A stretch of DNA of 64,000 bases from a virus (lineage: Duplodnaviria; Caudoviricetes): the IMG/VR virus record IMGVR_UViG_3300020036_008739, positions 1 to 64,000 of that record; one strand, 5' to 3'. The notes under the pieces were generated by a model that did not search any database, had not been told where the DNA came from, and was given only the letters and a program-made list of their open reading frames with translations. The translations under genes and the position numbers were made by a program. Below, in pieces: positions 1 through 64,000 of the stretch (positions are counted from its first letter, which is position 1; each line of letters starts with the position of its first letter).

Positions 1-69
1 ACCTGCAATGGCTCCCAACAGAGAGATTTCAGGCCAAGCGATAATGCACATCAAAAGGAACTCTTTCAT
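1..69 (-). CDS. Partial hydrophobic ORF running off the left edge (MKEFLLMCIIAWPEISLLGAIAG...)
   Basis: ATG at 69 with GGGGG RBS upstream; overlaps the end of the previous gene's region; truncated by the window. Confidence 0.5.
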   Translation of the reverse strand, partial: MKEFLLMCIIAWPEISLLGAIAG

Positions 70-77
70 ACTACCCC

Positions 78-464
78 CTAGAGACCGTGAAGCCTACGGT
101 CAGTTTGTTCGAGATCAAAAGTCTGACCGTAAAAATCCAACAGGTCAAGATAGGGGTTCACATTGAACACGTCATTAAGCTCTTCAAGCAAAGTTGAAAC
201 TTCAGCTTGATTTAGACGCAAACCTTGATGATTTGCCTGAGCCATACTGAGTCTCAAGATCAGATGCAAAGAGTTGCTTGGGGTTACAGATTTCTCAACA
301 TAGTGAGCACTCAACTTCTCGAAACAAGTTAAGCATTTACGACCACCCTCAAGCTTCTGGATAGGCTCAAGCTGGCTACGCTCAAAGTCAGCACCACAAA
401 GACAGAGACCATCACCATTTTGGCTCACATGAATGAGCGTTCCACCAGTACATTTAATCCACAT
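78..464 (-). CDS. Hypothetical protein with N-terminal Cys cluster (possible Zn finger)
   Basis: ORF track 78..482; ATG at 464 preferred. CLCG...CLTC motif. Confidence 0.6.
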   Translation of the reverse strand: MWIKCTGGTLIHVSQNGDGLCLCGADFERSQLEPIQKLEGGRKCLTCFEKLSAHYVEKSVTPSNSLHLILRLSMAQANHQGLRLNQAEVSTLLEELNDVFNVNPYLDLLDFYGQTFDLEQTDRRLHGL

Positions 465-1428
465 GGTTAGCCGCCCTTTCACAAAAGGTTACACTTTCTT
501 CCTCACTTCTAGCAGTGCTCATAAAGTGACGTTCAGAGGAAGGGCAAAAGGTTTCAATATGCTCCCGTGGCTTGTTGAGTGGGTAAGGGTGGATTGATTC
601 AGAAGCAATGTAGGGTCTTGGTTCAAAACCGTAGTCTTCTGGCTTGGTTGCTTTTCGATCAATGGTGGGTGCTACACCCTTATGGTTTAAGATGTACAAA
701 ATACCGTTAGCGACCATCACGTCACGCTCTCGACCCTCAGAAAACTGATACTGCAACTCATAATCAAAATCAAACGCACTGCCAAAACGGCAAGCTTTGA
801 TTCGATCACAAGTTAAGTGAATCATTGAACCAGAATTGATGTTTAAATCAAACGGAGTAAAATGGGTGTCTTTATAGTTGTAGGAGAAAAGGCCACCACA
901 GTGGTTTAAGTAATCACCTTGAGCCACTACACCACCAACACAGCATTTGAATGTCTGACTATCAAAATCGTAGTATTGTGGAGTACGCCATACAGGTACT
1001 TCAGGGAAGTTTTTACGTCCAATAATACCGCTACGATGGCAAATCTCAAACATATAGTGTTTGTACACAATAATGTAATCATGGAAAGCCGAGATAAAGG
1101 CTGGGCAGTAATCCTGCGAGGGATTCCAATGATCCATTTTCACCATTGTTTGTGCTGGAAACAAAGCCGACAGGTGAAAATTAAAGTTGGTTGGGTAAGC
1201 TTTATTTCCGAAAGCGAAGTTTCGAGGGTCATTATTGCACAAAAATCCAATGTCTCGGAGCATTTTCAAGGCCAAAAGGATACGATCATCCTTTGGATTT
1301 TCAGCCAGTTTGACCTCTAGTTCAACGGTTAAATCACGGACAAATGGGTCTTCAATAGTGCGCAAGCGTTGAAAAGACTCACGGGTACGGCGTTTTGATT
1401 GAAACCAATCGTTGATAAACTTAAACAT
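454..1428 (-). CDS. Hypothetical protein (about 324 aa)
   Basis: Long ORF; GGAG RBS places the start at MFKFINDW (1428), overlapping the stop of the upstream ORF. Confidence 0.75.
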   Translation of the reverse strand: MFKFINDWFQSKRRTRESFQRLRTIEDPFVRDLTVELEVKLAENPKDDRILLALKMLRDIGFLCNNDPRNFAFGNKAYPTNFNFHLSALFPAQTMVKMDHWNPSQDYCPAFISAFHDYIIVYKHYMFEICHRSGIIGRKNFPEVPVWRTPQYYDFDSQTFKCCVGGVVAQGDYLNHCGGLFSYNYKDTHFTPFDLNINSGSMIHLTCDRIKACRFGSAFDFDYELQYQFSEGRERDVMVANGILYILNHKGVAPTIDRKATKPEDYGFEPRPYIASESIHPYPLNKPREHIETFCPSSERHFMSTARSEEESVTFCERAANHVD

Positions 1429-1630
1429 CACTACTCTCCTCAAGGGCAACCATACGGTTGTTAAAATCTTCTTCAGTCCGGTAATAAACACGTCCACTAC
1501 CAATATGGACATAGAATACCAGCTTAGGAAGCTCAGTTTTTGCTACACCTGCTGGGCAGGGTGGAACAAAACTCTTTGCGTAAACATTGTGATCGGGGTC
1601 ATCAATGTAACGATAGCGATTCTCAGCCAT
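1421..1630 (-). CDS. Small hypothetical phage protein
   Basis: 69-aa ORF with GAGG RBS, coupled to both neighbours. Confidence 0.7.
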   Translation of the reverse strand: MAENRYRYIDDPDHNVYAKSFVPPCPAGVAKTELPKLVFYVHIGSGRVYYRTEEDFNNRMVALEESSDV

Positions 1631-2420
1631 TTTTTAACACCTCATGGTAGCGCAATTCAATCAAGTGGGTCGCGGAAACAAGCAAACCAGCAAAGGTAAT
1701 CTGGCCACACTCTTTGATAAAGCCAGAGTTAATCAGATCAGCTTTATCCTCATCTGTGAGGCTACAGCAAACTGAGCCAACGAGTTTTGAGGTCAAATAG
1801 CTGACCTGATTGTTGTTGAGGTCATCGAACGCTCGTTTTTGGAGGTAAGATTGGCTAATCTTCCCAACAACACTAGGTGGGAGGTCTATCACTTGGCCTT
1901 TAAGGTGGGTGTAGAAGCTGGACAAGGTTAAATTCTGCTGCAAGTATTTGTTTAGAGGCACAAACACTTTCAGAAGCTTAACATGGCTCATTTCCTGCTG
2001 AGCGGACTCCCAATCATGGACTAAGCCAGTGCTAGTACCATTGTTGTAGAGATAGACGCTATCTTGAGCTACGTTAACCACTTGTTTGTGGTTTTCTTTC
2101 AGGCAGTTGACCGCTCGAACCATCAGTATCTTGGCAACAGAGGGTTCTTGATCAGCAATAAACTGGTTCAAAAGGCAGAAGTAATCAATCTCTGACGTAT
2201 CAATAAGAGCTTCGGTTTCGGCAGATTCTTTGTAAAGAATATGACCGAAAGCTTTGACAAGTTTATCGACTTTATCAAAGGGAAGGTCAGCGTCTTCATT
2301 GGCAAGGCAATGCGAAACCGATTGGTACTGCTTGTAGTCCATAGCATTGGCCAAGCTGCGCTGCGAAACCCCATGATAATGATGAAGTCGATGCAAAAGT
2401 CGATGGGCAAAAGTAGCCAT
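1623..2420 (-). CDS. Putative transcriptional regulator with N-terminal XRE/Cro-like HTH
   Basis: GVSQRSLANAMDYKQYQSVSHCLANEDADLPFDKVDKLVKAF fits the XRE HTH pattern; GGAG RBS; own promoter upstream. Confidence 0.6.
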   Translation of the reverse strand: MATFAHRLLHRLHHYHGVSQRSLANAMDYKQYQSVSHCLANEDADLPFDKVDKLVKAFGHILYKESAETEALIDTSEIDYFCLLNQFIADQEPSVAKILMVRAVNCLKENHKQVVNVAQDSVYLYNNGTSTGLVHDWESAQQEMSHVKLLKVFVPLNKYLQQNLTLSSFYTHLKGQVIDLPPSVVGKISQSYLQKRAFDDLNNNQVSYLTSKLVGSVCCSLTDEDKADLINSGFIKECGQITFAGLLVSATHLIELRYHEVLKNG

Positions 2421-2447
2421 AAAACAATCTCCGTAAGTGGTTTAGAC

Positions 2448-2475
2448 AATATACCATAATTTTTTATTGTTGCAA
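2448..2475 (-). promoter_or_regulatory. Sigma70-like promoter TTGCAA-N16-(TGG)TATATT; -35 sits inside the palindrome TGTTGCAACA
   Basis: Read directly from the sequence; lies between a terminator and the HTH gene. Confidence 0.6.
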
Positions 2476-2478
2476 CAT

Positions 2479-2504
2479 AAAAAAAACCCCTCTTTTCAGA
2501 GGGG
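2479..2504 (-). terminator. Rho-independent terminator CCCCUCU-GAAA-AGAGGGG-U8
   Basis: 7-bp GC stem, GNRA loop, U8 tract, downstream of the primase/GroES operon. Confidence 0.85.
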
Positions 2505-2551
2505 GTGGAGTAAGGGGGAGTAACGTTTCCCCTTACTTTACGTGATATAGC

Positions 2552-2776
2552 CTAAGTGTTCAAGTTAAACACGCCGAACGGGATGTGAATCTCATCCGGT
2601 GCAACAGGGCGAAGGTCATAACACCAACGGCCTAGCTCATGGCTGTAGTAAATCTCTGTCAGCGGCATACCAACCAGCAGCGCATGGCCAGTCGGGAAGC
2701 AAGGGATGCTTTTCAACATTTCTGGAGGGGGAACCCATGTGGGGATTTCACCACCTTCATCAACCAAATCAGTCAT
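2552..2776 (-). CDS. Small hypothetical protein
   Basis: 74-aa ORF with GGAG RBS overlapping the groES stop. Confidence 0.65.
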   Translation of the reverse strand: MTDLVDEGGEIPTWVPPPEMLKSIPCFPTGHALLVGMPLTEIYYSHELGRWCYDLRPVAPDEIHIPFGVFNLNT

Positions 2777-3110
2777 CTTCGTTCTCCAACACTAACTGGC
2801 CAAGAATCTCGCTGTCTTTGATGAACACCAAGTCACCACGAGGGTCTTTCTTTTGGGGGATACGGTGGCCAGCAAATGGAGGGAAGGTCACAGTCAAACC
2901 CACCACCAAACCCAAACGCGAATCCACCAAGGAACCAATGCTTTCAATCACACCGACCATTGGTCGTGGTTTTGTTGGGTTGGTATCCCGATTGACTTCA
3001 GCGATCAGGATACCACCCTTGGTGACTTCCTCAGTATCCTTTGGCTCTTCAACCACGCGGCAGAGGATGTAGATGCCAGCAGCTTGACTGTTTGCGATTT
3101 TAAAACCCAT
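2769..3110 (-). CDS. groES: GroES/Cpn10-family co-chaperonin
   Basis: YILCRVVEE...TKGGILI mobile loop, GVIESIG, VGLTVTF, LVFIKDSEILG are all Cpn10 hallmarks. Confidence 0.85.
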   Translation of the reverse strand: MGFKIANSQAAGIYILCRVVEEPKDTEEVTKGGILIAEVNRDTNPTKPRPMVGVIESIGSLVDSRLGLVVGLTVTFPPFAGHRIPQKKDPRGDLVFIKDSEILGQLVLENEDD

Positions 3111-3122
3111 GATAAAACTCCA

Positions 3123-5774
3123 CTAAATGTTGGCTTTTGCCAGTAAAGGTGATGACTCGCTTGGATTCGCCACCGAAGTTGTTGCGTGCAACCCCCAATA
3201 TCGGGAATTTACACGGAGAATCCTTGGTGTTTTGCCTTGATCACGAAGAGCAGGAATATCCAAGGAATCTCCCAATTCATCAATACGCTCACGGAAAGCC
3301 AAGATGGGCATCCGCTCACGAGTACCGAGAAATTCAGAGGCATACATAATGAAGCTCTGGTACAAGTCTCGTTCTTCGATCCAACAGGCATCATTATACT
3401 CAATATCTGAACTTTCCTGCAAGAACAAACGCAGTGGGTTATTGTGTGCTCTTAGATCACGCATCACCTTGGTGTGAGATGTAGGCTCTACCAAGTGTTT
3501 GGCATCTACCAACTCGGACAAGCAGTCCATAGCCCAAGCAACAATAGCCTCACGCTCTTGGCTGATGATCTTGTTTTCTAAGTCAGGGATCACCTCATGC
3601 TGAGGCACAATCCGGCGAAACTCGAAAACCAACCAGCGACGGTTAAAGCCGTCAGAGGTGTCTGATGTCTTAGGCAAGAAGTTGGAAGCTGCCCATTGTG
3701 CTGCATACGAATGGAAGATGAAAGGCTCGCCGTAAAGGTGACGTACTGAGATTGGGGAACCATCCACAATCTCTTTGAAGACACTGCCCTCAATGCGGTA
3801 TTTCTCAGAGATTTCACCAATGATGTTGATCAGTTTGTTGTGCATACCAACCAATTGGAAGTTGTCCTTCCATTGGTTGGGGCTAACCGCTGCTTTTGCG
3901 TCATCGCAGAACAAAGAAGCAATGATTTTCAACAGCACTGATTTACCCGTACTTGGACGGCCATACAGCAAGAAGGCTTTTTGGAAGCGAGTTGCAAAAC
4001 CCATCAGACTACAACAAATGGCTTGCTGCAAGGCTTTGACCTTGATTTTAAACTCCTCAGCACCCTCATGACCCCAGCAAGAGTACAGGTAGTTTTTGAA
4101 CATCGGCATCTTATCAGCCAGATCAGGGCGATAAGAATAAGGCAACACATAAGTACAACCGAAGTCAGGGTGATGGGGCAACAATACACCACCGCTGGTT
4201 AAGAAACCATTGTTGAAGTTGACACCCACCCGAATATCACGTTTCAAGCGTTTGGGGCAGAAAATGATGAACTGGGCTGTGATCCCTGTAATATCCCCAC
4301 GTTTACGGGTGATGTCCAAACCTTGGAAATTACGAGAGATGTACTCTTCAATTTCCGAACGTTTAAATTCTTCCCAGTAGGAACCCATCCACTTGTAAAC
4401 ACGCCCAGTTTCATCACTGCGGATAGGGTCGGTGTTTTTGGGGAACAGCTTAACCATACGCGCCAAGGCAGCCGTAGCCACACTGGTATGGTCTTCAAGT
4501 AGGGTTTTCTCCCCATTTTCACCACGAGTTTCTTTACGGTCGTTGACTCGACGCTCTTTGACGTAGGAGTTTAAGTCTGCCAAGGTGAATTGTTTTTCGC
4601 TGCCAGAAGCCATATCACGCAGATAGGTTTTCTCTTGCAATTCATCAACGGTACTTTTTAAGGCAATCGCTTCAAGTGCTGCCCGAATAGAATCCACCAT
4701 TGATTTCCCAGCTTCAAGTGAAGCTGAAAATTCAGCCATAATATCTTCGTAAGTTTTCTCGACCTGATCTTTGCGCAGGGTTAAGCCTAGCTTTTCCTTA
4801 GCAACATCATCCAAACCTTTATCCCAACCCAAAGGCAATGGGCGTTTGTTCACTTCAACGTCATTCAGAAGAAAGCCGATAAAGTTGCTGATGTGTTTAT
4901 CCATGTCCATGAGGTCTCCTTCGACCTGCTGAACAAAAGTCTCATTTACTGAGTGAAGGATACCAATCGCTTCTTTTACCGTGATTTCAGACCGCCGTAC
5001 TGCAAAAGCCAACAGTCCAGCCCGTTCGGTTAATTTGCTGTCGCGTACACCTGCTGGAAGTACGTCTGTAATCTTGCCATAACCTTTCATGGAAAGGTCA
5101 TAGCCTAAATCTTCAAGACCTTTCCGCAATTGATCTTCGACATTGTAAGGAAGCTCGGTAAGCTGATCCAAAACATCAATCAAATTGGCGTTGGCTACAT
5201 AAGGCTTGAGGGTTTTCGGGTGAATAGAGGGAGGCAATACGATTTGACAACCAGCACCATCTTTATCATCAGACAAAAAGTCCATGATACTACCGATGGC
5301 ATTGCACTGAATACGGAAGCTGCGGAGGTTGCTATACTTATAAGCCAGTGCAAAACCTTTTTGACCGATACGTTTCCAAGGAGACGGGGGAAGAATGCGA
5401 TCAAAAAGAGCAAGGATTTCTGGCTCATCAGTATCAATATCAACAATACAGATGCCAGAAACTTTACCTGTGACAAGACCCATGTTGTTCTTGTACTTGC
5501 TAGGCTTCAACCAGTAACGTTTGGTTGATGCCGGAACAGGTGTATGGCCAAAGCTAGACCAACCGTCGAACACTGGGCGCTTGTCCATCTCACGCAGAGG
5601 AATGACGGGTAAGTCCTTCTCCAGATAGGGGGGCGCGTATTTCCGGTAAACATCTGTGTCAAACTCACACACAGGCTTACTCATCTCATCTTTGACAACT
5701 TCCTCAAGGTTTTTCTTACCAACAGTGCCAACTACACTGTCTAAATCATCAAGACTAAAACCAGCCATTGTCAA
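3123..5774 (-). CDS. Bifunctional DNA primase/polymerase fused to D5/P4-type SF3 helicase
   Basis: Prim-Pol motifs PVIPL...KRP, NMGLVTG...ICIVDIDTD; PriCT-like GVRDSKLT; Walker A LYGRPSTGKS; SF3 motifs in the C-terminal half. Confidence 0.9.
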   Translation of the reverse strand: MTMAGFSLDDLDSVVGTVGKKNLEEVVKDEMSKPVCEFDTDVYRKYAPPYLEKDLPVIPLREMDKRPVFDGWSSFGHTPVPASTKRYWLKPSKYKNNMGLVTGKVSGICIVDIDTDEPEILALFDRILPPSPWKRIGQKGFALAYKYSNLRSFRIQCNAIGSIMDFLSDDKDGAGCQIVLPPSIHPKTLKPYVANANLIDVLDQLTELPYNVEDQLRKGLEDLGYDLSMKGYGKITDVLPAGVRDSKLTERAGLLAFAVRRSEITVKEAIGILHSVNETFVQQVEGDLMDMDKHISNFIGFLLNDVEVNKRPLPLGWDKGLDDVAKEKLGLTLRKDQVEKTYEDIMAEFSASLEAGKSMVDSIRAALEAIALKSTVDELQEKTYLRDMASGSEKQFTLADLNSYVKERRVNDRKETRGENGEKTLLEDHTSVATAALARMVKLFPKNTDPIRSDETGRVYKWMGSYWEEFKRSEIEEYISRNFQGLDITRKRGDITGITAQFIIFCPKRLKRDIRVGVNFNNGFLTSGGVLLPHHPDFGCTYVLPYSYRPDLADKMPMFKNYLYSCWGHEGAEEFKIKVKALQQAICCSLMGFATRFQKAFLLYGRPSTGKSVLLKIIASLFCDDAKAAVSPNQWKDNFQLVGMHNKLINIIGEISEKYRIEGSVFKEIVDGSPISVRHLYGEPFIFHSYAAQWAASNFLPKTSDTSDGFNRRWLVFEFRRIVPQHEVIPDLENKIISQEREAIVAWAMDCLSELVDAKHLVEPTSHTKVMRDLRAHNNPLRLFLQESSDIEYNDACWIEERDLYQSFIMYASEFLGTRERMPILAFRERIDELGDSLDIPALRDQGKTPRILRVNSRYWGLHATTSVANPSESSPLLAKANI

Positions 5775-5779
5775 TCTCC

Positions 5780-6280
5780 TTAAACTGCATTACTGCAATA
5801 AGCCATAAGTTTGTCGAAAAGATCAGGGGTTGTGTTCTCTCGCAAGAAGTCAGTGACTCCAGATACGAAGTTTTGAGCCTCGATTAAAGGCGTGAGAACA
5901 TCCAAGGCTTTCTGACGCTTCTCTAAGTAATCAGCTTTAAGCTTGACCCCTTGAGCACGAGTATCCACGTTAGCAATCAATTGGTCAATAGATTGCTCCA
6001 AATTAATCCACTCCTCAAAGATGTTGCTTGGATTCTTCAATTCTTCCTCTGTTCGTTTCCTCGACGAAACAATAAGGTCTTCACCAACAAGTTGAAGGGA
6101 CATCTGCTGAATGCGACTTGAGTATGGGCTATCTTCAATGTACTTGCGAAAGTCTCCCGACTCTAAGCCATTCTGAACCATCTTCAAGATCACAGCTAAA
6201 GCTTGACCATTGATTTGAGGGTATTTGCCAACGTTAACGGTTGAGGGTTGTTCCTCACCCTGTAAAGGCTTGATAGCCAT
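5780..6280 (-). CDS. Helical/coiled-coil hypothetical protein; possible terminase small subunit
   Basis: 166 aa, GGAG RBS, predicted helical C-terminal half. The TerS assignment is inference from size and position only. Confidence 0.35.
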   Translation of the reverse strand: MAIKPLQGEEQPSTVNVGKYPQINGQALAVILKMVQNGLESGDFRKYIEDSPYSSRIQQMSLQLVGEDLIVSSRKRTEEELKNPSNIFEEWINLEQSIDQLIANVDTRAQGVKLKADYLEKRQKALDVLTPLIEAQNFVSGVTDFLRENTTPDLFDKLMAYCSNAV

Positions 6281-6350
6281 GTTGCTTTCTCCAAAGGAAG
6301 GGGGGTGTCCTCAGCTTAAGGCCAACGTGGATCGACCAGCAAGGTTTTTC

Positions 6351-6504
6351 AATATACTTAATTATTGCTCTCTTTTCCACAAAACAGACAAGAATTAAGT
6401 ATATTTGGCTTTTACTTTTGAACTCCAAAGGAGAAAAATGTATCTATAGGAATATAAAAGAATAAGTAAGAAAGCCAAAAAGTTTCGCCAAAATATACTT
6501 AATT
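6351..6504. repeat. Three copies of AATATACTTAATT (6351-6363 +, 6393-6405 -, 6492-6504 +) in the AT-rich divergent intergenic region
   Basis: Direct sequence match; flanked by partial inverted repeats (TTTGGCTTTTACTT / AAGTAAGAAAGCCAAA). Confidence 0.85.
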
Positions 6505-6514
6505 ATGGTACATT
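6485..6514 (+). promoter_or_regulatory. Candidate promoter for the structural arm, TCGCCA-N18-(TGG)TACATT
   Basis: Extended -10 TGn motif, about 30 nt upstream of the ORF at 6546. Confidence 0.45.
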
Positions 6515-6545
6515 TTGGGGGACGAACGGTAATCGGAAACCAATC

Positions 6546-7442
6546 ATGGCCAGACCAATTCAGCGACCAAAAGACACAAATTTGATTTGTAATCAACCAA
6601 GTGAGCTTTTCCACTACTTGCGGTTAAGCCCGTTCTACCACCGAGGGCTTGAAATTCTGGGTGTAAACGACCACCACTACTCTTGCAAGGGCAAGAACAT
6701 GTACGTCAGCTACACTCAAGCACAAGCTTTGAGCAAGCTGATCAACAAACGTATTGAGGTTTTGTTCCCCAATGGCTTCTATGACCACACCAAGTATCCT
6801 GATAAGCTGGACGATGACCCTTTAATGGCTATGATGTCAGCTATATGTGCTGACTTAGAAATAGAAGATGTGAGCCGGAGACGGCCTGATCTTTTCCGCA
6901 AGCATTGTTTAGAAGCTGTCGATGAGTACACCTTTTATCAAGCGTGTTTCAATGTCAAAGTCGATCAGATGACCCACCATCAATTTAGGGCATATCAACT
7001 CGAAGGCAAAGAAAACGCGGTACTGCAAAACATACTTTATCTTGGCCTAGACCAGAACAAGCTGTCCGCTGATATGGGGCGTGGCAAGCGTTGGCGCAGC
7101 AACCTCAACCAGTACCAGATTGTGTCCTTCCACGAGGCTATGGCTATCTATAAGGGCATTAGGAAGCAGTCTGAGGTATCCTTGGCGATGCTATTCCCCT
7201 CTGGCTTTTCGGATCAGCCGGAGTTTGATTTTGACACTCACCTCGGCAACATTTGCTGTAGCTTTGGAACCGCTAACAACCCAAGCAAACACTATATTTG
7301 CAAGGATGCCACAATCAAAGTAAAAAACTGGTCGGAGATCATTGACCAAGGCTACCAGTATCACTATCCCGTGGTGGAGGCTTTAGAATCCTATGCTAGA
7401 ATAAATCAAATCCCTTTTGACTTCTTTGTAGAGGCACTGTAA
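6546..7442 (+). CDS. Hypothetical protein with internal XRE-like HTH; first gene of the late arm
   Basis: LGLDQNKLSADMGRGKRWRSNLNQYQIVSFHEAMAIY resembles an HTH; stop overlaps the terL start (TAATG). Confidence 0.5.
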   Translation: MARPIQRPKDTNLICNQPSELFHYLRLSPFYHRGLEILGVNDHHYSCKGKNMYVSYTQAQALSKLINKRIEVLFPNGFYDHTKYPDKLDDDPLMAMMSAICADLEIEDVSRRRPDLFRKHCLEAVDEYTFYQACFNVKVDQMTHHQFRAYQLEGKENAVLQNILYLGLDQNKLSADMGRGKRWRSNLNQYQIVSFHEAMAIYKGIRKQSEVSLAMLFPSGFSDQPEFDFDTHLGNICCSFGTANNPSKHYICKDATIKVKNWSEIIDQGYQYHYPVVEALESYARINQIPFDFFVEAL

Positions 7443-9184
7443 TGACTCAATTTCACAAGGCTCTCTACGACCAACTGCTAGAGCTTCAAGATCAGATTTA
7501 TAACCCAACACCAAACCATAGTTGGGTGTTGAAGCATTCTCGAATCCGAGGAAAGCGGATCAGTTTTAAGGGCAGATTTTTCCAGCAGCAAATTTTGGAC
7601 GATATGCACGACAACTTATGCTGCATTAAAATCTCTCAGATCGGCTTGACAGAAATTCAAATTCAAAAAGCTCTGATGTTCTGTGTTCGCAACCCACACC
7701 GAAAGCTGATCTTTAGTTTGCCCGATCAAGATATGCGAGATCGTATTGTTCAAACACGGGTATACCCCTTGATTGAAACCATCAAGGTCTTCAGAGATGC
7801 CAATCAGGGGCGTGTTCGTTCACTAGGTAACATTGGTTTCAACAACTCCTTCTTGATGTTTTTGCCAGCTATTGAAAAAGCTGCAACATCTCAAGATGCT
7901 GACTTCACCATGAATGACGAAGTGGATTTGTCAGATCAAGCAATGCTGGCTTTGTTTAACTCTCGTTTGCAAGGTTCAGACCTACGGATTAACCAACGCT
8001 TCAGCACACCGACATTCACTGGCTTTGGTATAGATGCTGACTTCAATCTATCAGATCAACATCTGTTTCTCTATAAGTGTCACAAGTGCAACCATTGGCA
8101 GGATTTAGAATTTAATCGAAAACATGTCCATATTCCAAACCTACCAGATGGGGTTGCTGATCTAGTTTTGGAAATGGATCAAACTATGATCGACAATTAC
8201 AAGCTTGATTTTTCCAAAGCTTATTACCATTGCAGCAAATGCAAAGCTCCAGTTGATTTAACTCGCCCTGAGTTGCGTAATTGGGTAGCTAAACACCCAT
8301 CAAGAGCACACCATCGAGGGTATAAAGTTAGCCTATTTTCTGTAGATAACTTGCCGCCTAGCTATGTGTTTAAACAACTACTGAAGTACAAAAAAGATAA
8401 CTATATCCGTGGCTTCTATAACACCGTTTTGGGGCAAGCTTATACTGGCGGTGATTCTAAGATTACCGAGGATGAGATCAAATCTCTCTTTGGAAGCAGC
8501 ATTACCTTACCATACAACCCAGCCTTTGTTTACACCATTGGCGTGGATATGGGTCAAATTTGTCACATTACTATTGCAGGTTCAGACTTTGAGAATGATC
8601 CATTTACAGCTTTGCACGAACAATGCCCTGTAAGTCATATTGAGTATCGAGTAAAGGAGTTATGCGAGGAGTATCGTGTTGTTTTAGGGTTAACAGACAG
8701 ACACCCATACGAACCAACTTCAACCGCAATTATGCACATGACTCAAGGAGTTGTTATCCCCTGCGAGTATAGCGGCAGTGCTCGGTTCCGAGAATCAAGA
8801 AACCAAGTTGATGGTAGTTTAAGCCACGTCACCGTCAACAGAACACTTCAGTTAGATTTGGTCTCTACCCGTATTAAAAAGAGAACAATAACCTTGAATG
8901 GTTATAATCAGTTTGAAGGAACCTTGGTAGAGCATCTACAAGACTTAATTCGTATTGAGAGTCCCGATAAACAACCTGTTTGGGAAAAGATCACTGGCCA
9001 TGATCACTTCTTTCATTCAGCAGGTTACGCTTTGCAAGCAATGGAGCAATACGCCTTGGGTTTTGAATCTGTTGAGAGTTCTCCTAGCGTTTTATTGATG
9101 CTGCCTGTACAATCTGAAATTAGTAGACCAAAACTATTAGGGGGGCTTAAAGATGGCTCTAGCACCTTCAAAATCCGCCGCTAA
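7442..9184 (+). CDS. terL: Terminase large subunit (GpA-like)
   Basis: Walker A-like IKISQIGLTE, Walker B TMNDEVD, Cys cluster CHKC/CSKC, nuclease TIGVDMG and GHDHFFHS. Confidence 0.9.
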   Translation: MTQFHKALYDQLLELQDQIYNPTPNHSWVLKHSRIRGKRISFKGRFFQQQILDDMHDNLCCIKISQIGLTEIQIQKALMFCVRNPHRKLIFSLPDQDMRDRIVQTRVYPLIETIKVFRDANQGRVRSLGNIGFNNSFLMFLPAIEKAATSQDADFTMNDEVDLSDQAMLALFNSRLQGSDLRINQRFSTPTFTGFGIDADFNLSDQHLFLYKCHKCNHWQDLEFNRKHVHIPNLPDGVADLVLEMDQTMIDNYKLDFSKAYYHCSKCKAPVDLTRPELRNWVAKHPSRAHHRGYKVSLFSVDNLPPSYVFKQLLKYKKDNYIRGFYNTVLGQAYTGGDSKITEDEIKSLFGSSITLPYNPAFVYTIGVDMGQICHITIAGSDFENDPFTALHEQCPVSHIEYRVKELCEEYRVVLGLTDRHPYEPTSTAIMHMTQGVVIPCEYSGSARFRESRNQVDGSLSHVTVNRTLQLDLVSTRIKKRTITLNGYNQFEGTLVEHLQDLIRIESPDKQPVWEKITGHDHFFHSAGYALQAMEQYALGFESVESSPSVLLMLPVQSEISRPKLLGGLKDGSSTFKIRR

Positions 9185-10649
9185 GGCCGTTACTGTAGTC
9201 CTCCCTAAGTTGAGGGGGAAAGGCTCGGCCTTGGCATCTACACCTACGTTTGTGGTTTCAAACGTGGGTAGTCCTATACCCAACATTGCAACAAACTCAC
9301 ACCTCGTAGACCCCTACAACTTCAGGGCTACAGAAACCGATGACGACCTAATCGCTCGCTTGATGCGCTATGATCCTGACTGCGCCGCTGCGGTCGGGGC
9401 TTTCTTAACCGTGGCGAACACCCAAATCCGTTTCTTGGTAACGGACGTAGACGGTTTGGTAGATCGAGAAGGGCATAAAATTTTAAACCTATGCCTTGAA
9501 TATCTAACCCAAACTCAAGACTATTCTGGTGGGTTTACCAAAAGCAAAAGTTTAGATGTTCTTTTAGAGAAGCAGCGATATTCTATTTTGAAACGAGGGG
9601 CGTTTGGTGGTGAGCTTGTTTTAGACAGTAAGTCACCAACATTCTTCTCCCAAGTAACTTTAGTAGATGCCGCTTCTTTAGAGTGGCAAGAAGATGAATC
9701 TAACAAACTCAAGCCTAAACAAAAGCAAGGCAGTGGTGATCCAACTGACTTGGACATTGCCAACTTTTTTTATGCTGAGTATCGTCAAGACCCATCAAGC
9801 CCCTATAGTAAGAGCTTGTTTATCTCAGCAATTAACACTGTGTTTGCTCGTGCTCAAATTATCAATGATTTGTACGACATTATGCGAGTGACAGGTTACC
9901 CACGAATGGCGGTGAAGTTACTATCAGACGTGGTTCTTAAGAATGCTCCACAATCTGTCAAAACTGGGGGTGCTCAGAAGCAGATTGACCACTTCACAGC
10001 TTTTACCAACAGCATCTCAAGTGTTTTAACCAACTTAAATCCGGCTGACCCATTTGTTCACACAGATTACTTTGAGGCTCAATACCTTAATAGTAGCTCA
10101 GCTATGGAATTGGACATTACTCCAATCATTAAAGTCCTTGATGCTCAAAACCAAGCTGCCCTAAAAAGCATGGCCACTATTTTAGGCCGTGGGGAATCTG
10201 GGGTTAATACAGCTTCTGTGGAAGCTCGTATTTTCTCGATGAATGCTCAAGAGATTAATCAACCCATTGCTGATTTCTGGAGTCAACTGTTAACTTTAGC
10301 GATTCGATTGCAGGGCAGCTTATCGAAAGTCACAGTTTATTTTGAGCCAGTAGAGTTACGCCCTGATAATGAGCTAGAACCTTCTCGTGTTCAAAAACAA
10401 GCTAGGCTCCACAAAGATTTATCTTTGGGGATGATTACTGATGATTACTACCATCTACAAATGTATGGTACTATTCGTCCAGAAACGGCTCCCGAATTGA
10501 GCGGTACAGGTTTTTCTGATAAATCTGCCACTGATCCAGCAGCAGATACTGACAAGACCAAACCATCCGAGAGCAAGAAACCAAGTAGTGCTGAACGCCA
10601 GTCTAATAAACCAGCGGACAAAGGCGCTAAAAGTAACGCAGTGAAGTAA
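9153..10649 (+). CDS. Portal protein
   Basis: 498 aa directly after terL, typical portal size and helical character, charged low-complexity C-tail. Confidence 0.8.
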   Translation: MALAPSKSAAKAVTVVLPKLRGKGSALASTPTFVVSNVGSPIPNIATNSHLVDPYNFRATETDDDLIARLMRYDPDCAAAVGAFLTVANTQIRFLVTDVDGLVDREGHKILNLCLEYLTQTQDYSGGFTKSKSLDVLLEKQRYSILKRGAFGGELVLDSKSPTFFSQVTLVDAASLEWQEDESNKLKPKQKQGSGDPTDLDIANFFYAEYRQDPSSPYSKSLFISAINTVFARAQIINDLYDIMRVTGYPRMAVKLLSDVVLKNAPQSVKTGGAQKQIDHFTAFTNSISSVLTNLNPADPFVHTDYFEAQYLNSSSAMELDITPIIKVLDAQNQAALKSMATILGRGESGVNTASVEARIFSMNAQEINQPIADFWSQLLTLAIRLQGSLSKVTVYFEPVELRPDNELEPSRVQKQARLHKDLSLGMITDDYYHLQMYGTIRPETAPELSGTGFSDKSATDPAADTDKTKPSESKKPSSAERQSNKPADKGAKSNAVK

Positions 10650-10659
10650 GGAGCCTAAA

Positions 10660-11841
10660 ATGTTACGAGTTAAAATGACCGAGGCCATTCGGAATCAGTT
10701 GAAGACAGTCTTAGGGGAAGCCTTCGACGAAGAAAAAGTCGCTGTCTTTGAATATGTGGCTTTAGGGCAGAACCCCCTTAAATCCGGTCGTCCTTTCAAC
10801 GGGGCAAAAGCCAGTGAAAACCTGATGAACCGGATGAAAACTCTTGGCGAGAATCGAGCAGTCCCGTTTATCGCTTTGCACAACAAAGACTACTCTCTGC
10901 CACAAGGTCGAACCTTTATTTCAAAGGTTTACACCGATGAGACGGGAAAGGCTCAACTCCACGCATTGGCTTACTTCATCAAACCTGAAGTGGTTGATCA
11001 GATCGACACAGGAATTCTCCGAGACGTAAGCGTTGGTTTTGGGGTCAATTCCGCAACTTGTTCCGTTTGTGGTTTTGATTTTATGGGTAGTCAAATGGGT
11101 ATTGACGCTCTGCGCAAATACGCTTGGTACGCTAATGAGAAATTAACGTGTGCTAATGGCCACACCATGAATGAAGATGGAAATCATCTATGGATTAACG
11201 GAGCTAATTACTGGGATGAAACGAGTTTCGTTACTCGTGGAGCCAGTGAAGAAGCACGCTTTCTATCCCCTCAGTTTCAAAAACTTGCAAAAGAAAATTT
11301 TGAAACAATCCCATTGGCAGCAAGCCAAAGCAGTGGTACACTTGGGGCTAATCCGAGTTTGGACGAGTTTAAAGTCCACAGTAACTTTATTCAAGACTCT
11401 GTGGATAATAAGCCCAAACAGACTGAGCTTAACCAAAACTTAGGGGCTGATCCAATGTCCACAATCCCGATCCAAGAACACTTGAAGCTGGTGCAAGAAA
11501 AAGCATCCTCTGACTTGCTGCTGAAGCAAGAACAAGAGAAAGTCACAGCACTGACCGCTCAAGTAGCTGAGTTGCAACAAAAAGCCAACGCATCTGACGG
11601 CTTGTCAACCCAACTGCAAGCGGAAAAAGATGCTCACGAGCAACTGAAAACTGCTCATGCCAGTTTGAAAACTGAGCGTGACGCTGCTTATGCTCGTTTG
11701 CAGGTTGCGAATTTGCTGGACAACGACGGCAAACCCAAAGCTGCACCTGAAGGCAATGGCGACACCAAACTCGGTCAAACCGACACCGTCAACATGAGCG
11801 ACAACGATGCGTTGTACACTCGCAAGAAAGTAGGGGCATAA
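10660..11841 (+). CDS. Prohead protease with C-terminal coiled-coil scaffold region
   Basis: HK97-type protease motifs ALHN, LRDVSVGF, DETSFVTRGA; Ala/Gln/Glu coiled coil after about aa 265. Confidence 0.8.
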   Translation: MLRVKMTEAIRNQLKTVLGEAFDEEKVAVFEYVALGQNPLKSGRPFNGAKASENLMNRMKTLGENRAVPFIALHNKDYSLPQGRTFISKVYTDETGKAQLHALAYFIKPEVVDQIDTGILRDVSVGFGVNSATCSVCGFDFMGSQMGIDALRKYAWYANEKLTCANGHTMNEDGNHLWINGANYWDETSFVTRGASEEARFLSPQFQKLAKENFETIPLAASQSSGTLGANPSLDEFKVHSNFIQDSVDNKPKQTELNQNLGADPMSTIPIQEHLKLVQEKASSDLLLKQEQEKVTALTAQVAELQQKANASDGLSTQLQAEKDAHEQLKTAHASLKTERDAAYARLQVANLLDNDGKPKAAPEGNGDTKLGQTDTVNMSDNDALYTRKKVGA

Positions 11842-11845
11842 CACT

Positions 11846-12262
11846 ATGAATACCCAAATCAACCAACGTGGTATTTTTGTACAAACGAGCCGGATCGGTT
11901 TCAACTTGACCGGTGTCTCGTTGCTTACTCTCGACGAAATCAAAGCTCTGGCAGGTAAAGCCGTTGCCCTCGACACCACCGCCAGTTTCAGCGCAAAAAT
12001 TGCTGAAGCTAACGATGTGGTTATTGGCACAATCAATAGCAGCCCCGAAGTAACTGGCACAGCAGCCAACCGTATGGTTGTTTGCACCGTCAACCTCGCT
12101 GGTGGCCTCGGCTTTAGCTGTGCAACCAACGCAACTATCGACATCGGTGACTACTTGCTTGGTGCAGGGGATGGCTTGGTAAAAGGTGGCGGTACATCTG
12201 GCTTCATTGTGACGGATGACAGCACCATCTCCCAAGGCTTTGTCACAGCCATCAAGTTTTAA
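11846..12262 (+). CDS. Head decoration/cement protein
   Basis: 138 aa, Gly/Ala/Thr-rich beta protein between protease and capsid genes. Confidence 0.65.
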   Translation: MNTQINQRGIFVQTSRIGFNLTGVSLLTLDEIKALAGKAVALDTTASFSAKIAEANDVVIGTINSSPEVTGTAANRMVVCTVNLAGGLGFSCATNATIDIGDYLLGAGDGLVKGGGTSGFIVTDDSTISQGFVTAIKF

Positions 12263-12278
12263 TCCAGAGGATAACGAC

Positions 12279-13463
12279 ATGAAACTACAGGATATTAAAA
12301 AGGTTTCTCCCGAAGCTTTTGTGACTGGTTTGCAACAGGGTGGCGAAGGCGCAGCCAAGCAAGTGCTCAACGAAGCGCGTGCCGTGGGTCTGAATCTTGA
12401 AGCTTATATGGAGCTTGCTGTTGACCCCAGCAAATCAGCACACGCCAACCTCCAAACCATGAAGGATGGTGTTGCTGCGGTCTACCGCCATATTGGTGTG
12501 CCTGTCAGTCTGCAAGGCAGCCCAAACGCCAGCCTGATTCTGGCAGCATCGACTGACACCTTCTCCAGCAACAAAGGTTTGGCTGTGCTCATCCAACCGC
12601 TGGTTGAGACGCTGATCCGCGAAAAAGGTGTTCGTCCCCCTGTCGATGACGTGAGTAAGTACATCGCTCAATCCCGTCAAGTCAGCCGTGGTGAGTTGAT
12701 CACCCGTGGCGAGTGGGAAGGTGATGGCGAAGATGCTCTCCGCAGCTTCCGTATCTCCGAAGGTGCGAACATTCCGAAACGTACCATCAAAGCGACCGAA
12801 ACCTCGACCCGTTTTTACAAACACGGTAGCGCCCTTGAAGCCAGCTATGAAACGCTGCGTGATATTGGTGTGCAAGGTTTGTTGCCTTTTGTGGCGCGTC
12901 AAAAGCAAGAGCAGATTGTCAGCCGCGCACAAACGGCTCTCGAAATCTTGCAAAATGGCGATGGTGTTTTTGACCCAGTTACTGCTCAAAACTTCAGCGT
13001 GTATAATGGCGGTGCGGTTGTCACCAACCTGTCTGAAAATGGCTTGAAGCCATTGCTGCGCCTGTTCCACCAACGCTACAAAGCTGGCCGTGTTTTTGAC
13101 ACCATCGTGTGTGGTTACGAAACTGCGTTCCAATTGGCCTTGATGTTCCCGATGAACAAAACAGGCACAGACATTGTGGCCACAGGTATCAACGGTGCTG
13201 CTCCGGTGGGCATGTTGAACGTTCGGTTGCCTTTGGGTCTGCAATTCAGCTTTGAGTTGGTGGCAAGCCCAACGATGGCTGAAAACCAATTGTTGATTTT
13301 CGACCGCAGCGCCACTCTCGAAGAGTTGATCCGCAGCGGCAGCCAGATCAGCGAAGATGATGTGACTGTTGGGAACCAGATGATTTCCTACTATCAAACC
13401 ATCAACACAGGGTACAAATTCATCATCGACGAAAGTCGCTTGCTGATTAACCTTGCAGCTTAA
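12279..13463 (+). CDS. Major capsid protein (HK97 fold)
   Basis: AGAGG RBS before ATG 12279; ISEGANIP...FYKHGSALEASYETLR pattern; strong codon bias; followed by a terminator. Confidence 0.9.
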   Translation: MKLQDIKKVSPEAFVTGLQQGGEGAAKQVLNEARAVGLNLEAYMELAVDPSKSAHANLQTMKDGVAAVYRHIGVPVSLQGSPNASLILAASTDTFSSNKGLAVLIQPLVETLIREKGVRPPVDDVSKYIAQSRQVSRGELITRGEWEGDGEDALRSFRISEGANIPKRTIKATETSTRFYKHGSALEASYETLRDIGVQGLLPFVARQKQEQIVSRAQTALEILQNGDGVFDPVTAQNFSVYNGGAVVTNLSENGLKPLLRLFHQRYKAGRVFDTIVCGYETAFQLALMFPMNKTGTDIVATGINGAAPVGMLNVRLPLGLQFSFELVASPTMAENQLLIFDRSATLEELIRSGSQISEDDVTVGNQMISYYQTINTGYKFIIDESRLLINLAA

Positions 13464-13481
13464 GGCTGAACCAGATAAAAT
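13453..13481 (+). promoter_or_regulatory. Sigma70-like promoter TTGCAG-N17-TAAAAT overlapping the post-capsid terminator
   Basis: Exact 17-nt spacer; -10 overlaps the 5' arm of the hairpin. Confidence 0.55.
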
Positions 13482-13508
13482 GCCCTAACAAGGGCATTTT
13501 TTCTTTTT
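13477..13508 (+). terminator. Rho-independent terminator after the capsid gene
   Basis: AAAAUGCCCU-AACA-AGGGCAUUUU followed by UUCUUUUU. Confidence 0.85.
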
Positions 13509-13521
13509 GGAGTTATGAGTT

Positions 13522-13809
13522 ATGGCCGCTGCAAACTATATGTTTCTTGAAGCAATTAAGGTTCAACTCAGCATCGGTTTAGAGTCCGTTGTTGAAGGGA
13601 AAGTAACACTGGTTCCCATTACCCCTGTCATCACCCAACAAACAGCCATGTTTGTTAAAAAGGGCTATCTCAAGATTGTTAAAAAGGTTCACCTTAAGGA
13701 ACCAACCAACGATCTACATTTCAAAAACTTTCTCAATGGTTTTGACTTGAATGGGGACAGTGGTGAGTCATTGATTGATGATTTCGTAAAGCTGGTTAAT
13801 GGGGAATAA
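13522..13809 (+). CDS. Small virion-module protein, function unknown
   Basis: 95-aa ORF with GGAG RBS after the capsid gene. Confidence 0.6.
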   Translation: MAAANYMFLEAIKVQLSIGLESVVEGKVTLVPITPVITQQTAMFVKKGYLKIVKKVHLKEPTNDLHFKNFLNGFDLNGDSGESLIDDFVKLVNGE

Positions 13810-13810
13810 T

Positions 13811-14518
13811 ATGTTTGCCTTCTCTCGTTTTGCTAAGATCAGCGTACCTGTAGCTTTTATGAGTGAAGGCGAATACGTTGTCCAATCTGGCAGCTTAAAT
13901 CACAGCCTTTATGATGGTGATAATTTGCTTCATCAAGAAGTTAAAACTATTGATGAGGCAACATCTGACCGTTTTGAATATAACCATAGCTTAAGTCTCA
14001 ACGAAGGCGAGCTACGATACCTGACATTAGCCAGTCAGATTAATGAGTTTTTTAAAGAAACTCATATCATCGTTTACAAGGCATCTCTCTTGGTTAAAGG
14101 GGTAGCTGAAGTACGGAAAGTGCTCGGCTTAACTGACAACGAGTTGCGTGACGAGGAAATACCCCTAGCCACAACTTACTGTCAAATAGTTACGGCTTCA
14201 GAGGCAGGTCTTTTGGTCGCTATAGCTGCTGACCTTCAACTCAAGAATCAATTCTCAGAACTATGCGTGGTTAAGACTGCTCTTGACTTTATCGACAGTC
14301 TAAGCCTTCGCTTGAGCAAATCTGAGAAGACCGACAACAAAAGCTTCACGCGCTTGGCCAATGCAGACCAAGTAGAACGATTGAAAACAAGTCTCGAAAA
14401 CCGCAAGAATGGCTTGATGCTGCTATTTAGTGAATGGTACACCGAGAGCGATGAGGCTTTCGACCCAACAGGGTTATTTACGGTAGTCACTATGGCTAAA
14501 CGATCTCAGGGTGAGTAA
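13811..14518 (+). CDS. Putative head-tail adaptor
   Basis: Position after the capsid gene; helical C-terminal domain (VRKVLGLTDNELRDEEI) like adaptor proteins. Confidence 0.55.
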   Translation: MFAFSRFAKISVPVAFMSEGEYVVQSGSLNHSLYDGDNLLHQEVKTIDEATSDRFEYNHSLSLNEGELRYLTLASQINEFFKETHIIVYKASLLVKGVAEVRKVLGLTDNELRDEEIPLATTYCQIVTASEAGLLVAIAADLQLKNQFSELCVVKTALDFIDSLSLRLSKSEKTDNKSFTRLANADQVERLKTSLENRKNGLMLLFSEWYTESDEAFDPTGLFTVVTMAKRSQGE

Positions 14519-15050
14519 TATGCGAAATTTCCCACGGTTTGATGACTCTTTTATTGTGGATGGCACTGGAGGAAATCTGGTGTTTAAAGGTCAGTGGGAT
14601 ACCTTAAGTGACACCAAAACTTTCATGGATCACCCAGTACGGGTTTTATCGGTTAGTAATCGAGGATATAACCCTACCGGAAAAGTTGTGTATCAAAAAG
14701 GTTTAAAGCAAAACAGGTATATCTTAGCTTCTTTTCAGAGCAGTGCTGAAGAGATTCTTCTTCAAGCCATCCCTGTTAATGAAGAGCTAGTAATTAAAAA
14801 ATCTAAGCTAGTTATAGATAGAATAACCGGAGCTATGGTTAGTTCTAAAGAAGAAGAGTTTTTTGAGAATATTGCTTGCTGCGTTAAACTGGCAGATAAC
14901 CCAAGTAACGCAGGGAAAGCCCTAGCAACGAGGGGAACCATTATCACAGCTACCGCTTTGGTTGCTGGGCAACTAATTGGAAGTTACAGTGTAGTTGCTG
15001 TAAACAAAATAAACCATGTGTTTTGCGCATCGGTAACAGGCAATGGCTAA
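14511..15050 (+). CDS. Putative head closure/stopper protein
   Basis: Synteny in the neck module; beta-rich, 179 aa. Confidence 0.5.
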   Translation: MSNMRNFPRFDDSFIVDGTGGNLVFKGQWDTLSDTKTFMDHPVRVLSVSNRGYNPTGKVVYQKGLKQNRYILASFQSSAEEILLQAIPVNEELVIKKSKLVIDRITGAMVSSKEEEFFENIACCVKLADNPSNAGKALATRGTIITATALVAGQLIGSYSVVAVNKINHVFCASVTGNG

Positions 15051-15735
15051 ACTAAATAACCCAGTAACTAAAAAAATCCAAGTGAACCTACAGCTTGGGT
15101 ATAATGCTGCTTTCGTTAGAAGAGCTAGGGTGATTAATAACGAAGTACAGAATGCGGTAAATAGAAAGATAGATTTATACTTTGCAACCCTTGTCGATCC
15201 ATTGAAAGGTTTCATGGGGGGGAATGACAGCCCCACACTCTTAACAAGCAAATTCATAGGTTCTGACGCTGTACGTTGGCAGCCGCTGCTAAGCACAACT
15301 TATAGAAATAGAAAAGGGGGTAATAAATTCTTTGTCAATACAGGCACATTAAAGTCGGACTTAATGGGCATCCAAGATGCCAGTAAATTCCTCGGGGGCT
15401 ATTCAGTAAGAAGTGCCAAGTACCTAGACCGCACTGGTAAATTAACCTTTGTTAAAGGCGTACTACAGGATTCTGACGTAGATAAGCTTGATAATCTGAA
15501 GGTTGAGTTTGAAGTGGATGTTATGGGTAAATTAAACAGACGATTAAAAACAGGAAACCAAAATAAGTTTTTTGATGGGGTATCCTCGGACACACCAATC
15601 ATCTCGGTTAAGTTAGGCAATTTATTTAAGAGCAGAAAGCACTATAGAGACTTGGTTTTACCTTATTCTAGGTACTATACTAAGTTTGTTTTAGGTTCTG
15701 TTGTAAAAGCAGAGTTAAAGAAGTTTGGAGGTTAA
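15043..15735 (+). CDS. Putative neck/tail completion protein
   Basis: Basic protein with RWQPLLSTTYRNRK and FFVNTGTLK motifs like tail-completion (gpS/gp10-like) proteins; synteny. Confidence 0.5.
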   Translation: MAKLNNPVTKKIQVNLQLGYNAAFVRRARVINNEVQNAVNRKIDLYFATLVDPLKGFMGGNDSPTLLTSKFIGSDAVRWQPLLSTTYRNRKGGNKFFVNTGTLKSDLMGIQDASKFLGGYSVRSAKYLDRTGKLTFVKGVLQDSDVDKLDNLKVEFEVDVMGKLNRRLKTGNQNKFFDGVSSDTPIISVKLGNLFKSRKHYRDLVLPYSRYYTKFVLGSVVKAELKKFGG

Positions 15736-15736
15736 C

Positions 15737-16225
15737 ATGGTTTCTACAGGTGTTAGTTTTGCTGAGTTATACAACTCAATCCTAGCCTTCTGTGTTAGTT
15801 TAGCAGGAGAGTTAAACATAGAGGCAACTTCTGTGTTTAATTATGACATGGTTTCTGACTATGCTGAGTTACCAACAGATAGGGATACCGTTGGTTTCAC
15901 CAATCTTAAAGTAAGCGGAATGGAAAACACTAATCTCATCAGCTTAACTGTAGGGATTGGTTTTAGTGTTGTTCGAGACCATAATTTAAAAAGATTGAAC
16001 ACAGAATATATCAACCACTTAGCTAAAAAACTAATCCCCGATGGCCGAGTACCCATCAAAGACCAAGATGGTTATGTTATCGACTATCTGCTTTGCAGTA
16101 GCGATTTTGAAATATCCCCACCGATAGGCGCAAATGGCCTCACCATGCAGTTTATCGGCCTGTTTATGCGCAGCAGTATGGTGTTAAATAGCATAGCACA
16201 AAGCCCAAATTCCGGTTGCGGTTAA
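15737..16225 (+). CDS. Putative tail terminator protein
   Basis: GGAGG RBS before ATG 15737; immediately precedes the tail tube gene. Confidence 0.5.
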   Translation: MVSTGVSFAELYNSILAFCVSLAGELNIEATSVFNYDMVSDYAELPTDRDTVGFTNLKVSGMENTNLISLTVGIGFSVVRDHNLKRLNTEYINHLAKKLIPDGRVPIKDQDGYVIDYLLCSSDFEISPPIGANGLTMQFIGLFMRSSMVLNSIAQSPNSGCG

Positions 16226-16244
16226 GCTGTAATCGGAGTATGAT
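16216..16244 (+). promoter_or_regulatory. Sigma70-like promoter TTGCGG-N17-TATGAT for the major tail gene
   Basis: Exact spacing, about 30 nt upstream of the start codon. Confidence 0.6.
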
Positions 16245-16275
16245 TTTTATAACTTATGACTAGGGGATCATCGTC

Positions 16276-17061
16276 ATGATCGAACACGGCACAGCTACGA
16301 AAACCAGCGCCTTGGTACTGTCCAACGCCACAGTGATGCTCGGTGATATGGGTGAAGGCTTCAACCTGACTCCAGCGGAACACAGCATTGGTCTGTTCAA
16401 AGAGGCCACCGTCAACGCTGAATTGAGCTACACTGGTCTGACTCAAGGCATCCGTCAATCCTTGATTGATGAGCAGATTACTGCGCAAAACATCACCATC
16501 AGCGGCTCCGGCTACCAGTTTGGCTTGTCCCAAATCAAATATGCTTTGGGCATGGATGGGCATGGTATGGACGTAACCACCGTTCAAGCCCAAACCACGT
16601 TGGCTGCTACGGAAACCGCAACTGCATTGACTCTCGATGATGCTTCAGATTTCACCGTAGGCGATACCTTGGTGATCTCGCCTCGTGGTGATGAAGACGC
16701 TTCGCTGGTTGCAATTATCTCAGCAATTTCCACCAACACTGTGACCTTGGATCGCCCTTTGGCAATGGCTGTACCTTCTGGTTCAAAAGTCTACAAAGGC
16801 CAAGTCTTGCGTATTGGTGGGGACAGCCATGTCAAAGCCTACAAGTCGATGAAAGTGGTTGCGCATACCACCAAAGGTTTGCCGATTACCTTTATCGTAC
16901 CAAAAGTGGCGCAAAGCAACAGTTTCACGATGGCGCTGGGTGGCGATTACGCCAAACTGCCGTTCACCTTCAAGTCATTCGCCTTGTCGAGTGAAGAAGC
17001 TGGTTATGCTGAATATGTTGCCAATGATCGTTCTGAGTTGATTTACATTGCGACAACTTAA
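16276..17061 (+). CDS. Major tail tube protein with inserted beta domain
   Basis: Capsid-like codon bias, position before chaperones and tape measure, followed by a terminator. Confidence 0.8.
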   Translation: MIEHGTATKTSALVLSNATVMLGDMGEGFNLTPAEHSIGLFKEATVNAELSYTGLTQGIRQSLIDEQITAQNITISGSGYQFGLSQIKYALGMDGHGMDVTTVQAQTTLAATETATALTLDDASDFTVGDTLVISPRGDEDASLVAIISAISTNTVTLDRPLAMAVPSGSKVYKGQVLRIGGDSHVKAYKSMKVVAHTTKGLPITFIVPKVAQSNSFTMALGGDYAKLPFTFKSFALSSEEAGYAEYVANDRSELIYIATT

Positions 17062-17076
17062 GCGTTTTGCTAAAGT
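17048..17076 (+). promoter_or_regulatory. Sigma70-like promoter TTGCGA-N17-(TGC)TAAAGT
   Basis: Exact spacing plus extended -10; predicted +1 falls in the terminator stem. Confidence 0.55.
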
Positions 17077-17105
17077 AAAGGCTCCTAGTGAGCCTTTTCT
17101 TTTTT
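17077..17105 (+). terminator. Rho-independent terminator after the tail tube gene
   Basis: AAAGGCUC-CUAGU-GAGCCUUU followed by a U-rich tract. Confidence 0.8.
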
Positions 17106-17118
17106 GGAGAACACCGTA

Positions 17119-17520
17119 ATGGAACAAGCCCTTAAGCTGCCAGACACATCTGATTTTTTAGACGTGGTAGTTAACAACGAACCACGTCAGCTTTTTATGA
17201 GTTACGCTATTTTAGAGCGTGCTGTGGCTTTGAGCGGAGGCGATCAAGAATCACTGATTTCAGTAGCTGATACCCAATTGCGAGCAATTATGCTGGCTCA
17301 ACTCATTCAATCTGAAAAGTATGTTGAGAGCTATTCCGAAGCTATGACTATCCTAATGCAGAATCGGGTTAATACCGAAGACGCGGTAAAAATGATTGGT
17401 TGGTTCCAAAGCCACCTCGTAAATTTTATTCTGGGGTTGAGCCAAACAGCGGAGCTTCAAAAAAGCCAAATGCTAAATCTTCTGGCTCAACTCCAATCGA
17501 AGACTTCTTCGCAAGCTTAA
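17119..17520 (+). CDS. Tail assembly chaperone (gpG-like)
   Basis: GGAG RBS before ATG 17119; lies between tail tube and tape measure genes. Confidence 0.75.
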   Translation: MEQALKLPDTSDFLDVVVNNEPRQLFMSYAILERAVALSGGDQESLISVADTQLRAIMLAQLIQSEKYVESYSEAMTILMQNRVNTEDAVKMIGWFQSHLVNFILGLSQTAELQKSQMLNLLAQLQSKTSSQA

Positions 17521-17798
17521 GCTTTGATGAGTTGCTGTGCTTTTGTTTTGATATTTACCATCACAAACTAAGCACTTTTAAATTCACTATCAGTTTGAAG
17601 GATGTTAGAACCCAGATTAAAATCCGTACTGGGTTGGAATATGCCAGAGTTACTGATATTAAGGCTTCTATGATTACCGTGGTTAACGCATTATATGGAG
17701 GGGACTCCCCTTCAAATAATCCCACAGAAACCATTGTGGCTGAGACTGTTGAAGATGTACAATCATTCTTTAACATGGTGAAGGGTAAGTCAAAATGA
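17427..17798 (+). CDS. -1 frameshift extension of the tail assembly chaperone (gpGT-like)
   Basis: Open -1 frame overlapping the chaperone 3' end; slippery heptamer A AAT TTT at 17421-17427 in the correct phase. Confidence 0.7.
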   Translation, partial: YSGVEPNSGASKKPNAKSSGSTPIEDFFASLSFDELLCFCFDIYHHKLSTFKFTISLKDVRTQIKIRTGLEYARVTDIKASMITVVNALYGGDSPSNNPTETIVAETVEDVQSFFNMVKGKSK

Positions 17799-20700
17799 GC
17801 ACAGGAACGGGTGATCTTGGTTCAGAAACTCTAAAGTTTAGCATTGAAGGCAATGCGGCTGAAGTATTCGACCACTATAACCGGACTTTGCCCACCCTAA
17901 GCAATAATCTGCAAACCCTCATCCGGCAGTTTGCTCAGTTGGATGAGGTTTTTTCAAAACAAGTAAAAGGTTTAGATAAGCAAAGCATTGATGATTTAGC
18001 TCAACAAATGAAGCTAATCCAGAAACGCTTAGATGTCTTGGATAATGGCACTAAGTTGCGAGGCCAAATGGCTGGAGCATTTACTCGCGCCAATGAAACC
18101 TCTGGTCGGGCTTATGAAGAATCAGCGGTCGCTCGTGAGCGCAAAAAAGTCCTTAAAGCTGAATCAGACAAACTGTATAACGATGTATTCTCTGGCGTAA
18201 GCGACACTCAAAAAACACGCCTATCTGATCTGAGCAAAGAAGAGCTTGCCATTCGCAAACAAGCCCACCGTAACGCTATGGTCTTTGCTCAGCAAGCTCA
18301 TAATGAAGAGCTTAATCAAAAGCACAAACGAAGTTTAGAGCTTTTAGAAGTTGAAGAAAAGGCACGAGCAAAAGCTTTATCGGATCAAAAGAAAGCTGAG
18401 AAAGCTTTAACCCGTCAAGAAGCTCAAGAAGCTGCTGAGGCTCGTGCAAAAGCTAATCGTCTCGCACGCCAGCAGGAATATCTAGCTACACCTGCTGGCC
18501 ACATGCAAGCGATCCGAGAACGCGAACGCGCTCGTTTCTTAGGAGAGCAAGGTGCTGACTCTGTTGTCCGTTTGAATGAACGGGAACGGTTGGTTCGGAT
18601 GAAGGCAAAAGCTGGAAACTTTAAGTCTGTCCAAGACATGATCTTAAATGAGAGCTATGGAGAAACATACTCCGAATCGGACTTGAAAACTGCTGATAAA
18701 GGCACTCTTAAACTGCGTGAACGCGAAATTAAACGCCAGATGGAAGCAGCAGGCTTGGTCGAAAGCCAAGGATTACTACATGGTAATCGAGATCAAATCA
18801 GGAAAGGTGAAAGTGCAATTCGCGCTCTTCAAATGGAATTGGAAACCATCAAGGCTATTCAAACCGAACGTAAACGGTCTATCCACACTATTCGTGAAAA
18901 CTTTGAATGGGGTGTAAAACAACACACTGCTGGCCAATCTCTTCTCGGTGATGAAAAACGCCTCTTAGAGATTAAAAAGCAATTGGCAGACGCTAACCGC
19001 CTGTACAATGAAGCCCAAGCCAATGGAGATGAAGAGCAACAGCAAGAATTAACTAAAATCATCGCTTTGCTTAAAAGACAACGCGGTGAGATTAACCAAA
19101 TTAATGCTGACCGTCAGAAGTATAAAAACAATGACCGAGCTAGTCGTAATTTTGACTTTGATGTACAAGCAGTTGACCTAACCCAAAAACAATCTGAGTT
19201 GCTTAAAGAGCAACATAAAATACGCCAACGCTTGGCTCAAGCTAATAAGCAGCTTAGCAATGCGGAAATGATTCAAGATGAAGCTAAAGCAAAGAAGATT
19301 CATGAAACTATTGCTGCTTTAAAAGAGCAACAACGATTGGTACAAGAAACCTTAAGCAGTAATAACGCATATAATAAAGCCAAGAAGCAATATGAGGATT
19401 CTAAAGCTGACTTTGATAGAACCGTCTCTACTTCAGATATTAAAGCTATGAAAGAGAATGAGCTTCTTCGTGAGAAGGTAGCTATGAATGAACGTTTGCA
19501 AGCGATTAAACGTCAGCTTAAGCAAGCTACTAAATTTGACAGTGAAGAAGAGCAGCAAGAATTACGGGAGTTGATTGACTTAACTCAAGAGCGTATTCGA
19601 GCAATTCGAGAACAAGAACAAGCTCAAAGAACCAGTGATCATTGGGCAAACCGAACCAGTCAGATTATATCTGCCGAAGGGTCAGGCTCGCTATTGTTGA
19701 TTCAGTCCCAATTGGCCACAAACTATGCCATTTTGAACGGGATCACCCAATTAGCCCAAAGTGGTTATCAATATTTGAAAGATTTTGAAATCGCCCTACT
19801 GCAAACCCAAGCGATTTCCCAAGCAACTACAACCCAAATGGTAGATTTGAAAAACTCTATCTTTGATGTATCGGAATCAACTAAATTTACCTCCATTGAA
19901 TTGGCTCAAGCTACCACTGTACTGGCACAGGCAGGTTTTAGCTTGAAGGAAATCCAAAGCTCTTTGGGTTCTGTAGCGTTATTAGCCACAGCCACTGGTT
20001 CCAGCCTAGAAAATGCAGTTGATATTGCTACCTCGGTACTTGGCGCATTCCAAATGAGTGCTGGTAAATTACCCACAGTAGTTAACCAGATTACTCAAGC
20101 GATGAACCTGTCTAAGTTGGATGTTGAGAAATTCCAGCTTGCAATCCAATATGCTGGTAACGCCGCTGCCGACGCTGGTTTAACCTTTAAAGAAACTCTA
20201 GCTGTTGTGGCAACAGTCGCTAACACTGGTGTACGCTCTGGCTCCACACTTGGTACTGGTTTCCGCCAACTGATTAATGATTTAAAAGACCCAAGCGAAG
20301 ATTTTTTGGACACCTTAACCAAGCTGGGTTTGGGCTTAGACTCTATTAATATCCGCGTACATGGGCTATCCGGTGTTGTTGAGAATCTGAAGAACGCTGG
20401 CTTTACGACCTCAGATGCTTTCAAGTCTTTTGAAGTTCGGGCGGTAACCTTCTTCACGTCCCTCTCAAACAACCTAAATTTGTATGAGTCCCTTGATAAG
20501 CAAATGAACAGCACCACAGCGGCTGCTGAGGCTAATGCTATTCAGATGAAGTCTTTGGACGCTCAACTTAAACGAACCAGCAACCAGTTTATGGTTTTGA
20601 TTTATGAGGGTTTAGAGCCAACAATTGACAGCTTTACTCAGTTATTAAAGCTGACCGGATCACTACTAGCGGTTATGCGTACAGGCAGCCCTGATTGGGT

Positions 20701-23700
20701 AAAAGCTGGGGTGCAGTACAGCGTTATGGCTGCCGGAGCCACGCTTTTTGCTGGGGGGTTGCTGTTAGTCATCAGCCGACTCCGCGCCGCTGGAGCAGCC
20801 CTGATGACCTTCTGGCGCACATCACTAGGGGCTTCGGCAGCTACTATGACAAACCTTCAAGTGCTACGCGCCGCCGCTGGTGGGTGGGCATTTTTGGCCG
20901 CCGCTATCTTTGGCGGTATGATTGCTTTGGAGCAGTCTGGCAATAGAATGGATGCTCTCAACACCAAGCTTGAACAGACTAAAACAGCCTTCAGCGAAAT
21001 GCGAGACACGTTAGCTGAGACTGAGACTCAGTTAAAAGAAGTGGATAATAAAATCTACAATCTAAATGCTCGTTTTGAGAAGCTTAAAGAAAACCCTGAA
21101 TTGGTTGGCCGTGAGTTAGAAGATGCTCGTGAGATGTTCAACAAGTTTGGGGTTAGTGTTGAGCAAGGAGCCACTAATAAAGTAGAGGCTCTGATTAAGG
21201 CGTATCAAGATTTGCGAGTCGAGATCGCTAAAGAGTTGGTCGCTAACGTCAGTGGTTTAATGAGCGCCCTTAACTCTCTGGTTATTGCTAGAGAGGCAAT
21301 GTTCAAAGAAAAAACTGGAGGTATGCAGAAAGAGGGGAGTTATAAGGCCAGTTTGCTAGACCCCCAAGGCGGTTTATTCTCTGTCAAAGGCTATGGCTTT
21401 TATGGTGGAGCAAACAACCTAGAAGAGTTAGTTGGTGCAAGAGAGAAATCATTACCGATTCTCTATGATAACATGGTAAATGCAGCTAAACGCCGTGGAT
21501 TTGATTCTGCTCAGTTTGACAACTTAGCAGATGTTATCACTAATCTGGATAAGTTTAACACACGATTAAGCTCCCCAGATTTTGGTTTGGGAGATAACCT
21601 GAAATCTGATTCAGATACTTACAATAAACTAGCCCCAGCAATGAATCGACTCATTAAAGATATGCTTAAATATCTGGATGCTCAAGTTGAGAGTAAGAAA
21701 GTCGATGCTAAAGGAATGAGAGAAATTGCTTCTGAGAAGAAGCTGTATACTGATCTTTTATCAGGTATTGAAATGGGCGGTGAGCGATTAGCTGATCTCC
21801 GCCGTAATGAGGTAAGCTATGATGCTTTAACTCGTCAGGAAGCTAAAGCAACAGCTTTGCTAAGACGCGCTGAGGGTAAACCAAGCTTTTTGATGAGTGA
21901 AAAAGCTCAAAGAATAGAAGAGAAGGTTGGAGTATGGAAGATCGCTCAAAAGTATGGAGTGCCTTACGATCTCGTAATGGCTGTAATGGATCAAGAGTCT
22001 AAGTTTAAAATTAAAGTGAGATCACCTGCTGGTGCTGAGGGTCTGATGCAGTTAATGCCAGCCACCCAAAAACGTTTTGGTGTTACCAACCCGTACAACC
22101 CTGATCAAAACGTAGAAGCTGGTGTGAAGTATTTGGCTTTCCTTTTGAAGAGATTTAAAGGGGATGAGAACCTAGCCTTAGCAGGGTATAATGCTGGTGA
22201 AAGTAACGTTGACAAATACAAGGGTATTCCCCCTTTCAAAGAAACTCAAAACTATGTACGGGAAGTTCAACGGAAACGTAAGAGTTATTTAGGTGCTCCA
22301 GACCCTGTATTCAAATCTTCATCAGGTATAGACACTGATGAGTTTTACTTTGAGCCTATGCAAACTAGCGATAAAGTCGAAAAGCTTCGCAAAAAACGAG
22401 CTAAGCAAGATGTTGAAAGAGACCGCTTAGTCGCGGCTTTAAAAACTTTGAAAAAAGGTAGTGAGAAAGAGATTAAAATCAGTGGCGAGCTTCAAGTCAT
22501 TGAAGATGAGATTGTCACCACTCAAGAAGCTCTTCGGGACAGTGCTGAATCCTTTAACGTTGCTGAAACCAAGCTTTTAGAGAAAAGAAAAAAACAAGCT
22601 AAGTTGGATGTGCAATACTTGGATCGTGAGATTCAGGATTACCAACGCCTTTTGGTTGAGTACACCAAAGCTGGTGAGCTTCAAAAAGCCGAGGATATGC
22701 GACAAAAGTATTTGAAAGCAAGAAAGGCTAAATACGAAGCTGAGGTTAAGCAAGTAAAAGTGGATAACACTGTTATCAGCGCCCAAGACAGTGCTTACCT
22801 CATGAATAAGAAGGATGTTGATTTTGCAGTGTCTGGTTTGAAAAGAGACCTAGAACGAGACATCCTTGGTATTGCTGAAGGTCGAACACTTGCTGAAAAG
22901 GATCGAATCACAGCCGCAGCAGACGCTGAGTTTAAAGCTCTGATCAAGGATTATAAAGATGGTTTGAAAAGAGAGCGTCAAGAGTTTGCTCGTCTTTACG
23001 GGGAGGAGAAATCCTACTTAGCTGCCCTGAATAAAGACAGTGCTACTCTTCTTAAGCTGCAAGCTGAGAAGAAAAAGCTTGAGAAAGAAAAAGCCTTTAT
23101 TACTGAGGAAGCTAAGAAAGGTAAATACTCAAGCTTTGATGTTAAGGCTAAGGAAGAGCAGATACAGAAAGTTGAAGACTCTATCCGAGCCGAAGAGTAC
23201 GCTTTGGCTTTAAAGCGTAAAAAACTTACAGACCTTAAAACCAAAGATGTTGAAGCTCAACTTGAGAAGCTAAAAATTCAAGTAGCTAAGCGTCTAGCTG
23301 AAGTTGATAAAATGGAAGCTTTAGTGGAGTCTGGAGATGCGTCCACAGAGATGCTAACCATCCAACGGGATGAGTTAAACAATCTCCAAAACCGAGTTAA
23401 CCAATTGGAGGGTCTGTTAGAGAAGTTGCGCGAATCGGGCAATAAGTCAGCAGCCACCATTGATGCGAATGACCCAAGTAAGGGTGACGTTAAGCCGATG
23501 ACAACCCGTCAGATTGCCGCAGCTTGGTCAAAAGAAACCTTGGATAATCTTAACAGCTACGAGACAAAGTTGCGGAGGATTACAGATATAGCGGATCAAA
23601 CTAGCAAGTCTATGGCTCAGATGTTTACTGAGATTATGGATGGCTCTAAAGATGCTGCTGACGCTGTAGAGGATTTTGGAAAACGCTTCTTAGGTATGAT

Positions 23701-24184
23701 TGTAGAGATGGCTATGCAGGAGGCAGCACTCCGCATGGTTTCTGGTTTAGTAGGTTTGTTCGGGGGATCAGCGAGTAAAACTCCAGCCACCACAGGAGCA
23801 CTTAACATCCAAACACCGGATTTAGGATTGGCAGTCCCTAAAGGTTTCGCCCGTGGTGGTGAAGTCATTGGTTCTAAGTTGGGTTATGATAGTGTTCCAG
23901 CCATTCTGAAACCTAAAGAGTATGTATTACCAACAGAAACAACCAACCTGTTGGGTAAAGACTTCCTTGATGGTTTAAGAATGAGTCCTAAAGCAACCTT
24001 AGACAACCTTAAAGGTAAAGGCTCAGGTGACATCTTAGAAAGCGTGGTTAACGTTTACATGGTCACACCTGAAAATAAACCACAAAGCTTGTCCAAAAAT
24101 GATATTATTATGACCATCACTGATGATTTGCAACGGAACGGTCAGGTTATGCAAACCATTAAAAATCGGATTGGGGGTCGCTAA
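17795..24184 (+). CDS. Tape measure protein with lytic transglycosylase (SLT) domain
   Basis: 2129 aa helical; TP901-type TMP core (GLTFKETLAVVATVANTG); SLT motifs MDQES, GLMQLMP, ALAGYNAG; C-terminal FARGG. Confidence 0.95.
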   Translation: MSTGTGDLGSETLKFSIEGNAAEVFDHYNRTLPTLSNNLQTLIRQFAQLDEVFSKQVKGLDKQSIDDLAQQMKLIQKRLDVLDNGTKLRGQMAGAFTRANETSGRAYEESAVARERKKVLKAESDKLYNDVFSGVSDTQKTRLSDLSKEELAIRKQAHRNAMVFAQQAHNEELNQKHKRSLELLEVEEKARAKALSDQKKAEKALTRQEAQEAAEARAKANRLARQQEYLATPAGHMQAIRERERARFLGEQGADSVVRLNERERLVRMKAKAGNFKSVQDMILNESYGETYSESDLKTADKGTLKLREREIKRQMEAAGLVESQGLLHGNRDQIRKGESAIRALQMELETIKAIQTERKRSIHTIRENFEWGVKQHTAGQSLLGDEKRLLEIKKQLADANRLYNEAQANGDEEQQQELTKIIALLKRQRGEINQINADRQKYKNNDRASRNFDFDVQAVDLTQKQSELLKEQHKIRQRLAQANKQLSNAEMIQDEAKAKKIHETIAALKEQQRLVQETLSSNNAYNKAKKQYEDSKADFDRTVSTSDIKAMKENELLREKVAMNERLQAIKRQLKQATKFDSEEEQQELRELIDLTQERIRAIREQEQAQRTSDHWANRTSQIISAEGSGSLLLIQSQLATNYAILNGITQLAQSGYQYLKDFEIALLQTQAISQATTTQMVDLKNSIFDVSESTKFTSIELAQATTVLAQAGFSLKEIQSSLGSVALLATATGSSLENAVDIATSVLGAFQMSAGKLPTVVNQITQAMNLSKLDVEKFQLAIQYAGNAAADAGLTFKETLAVVATVANTGVRSGSTLGTGFRQLINDLKDPSEDFLDTLTKLGLGLDSINIRVHGLSGVVENLKNAGFTTSDAFKSFEVRAVTFFTSLSNNLNLYESLDKQMNSTTAAAEANAIQMKSLDAQLKRTSNQFMVLIYEGLEPTIDSFTQLLKLTGSLLAVMRTGSPDWVKAGVQYSVMAAGATLFAGGLLLVISRLRAAGAALMTFWRTSLGASAATMTNLQVLRAAAGGWAFLAAAIFGGMIALEQSGNRMDALNTKLEQTKTAFSEMRDTLAETETQLKEVDNKIYNLNARFEKLKENPELVGRELEDAREMFNKFGVSVEQGATNKVEALIKAYQDLRVEIAKELVANVSGLMSALNSLVIAREAMFKEKTGGMQKEGSYKASLLDPQGGLFSVKGYGFYGGANNLEELVGAREKSLPILYDNMVNAAKRRGFDSAQFDNLADVITNLDKFNTRLSSPDFGLGDNLKSDSDTYNKLAPAMNRLIKDMLKYLDAQVESKKVDAKGMREIASEKKLYTDLLSGIEMGGERLADLRRNEVSYDALTRQEAKATALLRRAEGKPSFLMSEKAQRIEEKVGVWKIAQKYGVPYDLVMAVMDQESKFKIKVRSPAGAEGLMQLMPATQKRFGVTNPYNPDQNVEAGVKYLAFLLKRFKGDENLALAGYNAGESNVDKYKGIPPFKETQNYVREVQRKRKSYLGAPDPVFKSSSGIDTDEFYFEPMQTSDKVEKLRKKRAKQDVERDRLVAALKTLKKGSEKEIKISGELQVIEDEIVTTQEALRDSAESFNVAETKLLEKRKKQAKLDVQYLDREIQDYQRLLVEYTKAGELQKAEDMRQKYLKARKAKYEAEVKQVKVDNTVISAQDSAYLMNKKDVDFAVSGLKRDLERDILGIAEGRTLAEKDRITAAADAEFKALIKDYKDGLKRERQEFARLYGEEKSYLAALNKDSATLLKLQAEKKKLEKEKAFITEEAKKGKYSSFDVKAKEEQIQKVEDSIRAEEYALALKRKKLTDLKTKDVEAQLEKLKIQVAKRLAEVDKMEALVESGDASTEMLTIQRDELNNLQNRVNQLEGLLEKLRESGNKSAATIDANDPSKGDVKPMTTRQIAAAWSKETLDNLNSYETKLRRITDIADQTSKSMAQMFTEIMDGSKDAADAVEDFGKRFLGMIVEMAMQEAALRMVSGLVGLFGGSASKTPATTGALNIQTPDLGLAVPKGFARGGEVIGSKLGYDSVPAILKPKEYVLPTETTNLLGKDFLDGLRMSPKATLDNLKGKGSGDILESVVNVYMVTPENKPQSLSKNDIIMTITDDLQRNGQVMQTIKNRIGGR

Positions 24185-24185
24185 G

Positions 24186-24485
24186 ATGTCTTCTTGCCTC
24201 ATCAGTTTAAAGCAAGGGGTTATCCAAGATTGGGAAATAACCTTCGATGTGGATATTTCCAACTGGTTTTTTAGAAGCAAGATCAGTCCTGAAAACAGAG
24301 ATGGTCAAGATAAGGAGCTTTCGGTTGAGATGTTAACCAATAACAGCATCAAAGTAACCATAGATTTAAGCGATGCTGAGGAAGGCAGAGTTTATCTTTG
24401 GGACTTCGCATACTCTATGGATAACAGCTACTTTGAACCCATCCAAGAGACGATCAGGATTCTTATAGACCGGAGGATTAGCTGA
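24186..24485 (+). CDS. Small beta-rich tail/baseplate-associated protein (BppU N-terminal-like)
   Basis: IKQG..W pattern and YLWDF motif; sits between the TMP and fibre genes. Confidence 0.45.
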   Translation: MSSCLISLKQGVIQDWEITFDVDISNWFFRSKISPENRDGQDKELSVEMLTNNSIKVTIDLSDAEEGRVYLWDFAYSMDNSYFEPIQETIRILIDRRIS

Positions 24486-25750
24486 TGGCTTTATTGAGTA
24501 TTAAAAGACAGGTTCTGTCTGCAACGGTAAAACCACCAGAAAAGCCGAGTTTCCGAATCAGTGTTACAGCCCCAAACGGAAATTCAGGGCAAAGTATTAC
24601 ACTTCCCATAGCTATTACAGACGTGTTTGGCCTACCTACAGAGTTAAGCAACAGACCCTTAACCAGCTATGTGGATCAAATAGTTCAGGCAGCTAATTCG
24701 GTTCGAGAGTTAGCCGATGTAGCTTTACAAGCTGGTTTAGATGCCGAAATAGCTAACCGTATAGACGCAATCCTAAACATTTTATTTCTGCTGGAAAGTA
24801 AGGCCGATTTGGTCGGTGGGTTTATCCCCACGAGCCAGATTCCGGCTGTCGCTATTACAGAATACCTAGGTATTGCAGTCGATCAAGCGGAAATGCTTGC
24901 ACTGGTCGGTCAAATTGGTGATTGGTGTCACCGAACCGACCTAGAAAAAGCTTTTATTATCCTTGGCGAGGATACGACCGATCTGGGCGCATGGAAAGAG
25001 TGGCCTATGCCAGTGTCGCCTGTGACTAGCATCAATGGGCAGGTTGGCGTTGTGGTATTGGGAAAGAGTGATATTGGCTTGGGTAATGTCCCTGATATTG
25101 ATGCTACTAAACGGGAGAATCATACGGGTACACAATTAGCAAGCAGTATCACTGGGTTAGCTACAGTGGCAACCAGTGGCAGTTACGATGACCTGTCGAA
25201 TAAGCCAACAATCGAATCCGATAAAGTGCTTGTGCATAAGACGTTGACACGCTGGAAAAATCGTAGCAACAACAGCAACCACCTCCCGTTTAGTTTAGAG
25301 CTACGCGGCGTGTTCGACACAAACTTTGTCATTCCAGCCAATACGTTGATCGCAGGCGACGTATACCGATTTGAGATGACAGTGTTTATTAACCTCGCTA
25401 CAACTCAGGCCAATACCTACGAAATTGCACCGATTGTCAATAACATGTTGTTACCGTTTAACCCAACGGCTTTGGGTATTACAACTGGGACGCTTAATAG
25501 TAGTCAGACGTTTACGGTCGTCTTTGACATCATTTTCCCGACCGTAGGTGGTGCTGGGCGTATCACGCAGAATGGTTTTGTCGTGATGCGTAATGCGGTC
25601 GTTACCTTTGACGGTAACTTCACAGCAATAGACACAACACAAGCCATTAGTCTCAACTACTCGGCGCGATTTAGTGCCCCGACGGTCGGCGCAGGCAACG
25701 CTGCATACATCAAATCAGCAAGGTTATACAAACTGAATGATCCAGTCTGA
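24485..25750 (+). CDS. Tail fibre / receptor-binding protein
   Basis: Fibre motifs KADLVGGFIPTSQIP, PVTSINGQVG, KSDIGLGNV, RENHTGTQ, ATVATSGSYDDLSNKP; beta-sandwich-like C-terminus. Confidence 0.75.
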   Translation: MALLSIKRQVLSATVKPPEKPSFRISVTAPNGNSGQSITLPIAITDVFGLPTELSNRPLTSYVDQIVQAANSVRELADVALQAGLDAEIANRIDAILNILFLLESKADLVGGFIPTSQIPAVAITEYLGIAVDQAEMLALVGQIGDWCHRTDLEKAFIILGEDTTDLGAWKEWPMPVSPVTSINGQVGVVVLGKSDIGLGNVPDIDATKRENHTGTQLASSITGLATVATSGSYDDLSNKPTIESDKVLVHKTLTRWKNRSNNSNHLPFSLELRGVFDTNFVIPANTLIAGDVYRFEMTVFINLATTQANTYEIAPIVNNMLLPFNPTALGITTGTLNSSQTFTVVFDIIFPTVGGAGRITQNGFVVMRNAVVTFDGNFTAIDTTQAISLNYSARFSAPTVGAGNAAYIKSARLYKLNDPV

Positions 25751-25761
25751 GGAGTTACATC

Positions 25762-26283
25762 ATGAGTAAAGTGAAAACCAGCAAAGGTTTGATTAAGACA
25801 AGAAATCCAAATACTGTTTTGTTGACAACAGGTCAACTAAAGCAAAAATTTGGAGAGCCTGACTTGTTAGGCTCTTATCTTGTAACCATCAATCTACCTT
25901 ACCCCATGCAATTAGCTTGGGATGCCAAAAGCTATGTCACTAAGATGCGATGTCACAAAGACGTAGCGACTCGTTTCCAATCAGTTTTCACGGATATTTT
26001 GAGCCATTATGGTTTAGAAGAGATCAAACGCTTGAAAATAGATCAATTTGGTGGGTGTTTTTCTTTCCGACAAATGCGAGGCGGTAGCGATTGGTCTCGT
26101 CATTCTTGGGGTATCGCTATCGACTTAGACCCCAACCGAAATTTACTTCGAGAGAATGCGAATACTGCTCGGTTTGCCAATGCGGAGTATTTACCCATGA
26201 TTGAGATTTTTTACAAGCATGGGTTTGCCTCCTTGGGGGTTGAAAAAAATTACGACTGGATGCACTTTGAAGCGATCCGCTAA
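25762..26283 (+). CDS. Endolysin, peptidase M15 family (L-Ala-D-Glu peptidase-like)
   Basis: FRQMRGG...SRHSWGIAIDLDP and YDWMHFE Zn-peptidase motifs. Confidence 0.85.
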   Translation: MSKVKTSKGLIKTRNPNTVLLTTGQLKQKFGEPDLLGSYLVTINLPYPMQLAWDAKSYVTKMRCHKDVATRFQSVFTDILSHYGLEEIKRLKIDQFGGCFSFRQMRGGSDWSRHSWGIAIDLDPNRNLLRENANTARFANAEYLPMIEIFYKHGFASLGVEKNYDWMHFEAIR

Positions 26284-26289
26284 AGTGCC

Positions 26290-26318
26290 TTGCCACCCCA
26301 GAACCCCTGCGCTAAAAT
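26290..26318 (+). promoter_or_regulatory. Sigma70-like promoter TTGCCA-N17-TAAAAT; -10 lies in the loop of a hairpin
   Basis: Exact spacing; flanked by AACCCCTGCG / CGCAGGGGTT. Confidence 0.6.
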
Positions 26319-26343
26319 GGTCAAAACGCAGGGGTTTTATATT
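26302..26343 (+). terminator. Terminator-like hairpin after the endolysin gene
   Basis: 10-bp inverted repeat with a 15-nt loop followed by UUAUAUU. Confidence 0.5.
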
Positions 26344-26808
26344 ATGTATCAGTTAAGCAAAATGACCGCTTTTAGTCGGCTATTGCTGGTGGGGGTTTAT
26401 TTAACCGCACTCATCCCAATTACTGCGCTTGCAAGCTCTCCACAATCCCCTCTATCAAAACTCGTGGACTTATACCCACTAGAGCTATGGCTCATTGTAT
26501 GGCTCATTATCTGGGTTGGCTGTATCCTGTTAGGAACTATTACGGCTGCTCAAATCGAAAGCCCAGTGGATAAAAAGATTCTTGCAAGTGGCGCACCATT
26601 GATCCGAGCAAAAGTAGTAATGTCCCTCTTTCTTTCGGTTTTGGGGGGGTTGCTGTTAGCTACAGAAAAGAAGTGGAAAATCCCAAGCCTTGAGCTTTGT
26701 ATCTGGTCGGGCGTGCTTGCAGGTATTGCCCCCACTTTCGTTCTAACCTGCCTCGAAATGCTTCCCCAAAAGCTACGGGAAAAATTCGGGGTAAAAGAGG
26801 ATGTTTAA
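26344..26808 (+). CDS. Holin-like multi-pass membrane protein
   Basis: 3-4 hydrophobic segments, basic C-terminus (KLREKFGVKEDV), adjacent to the endolysin gene. Confidence 0.6.
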   Translation: MYQLSKMTAFSRLLLVGVYLTALIPITALASSPQSPLSKLVDLYPLELWLIVWLIIWVGCILLGTITAAQIESPVDKKILASGAPLIRAKVVMSLFLSVLGGLLLATEKKWKIPSLELCIWSGVLAGIAPTFVLTCLEMLPQKLREKFGVKEDV

Positions 26809-26809
26809 C

Positions 26810-27085
26810 ATGCAACCTGAAGCATTACTGTGGTTACTGAGTACGGTTCTCTGTATTTGTTTACTGAGAACTAAGTGGTTGAATACCTCTAAACGAGGTA
26901 TTAACCTAAGTTTAACCATGCTGTCACTATCAAACGCCTGTATGTTCACAGCCAGTTTGCAACACACCAACCAAACAAATTGGTCATTTATGGCGGCTTT
27001 ATTTTCTTTGATTAGCTTAACTAGTTGGGCTATACCTAAGATAAAAGCTAATATTCACGCTTGCTTAGCTAAAAAGGTAACGTAA
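26810..27085 (+). CDS. Second small membrane protein (holin/antiholin-like)
   Basis: About 3 hydrophobic segments, basic C-terminus, AGAGG RBS. Confidence 0.55.
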   Translation: MQPEALLWLLSTVLCICLLRTKWLNTSKRGINLSLTMLSLSNACMFTASLQHTNQTNWSFMAALFSLISLTSWAIPKIKANIHACLAKKVT

Positions 27086-27924
27086 TGCCTTACTCCCCCT
27101 CCACAACCAATGTGGTCACTAGAAATGATGTATTTCCAGCAGGTAAATCTCATTTTATTTGGGCTTACTCTGGGATAGAGACCACTTATGTGGAGGATTT
27201 TGTTCCAATTAAACTCCCTCAAAACAGAGACTTCTCGGTCAAATACACAAAAAGAGCTAGACGAGAATTTAAGCTGAGCTTTGATTTAATGAGGTACTTA
27301 GAAGAATCTCCAGAAAACCCTGAAAAGCTTAGCTTAAACCAGTTAGAAGATTTCTACTACACCCATCGAGAAGCTAAACCTTTTTACTTCAATCACACGA
27401 TTTACGGTGTTTTAAAGGTTCGCTTCAAGGAACCGATTGGGTTAGATTTCAAGAAAGGCAACAATGGTTGGGTGTCTGGGTTTACTTGTTCTTTGGTAGA
27501 GATGGTTGAGGATGACAACCCTTTCCAACGAGGTAAGACTTTCACCTCCAATTTATACCCCTTCATGGGCTGTACTTTTGAAACAACATATCCGAAGGAT
27601 AGTAGCGCCATTATGTTAGGGGCTAACTACATCTATGCTGTAAACCATAAAGGAAAACCACAGCGTACAGTTACCCTTAATTATGATTACTTAATGTATT
27701 TCTATGATTCAAACAATAACATTGTCTTATCTCAAACACCCAATAGAAACTTAGCTTTGCTTGAGCTTTTTTACCACAGCAAACGGTTAACTGAAACCTT
27801 CAGCATAAGCCACCCATCGTTAGGTTTATTAACTGTTAGATTTAAAGAACCTTTAACCATACCAAAACTTGCAAAAAATGGTATAGTGCCTAACATTAGG
27901 GTTACTTTGGTGGAGGTCGCGTAA
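27085..27924 (+). CDS. Distal tail protein made of two tandem gpM-like domains
   Basis: Internal duplication PFYFNHTIYGVLKVRFKEPI vs TFSISHPSLGLLTVRFKEPL; start of the tail-tip cluster. Confidence 0.6.
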   Translation: MPYSPSTTNVVTRNDVFPAGKSHFIWAYSGIETTYVEDFVPIKLPQNRDFSVKYTKRARREFKLSFDLMRYLEESPENPEKLSLNQLEDFYYTHREAKPFYFNHTIYGVLKVRFKEPIGLDFKKGNNGWVSGFTCSLVEMVEDDNPFQRGKTFTSNLYPFMGCTFETTYPKDSSAIMLGANYIYAVNHKGKPQRTVTLNYDYLMYFYDSNNNIVLSQTPNRNLALLELFYHSKRLTETFSISHPSLGLLTVRFKEPLTIPKLAKNGIVPNIRVTLVEVA

Positions 27925-28391
27925 TGTTGGATAGTCAAGCACTAAGCCTAAACCCAAACCCAGTGGTTGAGCTATTCGAGATAACCCTTGTTAATGGGCA
28001 AGGGGTTTTTAGGTTTGCGCCTAAAGAAGACACTTTGTTCCAAGGTGAAAACTTTGAGCAGTATGTTATCAGTATAGAAGGTGTCGGTACTAATGCGGTT
28101 GGTGAGAACATCAGACCAACGCTAACCGTTCTCAACCCATTAGGCGGTATGCTAACTTCAAAAGTAAAAGATGGGTTGCTTGAGAATGCTAGAGTCCAGC
28201 GGTATTTAATCGTAGAGGTCGCAGATAGCACTTTTCAGCAAATATCCGTTTATACATGGTATGTGTCTCAAATAAAAACCATCAACAGACAGTACATTGT
28301 TTTAGAGTTGCGGACAGCTTCGGATTACCCCTCTTGCCAACTGCCACCTAACCGATACTACCCACCAGAGTATCCGAGGGTGATCTTATGA
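27924..28391 (+). CDS. Minor tail protein L-like
   Basis: PVVELFEITL...RPTLTV.NP.G motifs typical of lambda gpL N-terminal domain. Confidence 0.7.
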   Translation: MLDSQALSLNPNPVVELFEITLVNGQGVFRFAPKEDTLFQGENFEQYVISIEGVGTNAVGENIRPTLTVLNPLGGMLTSKVKDGLLENARVQRYLIVEVADSTFQQISVYTWYVSQIKTINRQYIVLELRTASDYPSCQLPPNRYYPPEYPRVIL

Positions 28392-28843
28392 ATGAGTATC
28401 TTCATTTATTGGGTGTTCCTTACTTGGAAGGTAAGGACGATTGTTACGGTCTTGTCAGAGCCTATTTTAAACACAACTACCAAGTAGTGCTCCCAAACTA
28501 CGCCAGACCTTTGGCTTTCGATCATGGGGGTATTGACTTGATTGGGGCTTTAAAAAACAATGAAGATTGTGAAGTTGTACCTGCGGCAAAAGCCTTCCTT
28601 AAAACTGGAGATGTGTTGATATTCTCAGTTCGCAGTGACCGAGATAACCACTTTGGTATTTATGTTGGAAACAACATGTTTATCCACCATCTGATTAATC
28701 GACGATCAGAAGAAAGTAACATTGACTCAGTTTGGTTTAACCGACTAACAACGGTTTTACGCCATAAAGAAGCCAAGCAAACAGAGACAAAAAGCGTATG
28801 GGATTTCTTAACGGATCAGCAGAAGGGGAAATTCAATGTTTGA
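28388..28843 (+). CDS. NlpC/P60 tail-tip peptidase (gpK C-terminal-like)
   Basis: DCYGLVR, HFGIY, FIHH catalytic motifs. Confidence 0.85.
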   Translation: MNEYLHLLGVPYLEGKDDCYGLVRAYFKHNYQVVLPNYARPLAFDHGGIDLIGALKNNEDCEVVPAAKAFLKTGDVLIFSVRSDRDNHFGIYVGNNMFIHHLINRRSEESNIDSVWFNRLTTVLRHKEAKQTETKSVWDFLTDQQKGKFNV

Positions 28844-29141
28844 TCTTGCTTCCTTCTGGAACCCAAACGTGGAACGTTGCGGTTATATAACTAAGAGTTT
28901 AGAAGTTGTCGAGCTTAACAATGAGAGTTTAAATCCCGACAACCACTTCCAAATGGTTTTGCCGGAAAACACCAACAACATAAGCCATCTATGGCATACC
29001 CACCCAAAGGGATCAGCTAATTTAAGTATTGACGACTATAAGGCATTTGTAAAGTTGCCTCAGTATAAGCATCTAATAATCTCTAAAGATGAGATCAGGG
29101 AGTATTACGTTATTAATGGTGTTGTCTACCAGACCGAATAA
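28836..29141 (+). CDS. JAB/MPN domain tail assembly protein (gpK N-terminal-like)
   Basis: ERCGYI, WHTHP, SIDD JAMM motif. Confidence 0.85.
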   Translation: MFDLASFWNPNVERCGYITKSLEVVELNNESLNPDNHFQMVLPENTNNISHLWHTHPKGSANLSIDDYKAFVKLPQYKHLIISKDEIREYYVINGVVYQTE

Positions 29142-29150
29142 GGTTAAAAT
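29122..29150 (+). promoter_or_regulatory. Sigma70-like promoter TTGTCT-N17-TAAAAT upstream of the gpI-like gene
   Basis: Exact spacing; overlaps an RBS-sequestering hairpin. Confidence 0.55.
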
Positions 29151-29173
29151 CCTTCTATGTTGGAGGATTACCC

Positions 29174-29893
29174 ATGCTTTTACGATTTTCAGAAGCTTTG
29201 CACTACCTTTTTCCCTGTGAGATTGAGGTAACGGCTTCGACTGTTTATGAAGCCCTATATGGGGTCTTTAGTCAGCACCCCTTGAAAGGAAAGCTAAAAA
29301 AGAAACCAACAGTATTCGTTAAAGGTTTTACTTCTCACTCAGCTTTAACAGCACCGACCAACGTGAAAGAGATTTATATTGACGTACTTCCAGAGTCAGA
29401 CTTCTACTCCGGTTCTGGAGCCACACCAAAAAAGCAAGGGGTTACTCAGATTCTCTTGGCTGTAGCTTTTGTAGCAGTTTCATTCATGTTACCAGCCAGT
29501 TCAGCAGCCTTAGCTGGCAGTTTACGGCTGACCGCACTCTCGATGGCTATTACTGGAGCAATGCAATACTACACTGCTCAGCCAGAAATGAAGGAAGATC
29601 AGAAGGAACGTAAAGGTCGTTATTTTTCTGGCAGCAAGATGACCACAGAAGCAGGTACACCCATTCAGCTTATCCTTGGTACGTTTCGGGTTGCTCCGCA
29701 AGTAATCTCGGTAAACATCGACACTTTCAAATTCTCCGGTTTAGAGGATTTGAAAACCTCGGTTTACTTTAAAGAAAAAGCAGATGAAGCTATTTCTGAG
29801 GAAAACATTGATTTGTTTTATGGCGCAATTAACGCTGGGGCTACTGAGCTAGTCCAAGTTTCCAACACCACTAGAACTGGTTCGGAGTTTTAA
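29174..29893 (+). CDS. Tail assembly protein I-like
   Basis: Ubiquitin-like N-terminus, hydrophobic middle segment, GTPIQLILG motif. Confidence 0.75.
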   Translation: MLLRFSEALHYLFPCEIEVTASTVYEALYGVFSQHPLKGKLKKKPTVFVKGFTSHSALTAPTNVKEIYIDVLPESDFYSGSGATPKKQGVTQILLAVAFVAVSFMLPASSAALAGSLRLTALSMAITGAMQYYTAQPEMKEDQKERKGRYFSGSKMTTEAGTPIQLILGTFRVAPQVISVNIDTFKFSGLEDLKTSVYFKEKADEAISEENIDLFYGAINAGATELVQVSNTTRTGSEF

Positions 29894-29895
29894 GC

Positions 29896-32800
29896 ATGTC
29901 TAAGAATTACCCTGTGGTTGTTTACCAAGGCTCTGGTGGTGTAAAACAGGTTCAACAAGACCCAGATAACTTGTTTGGGCGTGAGGTTGTTGAGATGTTC
30001 CTTGGTTACGGCCAAGGCGTGGTTTATGGTTTGGAGAATGGCTTAAATTCAGTCCTTGTTGACGGCTCTCCTTTAGTCAACGCCTCTGGTGAGCTAAACA
30101 TCGAAGAGTTTGTTTTCAGTTTCCATCAAGGGTATGAAGATGATACCCGTGTTAAATTCATTCTCTCTGGTGAAAGCTCGATTGATCAAAGCTCTGCTGG
30201 CCAATTACTGCATGATCAGGTTAAGGTCTTTGATATTTCTGGGGTGGACATCCAAGATTTAAGTCAAATCGACCTACGGTTTAACATTCCTGCCCTGTAT
30301 TACATCCATATCTATGACCGTAATTATTTAGAGCATTACATCGCTCTTGAGATCAGATACAGATTCCCGAACAAAGACCCTAACAAATGGTACTATATCG
30401 GGAATGAAGCTGCCTACAAAGCTGGTCGAACCATCTACAACCAAGATGGTACTTTGATGGGCAATAAAAGTGGTCGCAGCGAATCGCTTCGATTAAGGCT
30501 GATGAGGTTCTTTGGCTATGATGGGGGGTTTGGTGTTCGACCACCCTCGGCAGCTTATACCTTTGAAGAAATTAAGAACATGTACCTGATCACAGGGCAA
30601 ACAACTACAGGCTACAATTTAGAGATTCCAGTCCCTTTAAAGTTTAAAGGGGAGGATGTTCAGATTGAAATCCGTAAACTTAAAATAGCCAAATCTACTC
30701 TTGCTCAAAATGAGAGGGACAATAACCCAGATCAAAAGAGCAGTATCTTTTACATCGAAAGTAATTATATTGGTGTGCCTGAGAAGACCTATGCTGGTTT
30801 AGCAGGTGCGCATATTGTGGCAGGGGTTACTGATCGTTTTCAAAACCTACCAGACATCATTCTAACTCTGAAAGGTCAGATTGTCGATGTTCCTATCAAC
30901 TATAATTCAGAGACCAAGGTTTACGATGGGGAGTGGTTTGGTTCCAGCTTTAAAAAAGCATGGACAGATAACCCTGTTTGGATTCTTCGCTTTTTTATCA
31001 TGAATCCAAAACTGGGTCTTCGTCGAGTAAGACCCCAACTTATGGTTAATGAGTTTGAGTTTTATGAAGCTGCCCAATACTGTGATCAGAAAATCAAAGA
31101 CGTGGATGGGCAATTTAAAATTCACCGATATACCTACAACGATCTGGTTTCAGAAATACGGGACTTTACCGAGTTTTTAGATTATGTAGCAGGTACATTT
31201 AATGCCAAGTTGGTAGATTATGGTGATTCCTTTGGCTTACGAGTTGACGGTTTAAACACCGAAGTGAAAATGCAATTTACCATTGAAGGCATCACTGTCG
31301 ATGGTTTTAGTTATTCCTTTTCTGCTTTAGAAACTCGATACAATGAAATCAAAGTAACTTTCCTCAATAAAGAGTTAGATTACTCTGAAGATCGAAGACG
31401 CATTTTCAACCAAACCTCAATAGATACTTACGGCTTAATGTCTTATGACTTCCAAGCGGTTGGCTGTACCAACTTTAAAGAGGCTTTGAGAAAAGCTTAT
31501 TACTTGATGCTGACCAACCAAACAGAGTACATCAGCGTATCATTCCAAGTACCACGCCTTGGTATCTATTTAAGCCCTTTTGATGTCATTAGTATCTGCG
31601 ATGAGTCTATGGGTTGGGGTGTTTCTGGCAAAGTAAATACCTATGATGCTGAGAAGATTTATCTTCGAGACGCTTTAAGCAGCCTTAACTCTGGCGAATA
31701 TACCTTGGAGTTGCAAACCCGATATGGTTTAGTCGATACCTTGGTTATGTTTGATCAAGAACAGCCATACGAGTTGGTGTTTCAAGACGAAACTTTCTAT
31801 TCCGAATATGGCAATATCGAGGGCTTAAACTTCAGTCTGTCTTCTGAAGATGTGGGCAAACCTCAAACTTTTAAAGTGCTGAATACTTCTGAAGTATCTG
31901 GTGGTTCAGACCTTTATGCAGTAGAAGCTGTTCTCTTAAACAGCGGAAAATATGCGAAGGTGGACAACGTCCTAGTTTCTGGTGGTTCAGATGGTATTGT
32001 AGTACCTTTGGTCGGCTCTAACTCCCTCTCCCAATACAATCAAACCCCTGACAAACCAGCAATGTCTGTTGTTAGTGGCAAGTATATTGTTGACTCTGAT
32101 GGGGACTTAGAGGTTCGGTGTGTAATATCTGGGGCTGATCCTAAAGCTAAACGCTGGAGAGTTGTCTACTCCAAAGCTGGTCTGGGGTCTAATCCAACCA
32201 CACTTAACCTTAATGTTCGTCAATTCTCAGTACCTAAAGCTAACGATGGAGATTCTTATAGTTTCCAAGTATTCGCTTATTCTGCTGGTGGTAAAGAGTC
32301 ACCAAAAAGAATTGTCAATCATTTAGTAGAGGTTGATGAGCTTCAAGAAATGCCAGCCCCATTTGACTTCAAAGTCACCAACTTTGATGAAAATACACGC
32401 ATGGTTACAGCTTCTTGGGCAGATTATGCCTACAGCACTAGAGAAGCTTATTACCTTAAGGTGTTTTCTGGCTCTACAGAAATGGCCTCTATCTTAGTAG
32501 GGAACCCAGTAGCCTCAACCCACACCTTCTTCTTTACAGCCCCTGTCGGAAACTATGAGGTTAGAATCTATCCGGTAGAAGCTGGCCTTATGTCTAGCAG
32601 CTTTAATTCAGAGGTTTTAACCATCACAACCACAATGATTCCAGCACCTTTATCTGGCTCAGTTGATTATGATGAAACGACAACACCAAAGAGTGTTAAA
32701 GCTTCATGGCTTGCTCGCCCAGAACCTCAGCTTTTGGATTATTACTTAGCTTATACTGTTAATTCAGGGGCAGTAACTGAGCTATATTTAACCGACAACT

Positions 32801-34746
32801 TTAAAAATGTCAGCTTGTCTGTTGGTGGGGATTATTTATTCAGCATTAAAACCCGAAGCTTGGATGGGGTTCTATCCACAGATGTTTTAGAGTTGAATTT
32901 TGCTGCTGGGGATGTTCAACTAGCCGCTCCAGAAAATGGTCAGATATTCGTCTTTGGAGATCAGTTAAAAGCTGAATGGGAGGAGAATACTTCTGCTTAT
33001 TTTCTTGAGTTTGATGTTGAGATTTACCGTGATGGGGTTTTAGAGAGTTTAACCACTACAGATAACTTCATTGTTTTTGACTCAGAGCCAGACACAAACT
33101 ACTTGGTTAAGGTAAGGGCTAAATCAACCTTTAATTTAACTTCTTTGGACTCCCTAGATTTAACATACAGTTTAGACAACGTGGTTCTTAATGCCCCAGA
33201 AGGAGTTTCGTTGAGCCTAGATTTTAATCCAACAAAGCTTGTATTGGCTTTATCTTGTTCGGACTTCACCAGTGAGTTTTTCAAAGCCTTTAAAGTTGAG
33301 TATTATTTGGGTGGGGTTTTGCAAACCACACAATACCCAACTACTTTAAACTCTAGTTTTGAGATCACAACTACAGGTTTATGGTCAGTAAAAGTATTTA
33401 CCCAATCCATCACTAACCAACTGTCGGCTGAGGCTTCTGATTCTCTTCAAGTTGACGTACTTTATGAGCCGTTAAAGCTAGAGATAACCTCAGATATTCT
33501 CGATGGTTTAAATTTGTGGGATTACTTTCAAGCCAATTACTCTGGAGATTATGCTACCGAGTATGGCTCAGTTTACTATGTTGACTTCATTATTAAGTCA
33601 GGAATCATGGTGACATCCTCGGATGCTGCTTTACCTGCGATTGTTAAAGATTCCAACTGGCCTAATGGTTCTGTCCCAAGAGTGATTATTGAGCCAGATG
33701 GCATAGCCGCTGGCCGTGGTGGCAGAGCAGGAAAATCCGCAGTTTTCGTTGGCTCTTCTGCGGTAGATAGTTTGGGTGTTCAAGAGTGGCTTAGTTTACC
33801 TGCTGAGAATGGTCAAACTGGAGGGACTTGCTTCTTGGTCGATCATGCCGAACCATTGGTGGTCGTTAATCAGGGCATTTGCGCTGGAGGAGGAGGAGGT
33901 CAAGGGGGACACGGAGGTTTTGTGGTTAACCGAAACATCACCAGCTTTAATCAATATTACGCCCACTTTATCCACGCATCTTCAGGGGGTGGAGCGCCTT
34001 ATGGTAAAAAGCAATACCGCCCAAGTGATTATGAGTTTATGGTTGAGCATTACGGCTTTCCAGAGTACAACACACTAACTACGGCTGTAGACTCCCCACA
34101 TAAAGCTTATTGGTATTGGTATGCCGACACTGGTCAAGTTAGACAATCAACTTCTGGTTTACCAACAATCACCACTGTGTCTGGGTTTCCTACCGAATTG
34201 GTTCTTGCTGGTTACGACAGCGTATGGGCTTCTGCAACTTTTTACGTTGGTAATGAAGGGCAAACAAGCCCAACGTATGATCCTGACGTATACGCTCAAA
34301 AAAGAGATCGCTTAGGTAATGCCTACTATAACAATCAAGGAGAGTTAACCTATGCTGAGGCGGTACGAGACAATGTGTTTAACTCTGAAGACGGTGGCAG
34401 ATTATCCGGTGGTCGAGGAGGTCTACCTCTTTCCTTTAGACACGAATCTAACTTATACAATGTGTTAGGTTTTATTGATTACACCAACGCTGAGGTCGAG
34501 GTCTTTAAAAACCGCTATGGTTTAGGTAAGGGAGGGGACATCGGCTTAAAAGGTAGCGATGGTAAAGACTTCACTGAAGTAGTTAGATTGAACAGTAGCC
34601 TTGTAGGGCTTCAATTTCTCTCACTAACTGACCAAAGCAAATATCTTAAAGCTCAGGAATCAGGAGGGCTTGGTGGCCAAGCTGGTTTTGTTTGGGAAGG
34701 TATCGGGGGTATTTCTCTCACGGGGAACCCCCCAATAGGTCGATAA
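29896..34746 (+). CDS. Central tail fibre/tip protein J with FN3-like repeats and glycine-rich C-terminal adhesin
   Basis: AWTDNPVWIL, FYEAAQYCD, RYNEIKVTFL, GCTNFKEALR gpJ motifs; C-terminal GRGG/GGGGG motifs. Confidence 0.9.
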   Translation: MSKNYPVVVYQGSGGVKQVQQDPDNLFGREVVEMFLGYGQGVVYGLENGLNSVLVDGSPLVNASGELNIEEFVFSFHQGYEDDTRVKFILSGESSIDQSSAGQLLHDQVKVFDISGVDIQDLSQIDLRFNIPALYYIHIYDRNYLEHYIALEIRYRFPNKDPNKWYYIGNEAAYKAGRTIYNQDGTLMGNKSGRSESLRLRLMRFFGYDGGFGVRPPSAAYTFEEIKNMYLITGQTTTGYNLEIPVPLKFKGEDVQIEIRKLKIAKSTLAQNERDNNPDQKSSIFYIESNYIGVPEKTYAGLAGAHIVAGVTDRFQNLPDIILTLKGQIVDVPINYNSETKVYDGEWFGSSFKKAWTDNPVWILRFFIMNPKLGLRRVRPQLMVNEFEFYEAAQYCDQKIKDVDGQFKIHRYTYNDLVSEIRDFTEFLDYVAGTFNAKLVDYGDSFGLRVDGLNTEVKMQFTIEGITVDGFSYSFSALETRYNEIKVTFLNKELDYSEDRRRIFNQTSIDTYGLMSYDFQAVGCTNFKEALRKAYYLMLTNQTEYISVSFQVPRLGIYLSPFDVISICDESMGWGVSGKVNTYDAEKIYLRDALSSLNSGEYTLELQTRYGLVDTLVMFDQEQPYELVFQDETFYSEYGNIEGLNFSLSSEDVGKPQTFKVLNTSEVSGGSDLYAVEAVLLNSGKYAKVDNVLVSGGSDGIVVPLVGSNSLSQYNQTPDKPAMSVVSGKYIVDSDGDLEVRCVISGADPKAKRWRVVYSKAGLGSNPTTLNLNVRQFSVPKANDGDSYSFQVFAYSAGGKESPKRIVNHLVEVDELQEMPAPFDFKVTNFDENTRMVTASWADYAYSTREAYYLKVFSGSTEMASILVGNPVASTHTFFFTAPVGNYEVRIYPVEAGLMSSSFNSEVLTITTTMIPAPLSGSVDYDETTTPKSVKASWLARPEPQLLDYYLAYTVNSGAVTELYLTDNFKNVSLSVGGDYLFSIKTRSLDGVLSTDVLELNFAAGDVQLAAPENGQIFVFGDQLKAEWEENTSAYFLEFDVEIYRDGVLESLTTTDNFIVFDSEPDTNYLVKVRAKSTFNLTSLDSLDLTYSLDNVVLNAPEGVSLSLDFNPTKLVLALSCSDFTSEFFKAFKVEYYLGGVLQTTQYPTTLNSSFEITTTGLWSVKVFTQSITNQLSAEASDSLQVDVLYEPLKLEITSDILDGLNLWDYFQANYSGDYATEYGSVYYVDFIIKSGIMVTSSDAALPAIVKDSNWPNGSVPRVIIEPDGIAAGRGGRAGKSAVFVGSSAVDSLGVQEWLSLPAENGQTGGTCFLVDHAEPLVVVNQGICAGGGGGQGGHGGFVVNRNITSFNQYYAHFIHASSGGGAPYGKKQYRPSDYEFMVEHYGFPEYNTLTTAVDSPHKAYWYWYADTGQVRQSTSGLPTITTVSGFPTELVLAGYDSVWASATFYVGNEGQTSPTYDPDVYAQKRDRLGNAYYNNQGELTYAEAVRDNVFNSEDGGRLSGGRGGLPLSFRHESNLYNVLGFIDYTNAEVEVFKNRYGLGKGGDIGLKGSDGKDFTEVVRLNSSLVGLQFLSLTDQSKYLKAQESGGLGGQAGFVWEGIGGISLTGNPPIGR

Positions 34747-34747
34747 A

Positions 34748-34775
34748 AATAAAGCCCCTTTACAGGGGCTTTATT
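34748..34775. terminator. Bidirectional terminator where the two transcription arms converge
   Basis: Perfect 12-bp inverted repeat AATAAAGCCCCT-TTAC-AGGGGCTTTATT between convergent stop codons. Confidence 0.9.
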
Positions 34776-34777
34776 AA

Positions 34778-35770
34778 TTAGATCACTTCTCGCAGTTTCT
34801 CAAAGGCTTCGTTCCAAGTGCCAGTTAGAGAAGCACCTGAATAACTGGTGACAGCCACTTCAAAGTAGTTCTCCATAACTTGATCACCAAGTACGCGCTC
34901 TAGCCACTCCAAGCGGTTCTGCTCCAAACCTTTGAAGATAGGATCAAAACCAAGTTGTAGGTAACGCTTGTTGGATAGGTGCTTCAAGAAGAGAATCACA
35001 TCTTCTTTCGGTAGTTTTTCATCGTTGCCAATCTCGTAGCAAACGTTCAAAAATTCTACTTCAGTATTGAAGCAAATCCAGAAGTGCTCATCAATCTTCT
35101 CTTTAAGAAGATATAGGTCAAGGTCTGGATTCTCAGCCAATTCTTGATGGAAGGTTCGGACATTGCCTTGGACATGCAAGTTTTCGTCGCGGATAGAGTA
35201 ATCCACGGTCTGCCCCATACCCATCATGCAGCCATAAGCGTGTGGCGCGTTCAGAAGTACAGCAAATGTCCCAAACAACTGCAACCCTTCGCCAAAGCAG
35301 CCTTGAGTTGCAAGAAACAATGCGCGATCAAAAGCACTGTTTGGATCAGGGTCAAGAGATTTGAAAAACTCATGCTTGTCTTTCATGACTTGGATATTCA
35401 TGAAAGCCGAGTAGTCGCTTTCAGGCAAACCCAACTGATCAATCAAGCGGCTGTATGCGTCAATATGAATGGCTTCATACGCAGCAAACTGCGAGAACAT
35501 CATCTTCAACTCTGGCTTCTTGTACCAACGCAGAATGTGGTCAGTATAGCCAGAGTTTACATCCGCATCCGCTTGGGTGAAGAAGCGAAACAGCGAGGAG
35601 TAAAGGTTAACCAAAGATTGTGGAAGGTTTTTCTTCCAATCGTCAACATCTTTATCCAAAGGGACATTGCTTGGTGTCCAGTGGTTGATCTCAGCCTGAG
35701 CATGGTAAAAATCATACGCCCAAGGATATTCAAAGGGACGGTAAAAATCACGGCGAACAGTCATAGTCAT
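34778..35770 (-). CDS. nrdB: Ribonucleotide reductase class Ia beta subunit
   Basis: FFTQAD, EAIHIDAY (radical Tyr present), EGLQLF, RDENLH di-iron motifs. Confidence 0.95.
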   Translation of the reverse strand: MTMTVRRDFYRPFEYPWAYDFYHAQAEINHWTPSNVPLDKDVDDWKKNLPQSLVNLYSSLFRFFTQADADVNSGYTDHILRWYKKPELKMMFSQFAAYEAIHIDAYSRLIDQLGLPESDYSAFMNIQVMKDKHEFFKSLDPDPNSAFDRALFLATQGCFGEGLQLFGTFAVLLNAPHAYGCMMGMGQTVDYSIRDENLHVQGNVRTFHQELAENPDLDLYLLKEKIDEHFWICFNTEVEFLNVCYEIGNDEKLPKEDVILFLKHLSNKRYLQLGFDPIFKGLEQNRLEWLERVLGDQVMENYFEVAVTSYSGASLTGTWNEAFEKLREVI

Positions 35771-35775
35771 GGTTA

Positions 35776-37755
35776 TTACTCACATCCGGTACAGGTTACA
35801 GCGTGCAATTCTTCGTTTACAGGGTGAAGATTGATCCCTTTTTCAACAGTGGTGACACCTTGAGCTTTGTCGCCAGATTCACCGCGCATGTAATAGCGAG
35901 TAGGCAAACCAGACTTCCAGATTTTGAAGGTGTCAAATAGCAGCTTGGTGCGGCTAGTGCCGCGAGGGTAGAACAGAGTCAGGCTTTGAGCTTGGCAGAC
36001 AAACTCTTGAGCAATGGCGTAGTGGTCGATCAAATGACTCATATCCACTTCATAAGCAGTACGGAAGACATCTTTTTCCCACGGGGTTAAGTTGGGGAGA
36101 TGCAAAACACTGCCTTTATTAAAGCCGATGCTGTCCCACACTTCAGGGGTATCCATACCATACTTCTTCAAGACTTTACCTAAAGTCTTGTTGACCACAG
36201 TATATGTACCACTCAAGGTTTTGTGAGTGTAGCGGTTGCGAGGCAACAGGCTGCGACCTTCGCTTAGGGTAAACTCATGTGTGCTGGTCATGATTGACAG
36301 TGTGGCTGTTGGAGCGATTGCAATTGTGTTGGTAAATCGACGACCAGAACCAGCCATGTCAGGGGCTTCGCCACGTTCCGCGCCTAATTCAAAATTGGCA
36401 CGATCCATGTGCGTTTTGATAGCCTTACTTGTCCAAGAGGTAAACCCTTTGGCCGCAGCACAGTCAACAGGCAGGTTCCGCTCTTGAAGAGCAGTATGCC
36501 AACCAACAATACCCAAACCAATCGAACGCTCTTGGCTTGCCCCAAAGACAGCCTTAGCCATGCCGTTCAAAGCTTCTGAGATCAACTCTTGAATAGCCTT
36601 CTCAACATCTTCTTCACTGCGCATATAGCCAGAAAGCACTTCACGAGCTTGAAGTTTGAAGAAGGTGTATTCATCAGAGTCTTCAAAGTAGCGTGAGGCG
36701 TTGCGAATGAAGTATTCGAGGACGTTATCCAAGAACATAGCCACATCTTTAAAGAACTGGTAATTGTCCTTGTACTCATCAATATGAACCAAATTGACTG
36801 AGGACAAGCAACAAACAGCGGTACGCAAAGCGTTTGCGTATTGCAAAATCTCGGTACAGAGGTTGGGGTGCGTGATTTCATGACCCAATTCACGGCTAAT
36901 TGGGTTCATGTTACGACGAGTATTGTCTACGAAATGCAAGAACGGTTCACCACGATTATTGGCTGTATCAAGCATAGTGCCTAGCAATTCAGCAGCATCA
37001 ACATAACCCACAATCTCATTGGTCTGAGGAGAACGCAAACCATACTGCGCATTGGCCAGAGCAGCATTCATGAAAGCGTCATCAATGTTGACCCCAATGT
37101 GTAAATTGCGGGTTCGGCGTGAAGCATCTCCCCCCTCGTTACGAAGAGCGATAAACTCTTCAATTTCAGGATGCCACACATCTAGGTAAACGCAATCCGC
37201 ACCACGGCGGTTGGAGCCTTGAGCCACTGCTAATACCAAGCGGTCTTTAACCCCGATAAAAGGGATTGCCCCACCCGTCTTTTGACCTGTTGTGGTTTTG
37301 GAGTGGACTTGACGCAGCTTGCCAGCGTATGAACCGATACCACCACCTTGGGAATTGAGCCAGATGTTTTCGCTGTAGTGTCGAGCGATACCGTCACGGC
37401 TGTCTGGAATGGTGTTGAGGAAGCAACTGATCGGCATTGGCATACGAGTGGTTTGAAAGCAATCAGCGTCAAAGTTTTTAGCCCAATCTTCACCCACATA
37501 CCAATTGGTGCGTTTTGGTGAGTTGGATAGTGTGGGTGATGCAAAGCCAAGCCATTTTTTACGGGCTGAGTAGTCGTACATTCGCAAGCCATGCTCGTAG
37601 TCGCTTGCAAAAGCCATAGCTGTACGCATATACGCATCTTGTGGTGATGTTTCACCTTCTTGCAAGTAACGATCCATGATCGTTTCTTTAGCAAAAATAG
37701 GCATCATATCGTCAAGGGCGTACTCAGGGGTGGGGTTCGAGTGGGGAGATAGCAT
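35776..37755 (-). CDS. nrdA: Ribonucleotide reductase class I alpha subunit (no ATP cone)
   Basis: SPTLSN, ISCFL, QGSNRRGA, PNLCTEI, IAPTAT and C-terminal CTGCE. Confidence 0.95.
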   Translation of the reverse strand: MLSPHSNPTPEYALDDMMPIFAKETIMDRYLQEGETSPQDAYMRTAMAFASDYEHGLRMYDYSARKKWLGFASPTLSNSPKRTNWYVGEDWAKNFDADCFQTTRMPMPISCFLNTIPDSRDGIARHYSENIWLNSQGGGIGSYAGKLRQVHSKTTTGQKTGGAIPFIGVKDRLVLAVAQGSNRRGADCVYLDVWHPEIEEFIALRNEGGDASRRTRNLHIGVNIDDAFMNAALANAQYGLRSPQTNEIVGYVDAAELLGTMLDTANNRGEPFLHFVDNTRRNMNPISRELGHEITHPNLCTEILQYANALRTAVCCLSSVNLVHIDEYKDNYQFFKDVAMFLDNVLEYFIRNASRYFEDSDEYTFFKLQAREVLSGYMRSEEDVEKAIQELISEALNGMAKAVFGASQERSIGLGIVGWHTALQERNLPVDCAAAKGFTSWTSKAIKTHMDRANFELGAERGEAPDMAGSGRRFTNTIAIAPTATLSIMTSTHEFTLSEGRSLLPRNRYTHKTLSGTYTVVNKTLGKVLKKYGMDTPEVWDSIGFNKGSVLHLPNLTPWEKDVFRTAYEVDMSHLIDHYAIAQEFVCQAQSLTLFYPRGTSRTKLLFDTFKIWKSGLPTRYYMRGESGDKAQGVTTVEKGINLHPVNEELHAVTCTGCE

Positions 37756-37779
37756 AGGTGAACTTCCTGAACACTGGAG

Positions 37780-37810
37780 AAAAAGAGACCAGCTTCTTAC
37801 GGCTGGTCTC
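37780..37810 (-). terminator. Rho-independent terminator upstream of nrdA
   Basis: GAGACCAGC-CGUAAGAA-GCUGGUCUC-UUUUU. Confidence 0.8.
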
Positions 37811-37812
37811 TC

Positions 37813-37841
37813 AGTTTAGCAATGGTAAGGGTATGAATCAA
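37813..37841 (-). promoter_or_regulatory. Sigma70-like promoter TTGATT-N17-(TGC)TAAACT for nrdAB
   Basis: Exact spacing, extended -10; predicted +1 inside the terminator 5' arm. Confidence 0.55.
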
Positions 37842-37856
37842 CTGAACAATTTGGTA

Positions 37857-38468
37857 TCAGACAGTTGACTTTTTAGAAGAAACCATATAGCTTTCAGCCA
37901 TCAAAGAGGCATAGTTGGTAGCATCTAAGGCTGAGTCGAGGTGTGGCGTGGGGGATGATTCCATCCGAACCAGCTTAAGCAGCAGCATCAAACCCCACAA
38001 CTCATGGTCTTTAACTTCATAGCCGTAGAGCGTGTTGAATAACTGGCGTACTTTGGGAATACTCCGCTCACCACTCTCTGAATCATAGATGCGTCCACGG
38101 TCTTCTTGAACAGCTAAAGCTGCTTTGAGAAAATCAACGCTTGAGCTTGGGGTTTGCTCTGCGGCTGTTTGCATGGTGAGTGGAAACATCGCTTGAACAA
38201 TGGTTTCACACTGACCAATCAAGTAGTCTTTGAAATCTTGATTGGTCTCAAACTGGGCATGTTTAAGCTCAATTTTAGGAATTAAATCCGTTTGAAAGGT
38301 GCTGGACTCAGGGATAAGACCTAACAGAACGTTTTTAAGAACTGCACAGGCTACTTCAGAATCCGCTTTAGAGTCTAAAGAGGGTTTTAACGCTAGTTTC
38401 TTGGCTTCTTCATAACACCAAGCCGCCAAGACTTCAGAGAGAACTTTAACAAAAAGGGAATAGTTCAT
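37857..38468 (-). CDS. Phage protein with C-terminal DUF6378-like domain
   Basis: LKAALAVQEDRGRIYD...MLLLKLVR...HLDSALDATNYA pattern recalled from nucleotide-metabolism clusters of phages. Confidence 0.55.
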   Translation of the reverse strand: MNYSLFVKVLSEVLAAWCYEEAKKLALKPSLDSKADSEVACAVLKNVLLGLIPESSTFQTDLIPKIELKHAQFETNQDFKDYLIGQCETIVQAMFPLTMQTAAEQTPSSSVDFLKAALAVQEDRGRIYDSESGERSIPKVRQLFNTLYGYEVKDHELWGLMLLLKLVRMESSPTPHLDSALDATNYASLMAESYMVSSKKSTV

Positions 38469-38471
38469 AAA

Positions 38472-38603
38472 TCAATCCTCAACAAAGGTTAGGTCACAGC
38501 CACAACTATCTTCATCCACATGAATCATAATAGTGGCGGCATCAATAGAATCGCAAGGGTCAGGTTGACCCTCGCTATCGGGTTCAAAGTCAAGACAACT
38601 CAT
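38472..38603 (-). CDS. Possible 43-aa acidic Cys-containing peptide
   Basis: Fills the thyX-downstream gap and overlaps the thyX stop; weak RBS. Confidence 0.35.
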   Translation of the reverse strand: MSCLDFEPDSEGQPDPCDSIDAATIMIHVDEDSCGCDLTFVED

Positions 38604-39498
38604 CGAATGAGCCATCTTCAAGCATTTTGCGAAGCTGAGTGTAGCCCTGCAAGTTACCACTTTTGGCTTGCTTATCAGTAAGACCACAAGCTTGGTGTTC
38701 ACTAGGGCTGACGTGCATTGGCTTTGACTCAATGAGTTTGCTAAAAGTACGGCGCTCCCGTTTAACATCTGGCAAAGAGCCTTCCTGCATCAAAAACGAT
38801 GTTCGCGCACATCGAGCAACTGAGAAAACCAAAAGGTCTTTTAAGCCCCAGCTTTCACGCTCAGCCTTGGTGATGTATGGAAGATGCCAATGGAAAGGGT
38901 TATCCTTTTTGGCTGGGTCAATCACTCGCCGGATAGAATCAGCAACAACCAAGGCTTCTTTGATTTTCTTAGCTAAGCTGATAAACTCCGGCTGTGCGCT
39001 ATACTCTAAACGCAACTCCAAGAGGTTATCCCATTCGGTGGATGACCAAACAGCCTTGGTGAAATCCACTGGAACCAGCCAACGGTTTGCCCATTGCTTA
39101 TGCAAACCCACACGGTTAAGATTCCAGCAAATAAACCGAACCATTTGAGCACCCAACCACCAAAAGAATTTGGCTTGCCAAAGTTTCCAACCAGAAAGCT
39201 CAGTGTCGCACTGCATACCTTCTTTGTTTTTACCCCAAACGTATGGACGGTAATACTCGGTCTTCAAGCGGCTAAGCTTTACCTTGGTGGGAATGGCTCG
39301 GTTAGAGCTTGCACTTTTAGAGATAGCTCGGTGTGTGTTGGTTTCAGCTAAGATAATGGTTGGGAAGACCAATTCCAACGTGGTCATCTTTGCTCCAGTG
39401 CCAAGCACCGAGGTGGCTTCAAGAACATTAACTTTGTCAGGAACACCGTACTTCTCAAAAGCTGCCAAGAAGTCATCCAATGTTTTAAAGTCAGACAT
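38590..39498 (-). CDS. thyX: Flavin-dependent thymidylate synthase (phage Thy1/ThyX type)
   Basis: LAETNTHRAISKSASSNRAIP, LHKQWANR, AQPEF, VARCARTSF, HVSPSEHQA motifs. Confidence 0.85.
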   Translation of the reverse strand: MSDFKTLDDFLAAFEKYGVPDKVNVLEATSVLGTGAKMTTLELVFPTIILAETNTHRAISKSASSNRAIPTKVKLSRLKTEYYRPYVWGKNKEGMQCDTELSGWKLWQAKFFWWLGAQMVRFICWNLNRVGLHKQWANRWLVPVDFTKAVWSSTEWDNLLELRLEYSAQPEFISLAKKIKEALVVADSIRRVIDPAKKDNPFHWHLPYITKAERESWGLKDLLVFSVARCARTSFLMQEGSLPDVKRERRTFSKLIESKPMHVSPSEHQACGLTDKQAKSGNLQGYTQLRKMLEDGSFDELS

Positions 39499-40276
39499 GG
39501 TAAATCTCCAAGAAGGCTGCTTCATGTTTGGTCAAGATCAAATCACCAATTGTTGAAGCCACCCAATTGCTAGGCTTTTTCATTTTGCCGCGTGAATCTA
39601 CCCAGCAGTAGCAAGTACGCCCACTCCCCAAGCTTTGCCGTACTTCCCAAGTGTCATCATCTTTACCAGCGTTAAGGAGGTCTTCCTTTTTGGTAAAGTA
39701 TTTGGCTTTGTTAGCCTTAACCACTCGAACCATCGCTTGTTCAAAGGTATTAAAGCCAAAAACTTCAATAAGGTACATAACCAGAGGCTTGGCTTGCAAA
39801 AGAAGAACAAGGCTTTTCGTCAAGCTGCCCATCAGAGCTTGTGTGGCTTCTCCCTTTGAAGAGATGTCTAGGAACCGTACATCCGAGTTTTTCTGACCAG
39901 CCCAGTATGGCTTGTCCAGCATAGCTAGGTCTGAGAGGTTGATCAAAACCTTAATAACCTCTTTGCACTGACGCTCCAACCAAATACCAGTGTAAACCAC
40001 ATCACACAACCCATCCAAAACCTCTTCAAGATTCTTGGCTTTGATGCCGTCATCAATCAACTCGCGCCATTCAAGACCAACAATCCACCGTTGTTTCTCA
40101 ATAGCTTTAACCATCTCTTGGAAAGAGACAAGGCTGAAGTCCAAAGTGTGGCCAGCCACAGCATTAAATTCAAACACATCAGCATCCAATTCAAATAATA
40201 GAGGGGTATGTTTTGGGGTATTGACCCAATCAATAATCCCGTTATTAAACGAATCAATAGTAAGAGCGAGGCTCAT
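39491..40276 (-). CDS. MazG/PRA-PH-like nucleoside triphosphate pyrophosphohydrolase
   Basis: LEWRELI...LEEVLDGLCDVVYT and MVRVVKANKAK motifs. Confidence 0.75.
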   Translation of the reverse strand: MSLALTIDSFNNGIIDWVNTPKHTPLLFELDADVFEFNAVAGHTLDFSLVSFQEMVKAIEKQRWIVGLEWRELIDDGIKAKNLEEVLDGLCDVVYTGIWLERQCKEVIKVLINLSDLAMLDKPYWAGQKNSDVRFLDISSKGEATQALMGSLTKSLVLLLQAKPLVMYLIEVFGFNTFEQAMVRVVKANKAKYFTKKEDLLNAGKDDDTWEVRQSLGSGRTCYCWVDSRGKMKKPSNWVASTIGDLILTKHEAAFLEIYHV

Positions 40277-40277
40277 A

Positions 40278-42131
40278 TTAAATCTCCAAAGGAACAGAAA
40301 TGTATTGGTCAGCATTCTCTACATTCTTATGACTAATCACAAAAATTTGAGAGCACTTACCAAGCAATGAACGTAATGACTCCATGACATTATGAGAGCG
40401 AAGAGAACACATACCCTCATCAACCTCATCAAAAATCATTACAGGGAATACCTTGTTAGTCAGAACAGACCCCAAGGCAATGCGAAGGGATAGGAAAGCC
40501 AAAGCTCCCCCAGACCCCGATAGTATCTCAATTGGCTCACCAGCGTCAACCAGAACATCAATGTTTTCAGTCAACTCAATCTTGGTATGTTTACCACTGC
40601 TCAATTTAGTAAGCAAAGCCGAAGCCAGTTGGTTAACTGAAGGCAATAAATGGCCTTTGATTTGTTGGTGCATAAGCTGAAAACCAGCAACTACTTTTTC
40701 AAGCTCTTCCTTATCAGCTACAGCCTTCTTGACCAGAAGTTGTTTACGCTCATAATCCGCTTGTAATTGGTCGTAGGTCTTCCAAAGAGTTTCTAGCTGA
40801 ATAAACTCTCGCAAAGCCAGATCGTTAGCTTGTTTGGCTTCCTCCAACATTCCCACAGGTAGTAGGTCAGGCTCTTTCAATTCAGCAACTTGATTCTGCC
40901 AAGCCTGATAACGCTTTAAATCAATAGCGTAGTTTTCGTAAGCTTTGATGGCTTGAATCTTCTCTTTGATTAGTTCAGGACTCCCGTAAGTGCTGATTAA
41001 AGAGCTTAGTTTGCCTTCCAGCCGTACTTTAGATTCTTTAAAACCAACTAACTCTTGCTCAATATCAACCACTGCTTGGAAGTACGAGTTTAGAGTTTTA
41101 GCTTGCTCTAAAGACACACTTGGTTTTTCAACCTGATCAGGTACATGATCATATTGCTTGAGGGAGTCAGAAGCCAAGAAGTTTTTATGGTTGCAAACTT
41201 CGCAAACAACAACTCCTTTTGATTGAAGCAACTTTTTCTGATATGAATCTCGATAAAGGTTTGTTTCAGCTTCTAACTTTACAAGGTCATAAGGTTCCTT
41301 GCCCTCAATCTCCTTCAGATGGCCTTTGCGTTTGCGTTCAGCACTTGAAATGGTTTCATGTAAACTTCTTAAACCACTTTCAAGAACAAAAATATCAGCT
41401 ACGGCTTTATTCAACTCAGAAATATTACCCTCAACAAACTCAACCTTTTTTGGTTCAGGAATAGCATTACGCTGGAGGGCGTTTTTAACCGCAAAGTAAT
41501 CTGACCACTCCTTTAACTGAGCGGTTAAAGACTTTGCTTCTTCCAAAATAAGGTTTTGATCACCTCCATAAAAAGGCTTTTCTGGCTTGACGGGTACAGT
41601 AATGCTGGAGCTAAGGTATTCCACTTTAGCTTTGGCTGCTTTTAATTGCTCTTTATACTCTTTGAGAGAGGCTTCAACACCCTCCAAGCCAAGCATACCG
41701 TTAATAACTTTCCGACGCTCAACGGCACTCAATTTAGAAAGGTAACGAATTTCCCCTTGTCGTGAATACACTGAAGACAAGAAGACTTTGAAGCCAAAGC
41801 CAAATAGGTTTTGAACCTCTTGGTTAACAGGCGTTGTGCCTTGAACCTTGTACTCAGGGTCAGCAGGTTTGGTTAATACAGCCATACTTAGAGAGCGGTC
41901 AATTTTGTAGATCGAACCACTGATTTCTAGGGTCAACTGCACCGAGATTTTACCGTAAAACTTTGCAGGTAAACGCAAAGCTTGAGTACCCCACAAAGCA
42001 AAATTAACTGCTTCGAGGATCAGTGTTTTGCCTGTTTCTGAATGGCCGTGGATGCTGATTAACCCTGAGTCAAACTTCAACTCAAAATCACCATGGATTG
42101 GCCAATTGCTCACCTTTACGTTGAGGATCAT
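40278..42131 (-). CDS. SbcC/Rad50/gp46-like ABC ATPase
   Basis: Walker A GHSETGKT, Q-loop YSRQGE, Zn-hook CEVC, signature LSGSGG, Walker B IFDE, ISH. Confidence 0.9.
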   Translation of the reverse strand: MILNVKVSNWPIHGDFELKFDSGLISIHGHSETGKTLILEAVNFALWGTQALRLPAKFYGKISVQLTLEISGSIYKIDRSLSMAVLTKPADPEYKVQGTTPVNQEVQNLFGFGFKVFLSSVYSRQGEIRYLSKLSAVERRKVINGMLGLEGVEASLKEYKEQLKAAKAKVEYLSSSITVPVKPEKPFYGGDQNLILEEAKSLTAQLKEWSDYFAVKNALQRNAIPEPKKVEFVEGNISELNKAVADIFVLESGLRSLHETISSAERKRKGHLKEIEGKEPYDLVKLEAETNLYRDSYQKKLLQSKGVVVCEVCNHKNFLASDSLKQYDHVPDQVEKPSVSLEQAKTLNSYFQAVVDIEQELVGFKESKVRLEGKLSSLISTYGSPELIKEKIQAIKAYENYAIDLKRYQAWQNQVAELKEPDLLPVGMLEEAKQANDLALREFIQLETLWKTYDQLQADYERKQLLVKKAVADKEELEKVVAGFQLMHQQIKGHLLPSVNQLASALLTKLSSGKHTKIELTENIDVLVDAGEPIEILSGSGGALAFLSLRIALGSVLTNKVFPVMIFDEVDEGMCSLRSHNVMESLRSLLGKCSQIFVISHKNVENADQYISVPLEI

Positions 42132-42132
42132 A

Positions 42133-43173
42133 TCAATCTCCAGTGCTGTGGTTGCTTGAGAGGACTTCCCACGCTTGCTCTTTAGATAAAGGGCTGACTG
42201 CGTGTTTGTCCATTGAGGCGTTGAATAGTTGCTTTAAATCGGAAGGGTCTAAATCAAGACTAGCCTCCATGTCTAAAGCATCTTCGGATACTTTGCTGAC
42301 TTCCAGCCCCAAGCAAGAGACTTCTGGAATAGTTTCACCTTCAACCAGACGAAGGCGAACAATGGAGTTTTCCAGTGTCTCTTTAGGCGTGGTCTTTAAC
42401 TGCTCTGAAGTCAAGGTAATAAAACCAGCTTCGTCAGCTAACCCTTCTAAATGAGCATAAGGCATCATTGACCCAACATGGTAAACCACTAAATGGCTTG
42501 GCTTGACCAGAATATCAACTCGTGGCTTATGCTCATGACCGTTAATAACCGCCCAAATACCCTTTTGCTGAATCAAGTCATAGGGGATAGTGTTGCGGTT
42601 TGAATCCCCATAGCTTTCACCGTCTAGGTGAGTAACAATCATCTTGACTGAGCTTTCAAAACTATCCAATTGCTCAGCACAAGTGACAGTATGGTTCCAC
42701 GGAACCAGCCCAATGTTACTGAGCTTGGTTGTGGTGGCCTCAGTAACAAAGCGAATATTCTCGTATAATCCACACTCGTGATAGCTGTCAAACTCGGCTT
42801 TGAGAAAATCAAACGAAGAAATCTTGTTGGTGTTTTTTGAACTGTCATGGTTTCCTGACAGGACATAAACCTCTTTATTGCAGGACTTTAACTCGCAACG
42901 AATAAAGTGCATAACCTTCAAAGAAACCAAGTAGTGTTCAAATAAGTCACCAACGATGACAACTTCTTGAGCATCAGGGTTATTTAAAAGTTTACTGAAT
43001 AGTTGAGCTTGTTTCTGCTCAAGAACACCTCTGTTTTCTGGCTTAACCCTATCGCTGAAGTTTTTTCCTTGGTGTGGATCACCGATAAATTGTACATTTA
43101 CCCCATTGATAGGGATCAACGGGTTCCGCTTTTTCTGTTCAGCAATGGCTACAAACTCTGGTAGAGTAAGCAT
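42133..43173 (-). CDS. SbcD/Mre11/gp47-like metallophosphoesterase nuclease
   Basis: GDPHQG, GDLFE, SGNHD, THL, GHEH motifs; adjacent to the SbcC-like gene. Confidence 0.9.
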   Translation of the reverse strand: MLTLPEFVAIAEQKKRNPLIPINGVNVQFIGDPHQGKNFSDRVKPENRGVLEQKQAQLFSKLLNNPDAQEVVIVGDLFEHYLVSLKVMHFIRCELKSCNKEVYVLSGNHDSSKNTNKISSFDFLKAEFDSYHECGLYENIRFVTEATTTKLSNIGLVPWNHTVTCAEQLDSFESSVKMIVTHLDGESYGDSNRNTIPYDLIQQKGIWAVINGHEHKPRVDILVKPSHLVVYHVGSMMPYAHLEGLADEAGFITLTSEQLKTTPKETLENSIVRLRLVEGETIPEVSCLGLEVSKVSEDALDMEASLDLDPSDLKQLFNASMDKHAVSPLSKEQAWEVLSSNHSTGD

Positions 43174-43194
43174 TTTCAGGCTCCATACGCGCTT

Positions 43195-43223
43195 AAAAAG
43201 AAACCGCCTGAGTAGTAGGCGGC
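43195..43223 (-). terminator. Rho-independent terminator
   Basis: CCGCCU-ACUACUC-AGGCGG-UUUCUUUUU. Confidence 0.75.
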
Positions 43224-43243
43224 GTTAGTTTACCTAGGACGGC

Positions 43244-44032
43244 TCAAAATGGGAGGTCATCATCGAGGTTAGAAGCTTCATACTTCTTCGCCTCGAAATC
43301 AGCAGCAATTAAATCCACCAAATCAGAAGAAGGCATGTCCTTGTATTGGTTTGCGCTCATCTGATCTAGGGTTTCAGTTGCTGGATGAGTATAATCCCAA
43401 ACCCGTTTATTGAAAACAAACTCAGCTTTTTCGTAGGGGTAGACCTTACGTTTGCGATGTTGATCCAGCAAAAGCTCAAGCTGATATGTGCAGTCCGCCA
43501 AAGCGTTGTGCTTTAAGCCCTTGTCACGAAAAGGTTTTTCGTTCAAAGTACGGGGGTCGATAGCTCCACTTGCCCCAGCAACGTAGCTTTTGATCTCACG
43601 AACATTGTAAAAGGCCAACGGGTTGTAGACCTTGCAAACCTTGAAATAGGCTTCAAGGAATAGCCAATCAAAGCCGGAACCATTGACCCAAAGTGTGGGT
43701 TTGTTTTTTCCACACACCTCAATGACCCATTGGGAAAAGGACTGCATGACGATCTGTGCATTTTCAGCACGGGTTTTGATGCTGTTCAAGACAGCCAAAC
43801 GACCAGCATCGCTGTACCACCACCGCATGGTTTCTGGTGAGGAGCCAAAAACTTCAGGGATAGGGAGTAGACAACGGTCGAATGTTCGGGGATGTACTTT
43901 ACCTGTGTCCAAATCAAACGCCACAGCAGCCAGTTGAACCATGTGGTGTTGGTAAGGGATGTTACCCAAAGTCTCAACATCAACAACGATGTGGCTTAAG
44001 GCAGTTTGTCCGTCTGACAATTCCAGAGCCAT
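43244..44032 (-). CDS. DEDDh 3'-5' exonuclease (exonuclease VIII-like domain)
   Basis: VDVETLG, WVNGSGFD, HNALADC motifs. Confidence 0.85.
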   Translation of the reverse strand: MALELSDGQTALSHIVVDVETLGNIPYQHHMVQLAAVAFDLDTGKVHPRTFDRCLLPIPEVFGSSPETMRWWYSDAGRLAVLNSIKTRAENAQIVMQSFSQWVIEVCGKNKPTLWVNGSGFDWLFLEAYFKVCKVYNPLAFYNVREIKSYVAGASGAIDPRTLNEKPFRDKGLKHNALADCTYQLELLLDQHRKRKVYPYEKAEFVFNKRVWDYTHPATETLDQMSANQYKDMPSSDLVDLIAADFEAKKYEASNLDDDLPF

Positions 44033-44439
44033 TTTTGCATCTCCAAAAGTTTAATGGGTTTGCTCGCGTTAACGAGGTCAAACAAATCAGGCATAGGGAT
44101 GGCATAATCCCTAGTCCGAAAATCACCTTGCAATCGTAGCACAAGATAATAGCTTTTACCATTGCGCTTACACTTCTTGATGGCTTGAATCTGGCTCTCT
44201 TCCAAAAGGTTTCGGACATTCAGAGAAACTTGATTAGGTCTCTCTGATCTGTACTTAACCTCTAAAAAGGCTGACTTTCCATCAGGAAAGATAACCACAT
44301 AGTCTGAGGGTTTCTTTGAAACAATGTGGCCAGCATCGGTCGAGTCTTCAAGTCTTAACACCTCAAGGTCTTGACCATAGGTGTTGAGAAGAGAGGTTCG
44401 CACTCTCTTCTCGTGGGCTTTACCTTGGGCTTGGCTCAT
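43996..44439 (-). CDS. PD-(D/E)XK nuclease, Holliday junction resolvase-like (Hjc/RecU)
   Basis: GKAHEK...KPSDYVV...FLEVK motif. Confidence 0.7.
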   Translation of the reverse strand: MSQAQGKAHEKRVRTSLLNTYGQDLEVLRLEDSTDAGHIVSKKPSDYVVIFPDGKSAFLEVKYRSERPNQVSLNVRNLLEESQIQAIKKCKRNGKSYYLVLRLQGDFRTRDYAIPMPDLFDLVNASKPIKLLEMQKWLWNCQTDKLP

Positions 44440-44648
44440 CGTGAAGTCATCTGTTCAGAACGTTGGATTTTCTCATAATCATCCCGACAATCGGTGTCAC
44501 AAAATAAGCGACAACCACCAACCCTTTCTAAGCAGTTGTAACATGTACCTGTTGGTTTCAAAGCTGGCTGATAAACCACTTGCTTAATAGCAAAAGCTAA
44601 CATTAGCTCTTGAGTAGCCGCGTCTTGATCTTCAATATACTCACTCAT
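44436..44648 (-). CDS. DksA/TraR-like C4 zinc-finger protein
   Basis: DAATQELM helix followed by CYNC...FCDTDC. Confidence 0.7.
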   Translation of the reverse strand: MSEYIEDQDAATQELMLAFAIKQVVYQPALKPTGTCYNCLERVGGCRLFCDTDCRDDYEKIQRSEQMTSR

Positions 44649-44657
44649 GATTACTCC

Positions 44658-47246
44658 TTAAGCAGCGGTGAGGTAGTTGATAATGGATTTAATCTCCGAC
44701 TTATCTGCTTTCTGCTTGTAGCGGTCAGCAGAGATACAGGGTAAGCCGGAGTTTAATTCCATCAATTCAATTTGACCAGTAGGGGCTTTATTCGAGTCCC
44801 AAGGTTGGAAAGTTTTACCAATTGCCAAGCTGGAATCAAGGTACAAGTTGTTTACCACGCCTCGTCCTTTAATCATCTCAGCGTACAGAATATCCAAAAA
44901 CTCTAGCACATCATCTTTGTGAACGGAATACAGCAACTCATCATGGATGGGTAGCATGAATCGAACGCGCAGATGTGGGTATTTTGTACGCAAAAGCTCA
45001 CGCACAGCTAGGATAGTCTGTTTGGCCAAAGTAGCGCAAGAGCCTTGAATCAAAGCGTTAATGCCTTGGTTGCCAGCCCGTCTTTGGATTCGGCGGATAA
45101 CATGCTCGCAGATCACACTCATCTCAATACTGCCAAAGATAGCGAATTTGTTACGCATCAAGTCCGCCCACTCACAAGTCGCCTCAAAGCGATAGCGTCT
45201 ATGGCCGTCAGGTAATTCCAAAAAGCCTTGTTTACCCATCAACGCAATCTGACTCAAGCGCCAGCTTTCAGCCACAATAAACTCGTCACGATAGCCTTTA
45301 ACAGCTTCAGAGGTTTTCTGCATATCCCAATTCATGGTAATTGAGGTGTTATTTAACCAACCAGAATACCAGTATTCAAAGTTACTGGTTTTGCCCAGAT
45401 CACGGCGCATCTCTGATTTATTTGGAAGCTTTTTAAACTCCTCCAAACTGATACCCATAACACCAGCAGCGGCAAAGCTGTGCAAATCTGCATGTGGTCT
45501 TTGACCATAAGCCGCTTTAAACTTAGGGTCTTCAGACTGCTCACCAATAAGCACCAACTCGATAGCTGACCAATCAGCAGATACAATCAGATGATCTTCT
45601 TGATCTCCAACGAAAAAGCCACGCACATAGGCCGACTCACCATACTTGCTCAATTGCTGCCCATTTGGATTTTGACAAGCTGTGCGCCGAGTGTTCAGCT
45701 TTGAACTAACAATGGGATGAACCATGTCTGTTTCTGGATCAACCAGTAATAAATATGGGTTCAGGTAAAGCTTCATCGTTTGTTCAGCGTCTGCAAGCTT
45801 CTGGTAAATGTCTAAAATGGGGTGTTTACCCATCTCTTTTCGACCATCAGCATTGGATTTGATCTTGCCTTTCTCAATAACCGCAGTAAAGCCAAAGAGG
45901 TCAAGCAGGATATAACGCATACACATATAATGGGTGATGCTAAGAAATTTGCCTTGCTCAGCATCACCCCCTTTCAATTCTTTAAGCCAGCCTTTACCTG
46001 TGGCGCATTTTACTTGCTGAGTCATGCCGTAGTCATCCGCGTCAGCACTGAAAGCCCACTCATGGACTCGTTTATACATGCGGACTTTACCAGATAAACC
46101 CCCAGTCATCTTGGTATACCAAGAGTCGAATTTAACCAACTGCTCAGAATCTTTGGTAATGTCGTAAACCTGAAATTGCTCTCGGAGAATAAGCTTCATG
46201 TCTCGAAGGATTTGAGCAACCCGTTTACGCTCTTCTAGTTGCTTCTCTTTTACAGCAGAAGCTTTCAAGCGCATACCATGACCCCAAGTATCAGCATACT
46301 CATAGATCATGGGATTTTCTTGGGTTTTATAAGATTCCCAAGCTTTAGGGTTGTTAGTTTTGAGGATTCCACTTACATGGAAAAACAGCTTGTAGCACCA
46401 GTAAGCATCTTCACAACCATAGTCTAAAACTTGCTCGCCTGTTAAATCGCCAATATCCCGATAACCATGAATAAGCGTATCGAAATCCATCATCTGGTGG
46501 CCAAAGTGCTGTTTAACAGCCTTCTTTAAACCATAGCCAAAACTGATTTCTTTTACCCAACTCTCATAAGAAACTTGACTATGTGCAGATTTATCACAAA
46601 TCCGATTGAGTAGTTTCTCTTGGGCTGGATTGAGTTTATCTTTCGGGCTGGTAATCCCTTTAAAAGCACGCATGGCTTGACCAAGGAACTCTCGATCCAT
46701 CCAAGGTGTAGGCTTAAGAGCGCGGAAAGCTTGCTTGGAATAAGTGTCATCGTTGTAGCAGGATACACACAACTGCATGGAACAAAGCCAGCCGCTGTTA
46801 TATTTCAAACCCCAACAAGCATTAAGCATGGTTAATTCAAACGGAGCATTATGGGCAATCCAAAGATTACTACCTTTAGATGCAAAAATAGGCATCACTT
46901 CTTCAAAGCTCAAACGGTTTTGGTAATCCGCTTGACGAGTATTAAAGTAGTAGATTACATCTTTACCCAGATAAAGAGAAAAGCCCGTAATCTTGGTGCG
47001 TTTAACATCAAAGTAAAGCCGTGTTTTTTTCTTTGGCTTTTTCTTCAGAATAACCTCACCATCGGTATCTGAGGTGTCTTCTTGGGCAATCTTCATCAGG
47101 ATATTAAACCCTTGATGGCGGTCTCGATCTTGACTTTCAATATCAAAACCAGCAATCGGCGTGGTCATAACCACCTTACAAATTTCAGGAATAATTTCCT
47201 TATTGCGTTGGTCAACCAGTACACGCTTGGGTAGGTTAAGAGCCAT
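44658..47246 (-). CDS. Family A DNA polymerase with 3'-5' exonuclease domain
   Basis: Exo motifs GFDIES, AHNAPFE, YGCEDA; polymerase motifs ADWSAIEL, RRDLGKTSNF, IHDEL. Confidence 0.92.
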   Translation of the reverse strand: MALNLPKRVLVDQRNKEIIPEICKVVMTTPIAGFDIESQDRDRHQGFNILMKIAQEDTSDTDGEVILKKKPKKKTRLYFDVKRTKITGFSLYLGKDVIYYFNTRQADYQNRLSFEEVMPIFASKGSNLWIAHNAPFELTMLNACWGLKYNSGWLCSMQLCVSCYNDDTYSKQAFRALKPTPWMDREFLGQAMRAFKGITSPKDKLNPAQEKLLNRICDKSAHSQVSYESWVKEISFGYGLKKAVKQHFGHQMMDFDTLIHGYRDIGDLTGEQVLDYGCEDAYWCYKLFFHVSGILKTNNPKAWESYKTQENPMIYEYADTWGHGMRLKASAVKEKQLEERKRVAQILRDMKLILREQFQVYDITKDSEQLVKFDSWYTKMTGGLSGKVRMYKRVHEWAFSADADDYGMTQQVKCATGKGWLKELKGGDAEQGKFLSITHYMCMRYILLDLFGFTAVIEKGKIKSNADGRKEMGKHPILDIYQKLADAEQTMKLYLNPYLLLVDPETDMVHPIVSSKLNTRRTACQNPNGQQLSKYGESAYVRGFFVGDQEDHLIVSADWSAIELVLIGEQSEDPKFKAAYGQRPHADLHSFAAAGVMGISLEEFKKLPNKSEMRRDLGKTSNFEYWYSGWLNNTSITMNWDMQKTSEAVKGYRDEFIVAESWRLSQIALMGKQGFLELPDGHRRYRFEATCEWADLMRNKFAIFGSIEMSVICEHVIRRIQRRAGNQGINALIQGSCATLAKQTILAVRELLRTKYPHLRVRFMLPIHDELLYSVHKDDVLEFLDILYAEMIKGRGVVNNLYLDSSLAIGKTFQPWDSNKAPTGQIELMELNSGLPCISADRYKQKADKSEIKSIINYLTAA

Positions 47247-47260
47247 TGGTTTTCTCCATG

Positions 47261-47288
47261 AAAAAGCCTTCCAATTAAGGAAGGCTTT
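47261..47288 (-). terminator. Terminator-like hairpin abutting the DNA polymerase RBS
   Basis: AAAGCCUUCC-UUAAUU-GGAAGGCUUUUU, then GGAG 3 nt later. Confidence 0.75.
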
Positions 47289-47300
47289 GAGAGTTTTAAA

Positions 47301-48047
47301 TTACTTAACTTCGGAATTACCCACAGTAAGACTAAACGAAATAGTCCCTGTTGTCGGATTAGTCTCTACGGTTGGGTTGGCTGTGATAAAGCTTAAGTTC
47401 GGATCATTCAAAACTTCCGACATAGCTTTAGGCTCTGGCGGTTCTCCGTGTTCATAGGTGATTGTGAAGGAATATTCCAAATCACTATTGTTGACGACGA
47501 ACAGCAGGGGAACTTCGGTTACTGAATGTGCAGAAAGAGCCAACTCCAAGGAATAGTTTAAACTCAAACTACCAGACAAACCCTCAATCAATGTTGAAAA
47601 TTCCGAAGTATCCTGAATGTCCGACCAATCAGCAACGACCACAGCCCCCGTACCATCATTGATCGTCATCAAGAAATTGGCAGTTTCTCCAACGTTATAA
47701 AGACGGTCGTAGCTCAACGCAATACTTGGGTGATTCCCAGAACCAATAACCAAGCCGGAAGCCAGTACGAGATCAAGACCACGTTGGCCTACAGCATCAT
47801 AAACGGGATTCTGTGGGTCTGAGGTATCCGAAGGAACACCCGTCAGCATCACACTGACTTCACCTTGCACGTTCAAAAAAGAGTTAATCAACGGAGCAAA
47901 AATCAGAGATGGAGAACCTTGCGGGTTTCCGTCTGCAACCGCTTTAATCTGCTCCAGCTTAATCATATCGGCTGAAGTAGCAGCGGTAAGCAGCACATCA
48001 GCATCTTCGCTAAGTGTGCGGTTCAATTCATCAATCGTGATGGCCAT
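47301..48047 (-). CDS. Highly acidic hypothetical protein
   Basis: 248-aa ORF, GAGG RBS, many D/E and very few K/R. Confidence 0.75.
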   Translation of the reverse strand: MAITIDELNRTLSEDADVLLTAATSADMIKLEQIKAVADGNPQGSPSLIFAPLINSFLNVQGEVSVMLTGVPSDTSDPQNPVYDAVGQRGLDLVLASGLVIGSGNHPSIALSYDRLYNVGETANFLMTINDGTGAVVVADWSDIQDTSEFSTLIEGLSGSLSLNYSLELALSAHSVTEVPLLFVVNNSDLEYSFTITYEHGEPPEPKAMSEVLNDPNLSFITANPTVETNPTTGTISFSLTVGNSEVK

Positions 48048-48840
48048 TTAAGATTTCCTCGACCTGATCGCCATGAGTGGGTACAGCTAGTATAGCACCA
48101 ATACTGCTGGTTCGTTGGTGGATTATCAGATTTTCTCTGACTTCAGCAAGATGCGGCAACATGGGGTTCACCACGATCCAAAACTGCTTAACCTGCTCCC
48201 ACTCAGCTATTAAGTTTTGAGCTTTCTTGGTCTTGCCAAGAGACTCAATAACTGGCGGTTGTTCACGTTGAGCGATTAAGGCTTGCCGTAAGAGGTGTTT
48301 TTCTTCTTGAGTTAGTTTCAAGAAGGCCGACGCTCCAAAGTTTGTTAATCCTTTGATCTTGTCTGAGGAGTCCCCAACCAAAGTTTTAAAAAGCGTAAGG
48401 TCTTCAGCAGTACAGGGTAGATTGTAAGGCTTATTTGACTGCCATTGAACGTTTGGATTCAATGTTAAGTCGTACAAGTCTTGGTCAACCGTGTGGACTG
48501 TTGTGGGTTTTTCAGTGTCTTGACAAAGAAACCGAATTACATCATCAGCCTCATACTCTGGGATTTGAAGTGATACAAACCCCAAGAGAGGAAGATAGGC
48601 TTTGGTGAAGAAGTCAGCGTATCGAAAGAATTGCTGCATCTCCTCCCCAGAATAGTCCTTAACCTTATAGCCAGAGAAGATTGCACGACGACGAGCGTTA
48701 GCGTTAGCCCCATCTCGAAGCCAATAGACTCGTTCACCAGCTTGGTGTCGAGAATACAACTCCATTGCTAAATCTTGGCAGGTTCTACCTACTTGGAAAC
48801 ACACGCGCAACCAAGCGTTACCATCATAAATATGTTGCAT
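48031..48840 (-). CDS. 5'-3' exonuclease / flap endonuclease (T5 D15 / T4 RNase H family)
   Basis: IYDGN, RRRAIFSGYK, YEADDVI, TVDQDL, LVGDSSDKIKG motifs. Confidence 0.9.
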   Translation of the reverse strand: MQHIYDGNAWLRVCFQVGRTCQDLAMELYSRHQAGERVYWLRDGANANARRRAIFSGYKVKDYSGEEMQQFFRYADFFTKAYLPLLGFVSLQIPEYEADDVIRFLCQDTEKPTTVHTVDQDLYDLTLNPNVQWQSNKPYNLPCTAEDLTLFKTLVGDSSDKIKGLTNFGASAFLKLTQEEKHLLRQALIAQREQPPVIESLGKTKKAQNLIAEWEQVKQFWIVVNPMLPHLAEVRENLIIHQRTSSIGAILAVPTHGDQVEEILNGHHD

Positions 48841-48850
48841 AATCATCTCC

Positions 48851-48881
48851 AAAGAAAAGACCCTCAAAAAGAGGGTCTTTT
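48851..48881 (-). terminator. Terminator-like hairpin abutting the exonuclease RBS
   Basis: AAAAGACCCUC-UUUUU-GAGGGUCUUUUCUUU followed directly by GGAG. Confidence 0.75.
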
Positions 48882-48895
48882 AACTACACCAGTTG

Positions 48896-49711
48896 TTAAA
48901 CCGCTGTGGTCAGATCAAGGGCTGCAACTGCTGGCGAACCTTCCACACCAATGTACTTCAGGGTGAGGGTAGACCAGCTTTTGTTGTTGAAGCTTTGGTC
49001 TTTGCTGCTGATTTCAACGTAAACGTTGTCACCTTCAGAGATTTCCCCATTCTTCAGCAACTGGAGAATTTTGGAAATCAACGCTTTGGCAGAGTTGGTG
49101 AAGGTAGTTTTTGAGGTGATATGCCCCAAATTCGTACCTGCACTGATTTCAGCTTGAGCGCCTTTGGCTTTGATCGGGTGAGCCGCTTGGAACATAATTG
49201 ATGCAGCAGCGTAAGGTGCTTTGTCCGGTGAAACCTGCTTCGCCATCATAACGGCAGATTGCCAAGGTTGGCCAGCATATTCACCAGTGTTGCACATGAC
49301 CCCATCATAAGAACGGATGGTTTTTGGGTCTTCATCTGAACCGTACTTCATTGCGTGGTGCAAACGAATAGTGCTACCTGCACGATAGGCTTGCAGTGTG
49401 ACAATGATAGGGTCAGAGATAGAACGCTCACCAACCAGAACCGCGCCTTTGTCAGAAGGCATGATCCAAAAGTCTGGAACAAACGAGGAATCGAGAGCAT
49501 CCAAATCATCCAAGCTCAAAACCGAACCAGCTTGAACAGCGGCCACTGGTTGGACAATACTAGCCACAGCCAAACCACCACCTGTAGGTGTGGAGCCAGT
49601 TGGGGCAAATGCGTCGTCGATCAGTTGGGTAGCAGTTTTGGCTTCGGTGTTTTCAGCTTTAGCAGCGTCAACAGCTTGGTCGAGAATGTCATCAACAGTT
49701 TGGGTAGTCAT
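48896..49711 (-). CDS. Putative ssDNA-binding/annealing protein
   Basis: Own promoter and terminator, high-expression codon bias, position between helicase and exonuclease. Function is inference. Confidence 0.45.
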   Translation of the reverse strand: MTTQTVDDILDQAVDAAKAENTEAKTATQLIDDAFAPTGSTPTGGGLAVASIVQPVAAVQAGSVLSLDDLDALDSSFVPDFWIMPSDKGAVLVGERSISDPIIVTLQAYRAGSTIRLHHAMKYGSDEDPKTIRSYDGVMCNTGEYAGQPWQSAVMMAKQVSPDKAPYAAASIMFQAAHPIKAKGAQAEISAGTNLGHITSKTTFTNSAKALISKILQLLKNGEISEGDNVYVEISSKDQSFNNKSWSTLTLKYIGVEGSPAVAALDLTTAV

Positions 49712-49761
49712 GGTATTGCTTCCTATTACGGTTCAAGGTTACTGTCCCGAAGGACAAGGGT

Positions 49762-49790
49762 AATTTAACGGGATTTAAACGCCCCGTCAA
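49762..49790 (-). promoter_or_regulatory. Sigma70-like promoter TTGACG-N17-TAAATT with overlapping inverted repeats; C(UUCG)G hairpin at 49743-49756
   Basis: Direct reading of the helicase/SSB intergenic region. Confidence 0.7.
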
Positions 49791-49795
49791 GCGTT

Positions 49796-51256
49796 TTATG
49801 AAAATTCCATCTTAGAAGACCAGATGAAAGCATCATTCGGGTCTCGTGGTCTTGGGAAGCGAACAATTTCGCTTTTAGAATCCACGAGATTAGTGTTGAC
49901 TGATTTGTGATAGACACCCCACATCATATATTGATCTGAGGAATCATCGTACTCCAGTAGATGCACCAATAGGGGTGTATCACGCTTGCCTCGTTTGGCA
50001 CGAGCTAAGGCTTGCTTAAAATCGTCATCCCCATAGTCAAGGGAATGAAAGATGATGTGGTTCAATTTTGACCAGTTGAAGCCAATCCCTGCTGTCTTTG
50101 GTGAGGCTACAATCACATCCAAATCTCCAGCTTGGAACATCCGGTCAATCTCAGCCCGTCTTGCAGCGGATACACTGGCATTGATTAAACCACAGCGGTA
50201 TCCTTGATTGCTTAAAAACTCAAACAACGCTTCTTGCTCGTAGACAAAAGGCGCAAAGATAGCCACTTGGTCTTGAGTCGTTTGAAGAAACTCAAGGATG
50301 TACTGTTGCTTTGGAGTAGTCCCCGTGTAAATGACTTCCTCAGCATAGTCTATGATCTTGCCTTTACGATCCCAATCCACTGGTAAAGCAATTTTATGAG
50401 GGTGGTTGGTGATCTGTCTTAACCGCAAAGCTGTTAAACCACCGTTAGTATCCTCAATAATTGAGTTTTCTAATTCAAGAATCCCTTCGGAGCGAAGCTT
50501 ATCATAAGCTTTGCGCTGGGCTGGCAGCATCTCAAAAGGCACACGCTGAAGAACGGTTGGGATGTCGCCATACACTTCTTTGACAGAAAACTTAATGGCA
50601 TACTTATCAAAGAACTCCTTCAAAACATGATGGTTTCGATACCCAACCACATTCCCCATCAAATCCTTAACCTCATGAGTCTGCTTAAAGTCAGCATAGG
50701 TGGCGTAGTACATGGGGTTAAGAAAGTGGACAAAGAAATAACTATTGGTTAACTTGCCACTTTTTACATGGGTAGCAGTCATTACATGCACCCGATCCAT
50801 GTATTTTATCAACTTCAAAAAGGTTTGACTGCGTTTGGACTCCCAATTTGCAAAGTACAAGTGAGCCTCATCAACAATAACCCCTTTGATATTGGGGTAT
50901 TTACCCAACATCAATTTTAGATTCTTGTTGAAAAATTCAACAGTCATAAGCCAGACTTTGCTGTCTTTCAAGGCAGCTTTTTCTTTCTTCTCAACAGTAG
51001 CGCCATCAGGGATAATAGTGATGTCGTCAGAAGAAAGCCCTGTCCAAGCCATAAGCTCAAGTTTATTCTTCTCGTGAATAGACTTGGTGGAGACCCAAAT
51101 CACACGAATTTGCTCACGCTCAACCATGTACTTAGTATAAATACATGCTGGTGGAGTTTTACCAGTACCCATCTCAGAGCAATCCAATGATCTGGCTTTT
51201 TTCAAAGCGTAGATTAATTGCTTCTTTTGGGTATCAAACAGAGTTAACGCTGTCAT
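49796..51256 (-). CDS. SF2 (SNF2-like) DNA helicase
   Basis: SEMGTGKT, IVDEAH, MTAT, AGIGFN, QALARAKR motifs. Confidence 0.9.
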   Translation of the reverse strand: MTALTLFDTQKKQLIYALKKARSLDCSEMGTGKTPPACIYTKYMVEREQIRVIWVSTKSIHEKNKLELMAWTGLSSDDITIIPDGATVEKKEKAALKDSKVWLMTVEFFNKNLKLMLGKYPNIKGVIVDEAHLYFANWESKRSQTFLKLIKYMDRVHVMTATHVKSGKLTNSYFFVHFLNPMYYATYADFKQTHEVKDLMGNVVGYRNHHVLKEFFDKYAIKFSVKEVYGDIPTVLQRVPFEMLPAQRKAYDKLRSEGILELENSIIEDTNGGLTALRLRQITNHPHKIALPVDWDRKGKIIDYAEEVIYTGTTPKQQYILEFLQTTQDQVAIFAPFVYEQEALFEFLSNQGYRCGLINASVSAARRAEIDRMFQAGDLDVIVASPKTAGIGFNWSKLNHIIFHSLDYGDDDFKQALARAKRGKRDTPLLVHLLEYDDSSDQYMMWGVYHKSVNTNLVDSKSEIVRFPRPRDPNDAFIWSSKMEFS

Positions 51257-51854
51257 AGATGGCTTCCAAGGCTAGAATCTTATAGTCCGCAGCAGTTAAG
51301 CCACGGAACTCATGGTCAAACTCAATCAACGACTCAGGCATACTCGTGAAGAATTGATTCTTCAGAGGGATAAACACCGTTCGTGAAACACCAAAATCCA
51401 TCAGCATTCTTTTATGAGAAGAACCAATGGTTCTGGTTACAGTGGGGAGAATGATTGCTCCCCAGTTGCTATTCCTAACCTCATCTAAGATAAGCTGGCG
51501 GCTGACGGGTTTATTATGCCATGCGTCCCCTTGCATTCGTACTTTCTTAGAGCCTAATTGCTCGGAAAGAAACTGATAGCGCAAGGAGTCTTCCTCAGAG
51601 ATGAAGTAAATATCTGGATTTTTAGCTGCCTTGAAGAACAGACTAAAGAAAGGGTCAGCCATTACCTTTTCAAATAAAGGATGTTTGACAGGCTTTTTAG
51701 CGTATTCAGCCATAAAGTCCAAGAAATTGTGGCTGCTTGCAGATTGGTTAAACCGTGGCTCTGGGTTAGTGGCTAACCCATTTGCAGAAAATTGAATAAT
51801 ACCTTCGATAAAATATCGAAAACCATCGTTGTCCTCATGGTATCCGTTAATCAT
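51234..51854 (-). CDS. Hypothetical protein
   Basis: 206-aa ORF coupled to its neighbours, GAGG RBS. Confidence 0.7.
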   Translation of the reverse strand: MINGYHEDNDGFRYFIEGIIQFSANGLATNPEPRFNQSASSHNFLDFMAEYAKKPVKHPLFEKVMADPFFSLFFKAAKNPDIYFISEEDSLRYQFLSEQLGSKKVRMQGDAWHNKPVSRQLILDEVRNSNWGAIILPTVTRTIGSSHKRMLMDFGVSRTVFIPLKNQFFTSMPESLIEFDHEFRGLTAADYKILALEAIYDSVNSV

Positions 51855-52137
51855 AAAACACCTCGGCTAACTCTGACGGGTCAAAGTTGAATACTCCAAA
51901 AATCAAAACAAGTTCAGTAAATGTGGGGTTGTATTTACCCCACAGAAACTTATCAAGTTTACTGACACTCCATCCTAAGTGGTGCGCTAAGTCACCTTCA
52001 GTCAAACCATCTAGCTCAAATGCCATTTTAGTCTGGCATAAAACCCCAAGCTTTATCAACTTGGGGTCTTTATCACTAGAGCTAATGACCTTAGATTGGC
52101 TTAACCGCATACCTCCGATTAAGCTTTCTTTTGTCAT
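51847..52137 (-). CDS. Small XRE-family HTH protein
   Basis: GLTEGDLAHHLGWSVSKLDKFLWGKYNPTFTELVLIFGVFNFDPSEL is a classic XRE HTH. Confidence 0.75.
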   Translation of the reverse strand: MTKESLIGGMRLSQSKVISSSDKDPKLIKLGVLCQTKMAFELDGLTEGDLAHHLGWSVSKLDKFLWGKYNPTFTELVLIFGVFNFDPSELAEVFYD

Positions 52138-52139
52138 TC

Positions 52140-52388
52140 TCAGTCCTTAAACTTAATATGGATGAGGCCATACGCCCCAAGAAGATAGTTGATAATAAGG
52201 ACGAGTTGATAGATGGCGTAGAACAGCAATAAAAGAACCCCAACGGTCAACCATTGGGGCGCGATTGCTAGATTCTCCAAGGCAGATAAGGTTGTATTCC
52301 TTGGCTTAAAAATGGTGTTCAGAATCATCAAACTGATGACCCACCAAAGCGCCAGCAGTAGCAGAATAGCATACAAGGGGCTTTCCAT
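52140..52388 (-). CDS. Small two-TM membrane protein
   Basis: Two long hydrophobic segments; GGAG RBS before MESPLY. Confidence 0.6.
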   Translation of the reverse strand: MESPLYAILLLLALWWVISLMILNTIFKPRNTTLSALENLAIAPQWLTVGVLLLLFYAIYQLVLIINYLLGAYGLIHIKFKD

Positions 52389-52764
52389 CGGCTTTCTCCA
52401 AAAAAGTTTGAACGGCATCCGCCTGAATATTTACAGGCAGCCACACGCCCAGATGTGTGTTTACATGCTGATCACGCATAAAGTCACTTGTGAAGCAAAC
52501 CACCTGATAGGGTGGTGTCAAACTAACAGCCAAGTATAAGCCACCTGACCGTAATTTTGCCAGTAAAAACAGATCACGTTCGCAATCACCTTCAGGTAAA
52601 TAGCGACCAGAGGATATGTCATCATACTCGTAACAACAGGGTTGACCTTGTTTTTTGAAGTGAAGAAACTCACCTTTAAACCAAGGTTGATGCAGTACAG
52701 AACCATTGCGTAAAACAAGCCAGTATTGGCCTGTTTTATACAACTCAAGGTCAAATGCAATCAT
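52306..52764 (-). CDS. Hypothetical protein
   Basis: ATGA overlap with the upstream gene; C-terminus overlaps the next ORF. Confidence 0.6.
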   Translation of the reverse strand: MIAFDLELYKTGQYWLVLRNGSVLHQPWFKGEFLHFKKQGQPCCYEYDDISSGRYLPEGDCERDLFLLAKLRSGGLYLAVSLTPPYQVVCFTSDFMRDQHVNTHLGVWLPVNIQADAVQTFLEKADGKPLVCYSATAGALVGHQFDDSEHHF

Positions 52765-53096
52765 AAGACAGTCATCCTAAACGTGTCAGCCTCCATATCA
52801 CCAGCGATGCCGTTGATAAGCTGTTGTAACAACATCTTATACGTTAGCTGCCACTCTGTATCAAGGAACAAAGCCTTAAAGTCTGACTGAACAGACAGAA
52901 CAGGCTCTGCGATTGGGTTATCCAAAAGAAAAGACCCTGTTGGAATATGGTAACAAAGACCATCAAACCAAAGGAAGGTGACTTTCCCTAATCGGCAATA
53001 AGCCGTAACCGTGTCGGTTATGGCCAGAGAGCCGTTTCGGTTTAAGGCTGCTACATGGATAGTCAGCCAATCGAGCCAATACTCATATCTACTCAA
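52761..53096 (-). CDS. Hypothetical protein (TTG start)
   Basis: GGAG RBS 8 nt before TTG, directly after a terminator hairpin. Confidence 0.6.
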   Translation of the reverse strand: MSRYEYWLDWLTIHVAALNRNGSLAITDTVTAYCRLGKVTFLWFDGLCYHIPTGSFLLDNPIAEPVLSVQSDFKALFLDTEWQLTYKMLLQQLINGIAGDMEADTFRMTVL

Positions 53097-53109
53097 TACG
53101 TTTCTCCAT

Positions 53110-53136
53110 AAAAAAACCTCCCGATTGGGAGGTTTT
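53110..53136 (-). terminator. Rho-independent terminator
   Basis: AAAACCUCCC-AAUC-GGGAGGUUUUUUU. Confidence 0.85.
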
Positions 53137-53150
53137 GCACCACAGCTATA

Positions 53151-53567
53151 TTACTTCGCGGTGGGTTTGCCTTTTGGGGCATCGGCAGCAGCTTCAGCAA
53201 CCGGAGCAGCTTCAACTTTCGGAAACTTTTCAGCGTGCTCTGGCAGAGAGTATTGAGCACAACGCTTGCCTTCGCTGCTTGCAGTTTTGACCAAACGGTT
53301 GTCTTCGACGAGATTTTTCAATTGAGCCGCAGCAGTGGTATCTTTCAGCAATTGGCTATGCTGGTTGTGATACGCAATGCGCAACTCGTCTTTGGTGGGG
53401 GCAACACCAGCTTCGTTGAGGATTTTGGTCAGATCAAAAAGAGCATCACCGATGTGGTCATTGCGGCCTTTGCTTGGTTTGGGTTGCAATTCTGCTGGCA
53501 AATTGGCTTTGCTCAGCAACTCAGCAGCCGACAGCAGTTTTGGTTCTTGGGTTTCTTGAGCAGTCAT
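53151..53567 (-). CDS. Putative winged-helix DNA-binding protein
   Basis: PTKDELRIAY...TAAAQLKNLVEDNRLVK..GKRCAQYSL wHTH pattern; Ala/Lys/Pro-rich tail; own promoter and terminator. Confidence 0.6.
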   Translation of the reverse strand: MTAQETQEPKLLSAAELLSKANLPAELQPKPSKGRNDHIGDALFDLTKILNEAGVAPTKDELRIAYHNQHSQLLKDTTAAAQLKNLVEDNRLVKTASSEGKRCAQYSLPEHAEKFPKVEAAPVAEAAADAPKGKPTAK

Positions 53568-53612
53568 GATCGTTCTCCGAAAAAAGTTGACTGGTTTACA
53601 TCTCTTGGTGAA

Positions 53613-53645
53613 AGGAATAATGCCTGAGTATTATTCCTCTGTCAA
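53613..53645 (-). promoter_or_regulatory. Promoter TTGACA-N17-CATTAT containing a perfect 9-bp inverted repeat (operator-like)
   Basis: AGGAATAAT-N8-ATTATTCCT at 53613-53638 covers the spacer and -10. Confidence 0.7.
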
Positions 53646-53664
53646 CAACCTAGACGAAAATAAT

Positions 53665-54120
53665 TTAATTAATTCCATACAGCCAATCTGCTGGCACACT
53701 GTAAGCATCAAAACCATCAGGGTCAAGGCTATTTAAGTTTCCAGCGTTAGGCACACAGGGACTGCAAGCCATGCAATGAGCGGTATGTGGGCTTTCAAGA
53801 ATAAAGAAGTTCAAAGCCCCACCAAGCCATGATGATTGGTATTTAACGCCCTCGTATGTACCCACAACTGTTGGGGTTTCACAGTACCAAGAGTCGTTAA
53901 ATGAGTCTTCGTCAAAATCATCGGGGTCAAAAGCTCGGTCAGGATGCTCAAGCTCGTGCTGTTTGCAGAAATCCAGCTTTGCTTGCTCAAGAGCCTCTTG
54001 ATAGCTCAAATCGGTTGCTTGGCGGCCATACAAAAGAGCCTCAACAACCTCATTATCGAGGCTGTTGGCACTGATAACGCCATAGGGGATGTTTGTTTTT
54101 GGGTTAACGTTAGGAATCAT
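53665..54120 (-). CDS. Hypothetical phage protein with acidic linker and CSPCVPNAG motif
   Basis: 151-aa ORF, GGAG RBS, ATGA overlap. Confidence 0.7.
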   Translation of the reverse strand: MIPNVNPKTNIPYGVISANSLDNEVVEALLYGRQATDLSYQEALEQAKLDFCKQHELEHPDRAFDPDDFDEDSFNDSWYCETPTVVGTYEGVKYQSSWLGGALNFFILESPHTAHCMACSPCVPNAGNLNSLDPDGFDAYSVPADWLYGIN

Positions 54121-54434
54121 TTCTTTGCTCCAATGCAGATTGAGAGACCTTGGATCAGGTCAGGTTCGGGAAGATCGGTGACTGCTTTACTTGCACCATG
54201 AAAGTAATCCAAACGGCTGGCCACAATGCTACCGAGAGGAACCTCGATCTCTTCGCCAGTGTCGATGCGGACATGAAACCAGTAGCTGCCGTCTGTGCGA
54301 CGAGCAACTTCAACATGAGCATGGGGGGTTTCGATAATCACAGAGGAAGGCTCTGGATCACGGCGATCACCAAAGAGCTTGATCTTGCAAGCGTCGTCAG
54401 AGTGGATGATTTGGCTGGGGCGAAGTTTAGCCAT
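54117..54434 (-). CDS. Hypothetical protein
   Basis: 105-aa ORF, GGAG RBS. Confidence 0.65.
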   Translation of the reverse strand: MAKLRPSQIIHSDDACKIKLFGDRRDPEPSSVIIETPHAHVEVARRTDGSYWFHVRIDTGEEIEVPLGSIVASRLDYFHGASKAVTDLPEPDLIQGLSICIGAKK

Positions 54435-54711
54435 GATTGATCTCCAAGAGGTTAAGAGCGTTAGTGCTCACAGCATTGTCAAGAATAAGAAAACCAGCAG
54501 CGTTTTGCAGTAGCTCTTCTGGACTTTTATCCCAAGTGTAGTGGTTGAAACTGGCATAATATCGACCATCAATATCTTGCCAGATGTAAGTGCTCCAAAG
54601 GGTGATGTAACCATTAACACCGATGGTCAACACATTTGGGGGATCATCCCCGTAGAGTTTGAATAAACACTCTGGAGATGGAAATTCAGAAACAGGTTTG
54701 AAGCGAATCAT
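54427..54711 (-). CDS. Hypothetical protein
   Basis: GGAG RBS before MIRFKP. Confidence 0.65.
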   Translation of the reverse strand: MIRFKPVSEFPSPECLFKLYGDDPPNVLTIGVNGYITLWSTYIWQDIDGRYYASFNHYTWDKSPEELLQNAAGFLILDNAVSTNALNLLEINHG

Positions 54712-54721
54712 AGGGGTCTCC

Positions 54722-54748
54722 AAGAAAACCCCCTCAATTAAGAGGGGG
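54722..54748 (-). terminator. Terminator-like hairpin
   Basis: CCCCCUC-UUAAUU-GAGGGGG-UUUUCUU then GGAG. Confidence 0.8.
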
Positions 54749-54756
54749 GAGTTTGA

Positions 54757-55830
54757 TTAACGAAACACCTTAACCCCAGCGGTTACGCTTGGATATGTCA
54801 CATAAATGGACTTGGCCTTCTTGTGGTATTCAACCTCAACGCCATGCTGTGCCATTTGTTTGCTGATGTCAGCGCCAGTGTTCTTGATTGACAAGCCGTA
54901 CAGCTTGTTCACCGCTTCGATCAACGCCTCGTCTTCCAGCGAGTAACCCCCACCCAAAAACAAGGCAACTCGTTTGCCGTCATGTCGCAAGCTGTAGGTG
55001 TTTTGACCTTCTTGACCATAAGTACGGGAAGTGCCTTCACGCCAAGTCAGCTTTTTAAACGCAACTGGCTCCAGCGGTTTGAATACCTGAAAAGCAGCAT
55101 CGGGCAGTTTGCTGCGCATGTCCAAGTAGCAAGCATGACACATCTTCCAAACTTCACTTTGGTTGCTAAGTTGGAATACAGCAGGTTTGGTGCAGTGCGG
55201 TGTACTACACATCAGAGATTGATCCATCTTAAGTTTCCTCGACTCGACTAAGGCTTCATAATAGAGGTTTTGCATAACCCCATTACACGACATATCTTCA
55301 GCTACACTCATAAAGGTGTCGGTGGCATCTTGCAAATCAAACTCTTCAGCAAGGTACTGCTCAATCAAAACCTCCATAACAACGCCACGTTCGGCAGCCG
55401 ACCACTCAGTCATAGGGTCGCGGGGAATCTCTGGCTTAATTAAAGGCATATAACCGGAACGAGCAGTACCGTGATACACAAAAGCGTTCAGTAGTTTCTC
55501 TTTATCCACCGCTTGGTGCATATTGATCAACCCAGCGAAGTCAACCTCAAAAACCAATTTGTCGGATTGGGTGCAGTAATCCTTGGCAAAAGTGAGACTC
55601 CAGTTTTGGCCTTTAATGATTTTCTGGCAAGCTTTACTAAGCTCCCACAAAATACGCTCACCGTAGTTGATGCCTACTTTACGATAATAAATGCCAAAAT
55701 CTTGATCCTCGTAATCAGGATGACCTGACTCAATATCCTCCTGCTCAAGAAAATCAGTAGCATAGTGTTCCAACCAGCTTTCGTAAAAGCCGCAGAAAGG
55801 TAAAACCACTGGGTAAAGTAGTTTAGGCAT
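54757..55830 (-). CDS. Multi-domain hypothetical protein with central Cys4 motif
   Basis: N-terminal LPFCGFYES motif, CSTPHC...CHAC, distinct C-terminal region. Confidence 0.7.
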   Translation of the reverse strand: MPKLLYPVVLPFCGFYESWLEHYATDFLEQEDIESGHPDYEDQDFGIYYRKVGINYGERILWELSKACQKIIKGQNWSLTFAKDYCTQSDKLVFEVDFAGLINMHQAVDKEKLLNAFVYHGTARSGYMPLIKPEIPRDPMTEWSAAERGVVMEVLIEQYLAEEFDLQDATDTFMSVAEDMSCNGVMQNLYYEALVESRKLKMDQSLMCSTPHCTKPAVFQLSNQSEVWKMCHACYLDMRSKLPDAAFQVFKPLEPVAFKKLTWREGTSRTYGQEGQNTYSLRHDGKRVALFLGGGYSLEDEALIEAVNKLYGLSIKNTGADISKQMAQHGVEVEYHKKAKSIYVTYPSVTAGVKVFR

Positions 55831-55846
55831 GGTAAAGCTCCACATG

Positions 55847-55868
55847 AAAAACCCTCCAACTGGAGGGC
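55847..55868 (-). terminator. Terminator-like hairpin
   Basis: CCCUCC-AGUU-GGAGGG-UUUUU. Confidence 0.7.
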
Positions 55869-55890
55869 TGTTGTTGAATAAAGGGTTGGG

Positions 55891-56553
55891 TTAGCCGTTA
55901 AGGTCGTGGCAAATGGTAAGCGAGTTATACTCGCCTTGACAGTCTTGGAGGTAATCCAAAATAACCATTAATTTGGTGTAGAACACCGTAAACTCATGGT
56001 TAGTGCAGAGGCTCATAAACTCATCTTCAAGTCGAGTTAAATCCTCTCGTAGCAAAGGCAACTCAGCATTGGTGATTTGAATACGGACACCCAGAAAACA
56101 ATCAATCAAGACCTGAATACTCGGCAGGTGTTTCCACGTCTTGAGCAAGGCAACAAAGTGTTTAACCTGCTTTTGGACTAAAGTATAACCAACCGAGTAG
56201 CCGTCGATACTATTTAGTCGCGTTTGATGAAAACCAACAGGGTACACTAAACCCCCAGCAAAACGGGTTGTGTCAGTATCCATGTAAGCAATCCGAGAAT
56301 AGGCTTCACCATAAACGCTACGCTTAAACATCCACTGGCCTTCCCCTTTATCTGTCAAAGGGTCTTTGGCGAGCCAAGCAATATAGCGTGACCAAACTGG
56401 GATCAAATCAGACCCCATCCGCTGGTATTGCACAAAGTTACGGGAATCTGTGATTTCAGCTTTTTTAACATCTAAGCTATCACAGCGAACGATCAAACCT
56501 TCTTTAATCATCTCCAAGGCGTGAACCAAGGAGATTGAGGCCATCTTCTTCAT
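55891..56553 (-). CDS. Hypothetical protein
   Basis: 220-aa ORF, GGAG RBS. Confidence 0.7.
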   Translation of the reverse strand: MKKMASISLVHALEMIKEGLIVRCDSLDVKKAEITDSRNFVQYQRMGSDLIPVWSRYIAWLAKDPLTDKGEGQWMFKRSVYGEAYSRIAYMDTDTTRFAGGLVYPVGFHQTRLNSIDGYSVGYTLVQKQVKHFVALLKTWKHLPSIQVLIDCFLGVRIQITNAELPLLREDLTRLEDEFMSLCTNHEFTVFYTKLMVILDYLQDCQGEYNSLTICHDLNG

Positions 56554-56936
56554 AATGCGTCTCCAAAAGGACTATATTCAACTTCGTAAGGATGATTAAC
56601 CACCCCGACAACATAATGCTGATCTTCACGGCTGACCTTATTGGTGAAACTCAGCAGTTGGTCTGAGGTATACAACCCTTTGCCACGAGCAGTATGCTCA
56701 AACAGGAAAGCTTGAAACTGATCTTCGGCTCGATCCGAAGTCAGAGACACATGGCGAGGACGCATAGCTACTGGCTGCCAATGGCCGTCAACATAGGCTT
56801 CAACAGACCACGATTGATGCACCGAACCATTGTCGTTTGGCTCACGGTAAATGTTGATTACCATAGCCACCTGTTGTTTCAGGGCTTGCTCAAGAATATC
56901 CACAGCTTCTTGATTGCTGTATATTATGATAGGCAT
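56550..56936 (-). CDS. Hypothetical protein
   Basis: GGAG RBS before MPIII. Confidence 0.65.
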   Translation of the reverse strand: MPIIIYSNQEAVDILEQALKQQVAMVINIYREPNDNGSVHQSWSVEAYVDGHWQPVAMRPRHVSLTSDRAEDQFQAFLFEHTARGKGLYTSDQLLSFTNKVSREDQHYVVGVVNHPYEVEYSPFGDAL

Positions 56937-56949
56937 AATATGCTCCATT

Positions 56950-56970
56950 AAAAAGCCCTCCTAAGAGGGC
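56950..56970 (-). terminator. Rho-independent terminator
   Basis: GCCCUC-UUAG-GAGGGC-UUUUU. Confidence 0.8.
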
Positions 56971-57072
56971 AGGGCGTTAATCGTAACGGCAGAGATACTC
57001 TGTCCGTGAGTAGGGCTTGCACTCAAGCTCAAACCCTCGCGGATATGGCTCCGCAGGTTTGCTCTTGTACTC
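56971..57072 (-). ncRNA. Candidate structured RNA (long irregular hairpin plus short hairpin) in a 100-nt intergenic gap
   Basis: Manual pairing 57019-57070 and 56986-57007; no ORF; ends at a terminator. No family recognised. Confidence 0.35.
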
Positions 57073-57285
57073 TCACACCGCTAAAGACTTTTTTAAAGTT
57101 AAAGGCTTAATCGGTGGTTTAGTTGGCTTGACTGGTTTAATAACCTTCGCTGGCCGATAAGTTGGTTTAACCTTGCTGCTGTGTGGGGCAGCAAAAGTCT
57201 TAGCTTTACCAAACGCAAGATAGGCTGCTGAAACCAAAACCCACGCTAGGAAAACAGCCAGAACGGCTTTCAAAAACCAACTCAT
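57073..57285 (-). CDS. Small membrane-anchored Lys/Pro-rich protein
   Basis: N-terminal TM segment, basic KP-rich tail. Confidence 0.6.
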   Translation of the reverse strand: MSWFLKAVLAVFLAWVLVSAAYLAFGKAKTFAAPHSSKVKPTYRPAKVIKPVKPTKPPIKPLTLKKSLAV

Positions 57286-57755
57286 TGAAGATACTCCTGC
57301 AAATGCTTGTGCTGATCTAACAACTCTTGATGGCCGTATTGCTTGGCTAGTTTTGCAAACGCTTTAGCCACCGCTTGGGGCAACTCGTCTTGATTTTGGA
57401 AAGGAAAAAAAGACAAACCTCTTTTTTCCAAACTAAACCGAGAGTCCAGTGCATTAAAGATTACCACAGCCGGAATACGGCTCCAAGGAATCAGCTTGTA
57501 AAACTGATTAACGGCTCGCTTATGCTTAACCATTTCGCGGTTGTCCGCAGCTTGGGCAGCAAGATCGCCAGCGTAGTCAGCCGGATTCAGCTTGGTCTTT
57601 TTCACACGAGCCATTAACTCGTCAATCAAGCCAAAAGTAGTGAGGGGGCTTTCCAGACGGAAATAACCCTCGGCGTTAAGGCGGCCTTCACACTCAAGCT
57701 CAACCTTTACGGTGATTTCTGTAACAGAACCATCAACCAGTTGGTAAACAGGCAT
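57282..57755 (-). CDS. Hypothetical protein
   Basis: GGAG RBS before MPVYQL. Confidence 0.65.
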   Translation of the reverse strand: MPVYQLVDGSVTEITVKVELECEGRLNAEGYFRLESPLTTFGLIDELMARVKKTKLNPADYAGDLAAQAADNREMVKHKRAVNQFYKLIPWSRIPAVVIFNALDSRFSLEKRGLSFFPFQNQDELPQAVAKAFAKLAKQYGHQELLDQHKHLQEYLQ

Positions 57756-57756
57756 A

Positions 57757-58083
57757 TCAAACTCCATGCTCATCATCATGCCAAGGAAAATCCTCTGGCA
57801 CAGTCAAGAAAGTAATACCTTCGGAAATTTCCTCGGTATGCTCAATCCAAAAAACAGTTTCCATCGGCAGCATTTGTATGCTCTGTATAACCTTAGCCAT
57901 TGCTTTTAATGTGGCGGCTGAGAAAGCATAATTGTACCGAAGAGACCGTGTTAAGCTGCAAAGCTTTGTAGCTCTATTGAAACCCTGCTTTAGCAAGCCT
58001 TCAACTCTATACACATAAAGAGGGGGAACCTCAACCTCCAAAACAGGACATTTATGATGGTTGGTGTGAATCTTGAGCTTCAT
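57757..58083 (-). CDS. Hypothetical protein
   Basis: 108-aa ORF, GAGG RBS. Confidence 0.6.
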   Translation of the reverse strand: MKLKIHTNHHKCPVLEVEVPPLYVYRVEGLLKQGFNRATKLCSLTRSLRYNYAFSAATLKAMAKVIQSIQMLPMETVFWIEHTEEISEGITFLTVPEDFPWHDDEHGV

Positions 58084-58240
58084 TCAACACCTCAAGCATT
58101 GATTTAAGAGTCTCAAGACTTTTTGCATCGACACCTTTGCGAATCAACCGCTCGATTTGAGCTTTCAATTCGCTGTGTGTTTGAGCCAGCACCAATGGTC
58201 GTTTGATGCTGAGAGGTAAACTACTTGGGATTTGGATCAT
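58052..58240 (-). CDS. Small hypothetical protein
   Basis: AGGAG RBS before MIQIP. Confidence 0.55.
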   Translation of the reverse strand: MIQIPSSLPLSIKRPLVLAQTHSELKAQIERLIRKGVDAKSLETLKSMLEVLNEAQDSHQPS

Positions 58241-58518
58241 GTCCACTCCTGATTCTTGCGCCGAAGGCACATGTGTAACTGTCCGTTAAGCTCATCACGA
58301 AAGAAGCGAACATCAGCTTCAACATTGAAAAGCTCTTTAAAGCTTTGCTTCCATTCCAAAGCCAATTTGCGCAGAGGTTGCTGGCAATCAACCGCGCCAT
58401 CCGGTACTTTGACTACGCCTTTAAAGACGCTGTGGTGAGGGCATTTCGTGGCATGGTCTAAAGACTTTTGATAGGCCAAGCGCATGTACACTTGAGGAGA
58501 GTGGGTTTTTTGGATCAT
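58237..58518 (-). CDS. Hypothetical protein
   Basis: 93-aa ORF, GAGG RBS, ATGA overlap. Confidence 0.6.
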   Translation of the reverse strand: MIQKTHSPQVYMRLAYQKSLDHATKCPHHSVFKGVVKVPDGAVDCQQPLRKLALEWKQSFKELFNVEADVRFFRDELNGQLHMCLRRKNQEWT

Positions 58519-59024
58519 CGTTTACCTCGCATGGATAACAAAAACTCAGACTTAGGCTCTTCGACTATGACTGAATACTTAGGGTTTGGCTCCCCAAATG
58601 TTTGGAGATACCAAAGAGGCTTGACCGCTTGAGTTAACCGCATAAAGTGTAAAGCCTCTTTAGATTGCCAATCAATACTCTCAGCAATCAGTTTAGCTTC
58701 TTCAGAACCCCATTTGAATTGGATAGCATTCAACCAATCAGGATTCCAGCGGTTCAAAGTTTTAAGCCAAGACAGATGAAAATACGGTTGAAGAAAGTCA
58801 ACCATAGCGGCATCTAACTCAGCTATGACTTGAAACAACTCAGCGTCTTCTAAAACACAACCAACGCTTGTTCCCGTGCTTAGTTGCTGACGGAAACAAG
58901 CGTTTTGAAAAACAGAACGACCCAAACACTCCCTTTTTAAATCGCTCAATATCTTCACCATTTCTGGTGAGATTTTTTCAGAGCCATCCCATAGCTCCAA
59001 AGCGTGGAGCACTTTATCCAACAT
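58515..59024 (-). CDS. Hypothetical protein
   Basis: 169-aa ORF overlapping a small upstream ORF. Confidence 0.65.
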   Translation of the reverse strand: MLDKVLHALELWDGSEKISPEMVKILSDLKRECLGRSVFQNACFRQQLSTGTSVGCVLEDAELFQVIAELDAAMVDFLQPYFHLSWLKTLNRWNPDWLNAIQFKWGSEEAKLIAESIDWQSKEALHFMRLTQAVKPLWYLQTFGEPNPKYSVIVEEPKSEFLLSMRGKR

Positions 59025-59118
59025 GGTACAGCACCAGCATTAAAAGCATTCCGGCCAAACCTGCTAAGAAAAACACAGCTACCAGCAAAATAGCTGAGAG
59101 GGCGTAAATCGTAGGCAT
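59014..59118 (-). CDS. 34-aa single-TM peptide (not in ORF track)
   Basis: MPTIYALSAILLVAVFFLAGLAGMLLMLVLYHVG; GGAG RBS; fills the gap exactly. Confidence 0.6.
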   Translation of the reverse strand: MPTIYALSAILLVAVFFLAGLAGMLLMLVLYHVG

Positions 59119-59119
59119 A

Positions 59120-59365
59120 TTATCTCCAATCGTTCGGGTATTGTTTGATGATGAGTTGCATCATGTGATGCTTCCCAACCAATACTTTGTGAGGGTTGCT
59201 TTCGGTACGATGGTACATCAGCCCATGTCTTTTACAGTAGTTTTTAATCAAACTCAACCACTGTTTTTCAAACTGACTGTCCCCCATACTTAGATGACGA
59301 ATACGCAAAAAAGGAATGATCTTCTTTGCGTCTTCTTCATGGGTAGTGCATACGTTAATCTGCAT
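59120..59365 (-). CDS. Hypothetical protein
   Basis: 81-aa ORF, TAATG overlap, GGAG RBS. Confidence 0.6.
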   Translation of the reverse strand: MQINVCTTHEEDAKKIIPFLRIRHLSMGDSQFEKQWLSLIKNYCKRHGLMYHRTESNPHKVLVGKHHMMQLIIKQYPNDWR

Positions 59366-60090
59366 TAAAGCTCCAAGGTGAGCGTCAACTCACCGTAACT
59401 GATGTGTGGGTGAAACTCTTTAGGGATGTGCTCTAGGATTCCAGAGTTTTCATGATCCCCGTAAAAACCCCAACAGGAATCAGCATAGCTCCCATCCTCA
59501 GATTCTAACGTATAGCAGTAGACTTCGCCACTGACATACTGCCCGTAAGTCTCTAACTCGCACTTCATCATGTGCTCAGCCCACTTAAGACCATCACGGA
59601 GCCAAGCTGGGTGGCCAAGCTTGGTTTTCAAGCCAGCCTCCTCTTTAACCTTGGAGAAGTAGACCACATGTACACCAGCTTGGCCGGAATCCCAAGGACA
59701 AGAAAAGGCGCTGTGAGAGATGGCAACACCGGAATGTTGATACATGTAGATGGGAAGCCAAAACAACTCTAGCTGCTTAGCTGAGTAATTTTGAAGGATA
59801 AAGAGGACTTTTTCCCAATCTAACTCTTCTTCAGCCAAATCGAGCCGATAATCACCCATCCACCAGTTAGGTGGGTTATCAGTGTTAACACCAGCAATAT
59901 CGCTGAGCCAGTGCTTACGTTTGTGGGGTTGAAGCTCGCCCATACGGTCTTGCAGATGGTTGACAAGCATCTTGAATGCGTCGTCATCCCCATAATGATC
60001 CTTCATCACTAATTGAGTGATATTGTCGAAGGCTTCACGAGGGTTTTCACAGTGTTGGTCGTGCTTAATCTCAAGAGTAACTTGAGCCAT
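59365..60090 (-). CDS. Conserved mobile-element protein (ENPRE...LPIYMYQHSG...CPWDSGQ family), function unknown
   Basis: Recognisable motif set seen in phage/ICE early genes; GGAG RBS downstream of hairpin copy A. Confidence 0.7.
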   Translation of the reverse strand: MAQVTLEIKHDQHCENPREAFDNITQLVMKDHYGDDDAFKMLVNHLQDRMGELQPHKRKHWLSDIAGVNTDNPPNWWMGDYRLDLAEEELDWEKVLFILQNYSAKQLELFWLPIYMYQHSGVAISHSAFSCPWDSGQAGVHVVYFSKVKEEAGLKTKLGHPAWLRDGLKWAEHMMKCELETYGQYVSGEVYCYTLESEDGSYADSCWGFYGDHENSGILEHIPKEFHPHISYGELTLTLEL

Positions 60091-60106
60091 GGTGGTTCTC
60101 CACTGG

Positions 60107-60151
60107 GTTGGTTAATTGAATGCACCCCTCAGAGTGCATTTGTTAATCAAC
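60107..60151 (-). promoter_or_regulatory. Conserved UGAG-tetraloop RNA hairpin, copy A
   Basis: AAUGCACUC-UGAG-GGGUGCAUU, 2x3 internal loop, 9-position lower stem. Confidence 0.75.
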
Positions 60152-60308
60152 TCAAAACAACTGTCCCAATTTTGTTGCCGTTGCTATCTAACAAAGTACC
60201 TCCACCTTGAGAGATTTTGCGAGCCGCTTGTTCCAGAACATCCTCCAACTCGTGGGGATTATCATCAAAAGCAGCATTATCAGTATCAAACTCAATTGAA
60301 ATCTTCAT
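60147..60308 (-). CDS. 53-aa acidic protein (DTDNAAF...DSNGNKIG family; not in ORF track)
   Basis: ATGA overlap with the upstream gene; motif common in phage early genes. Confidence 0.7.
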   Translation of the reverse strand: MKISIEFDTDNAAFDDNPHELEDVLEQAARKISQGGGTLLDSNGNKIGTVVLS

Positions 60309-60868
60309 TCACAATACCCCAGATGTTTAACCCAAACGATTTGGGTTGGTTGCAATTCAGGTTTATGCTGATCATGCCAAGCTTTGTGAGCTTTCTTTAG
60401 CTGAGCAAAGGTCACAGGCTCGTCAACAAAAAAGCCCTCAAACTTGTTTGTGTTTTTATCAGCCGTGTAAATTTCCCCCATTAGCTTGTACTCAATGGGT
60501 ACTTTAACACACTGATAATAATCCACCAATTGGCCGCCATCTGCGAAAATCTCAGTGCATTCCAAGTAGGTGGGAACCACGAGGCTTTCAGCATACTCTT
60601 CCCAAAGGGTATGCCATTGCTTGTCGTGAACATAATCCTTTTGGGTTGGACGTTTGGGTTTGACTTGATTAACCCAACTTTCAGCCAATTGGGTTGCCCA
60701 TTCCAGCGACTGTACCTCACGAATCCAAGGCAGAGTATCTGAGTCTTTAACAGCACGAGCAACCCGATATTTGCCGTTGTGGATTTTAGTAACAGATGCC
60801 TCCAAGGTGGGCTGCTTAACCCCTTTGGAATTAAACAAAGGTTCAGATTTTAACTGCGTTACGAGCAT
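60305..60868 (-). CDS. Hypothetical protein
   Basis: 187-aa ORF, GGAG RBS. Confidence 0.7.
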   Translation of the reverse strand: MLVTQLKSEPLFNSKGVKQPTLEASVTKIHNGKYRVARAVKDSDTLPWIREVQSLEWATQLAESWVNQVKPKRPTQKDYVHDKQWHTLWEEYAESLVVPTYLECTEIFADGGQLVDYYQCVKVPIEYKLMGEIYTADKNTNKFEGFFVDEPVTFAQLKKAHKAWHDQHKPELQPTQIVWVKHLGYCE

Positions 60869-61167
60869 GGTAATAACTCCACAGAATCACTGCCGGAATG
60901 CAGTGGTTTGAAACGAGGGACTGTTTGATAAGGGTATTGCCCAGTCAAACAGTACATTAGGCTTGGGTTTTTGCTTAAAACCTCATCACCAAAATCATCC
61001 ACGGTTACAGTATGCGTGAACGGAAAGGTGTTGCTTTGACGAATCCACATCACACGGTATGTTTTGTGGCGGTAAGGGGGAATTAATTCCCCCTCTTCCA
61101 AAAGGACATAACGTTCAAACTGCAAATCAGGTAAACCCAGAAGGGCTATATTCTCTTGCAACGTCAT
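60859..61167 (-). CDS. Hypothetical protein
   Basis: 102-aa ORF, GAGGG RBS, ATGA overlap. Confidence 0.6.
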   Translation of the reverse strand: MTLQENIALLGLPDLQFERYVLLEEGELIPPYRHKTYRVMWIRQSNTFPFTHTVTVDDFGDEVLSKNPSLMYCLTGQYPYQTVPRFKPLHSGSDSVELLPCS

Positions 61168-61586
61168 TTGATAAGACCCTCAAACAATTTGTACCAAACT
61201 TCGGCAGACTTGGGGATTTGTACATAATAGCCGCTATGTACTCGCCCCAAAGAGGATTCCCACTCATACCAATTGTGAGTGCGGACAATTAGTTTGGACA
61301 GTTGCTCCCACTCATCAGCAGTTAGAAAATGCTGGCGACCCTCGTAAACCACAGCAACGCAGTTAGCCAAGGGTTTCTTGCGCTTGATCACGGTGGTGTC
61401 AATCTTTAAGCAGAAATTTCGCTCATCGTTAACCGCCACAATCTTGGCCAAAGCTTCTTCGCGCAGCTTATAACCAAAAGAAAGTGTTCGATTCTCCCAA
61501 GCGATCATAAAAGAATCCACCAAACGGTGGGATAGGTTGTGGCGTTCGCAGTCGTCACGACTGACTTGATAGACCTGATGAGCCAT
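61164..61586 (-). CDS. Hypothetical protein
   Basis: 140-aa ORF, AGGAG RBS. Confidence 0.7.
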   Translation of the reverse strand: MAHQVYQVSRDDCERHNLSHRLVDSFMIAWENRTLSFGYKLREEALAKIVAVNDERNFCLKIDTTVIKRKKPLANCVAVVYEGRQHFLTADEWEQLSKLIVRTHNWYEWESSLGRVHSGYYVQIPKSAEVWYKLFEGLIK

Positions 61587-61592
61587 AATGGG

Positions 61593-61709
61593 TTACTCCT
61601 TGGGTTTTAGAGCCGTGGTGGTTGAGTTGGTGGTTAAGGCAAACGATTGCTCTGGGCGATTTGGAACCACAAGGATTTTTTGGCCGTCCTCTGCATAGAC
61701 GCTGAACAT
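61593..61709 (-). CDS. 38-aa peptide (not in ORF track)
   Basis: MFSVYAEDGQKILVVPNRPEQSFALTTNSTTTALKPKE; GGAG RBS directly after hairpin copy B. Confidence 0.55.
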   Translation of the reverse strand: MFSVYAEDGQKILVVPNRPEQSFALTTNSTTTALKPKE

Positions 61710-61724
61710 GGTGTATCTCCACTG

Positions 61725-61767
61725 TTGACTAATTGAATGCACCCCTCAGAGTGCATTTGTTAATCAA
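61725..61767 (-). promoter_or_regulatory. Conserved UGAG-tetraloop RNA hairpin, copy B
   Basis: Shares an identical 38-mer with copy A; 8-bp lower stem UUGAUUAA/UUAGUCAA. Confidence 0.75.
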
Positions 61768-61821
61768 TCGTCGTTTAAGGCTTCGACCTTAGAGATTAAA
61801 GCACCACAACATTGGGTAGCT

Positions 61822-61944
61822 TCATTGCTTACCTCCACGGTTGTGGCGACGTTTTTTGCCACCACGATTGTGTTTGATTACGGTGATCCCTTTGAACAAG
61901 GGGGTGTCAATGAGGTGGTTTTCGGTTTTCTTCACGGGGGTCAT
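61822..61944 (-). CDS. 40-aa basic peptide with duplicated HNRGGK motif
   Basis: ATGA overlap with the upstream ORF stop; C-terminus KHNRGGKKRRHNRGGKQ. Confidence 0.55.
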   Translation of the reverse strand: MTPVKKTENHLIDTPLFKGITVIKHNRGGKKRRHNRGGKQ

Positions 61945-62114
61945 CTCCCAACGGTTGGTGAATTGAGCAAGTTGCTCGGTGGATAAGCGCAAAGAGAGTG
62001 TGTGGTAAATAAAGCTTCGTAATCCGAAGCTTTCCCACCCCAACGCTCAGCCCGTTCTTTTGCAGAGGGGACTAAAATAATCGGTTTACCGCAGAGGGTG
62101 CATTTGCGAGGCAT
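61941..62114 (-). CDS. Small Cys-containing protein (CTLCGKPI...THSLC)
   Basis: GGAG RBS before MPRKC; possible Zn finger. Confidence 0.6.
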   Translation of the reverse strand: MPRKCTLCGKPIILVPSAKERAERWGGKASDYEALFTTHSLCAYPPSNLLNSPTVGR

Positions 62115-62374
62115 GGCGATCTCCACCAGAACAGGTTGGTTTTCTCAGTGTCTAGGACGGAGCCTACATACTGAGCGTTGAAAACAGGAGCTTCAAAAAG
62201 CTCCCCCTTACGCACGATCATCAGTTCAAATCGGCGTAAGGGTTTGTTAAATGGTTGAACAACGTACACATAAGGCACATTGTTAATTCGAGAATACTTG
62301 ATGATTCGTGATCCTTCAGGAAGCACCAAACCTTGGCGTGTAAAACGCCCAAGTTTGTATTTTACGATCTGCAT
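62072..62374 (-). CDS. Hypothetical protein
   Basis: GGAG RBS overlapping the base of hairpin copy C; start MQIVKY. Confidence 0.65.
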   Translation of the reverse strand: MQIVKYKLGRFTRQGLVLPEGSRIIKYSRINNVPYVYVVQPFNKPLRRFELMIVRKGELFEAPVFNAQYVGSVLDTEKTNLFWWRSPCLANAPSAVNRLF

Positions 62375-62383
62375 ATTGATCTC

Positions 62384-62430
62384 CAATCAACTTGTAAATG
62401 CACCCCTCAGAGTGCATTAAAAGTTAATTG
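62384..62430 (-). promoter_or_regulatory. Conserved UGAG-tetraloop RNA hairpin, copy C
   Basis: Same upper stem; different 10-bp lower stem CAAUUAACUU/AAGUUGAUUG. Confidence 0.75.
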
Positions 62431-62431
62431 C

Positions 62432-62524
62432 TTAGAATCTGAATAATGACCTCTGATTTGTTTGGGGATTATTCTCATCCACCAAACAAATCAGTGATTG
62501 TGGCTTTGCCTCCAAGAAGGCCAT
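62432..62524 (-). CDS. 30-aa peptide (not in ORF track)
   Basis: TAATG overlap and GGAG RBS; MAFLEAKPQSLICLVDENNPQTNQRSLFRF. Confidence 0.45.
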   Translation of the reverse strand: MAFLEAKPQSLICLVDENNPQTNQRSLFRF

Positions 62525-62922
62525 TATGTTTGCTCCATCAAAGAAATGTCAAAGGGGATAAACGACCCCTTGCCAGTTACAGCATCGGCTGCCCAATAAT
62601 ACCATTGGTTGTCACGAATAAAAACTTCGCAGCCTTTAAACGTTTTGCCAAGTACCTTGGTATAGCCATCAATCACAAAAGGCAAAGGCATCCAACCGCA
62701 AGGGGTTACGATGCGCACCTCTTCAGAACCCATAGCTTGAGGCTTGCTCAAATTGCCTGAAGTCAGGATATAGCCTTCCGGTGTCCGAACCTGCTTCAAA
62801 GCAGGGTAATACGTCCACCCTTCAGGAAGTTTGTGGGTGGTTGTGGCTTTGGCTTGCTCAGGCTCTTCAAAAGATACAACCCAATGATCGTGGTTCCAAA
62901 CCCACCAAATCCGTACTTTCAT
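62524..62922 (-). CDS. Hypothetical protein
   Basis: 132-aa ORF, GAGG RBS. Confidence 0.65.
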   Translation of the reverse strand: MKVRIWWVWNHDHWVVSFEEPEQAKATTTHKLPEGWTYYPALKQVRTPEGYILTSGNLSKPQAMGSEEVRIVTPCGWMPLPFVIDGYTKVLGKTFKGCEVFIRDNQWYYWAADAVTGKGSFIPFDISLMEQT

Positions 62923-63329
62923 TTTACTTTCCTCACGTCAATGATTTGGCCAAGGTTAAGTTGCTCAGCTTCCCAATTGGCTGTGTTTTGATCAGCCGCA
63001 GGTACATGAGCGATATGATAATGAGAGTGCATCCAACGGCCAGTGGGTAACTCTTGACCCATAAGGTGGTGGGGAATATACAAGACCTCATACCAAACCA
63101 CAGCAGCATCCCAAAACAAATAACCATGCTGGCCAAGCGCAACCTTAGCCATTGGGTTACGCTTCATGGAAGCCAGCAGCATTTGTGGAGAGAAATGTTT
63201 TGGTTTGGCTGCTGCGGAAAAACGATGACTCCTTTGAGGTTTACTGGCTTCATAAAGAAACTGAGCAGCTTCCTCACCATTAACCACTCGGCAATCGCCA
63301 CTCTGCGCATCTTGATATACAAAAGCCAT
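62919..63329 (-). CDS. Hypothetical protein
   Basis: 136-aa ORF, GGAG RBS, TAATG overlap. Confidence 0.65.
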   Translation of the reverse strand: MAFVYQDAQSGDCRVVNGEEAAQFLYEASKPQRSHRFSAAAKPKHFSPQMLLASMKRNPMAKVALGQHGYLFWDAAVVWYEVLYIPHHLMGQELPTGRWMHSHYHIAHVPAADQNTANWEAEQLNLGQIIDVRKVK

Positions 63330-63592
63330 TACTTCTTCTCCAAAACAGTGTTGATCTCTCGAAGATCAGCTTCGAGGTTTTGCCGAGCAACCCGAATGTC
63401 TTGCTCAAGAGCTTGAGCCAGTAGTGCGTCCACAGCAAGCAGATTCAAATGCTCTGCCATAAATTCGGTGCGAGGCAATACCTCTTTATTGTTGGCATCA
63501 ATAATTTGGATGTGTAAGCCAGCGCCGTGGTAGGCATCAAAGCCCTTACGCAGCTTTGCTAAAGCCGCGAGTTTCTTTTGGATTTCAGACAT
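63329..63592 (-). CDS. Small coiled-coil hypothetical protein
   Basis: AGGAG RBS downstream of hairpin copy D. Confidence 0.65.
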   Translation of the reverse strand: MSEIQKKLAALAKLRKGFDAYHGAGLHIQIIDANNKEVLPRTEFMAEHLNLLAVDALLAQALEQDIRVARQNLEADLREINTVLEKK

Positions 63593-63609
63593 CGGTTTTC
63601 TCCTGTGGG

Positions 63610-63658
63610 TAAATCTCTTTAGGGAGTCAGCCCTCAGACTGACTCGAAAAGAAATTTA
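63610..63658 (-). promoter_or_regulatory. Conserved UGAG-tetraloop RNA hairpin, copy D (sequence-divergent, structure-identical)
   Basis: GAGUCAGUC-UGAG-GGCUGACUC, UC/CCU internal loop, 11-bp lower stem. Confidence 0.75.
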
Positions 63659-64000
63659 GGTTGACAACATCTCGATAGGTAGTTGCACATTGAGGTTCAC
63701 TACTGGTTTGAATTGGTAGGTGGGTTGCCCTCGCCTTCCCTCCCGAGACGCAGCCCGACAGATTTCATAGGCATCTTGGAGTAAAACCCCCTGATCGCTC
63801 ATGTAGTAGCCAAACCCATTGGTTTGGGCAATCGTGAACGGTATTTTCACAGGCTCACCCTGTTGAATTCCATCTTTGAAAACACGCATCTCATAATGAG
63901 TGACGTGCTCAAACGGTACATCAAGCGAAATAGACTCCCCAACCACACTGTAAAGCCAACAGCGAAGCAAGGCTTCCACCTCGGTCTCACCAGTAATCAC
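63656..64000 (-). CDS. Hypothetical protein, probably 5'-truncated by the window edge
   Basis: Open frame reaching position 64000. Confidence 0.55.
   Translation of the reverse strand: MITGETEVEALLRCWLYSVVGESISLDVPFEHVTHYEMRVFKDGIQQGEPVKIPFTIAQTNGFGYYMSDQGVLLQDAYEICRAASREGRRGQPTYQFKPVVNLNVQLPIEMLST

Follow-up and report, generated by a model that had tools for sequence, protein, structure and literature searches.

The closest described counterparts of the elements reported here are the RNase III processing sites of phage T7 (R0.3, R0.5, R1, R1.1, R1.3, and R4.7), which lie between small early genes shortly before the next Shine-Dalgarno sequence and fold into two-tier hairpins, with an upper stem of 9–10 bp, a tetraloop, an internal loop that is asymmetric by one nucleotide, and a lower stem. 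About two helical turns is the typical length of an RNase III substrate, and internal loops confine cleavage to one strand, leaving protective 3' hairpins (PMC1540722). The sequence of the tetraloop is immaterial to the enzyme, and the distal box, which contains a U·G wobble, acts as a positive determinant (Pertzev and Nicholson 2006, PMC1540722). A G-C or C-G pair at position 2 of the proximal box prevents binding, and a G-C or C-G pair adjoining the scissile bond prevents catalysis (PMC1540722).

A 73-kb genome of an uncultured tailed phage was found to carry four similar RNA hairpins between its early genes, all on the coding (-) strand and all inside the window, i.e., the stretch of 64,000 nucleotides that makes up positions 1 to 64,000 of the genome record. 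Both the sequence and RNAfold place them at the four - strand intervals where an initial annotation, made from the sequence alone, had drawn them. Hairpin A (60107..60151; 62.2 bits) has one A·C mismatch in its lower stem, above which come the 2x3 internal loop, an upper stem of 9 bp, and the UGAG loop. Hairpin B (61725..61767; 64 bits) has the same upper hairpin as A above a 2x3 internal loop and an 8-bp lower stem with one G·U pair, and hairpin C (62384..62430; 59.7 bits) again has the upper hairpin of A and B, set on a 2x3 internal loop and a 10-bp lower stem with one G·U pair. Hairpin D (63610..63658; 56.6 bits) combines an 11-bp lower stem (one G·U pair) and a 2x3 loop with four compensatory changes in the upper stem and the same apical UC-UGAG-GG. 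The elements are 43–49 nt long, their upper stems are perfectly paired with no extrahelical bases, and the core that had been read as CA[C/G]UC-UGAG-GG[G/C]UG is correct.

The geometry had also been described as invariant, and for B, C, and D it is: RNAfold returns for each a lower stem, 2 nt, 9 bp, a 4-nt loop, 9 bp, 3 nt, and the lower stem again, with energies of -20.3, -21.4, and -22.3 kcal/mol and z-scores of -5.1, -4.6, and -2.95, respectively. Copy A, with its A·C mismatch, is less stable (-16.6 kcal/mol, z -1.6), and its minimum-energy register differs, so that for this copy the common layout stands only as an attainable fold. The same division is seen in the strand argument, according to which G-U pairs that form only on the transcribed strand point to RNA. 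The sense RNA of B, C, and D folds about 5 kcal/mol better than the antisense, as that argument would have it, but the bias is reversed in copy A, where the antisense folds better. No T-run follows any copy, in agreement with the reported lack of a U-tract, and a terminator scan of the sequence lists other hairpins and none of A–D; we therefore rejected the identification of the elements as intrinsic terminators.

The - strand carries every gene between about 34.8 and 68 kb, and every hairpin sits between a stop codon and a GGAG among the small early genes of this block. The GGAG lies 5, 4, 0, and 6 nt 3' of the lower stem in A, B, C, and D, respectively, which bears out the spacing of 0–6 nt ahead of a Shine-Dalgarno sequence given earlier. 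In A, C, and D, the upstream stop codon falls within the lower stem or directly at its 5' base: the TGA of a 53-aa ORF (60147-60149, -) is inside the 5' arm of hairpin A, the TAA of a 30-aa ORF (62432-62434, -) is directly 5' of hairpin C, and the TAA of a 197-aa gene (63656-63658, -) forms the first bases of hairpin D. On the downstream side, hairpin A is followed by the Shine-Dalgarno sequence and start of a 241-aa gene (60088..60101, -; GGAG 60098-60101, ATG 60088-60090), hairpin B by those of a short ORF (61707..61720, -; GGAG 61717-61720, ATG 61707-61709), hairpin C by those of a 100-aa DUF7352 gene (62372..62384, -; GGAG 62381-62384, ATG 62372-62374), and hairpin D by those of an 87-aa gene (63590..63603, -; GGAG 63600-63603, ATG 63590-63592). 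At hairpin C, the first G of the GGAG is also the final base of the lower stem.

We scanned the complete genome (73,379 bp) with a strict descriptor (upper stem of 9–10 bp, tetraloop, 2x3 internal loop, and 7 or more pairs in the lower stem), which matched hairpins A–D plus one site within a coding region (40311-40357), whereas 20 shuffled genomes gave a single match altogether. As such, the search of the remaining genome that the initial annotation had called for returned the four known copies and no additional one anywhere in the 73,379 bp. The search for a known family, likewise proposed there, gave no relevant Rfam match at E up to 1 across 56000-73379 and none at the gathering score in the window, small ribozymes included. 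When the copies are compared, compensatory (both-side) changes are seen at 11 of the 17 pairs, and pairing holds in 98.8% of cells, compared with 76% in shuffles and 28–47% with slid partners; these comparisons are between paralogous copies, which amount effectively to three independent sequences. Copy D had been singled out as having a different yet paired upper stem, and this holds: 4 of its 9 upper-stem pairs differ from those of A, B, and C, and all four changes are compensatory. Its flanks and stems are otherwise unlike those of the other copies, with geometry alone in common, and the retention of that geometry through compensatory changes implies selection on the fold. The suggested search among related phages found relatives at the strain level only, so the covariation is solely that between paralogous copies and gives no deep covariation. 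The phage itself is a siphovirus that is only distant kin of Acinetobacter and Achromobacter phages.

We compared the hairpins with the T7 sites folded in the same way. The bracket string of T7 R1 is identical to that of B, C, and D, and the upper stems of R0.3 and R1 are also 9 bp when folded. With RNAfold, R0.3 and R1.1 have upper stems of 9–10 bp, tetraloops, and a 2x3 internal loop, unlike the published R1.1 drawing, in which the internal loop has 4/5 nt (PMC6121014). A C-G pair closing the loop together with a U·G wobble at pair 8, counted upward from the internal loop, is present in A–D and in T7 R0.3, R1, and R1.1. Pair 2 is A-U in all copies, D included, whose neighboring pairs became G-C, and an A-U at this pair and the absence of a U-tract are further points of likeness to the T7 sites. 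The first position of the internal loop is always mismatched (A·C, A·C, U·U, and C·C in A–D), and the duplex measures 9 bp plus 8–11 bp in all four copies. When the numbering of PMC1540722 (C9:G30, U12:G27, C13:G26; 11 bp to the loop) is mapped onto R1.1, the published determinants would correspond to pairs 8–9, pair 2, and the first internal-loop position, and the boxes may be placed on hairpins A–D accordingly; these rules are those of E. coli RNase III, which is a reservation in applying them to this phage. The distance from the presumed cut to the loop is 10 positions in A–D, with their 9-bp upper stem; in the minimal R1.1 substrate, shortening from 11 to 10 cost 50-fold activity.

There are also clear differences from T7. 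The stems have no sequence homology to those of the T7 sites, and the pattern of conservation is turned around, with the T7 copies keeping the stem sequence while the loop varies and the phage hairpins keeping the loop while the stems vary; at the apex, for instance, T7 R1 has UC-UGCG-GG and the phage hairpins have UC-UGAG-GG. The lower stems of the phage hairpins are longer and more regular, and the hairpins, known from sequence alone, belong to a siphovirus that is unrelated to T7 and appears to lack its own RNA polymerase. From hairpins A–D we made a covariance model, whose best match in the T7 early region was to the 0.7/1 gap (R1), full-length and gap-free, at 16.6 bits (E 0.08), and in the rest of T7 to the 4.5/4.7 gap (R4.7), at 11.8 bits (E 4.9); both matches are weak, and among the controls AT-rich DNA gave partial matches of up to 15.3 bits and another control gave none. 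For the positions of the T7 sites, we used cleavage coordinates 890, 1468, 3138, 5887, 6450, and 13892, which we take to be those of Dunn and Studier (1983).

With a layout this close to that of the T7 RNase III sites, the most likely identity of the four elements is that of familiar cut-and-cap signals, and we consider it somewhat probable that they direct RNA processing between cistrons in the manner of the T7 early mRNA. The genome encodes no RNase III gene, and no T7-like RNA polymerase domain was matched in it (an absence that is weak, the control search having been likewise empty); host enzymes are thus implied for both, and the phage appears to rely on host RNA polymerase. The small early - strand genes would be transcribed as one long polycistronic RNA, probably starting in an AT-rich promoter region near 67.9–68.9 kb of the genome, outside the window, and extending as far as the terminator near 56.95 kb, the first strong one. 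On this RNA, each hairpin would form between a stop codon and the following Shine-Dalgarno sequence, and host RNase III would bind the helix of roughly two turns made by the stacked lower and upper stems. Because of the 2x3 internal loop, the enzyme would cut only once, about 3 nt past the upper stem on the 3' side, as at T7 R0.3, R1, and R1.1. We infer that this cut would leave a stable 9-bp hairpin at the end of the upstream message, shielding it against 3' exonucleases, and that the downstream message would begin 19–28 nt ahead of its ATG with the Shine-Dalgarno sequence unstructured. In T7, the corresponding distance from cut to gene is 25–35 nt at four of the five early sites and about 120 nt at R1.1, going by the cleavage coordinates given above.

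The RNase III-type reading that the initial annotation had offered as a candidate is thus strengthened by the R1 geometry, the U·G at pair 8, the A-U at pair 2, and the mismatch beside the presumed cut. Its further proposal, that this is the best candidate in the sequence for an undescribed regulatory system, is not supported; the hairpins resemble an established device, present in a new lineage of phages, and open no new kind of regulation. If RNase III does process them, the T7 layout, wobble position and A-U pair 2 included, has been reached by an uncultured siphovirus with no relation to T7, and the determinants worked out for the E. coli enzyme would be general enough for recognition from sequence; mRNA processing sites of metagenomic phages could then be annotated with a simple descriptor. 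The four hairpins, with free stem sequence and fixed geometry, would also be natural substrate variants suited to testing the determinant rules. Among the features that count against RNase III as the explanation are the distance of 10 positions from the presumed cut to the loop, copy A, with its mismatch and its better-folding antisense, and the invariant UGAG loop, which RNase III does not explain.

The loop is the starting point for another explanation, in which the hairpins are early-RNA binding sites for a factor that reads the apical UC-UGAG-GG, either in nut-like processive antitermination or in controlling translation of the gene that follows. D has the same apical 8 nt as A, B, and C even though 4 of the 7 remaining upper-stem pairs differ, the terminators adjoining Shine-Dalgarno sequences at about 43–57 kb are downstream of every one of the four sites, and a basic, Arg/Gly-rich peptide of 40 aa with a tandem HNRGGK motif, encoded between hairpins C and B (61822-61944), offers a candidate reader. 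However, half of the eight conserved apical bases belong to the U·G and C-G pairs that are also found in T7 R0.3 and R1, which leaves only UGAG unexplained; as the four paired bases are accounted for by distal-box-like pairs, a protein reading the UGAG loop, as initially suggested, is not needed to account for the hairpins. Furthermore, one strain (L063) has a CGAG loop in copy B, no RNA-binding or antiterminator families were matched among the early proteins, and the constant 2x3 loop and long lower stem would be superfluous for a loop reader. We consider such binding sites unlikely. The comparison with lambda nut (boxA plus boxB, read by N protein) gives likeness in the early-operon RNA hairpins, the downstream terminators, and the small arginine-rich peptide encoded nearby. 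Lambda boxB, though, has a stem of 5 bp and a GNRA-like pentaloop and follows a boxA that is single-stranded, whereas the phage hairpins are two-tier elements of 43–49 nt with neither a boxB-like stem of this kind nor a boxA consensus, and the four copies, spaced 0.7–1.6 kb apart and each filling a gap from stop codon to Shine-Dalgarno sequence, do not follow the nut pattern. A lambda-type nut site was rejected given the 9-bp stem and UGAG tetraloop. It is very doubtful that the apex is read by a phage factor, such as the 40-aa peptide, and that the hairpins are thereby cis-acting sites for processive antitermination or mRNA handling; if they were, host RNA polymerase could pass at least seven intrinsic terminators that abut Shine-Dalgarno sequences downstream on the same strand, and the logic, in a virulent siphovirus, would be nut/N-like with another RNA architecture. 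Only A and B show some likeness to rrn boxA, in a partial TTAACAA that is paired within the lower stem.

The hairpins could instead be passive intercistronic stabilizers or insulators like REP elements, blocking exonucleases and separating translation with no RNase III cut. Stable hairpins that lack a U-tract and stand directly after stop codons within an operon would suit this role, as would the loss in strain L063 of hairpin C along with two upstream ORFs, the downstream gene retaining its Shine-Dalgarno sequence, which ties the hairpin to the upstream cistron. A passive barrier, however, requires no fixed 2x3 loop or 9-bp upper stem and neither of the invariant pairs (U·G at pair 8, A-U at pair 2), and intergenic hairpins elsewhere in this operon are plain stems. 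In addition, where there is neither a cut nor a terminator, no 3' end exists for a passive hairpin to protect, and we regard this explanation as quite unlikely.

We also weighed the possibility that the elements are chiefly DNA-level palindromic cassettes (PeSL-like, MITE/REP-like, or attC-like) that spread or shuffle genes, with the RNA fold as a by-product. A and B have about 70 nt in common, among them the ribosome-binding site and the start context. These flanks recur outside the window as a fifth copy (site E, genome 65703-65740) from which precisely the inner 31 nt are missing; in A, those 31 nt have a direct ATTAAC repeat at their boundaries. C has the flanks of A, swapped, and gene content beside B and C varies among strains. 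T4-type PeSL cassettes, which combine an early promoter with a stem-loop, and mycobacteriophage start-associated sequences (SAS/ESAS) are likewise short repeated intergenic modules beside small early gene starts, and the phage repeats resemble them in bordering strain-variable gene content and in the common ribosome-binding-site and start module of A, B, and the hairpin-less site E. They differ in that no sigma-70-like promoter accompanies A, B, or D and in that structure rather than sequence is conserved, D sharing only the fold. Indeed, D, unrelated in sequence, keeps the geometry through compensatory changes, and G·U pairs favor one strand in three of the four copies, both of which count against a DNA cassette; the genome gave no match to a Y1 transposase or a tyrosine recombinase/integrase (PF00589), and the L063 deletion ends inside the upper stem rather than at a core site. 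A chiefly DNA-level role appears highly improbable, although a cassette role at the DNA level and an RNA function can coexist.

Integron attC sites are similar in that they, too, are imperfect palindromes that fold, between small gene cassettes, into a stem, an unpaired spacer, and a stem, and the ends of C approximate RYYYAAC and GTTRRRY, but C is the only copy with even approximate R''/R' cores, the motifs being missing in D and reversed in A and B. The smallest attC sites are about 55–57 nt, above the size of the hairpins. With no PF00589 match in the genome, no extrahelical bases, a perfect upper stem, and indel ends off the core, attC was rejected. N4-type hairpin promoters, which go with a giant virion RNA polymerase and have a template-strand stem of 5–7 bp with a 3-nt loop, were rejected as well, the largest ORFs here being the tape measure and a tail protein and the template-strand fold containing a C·A mismatch. 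Among the strains, the ORF downstream of hairpin B is 38 aa long in this genome and 102 aa long in L063 and L067.

The four hairpins that the initial annotation had placed on the - strand ahead of early genes, here called A (60107-60151), B (61725-61767), C (62384-62430) and D (63610-63658), were located exactly, both by inspection of the sequence and by a strict geometry descriptor that returned the same four intervals to the base. Run over both strands of the whole genome, the descriptor gave one additional match, in a coding region (40311-40357), and 20 shuffled genomes yielded a single match altogether. A covariance model built from the four copies and one strain variant was searched, as the initial annotation had proposed, against the rest of the genome and fetched relatives and found no copy beyond A-D, and relaxed descriptors likewise found none in the genome; the Rfam search proposed with it matched no known RNA family.

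RNAfold predicted a single bracket pattern for B, C and D, i.e., lower stem, 2 nt, 9 bp, a 4-nt loop, 9 bp, 3 nt and lower stem, with energies of -20.3 to -22.3 kcal/mol and z-scores of -3 to -5. One A.C mismatch makes the fold of hairpin A weaker (z -1.6). Aligned without gaps over 43 columns, the copies pair in 98.8% of cells, versus 76% with partners shuffled and 28-47% with partners slid. Both-side changes occur in 11 of the 17 pairs of the four-copy alignment, a covariation sample of about three independent sequences, since A and B are near-duplicates. Counting upper-stem pairs from the internal loop, with pair 9 closing the tetraloop, five pairs do not vary: A-U at pair 2, C-G at 5, A-U at 6, U.G at 8 and C-G at 9. 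The first internal-loop position is mismatched in every copy (A.C in A and B, U.U in C, C.C in D). As had been claimed, pairing is kept in D despite its unrelated sequence, which argues for selection on the fold itself.

The claim that several G-U pairs point to the transcribed strand held for B, C and D, which fold about 5 kcal/mol better in sense than in antisense, but is reversed for A. The absence of a U-tract was confirmed for all four copies, as was the nearby GGAG, at 5, 4, 0 and 6 nt from the 3' base of A, B, C and D, respectively. In A, C and D, the upstream gene has its stop codon within the lower stem or at the 5' base of that stem. Unlike A-D, many further intergenic hairpins of the - strand are terminator-like and abut GGAG directly.

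For comparison, the T7 gaps holding early RNase III sites were folded with RNAfold. The bracket string of the R1 site is identical to that of B, C and D (9-bp upper stem, tetraloop, 2x3 loop and lower stem), and R0.3 and R1.1 have upper stems of 9 and 10 bp, respectively, with the same 2x3 loop, the internal loop of R1.1 being drawn as 4/5 in the literature (PMC6121014). C-G loop closure, a U.G at pair 8 and an A-U at pair 2 are common to R0.3, R1, R1.1 and A-D, whereas the apex reads UC-UGCG-GG in R1 and UC-UGAG-GG in A-D. If the T7 cuts lie at 890, 1468, 3138, 5887, 6450 and 13892, the coordinates attributed to Dunn and Studier 1983, they fall at one structural position, 3 nt past the upper stem, in four of five sites. 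In the 7.8-kb T7 early region, the top match of the covariance model was the R1 hairpin (T7 3104-3146), full-length and gap-free; the match is weak (16.6 bits, E 0.08). AT-rich control DNA gave short partial matches of up to 15.3 bits and GC-rich control DNA none. In the other 31.7 kb of T7, the top match (13857-13900), also weak (11.8 bits, E 4.9), was in the 4.5/4.7 gap with R4.7, a site named in PMC6938266. We regard these matches as suggestive only.

Pertzev and Nicholson (PMC1540722) describe the distal box (UA/UG, including a true wobble) as a positive recognition determinant of RNase III, with binding blocked by G-C or C-G at proximal-box position 2, catalysis blocked by G-C or C-G adjoining the scissile bond, and tetraloop sequence and position irrelevant to the enzyme; internal loops restrict cleavage to one strand, leaving protective 3' hairpins. 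Mapping the boxes onto R1.1 via the residues in that work (C9:G30 as position 2, with U12:G27 and C13:G26 between the boxes) and its spacing of 11 bp from cut to loop, we infer that the distal box corresponds to pairs 8-9, proximal position 2 to pair 2 and position 4 to the first internal-loop position. On this mapping, the U.G at pair 8, the A-U at pair 2 and the mismatch at the first loop position would each be predicted by the RNase III rules, and the A-U at pair 2 is retained in D though both adjoining pairs have turned G-C. With the determinants matching invariant pairs in this way, four of the eight invariant apical bases would be explained without a loop reader.

From the sequence analysis, we thus consider it rather probable that A-D are RNase III processing signals. 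The enzyme would be that of the host; a phage-encoded RNase III was rejected, as no RNase III domain was found in the genome. The initial annotation had coupled this reading with an undescribed regulatory system, and only its RNase III half gains support; the signal would be of a known kind.

A factor reading the loop, acting in nut-like antitermination or translational control, would also fit, given that the loop is invariant, that the hairpins lie upstream of many terminators and that a basic 40-aa peptide is encoded at 61822-61944. However, the hairpin architecture has no boxA/boxB likeness, and scans of the early proteins detected no RNA-binding family; PHROG and Pfam scans of 30 of them gave no functional lead. 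The 40-aa peptide (- strand) is Arg/Gly/Lys-rich, ends in a tandem HNRGGK and has no family match, and its gene is followed by an overlapping 9-codon mini-ORF. If the hairpins were instead passive stabilisers, this would not explain why the loop size is fixed and why certain pairs never vary. DNA-level cassettes would need an enzyme, and neither an integrase nor a Y1 transposase was found in the genome, nor do the copies have attC hallmarks. Also rejected were a terminator (no U-tract), an N4-type promoter (no virion polymerase), a sigma-70 promoter (none at A, B or D), an attC or REP-like mobile element (no recombinase or transposase), a ribozyme or known RNA family (no Rfam match) and a CsrA-type site (loop without GGA).

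The 73,379-bp record, to which genome coordinates refer, has a 121-bp terminal repeat with the appearance of an assembly overlap. The genome is of siphovirus type, with a gpA-type terminase and a 2129-aa tape measure protein with a transglycosylase domain, and also encodes a family A DNA polymerase, SbcC-like and SNF2-like proteins and a ribonucleotide reductase. This polymerase shares 44% identity with the enzymes of Acinetobacter phages fJoAci01, TCUP2199 and EAb13, and 37-40% with the counterparts in Achromobacter phage JWF and Caulobacter phage Seuss; the replication module is syntenic with that of fJoAci01. A search of the genome for a T7-like RNA polymerase gave no match and was uninformative, as its control search was also without any match.

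From ~34.8 to ~68 kb every gene is on the - strand. The best sigma-70-like matches lie in a 1-kb AT-rich non-coding stretch (genome 67.9-68.9 kb), where early transcription probably starts, and the nearest strong terminator past the four hairpins is near 56.95 kb. Within the early region, the best sigma-70-like match (62523-62552, - strand; TTGACA, 18 nt, CATAAT, 11/12) is at the end of a 132-aa gene, ~95 nt upstream of hairpin C; given this match, an internal transcript might also have C in its leader. The stretches 43200-57000 (- strand) and genome 69123-69852 hold at least nine terminator-like hairpins that have U-tracts and stand no more than a few nt ahead of a GGAG and a start codon; two near-identical ones (stem AGCCCCT, loop TTCG) lie ahead of paralogous genes at genome 69852 and 69140. 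Three further paralogous early genes (genome 65945-67868, - strand; 244, 146 and 158 aa) each match phrog_8153, a family of unknown function, and have 70%-identical DNA repeats in common. The non-coding DNA upstream of the early genes holds long GT-rich microsatellite-like arrays (genome 71079-71199 and ~72926-73001), GCGTGT-type and, on the - strand, GGGTGT-type, adjoined by a pair of 39-nt exact direct repeats.

To extend the covariation, relatives were sought. The early region had no blastn match in 50,697 phage records, and a 20-mer search of metagenome contigs gave none either; the 14-mer core gave only 55 single matches in IMG/VR, apparently by chance, some being ordinary terminators. 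Protein-guided scans gave no usable match. Starting from the neighbouring 241-aa and 362-aa proteins, homologues pointed only to strain-level variants or to unrelated phages lacking such hairpins, and no such family occurs in the cultured relatives fJoAci01 and JWF. Five other JGI contigs, and Logan contigs as well, encode versions of the 241-aa protein with 99% identity. Hairpins A and D are identical across all strain variants. In variant L063, the loop of B is CGAG instead of UGAG, and C is absent along with the upstream 132-aa and 30-aa ORFs, the deletion ending inside the upper stem of C and retaining the ribosome-binding site of the downstream gene. The ORF after B (61593-61709, - strand) is a 38-aa remnant here versus a 102-aa gene in L063 and in a second variant, L067; the missing 150 nt lie between a pair of short TTAACC repeats.

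The A/B flanks occur in a fifth copy outside the window (genome 65703-65740, - strand), which keeps the end of the upstream ORF, the GGAG and the CACCATG start context and lacks exactly the inner 31 nt, which in A are flanked by a direct ATTAAC repeat. Only a 3-codon ORF follows, and the copy does not differ between the strain variants. It could either have decayed, the DNA between the 6-nt repeats having been deleted, or be an unfilled site. Given the strain variation and this copy, the junction modules do recombine.

A homologue of the 241-aa protein also led to an unrelated GC-rich phage contig (ENA ERZ27263695 k141_317780, 77.9 kb), in which a conserved module occupies ~30 consecutive intergenic gaps across the whole 20.7-kb locus. 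This module, which has no Rfam match, consists of two short covarying hairpins, the loop of the second starting AAU, followed by CATGAGGAAC and a start codon, and forms a family much larger than that of A-D.
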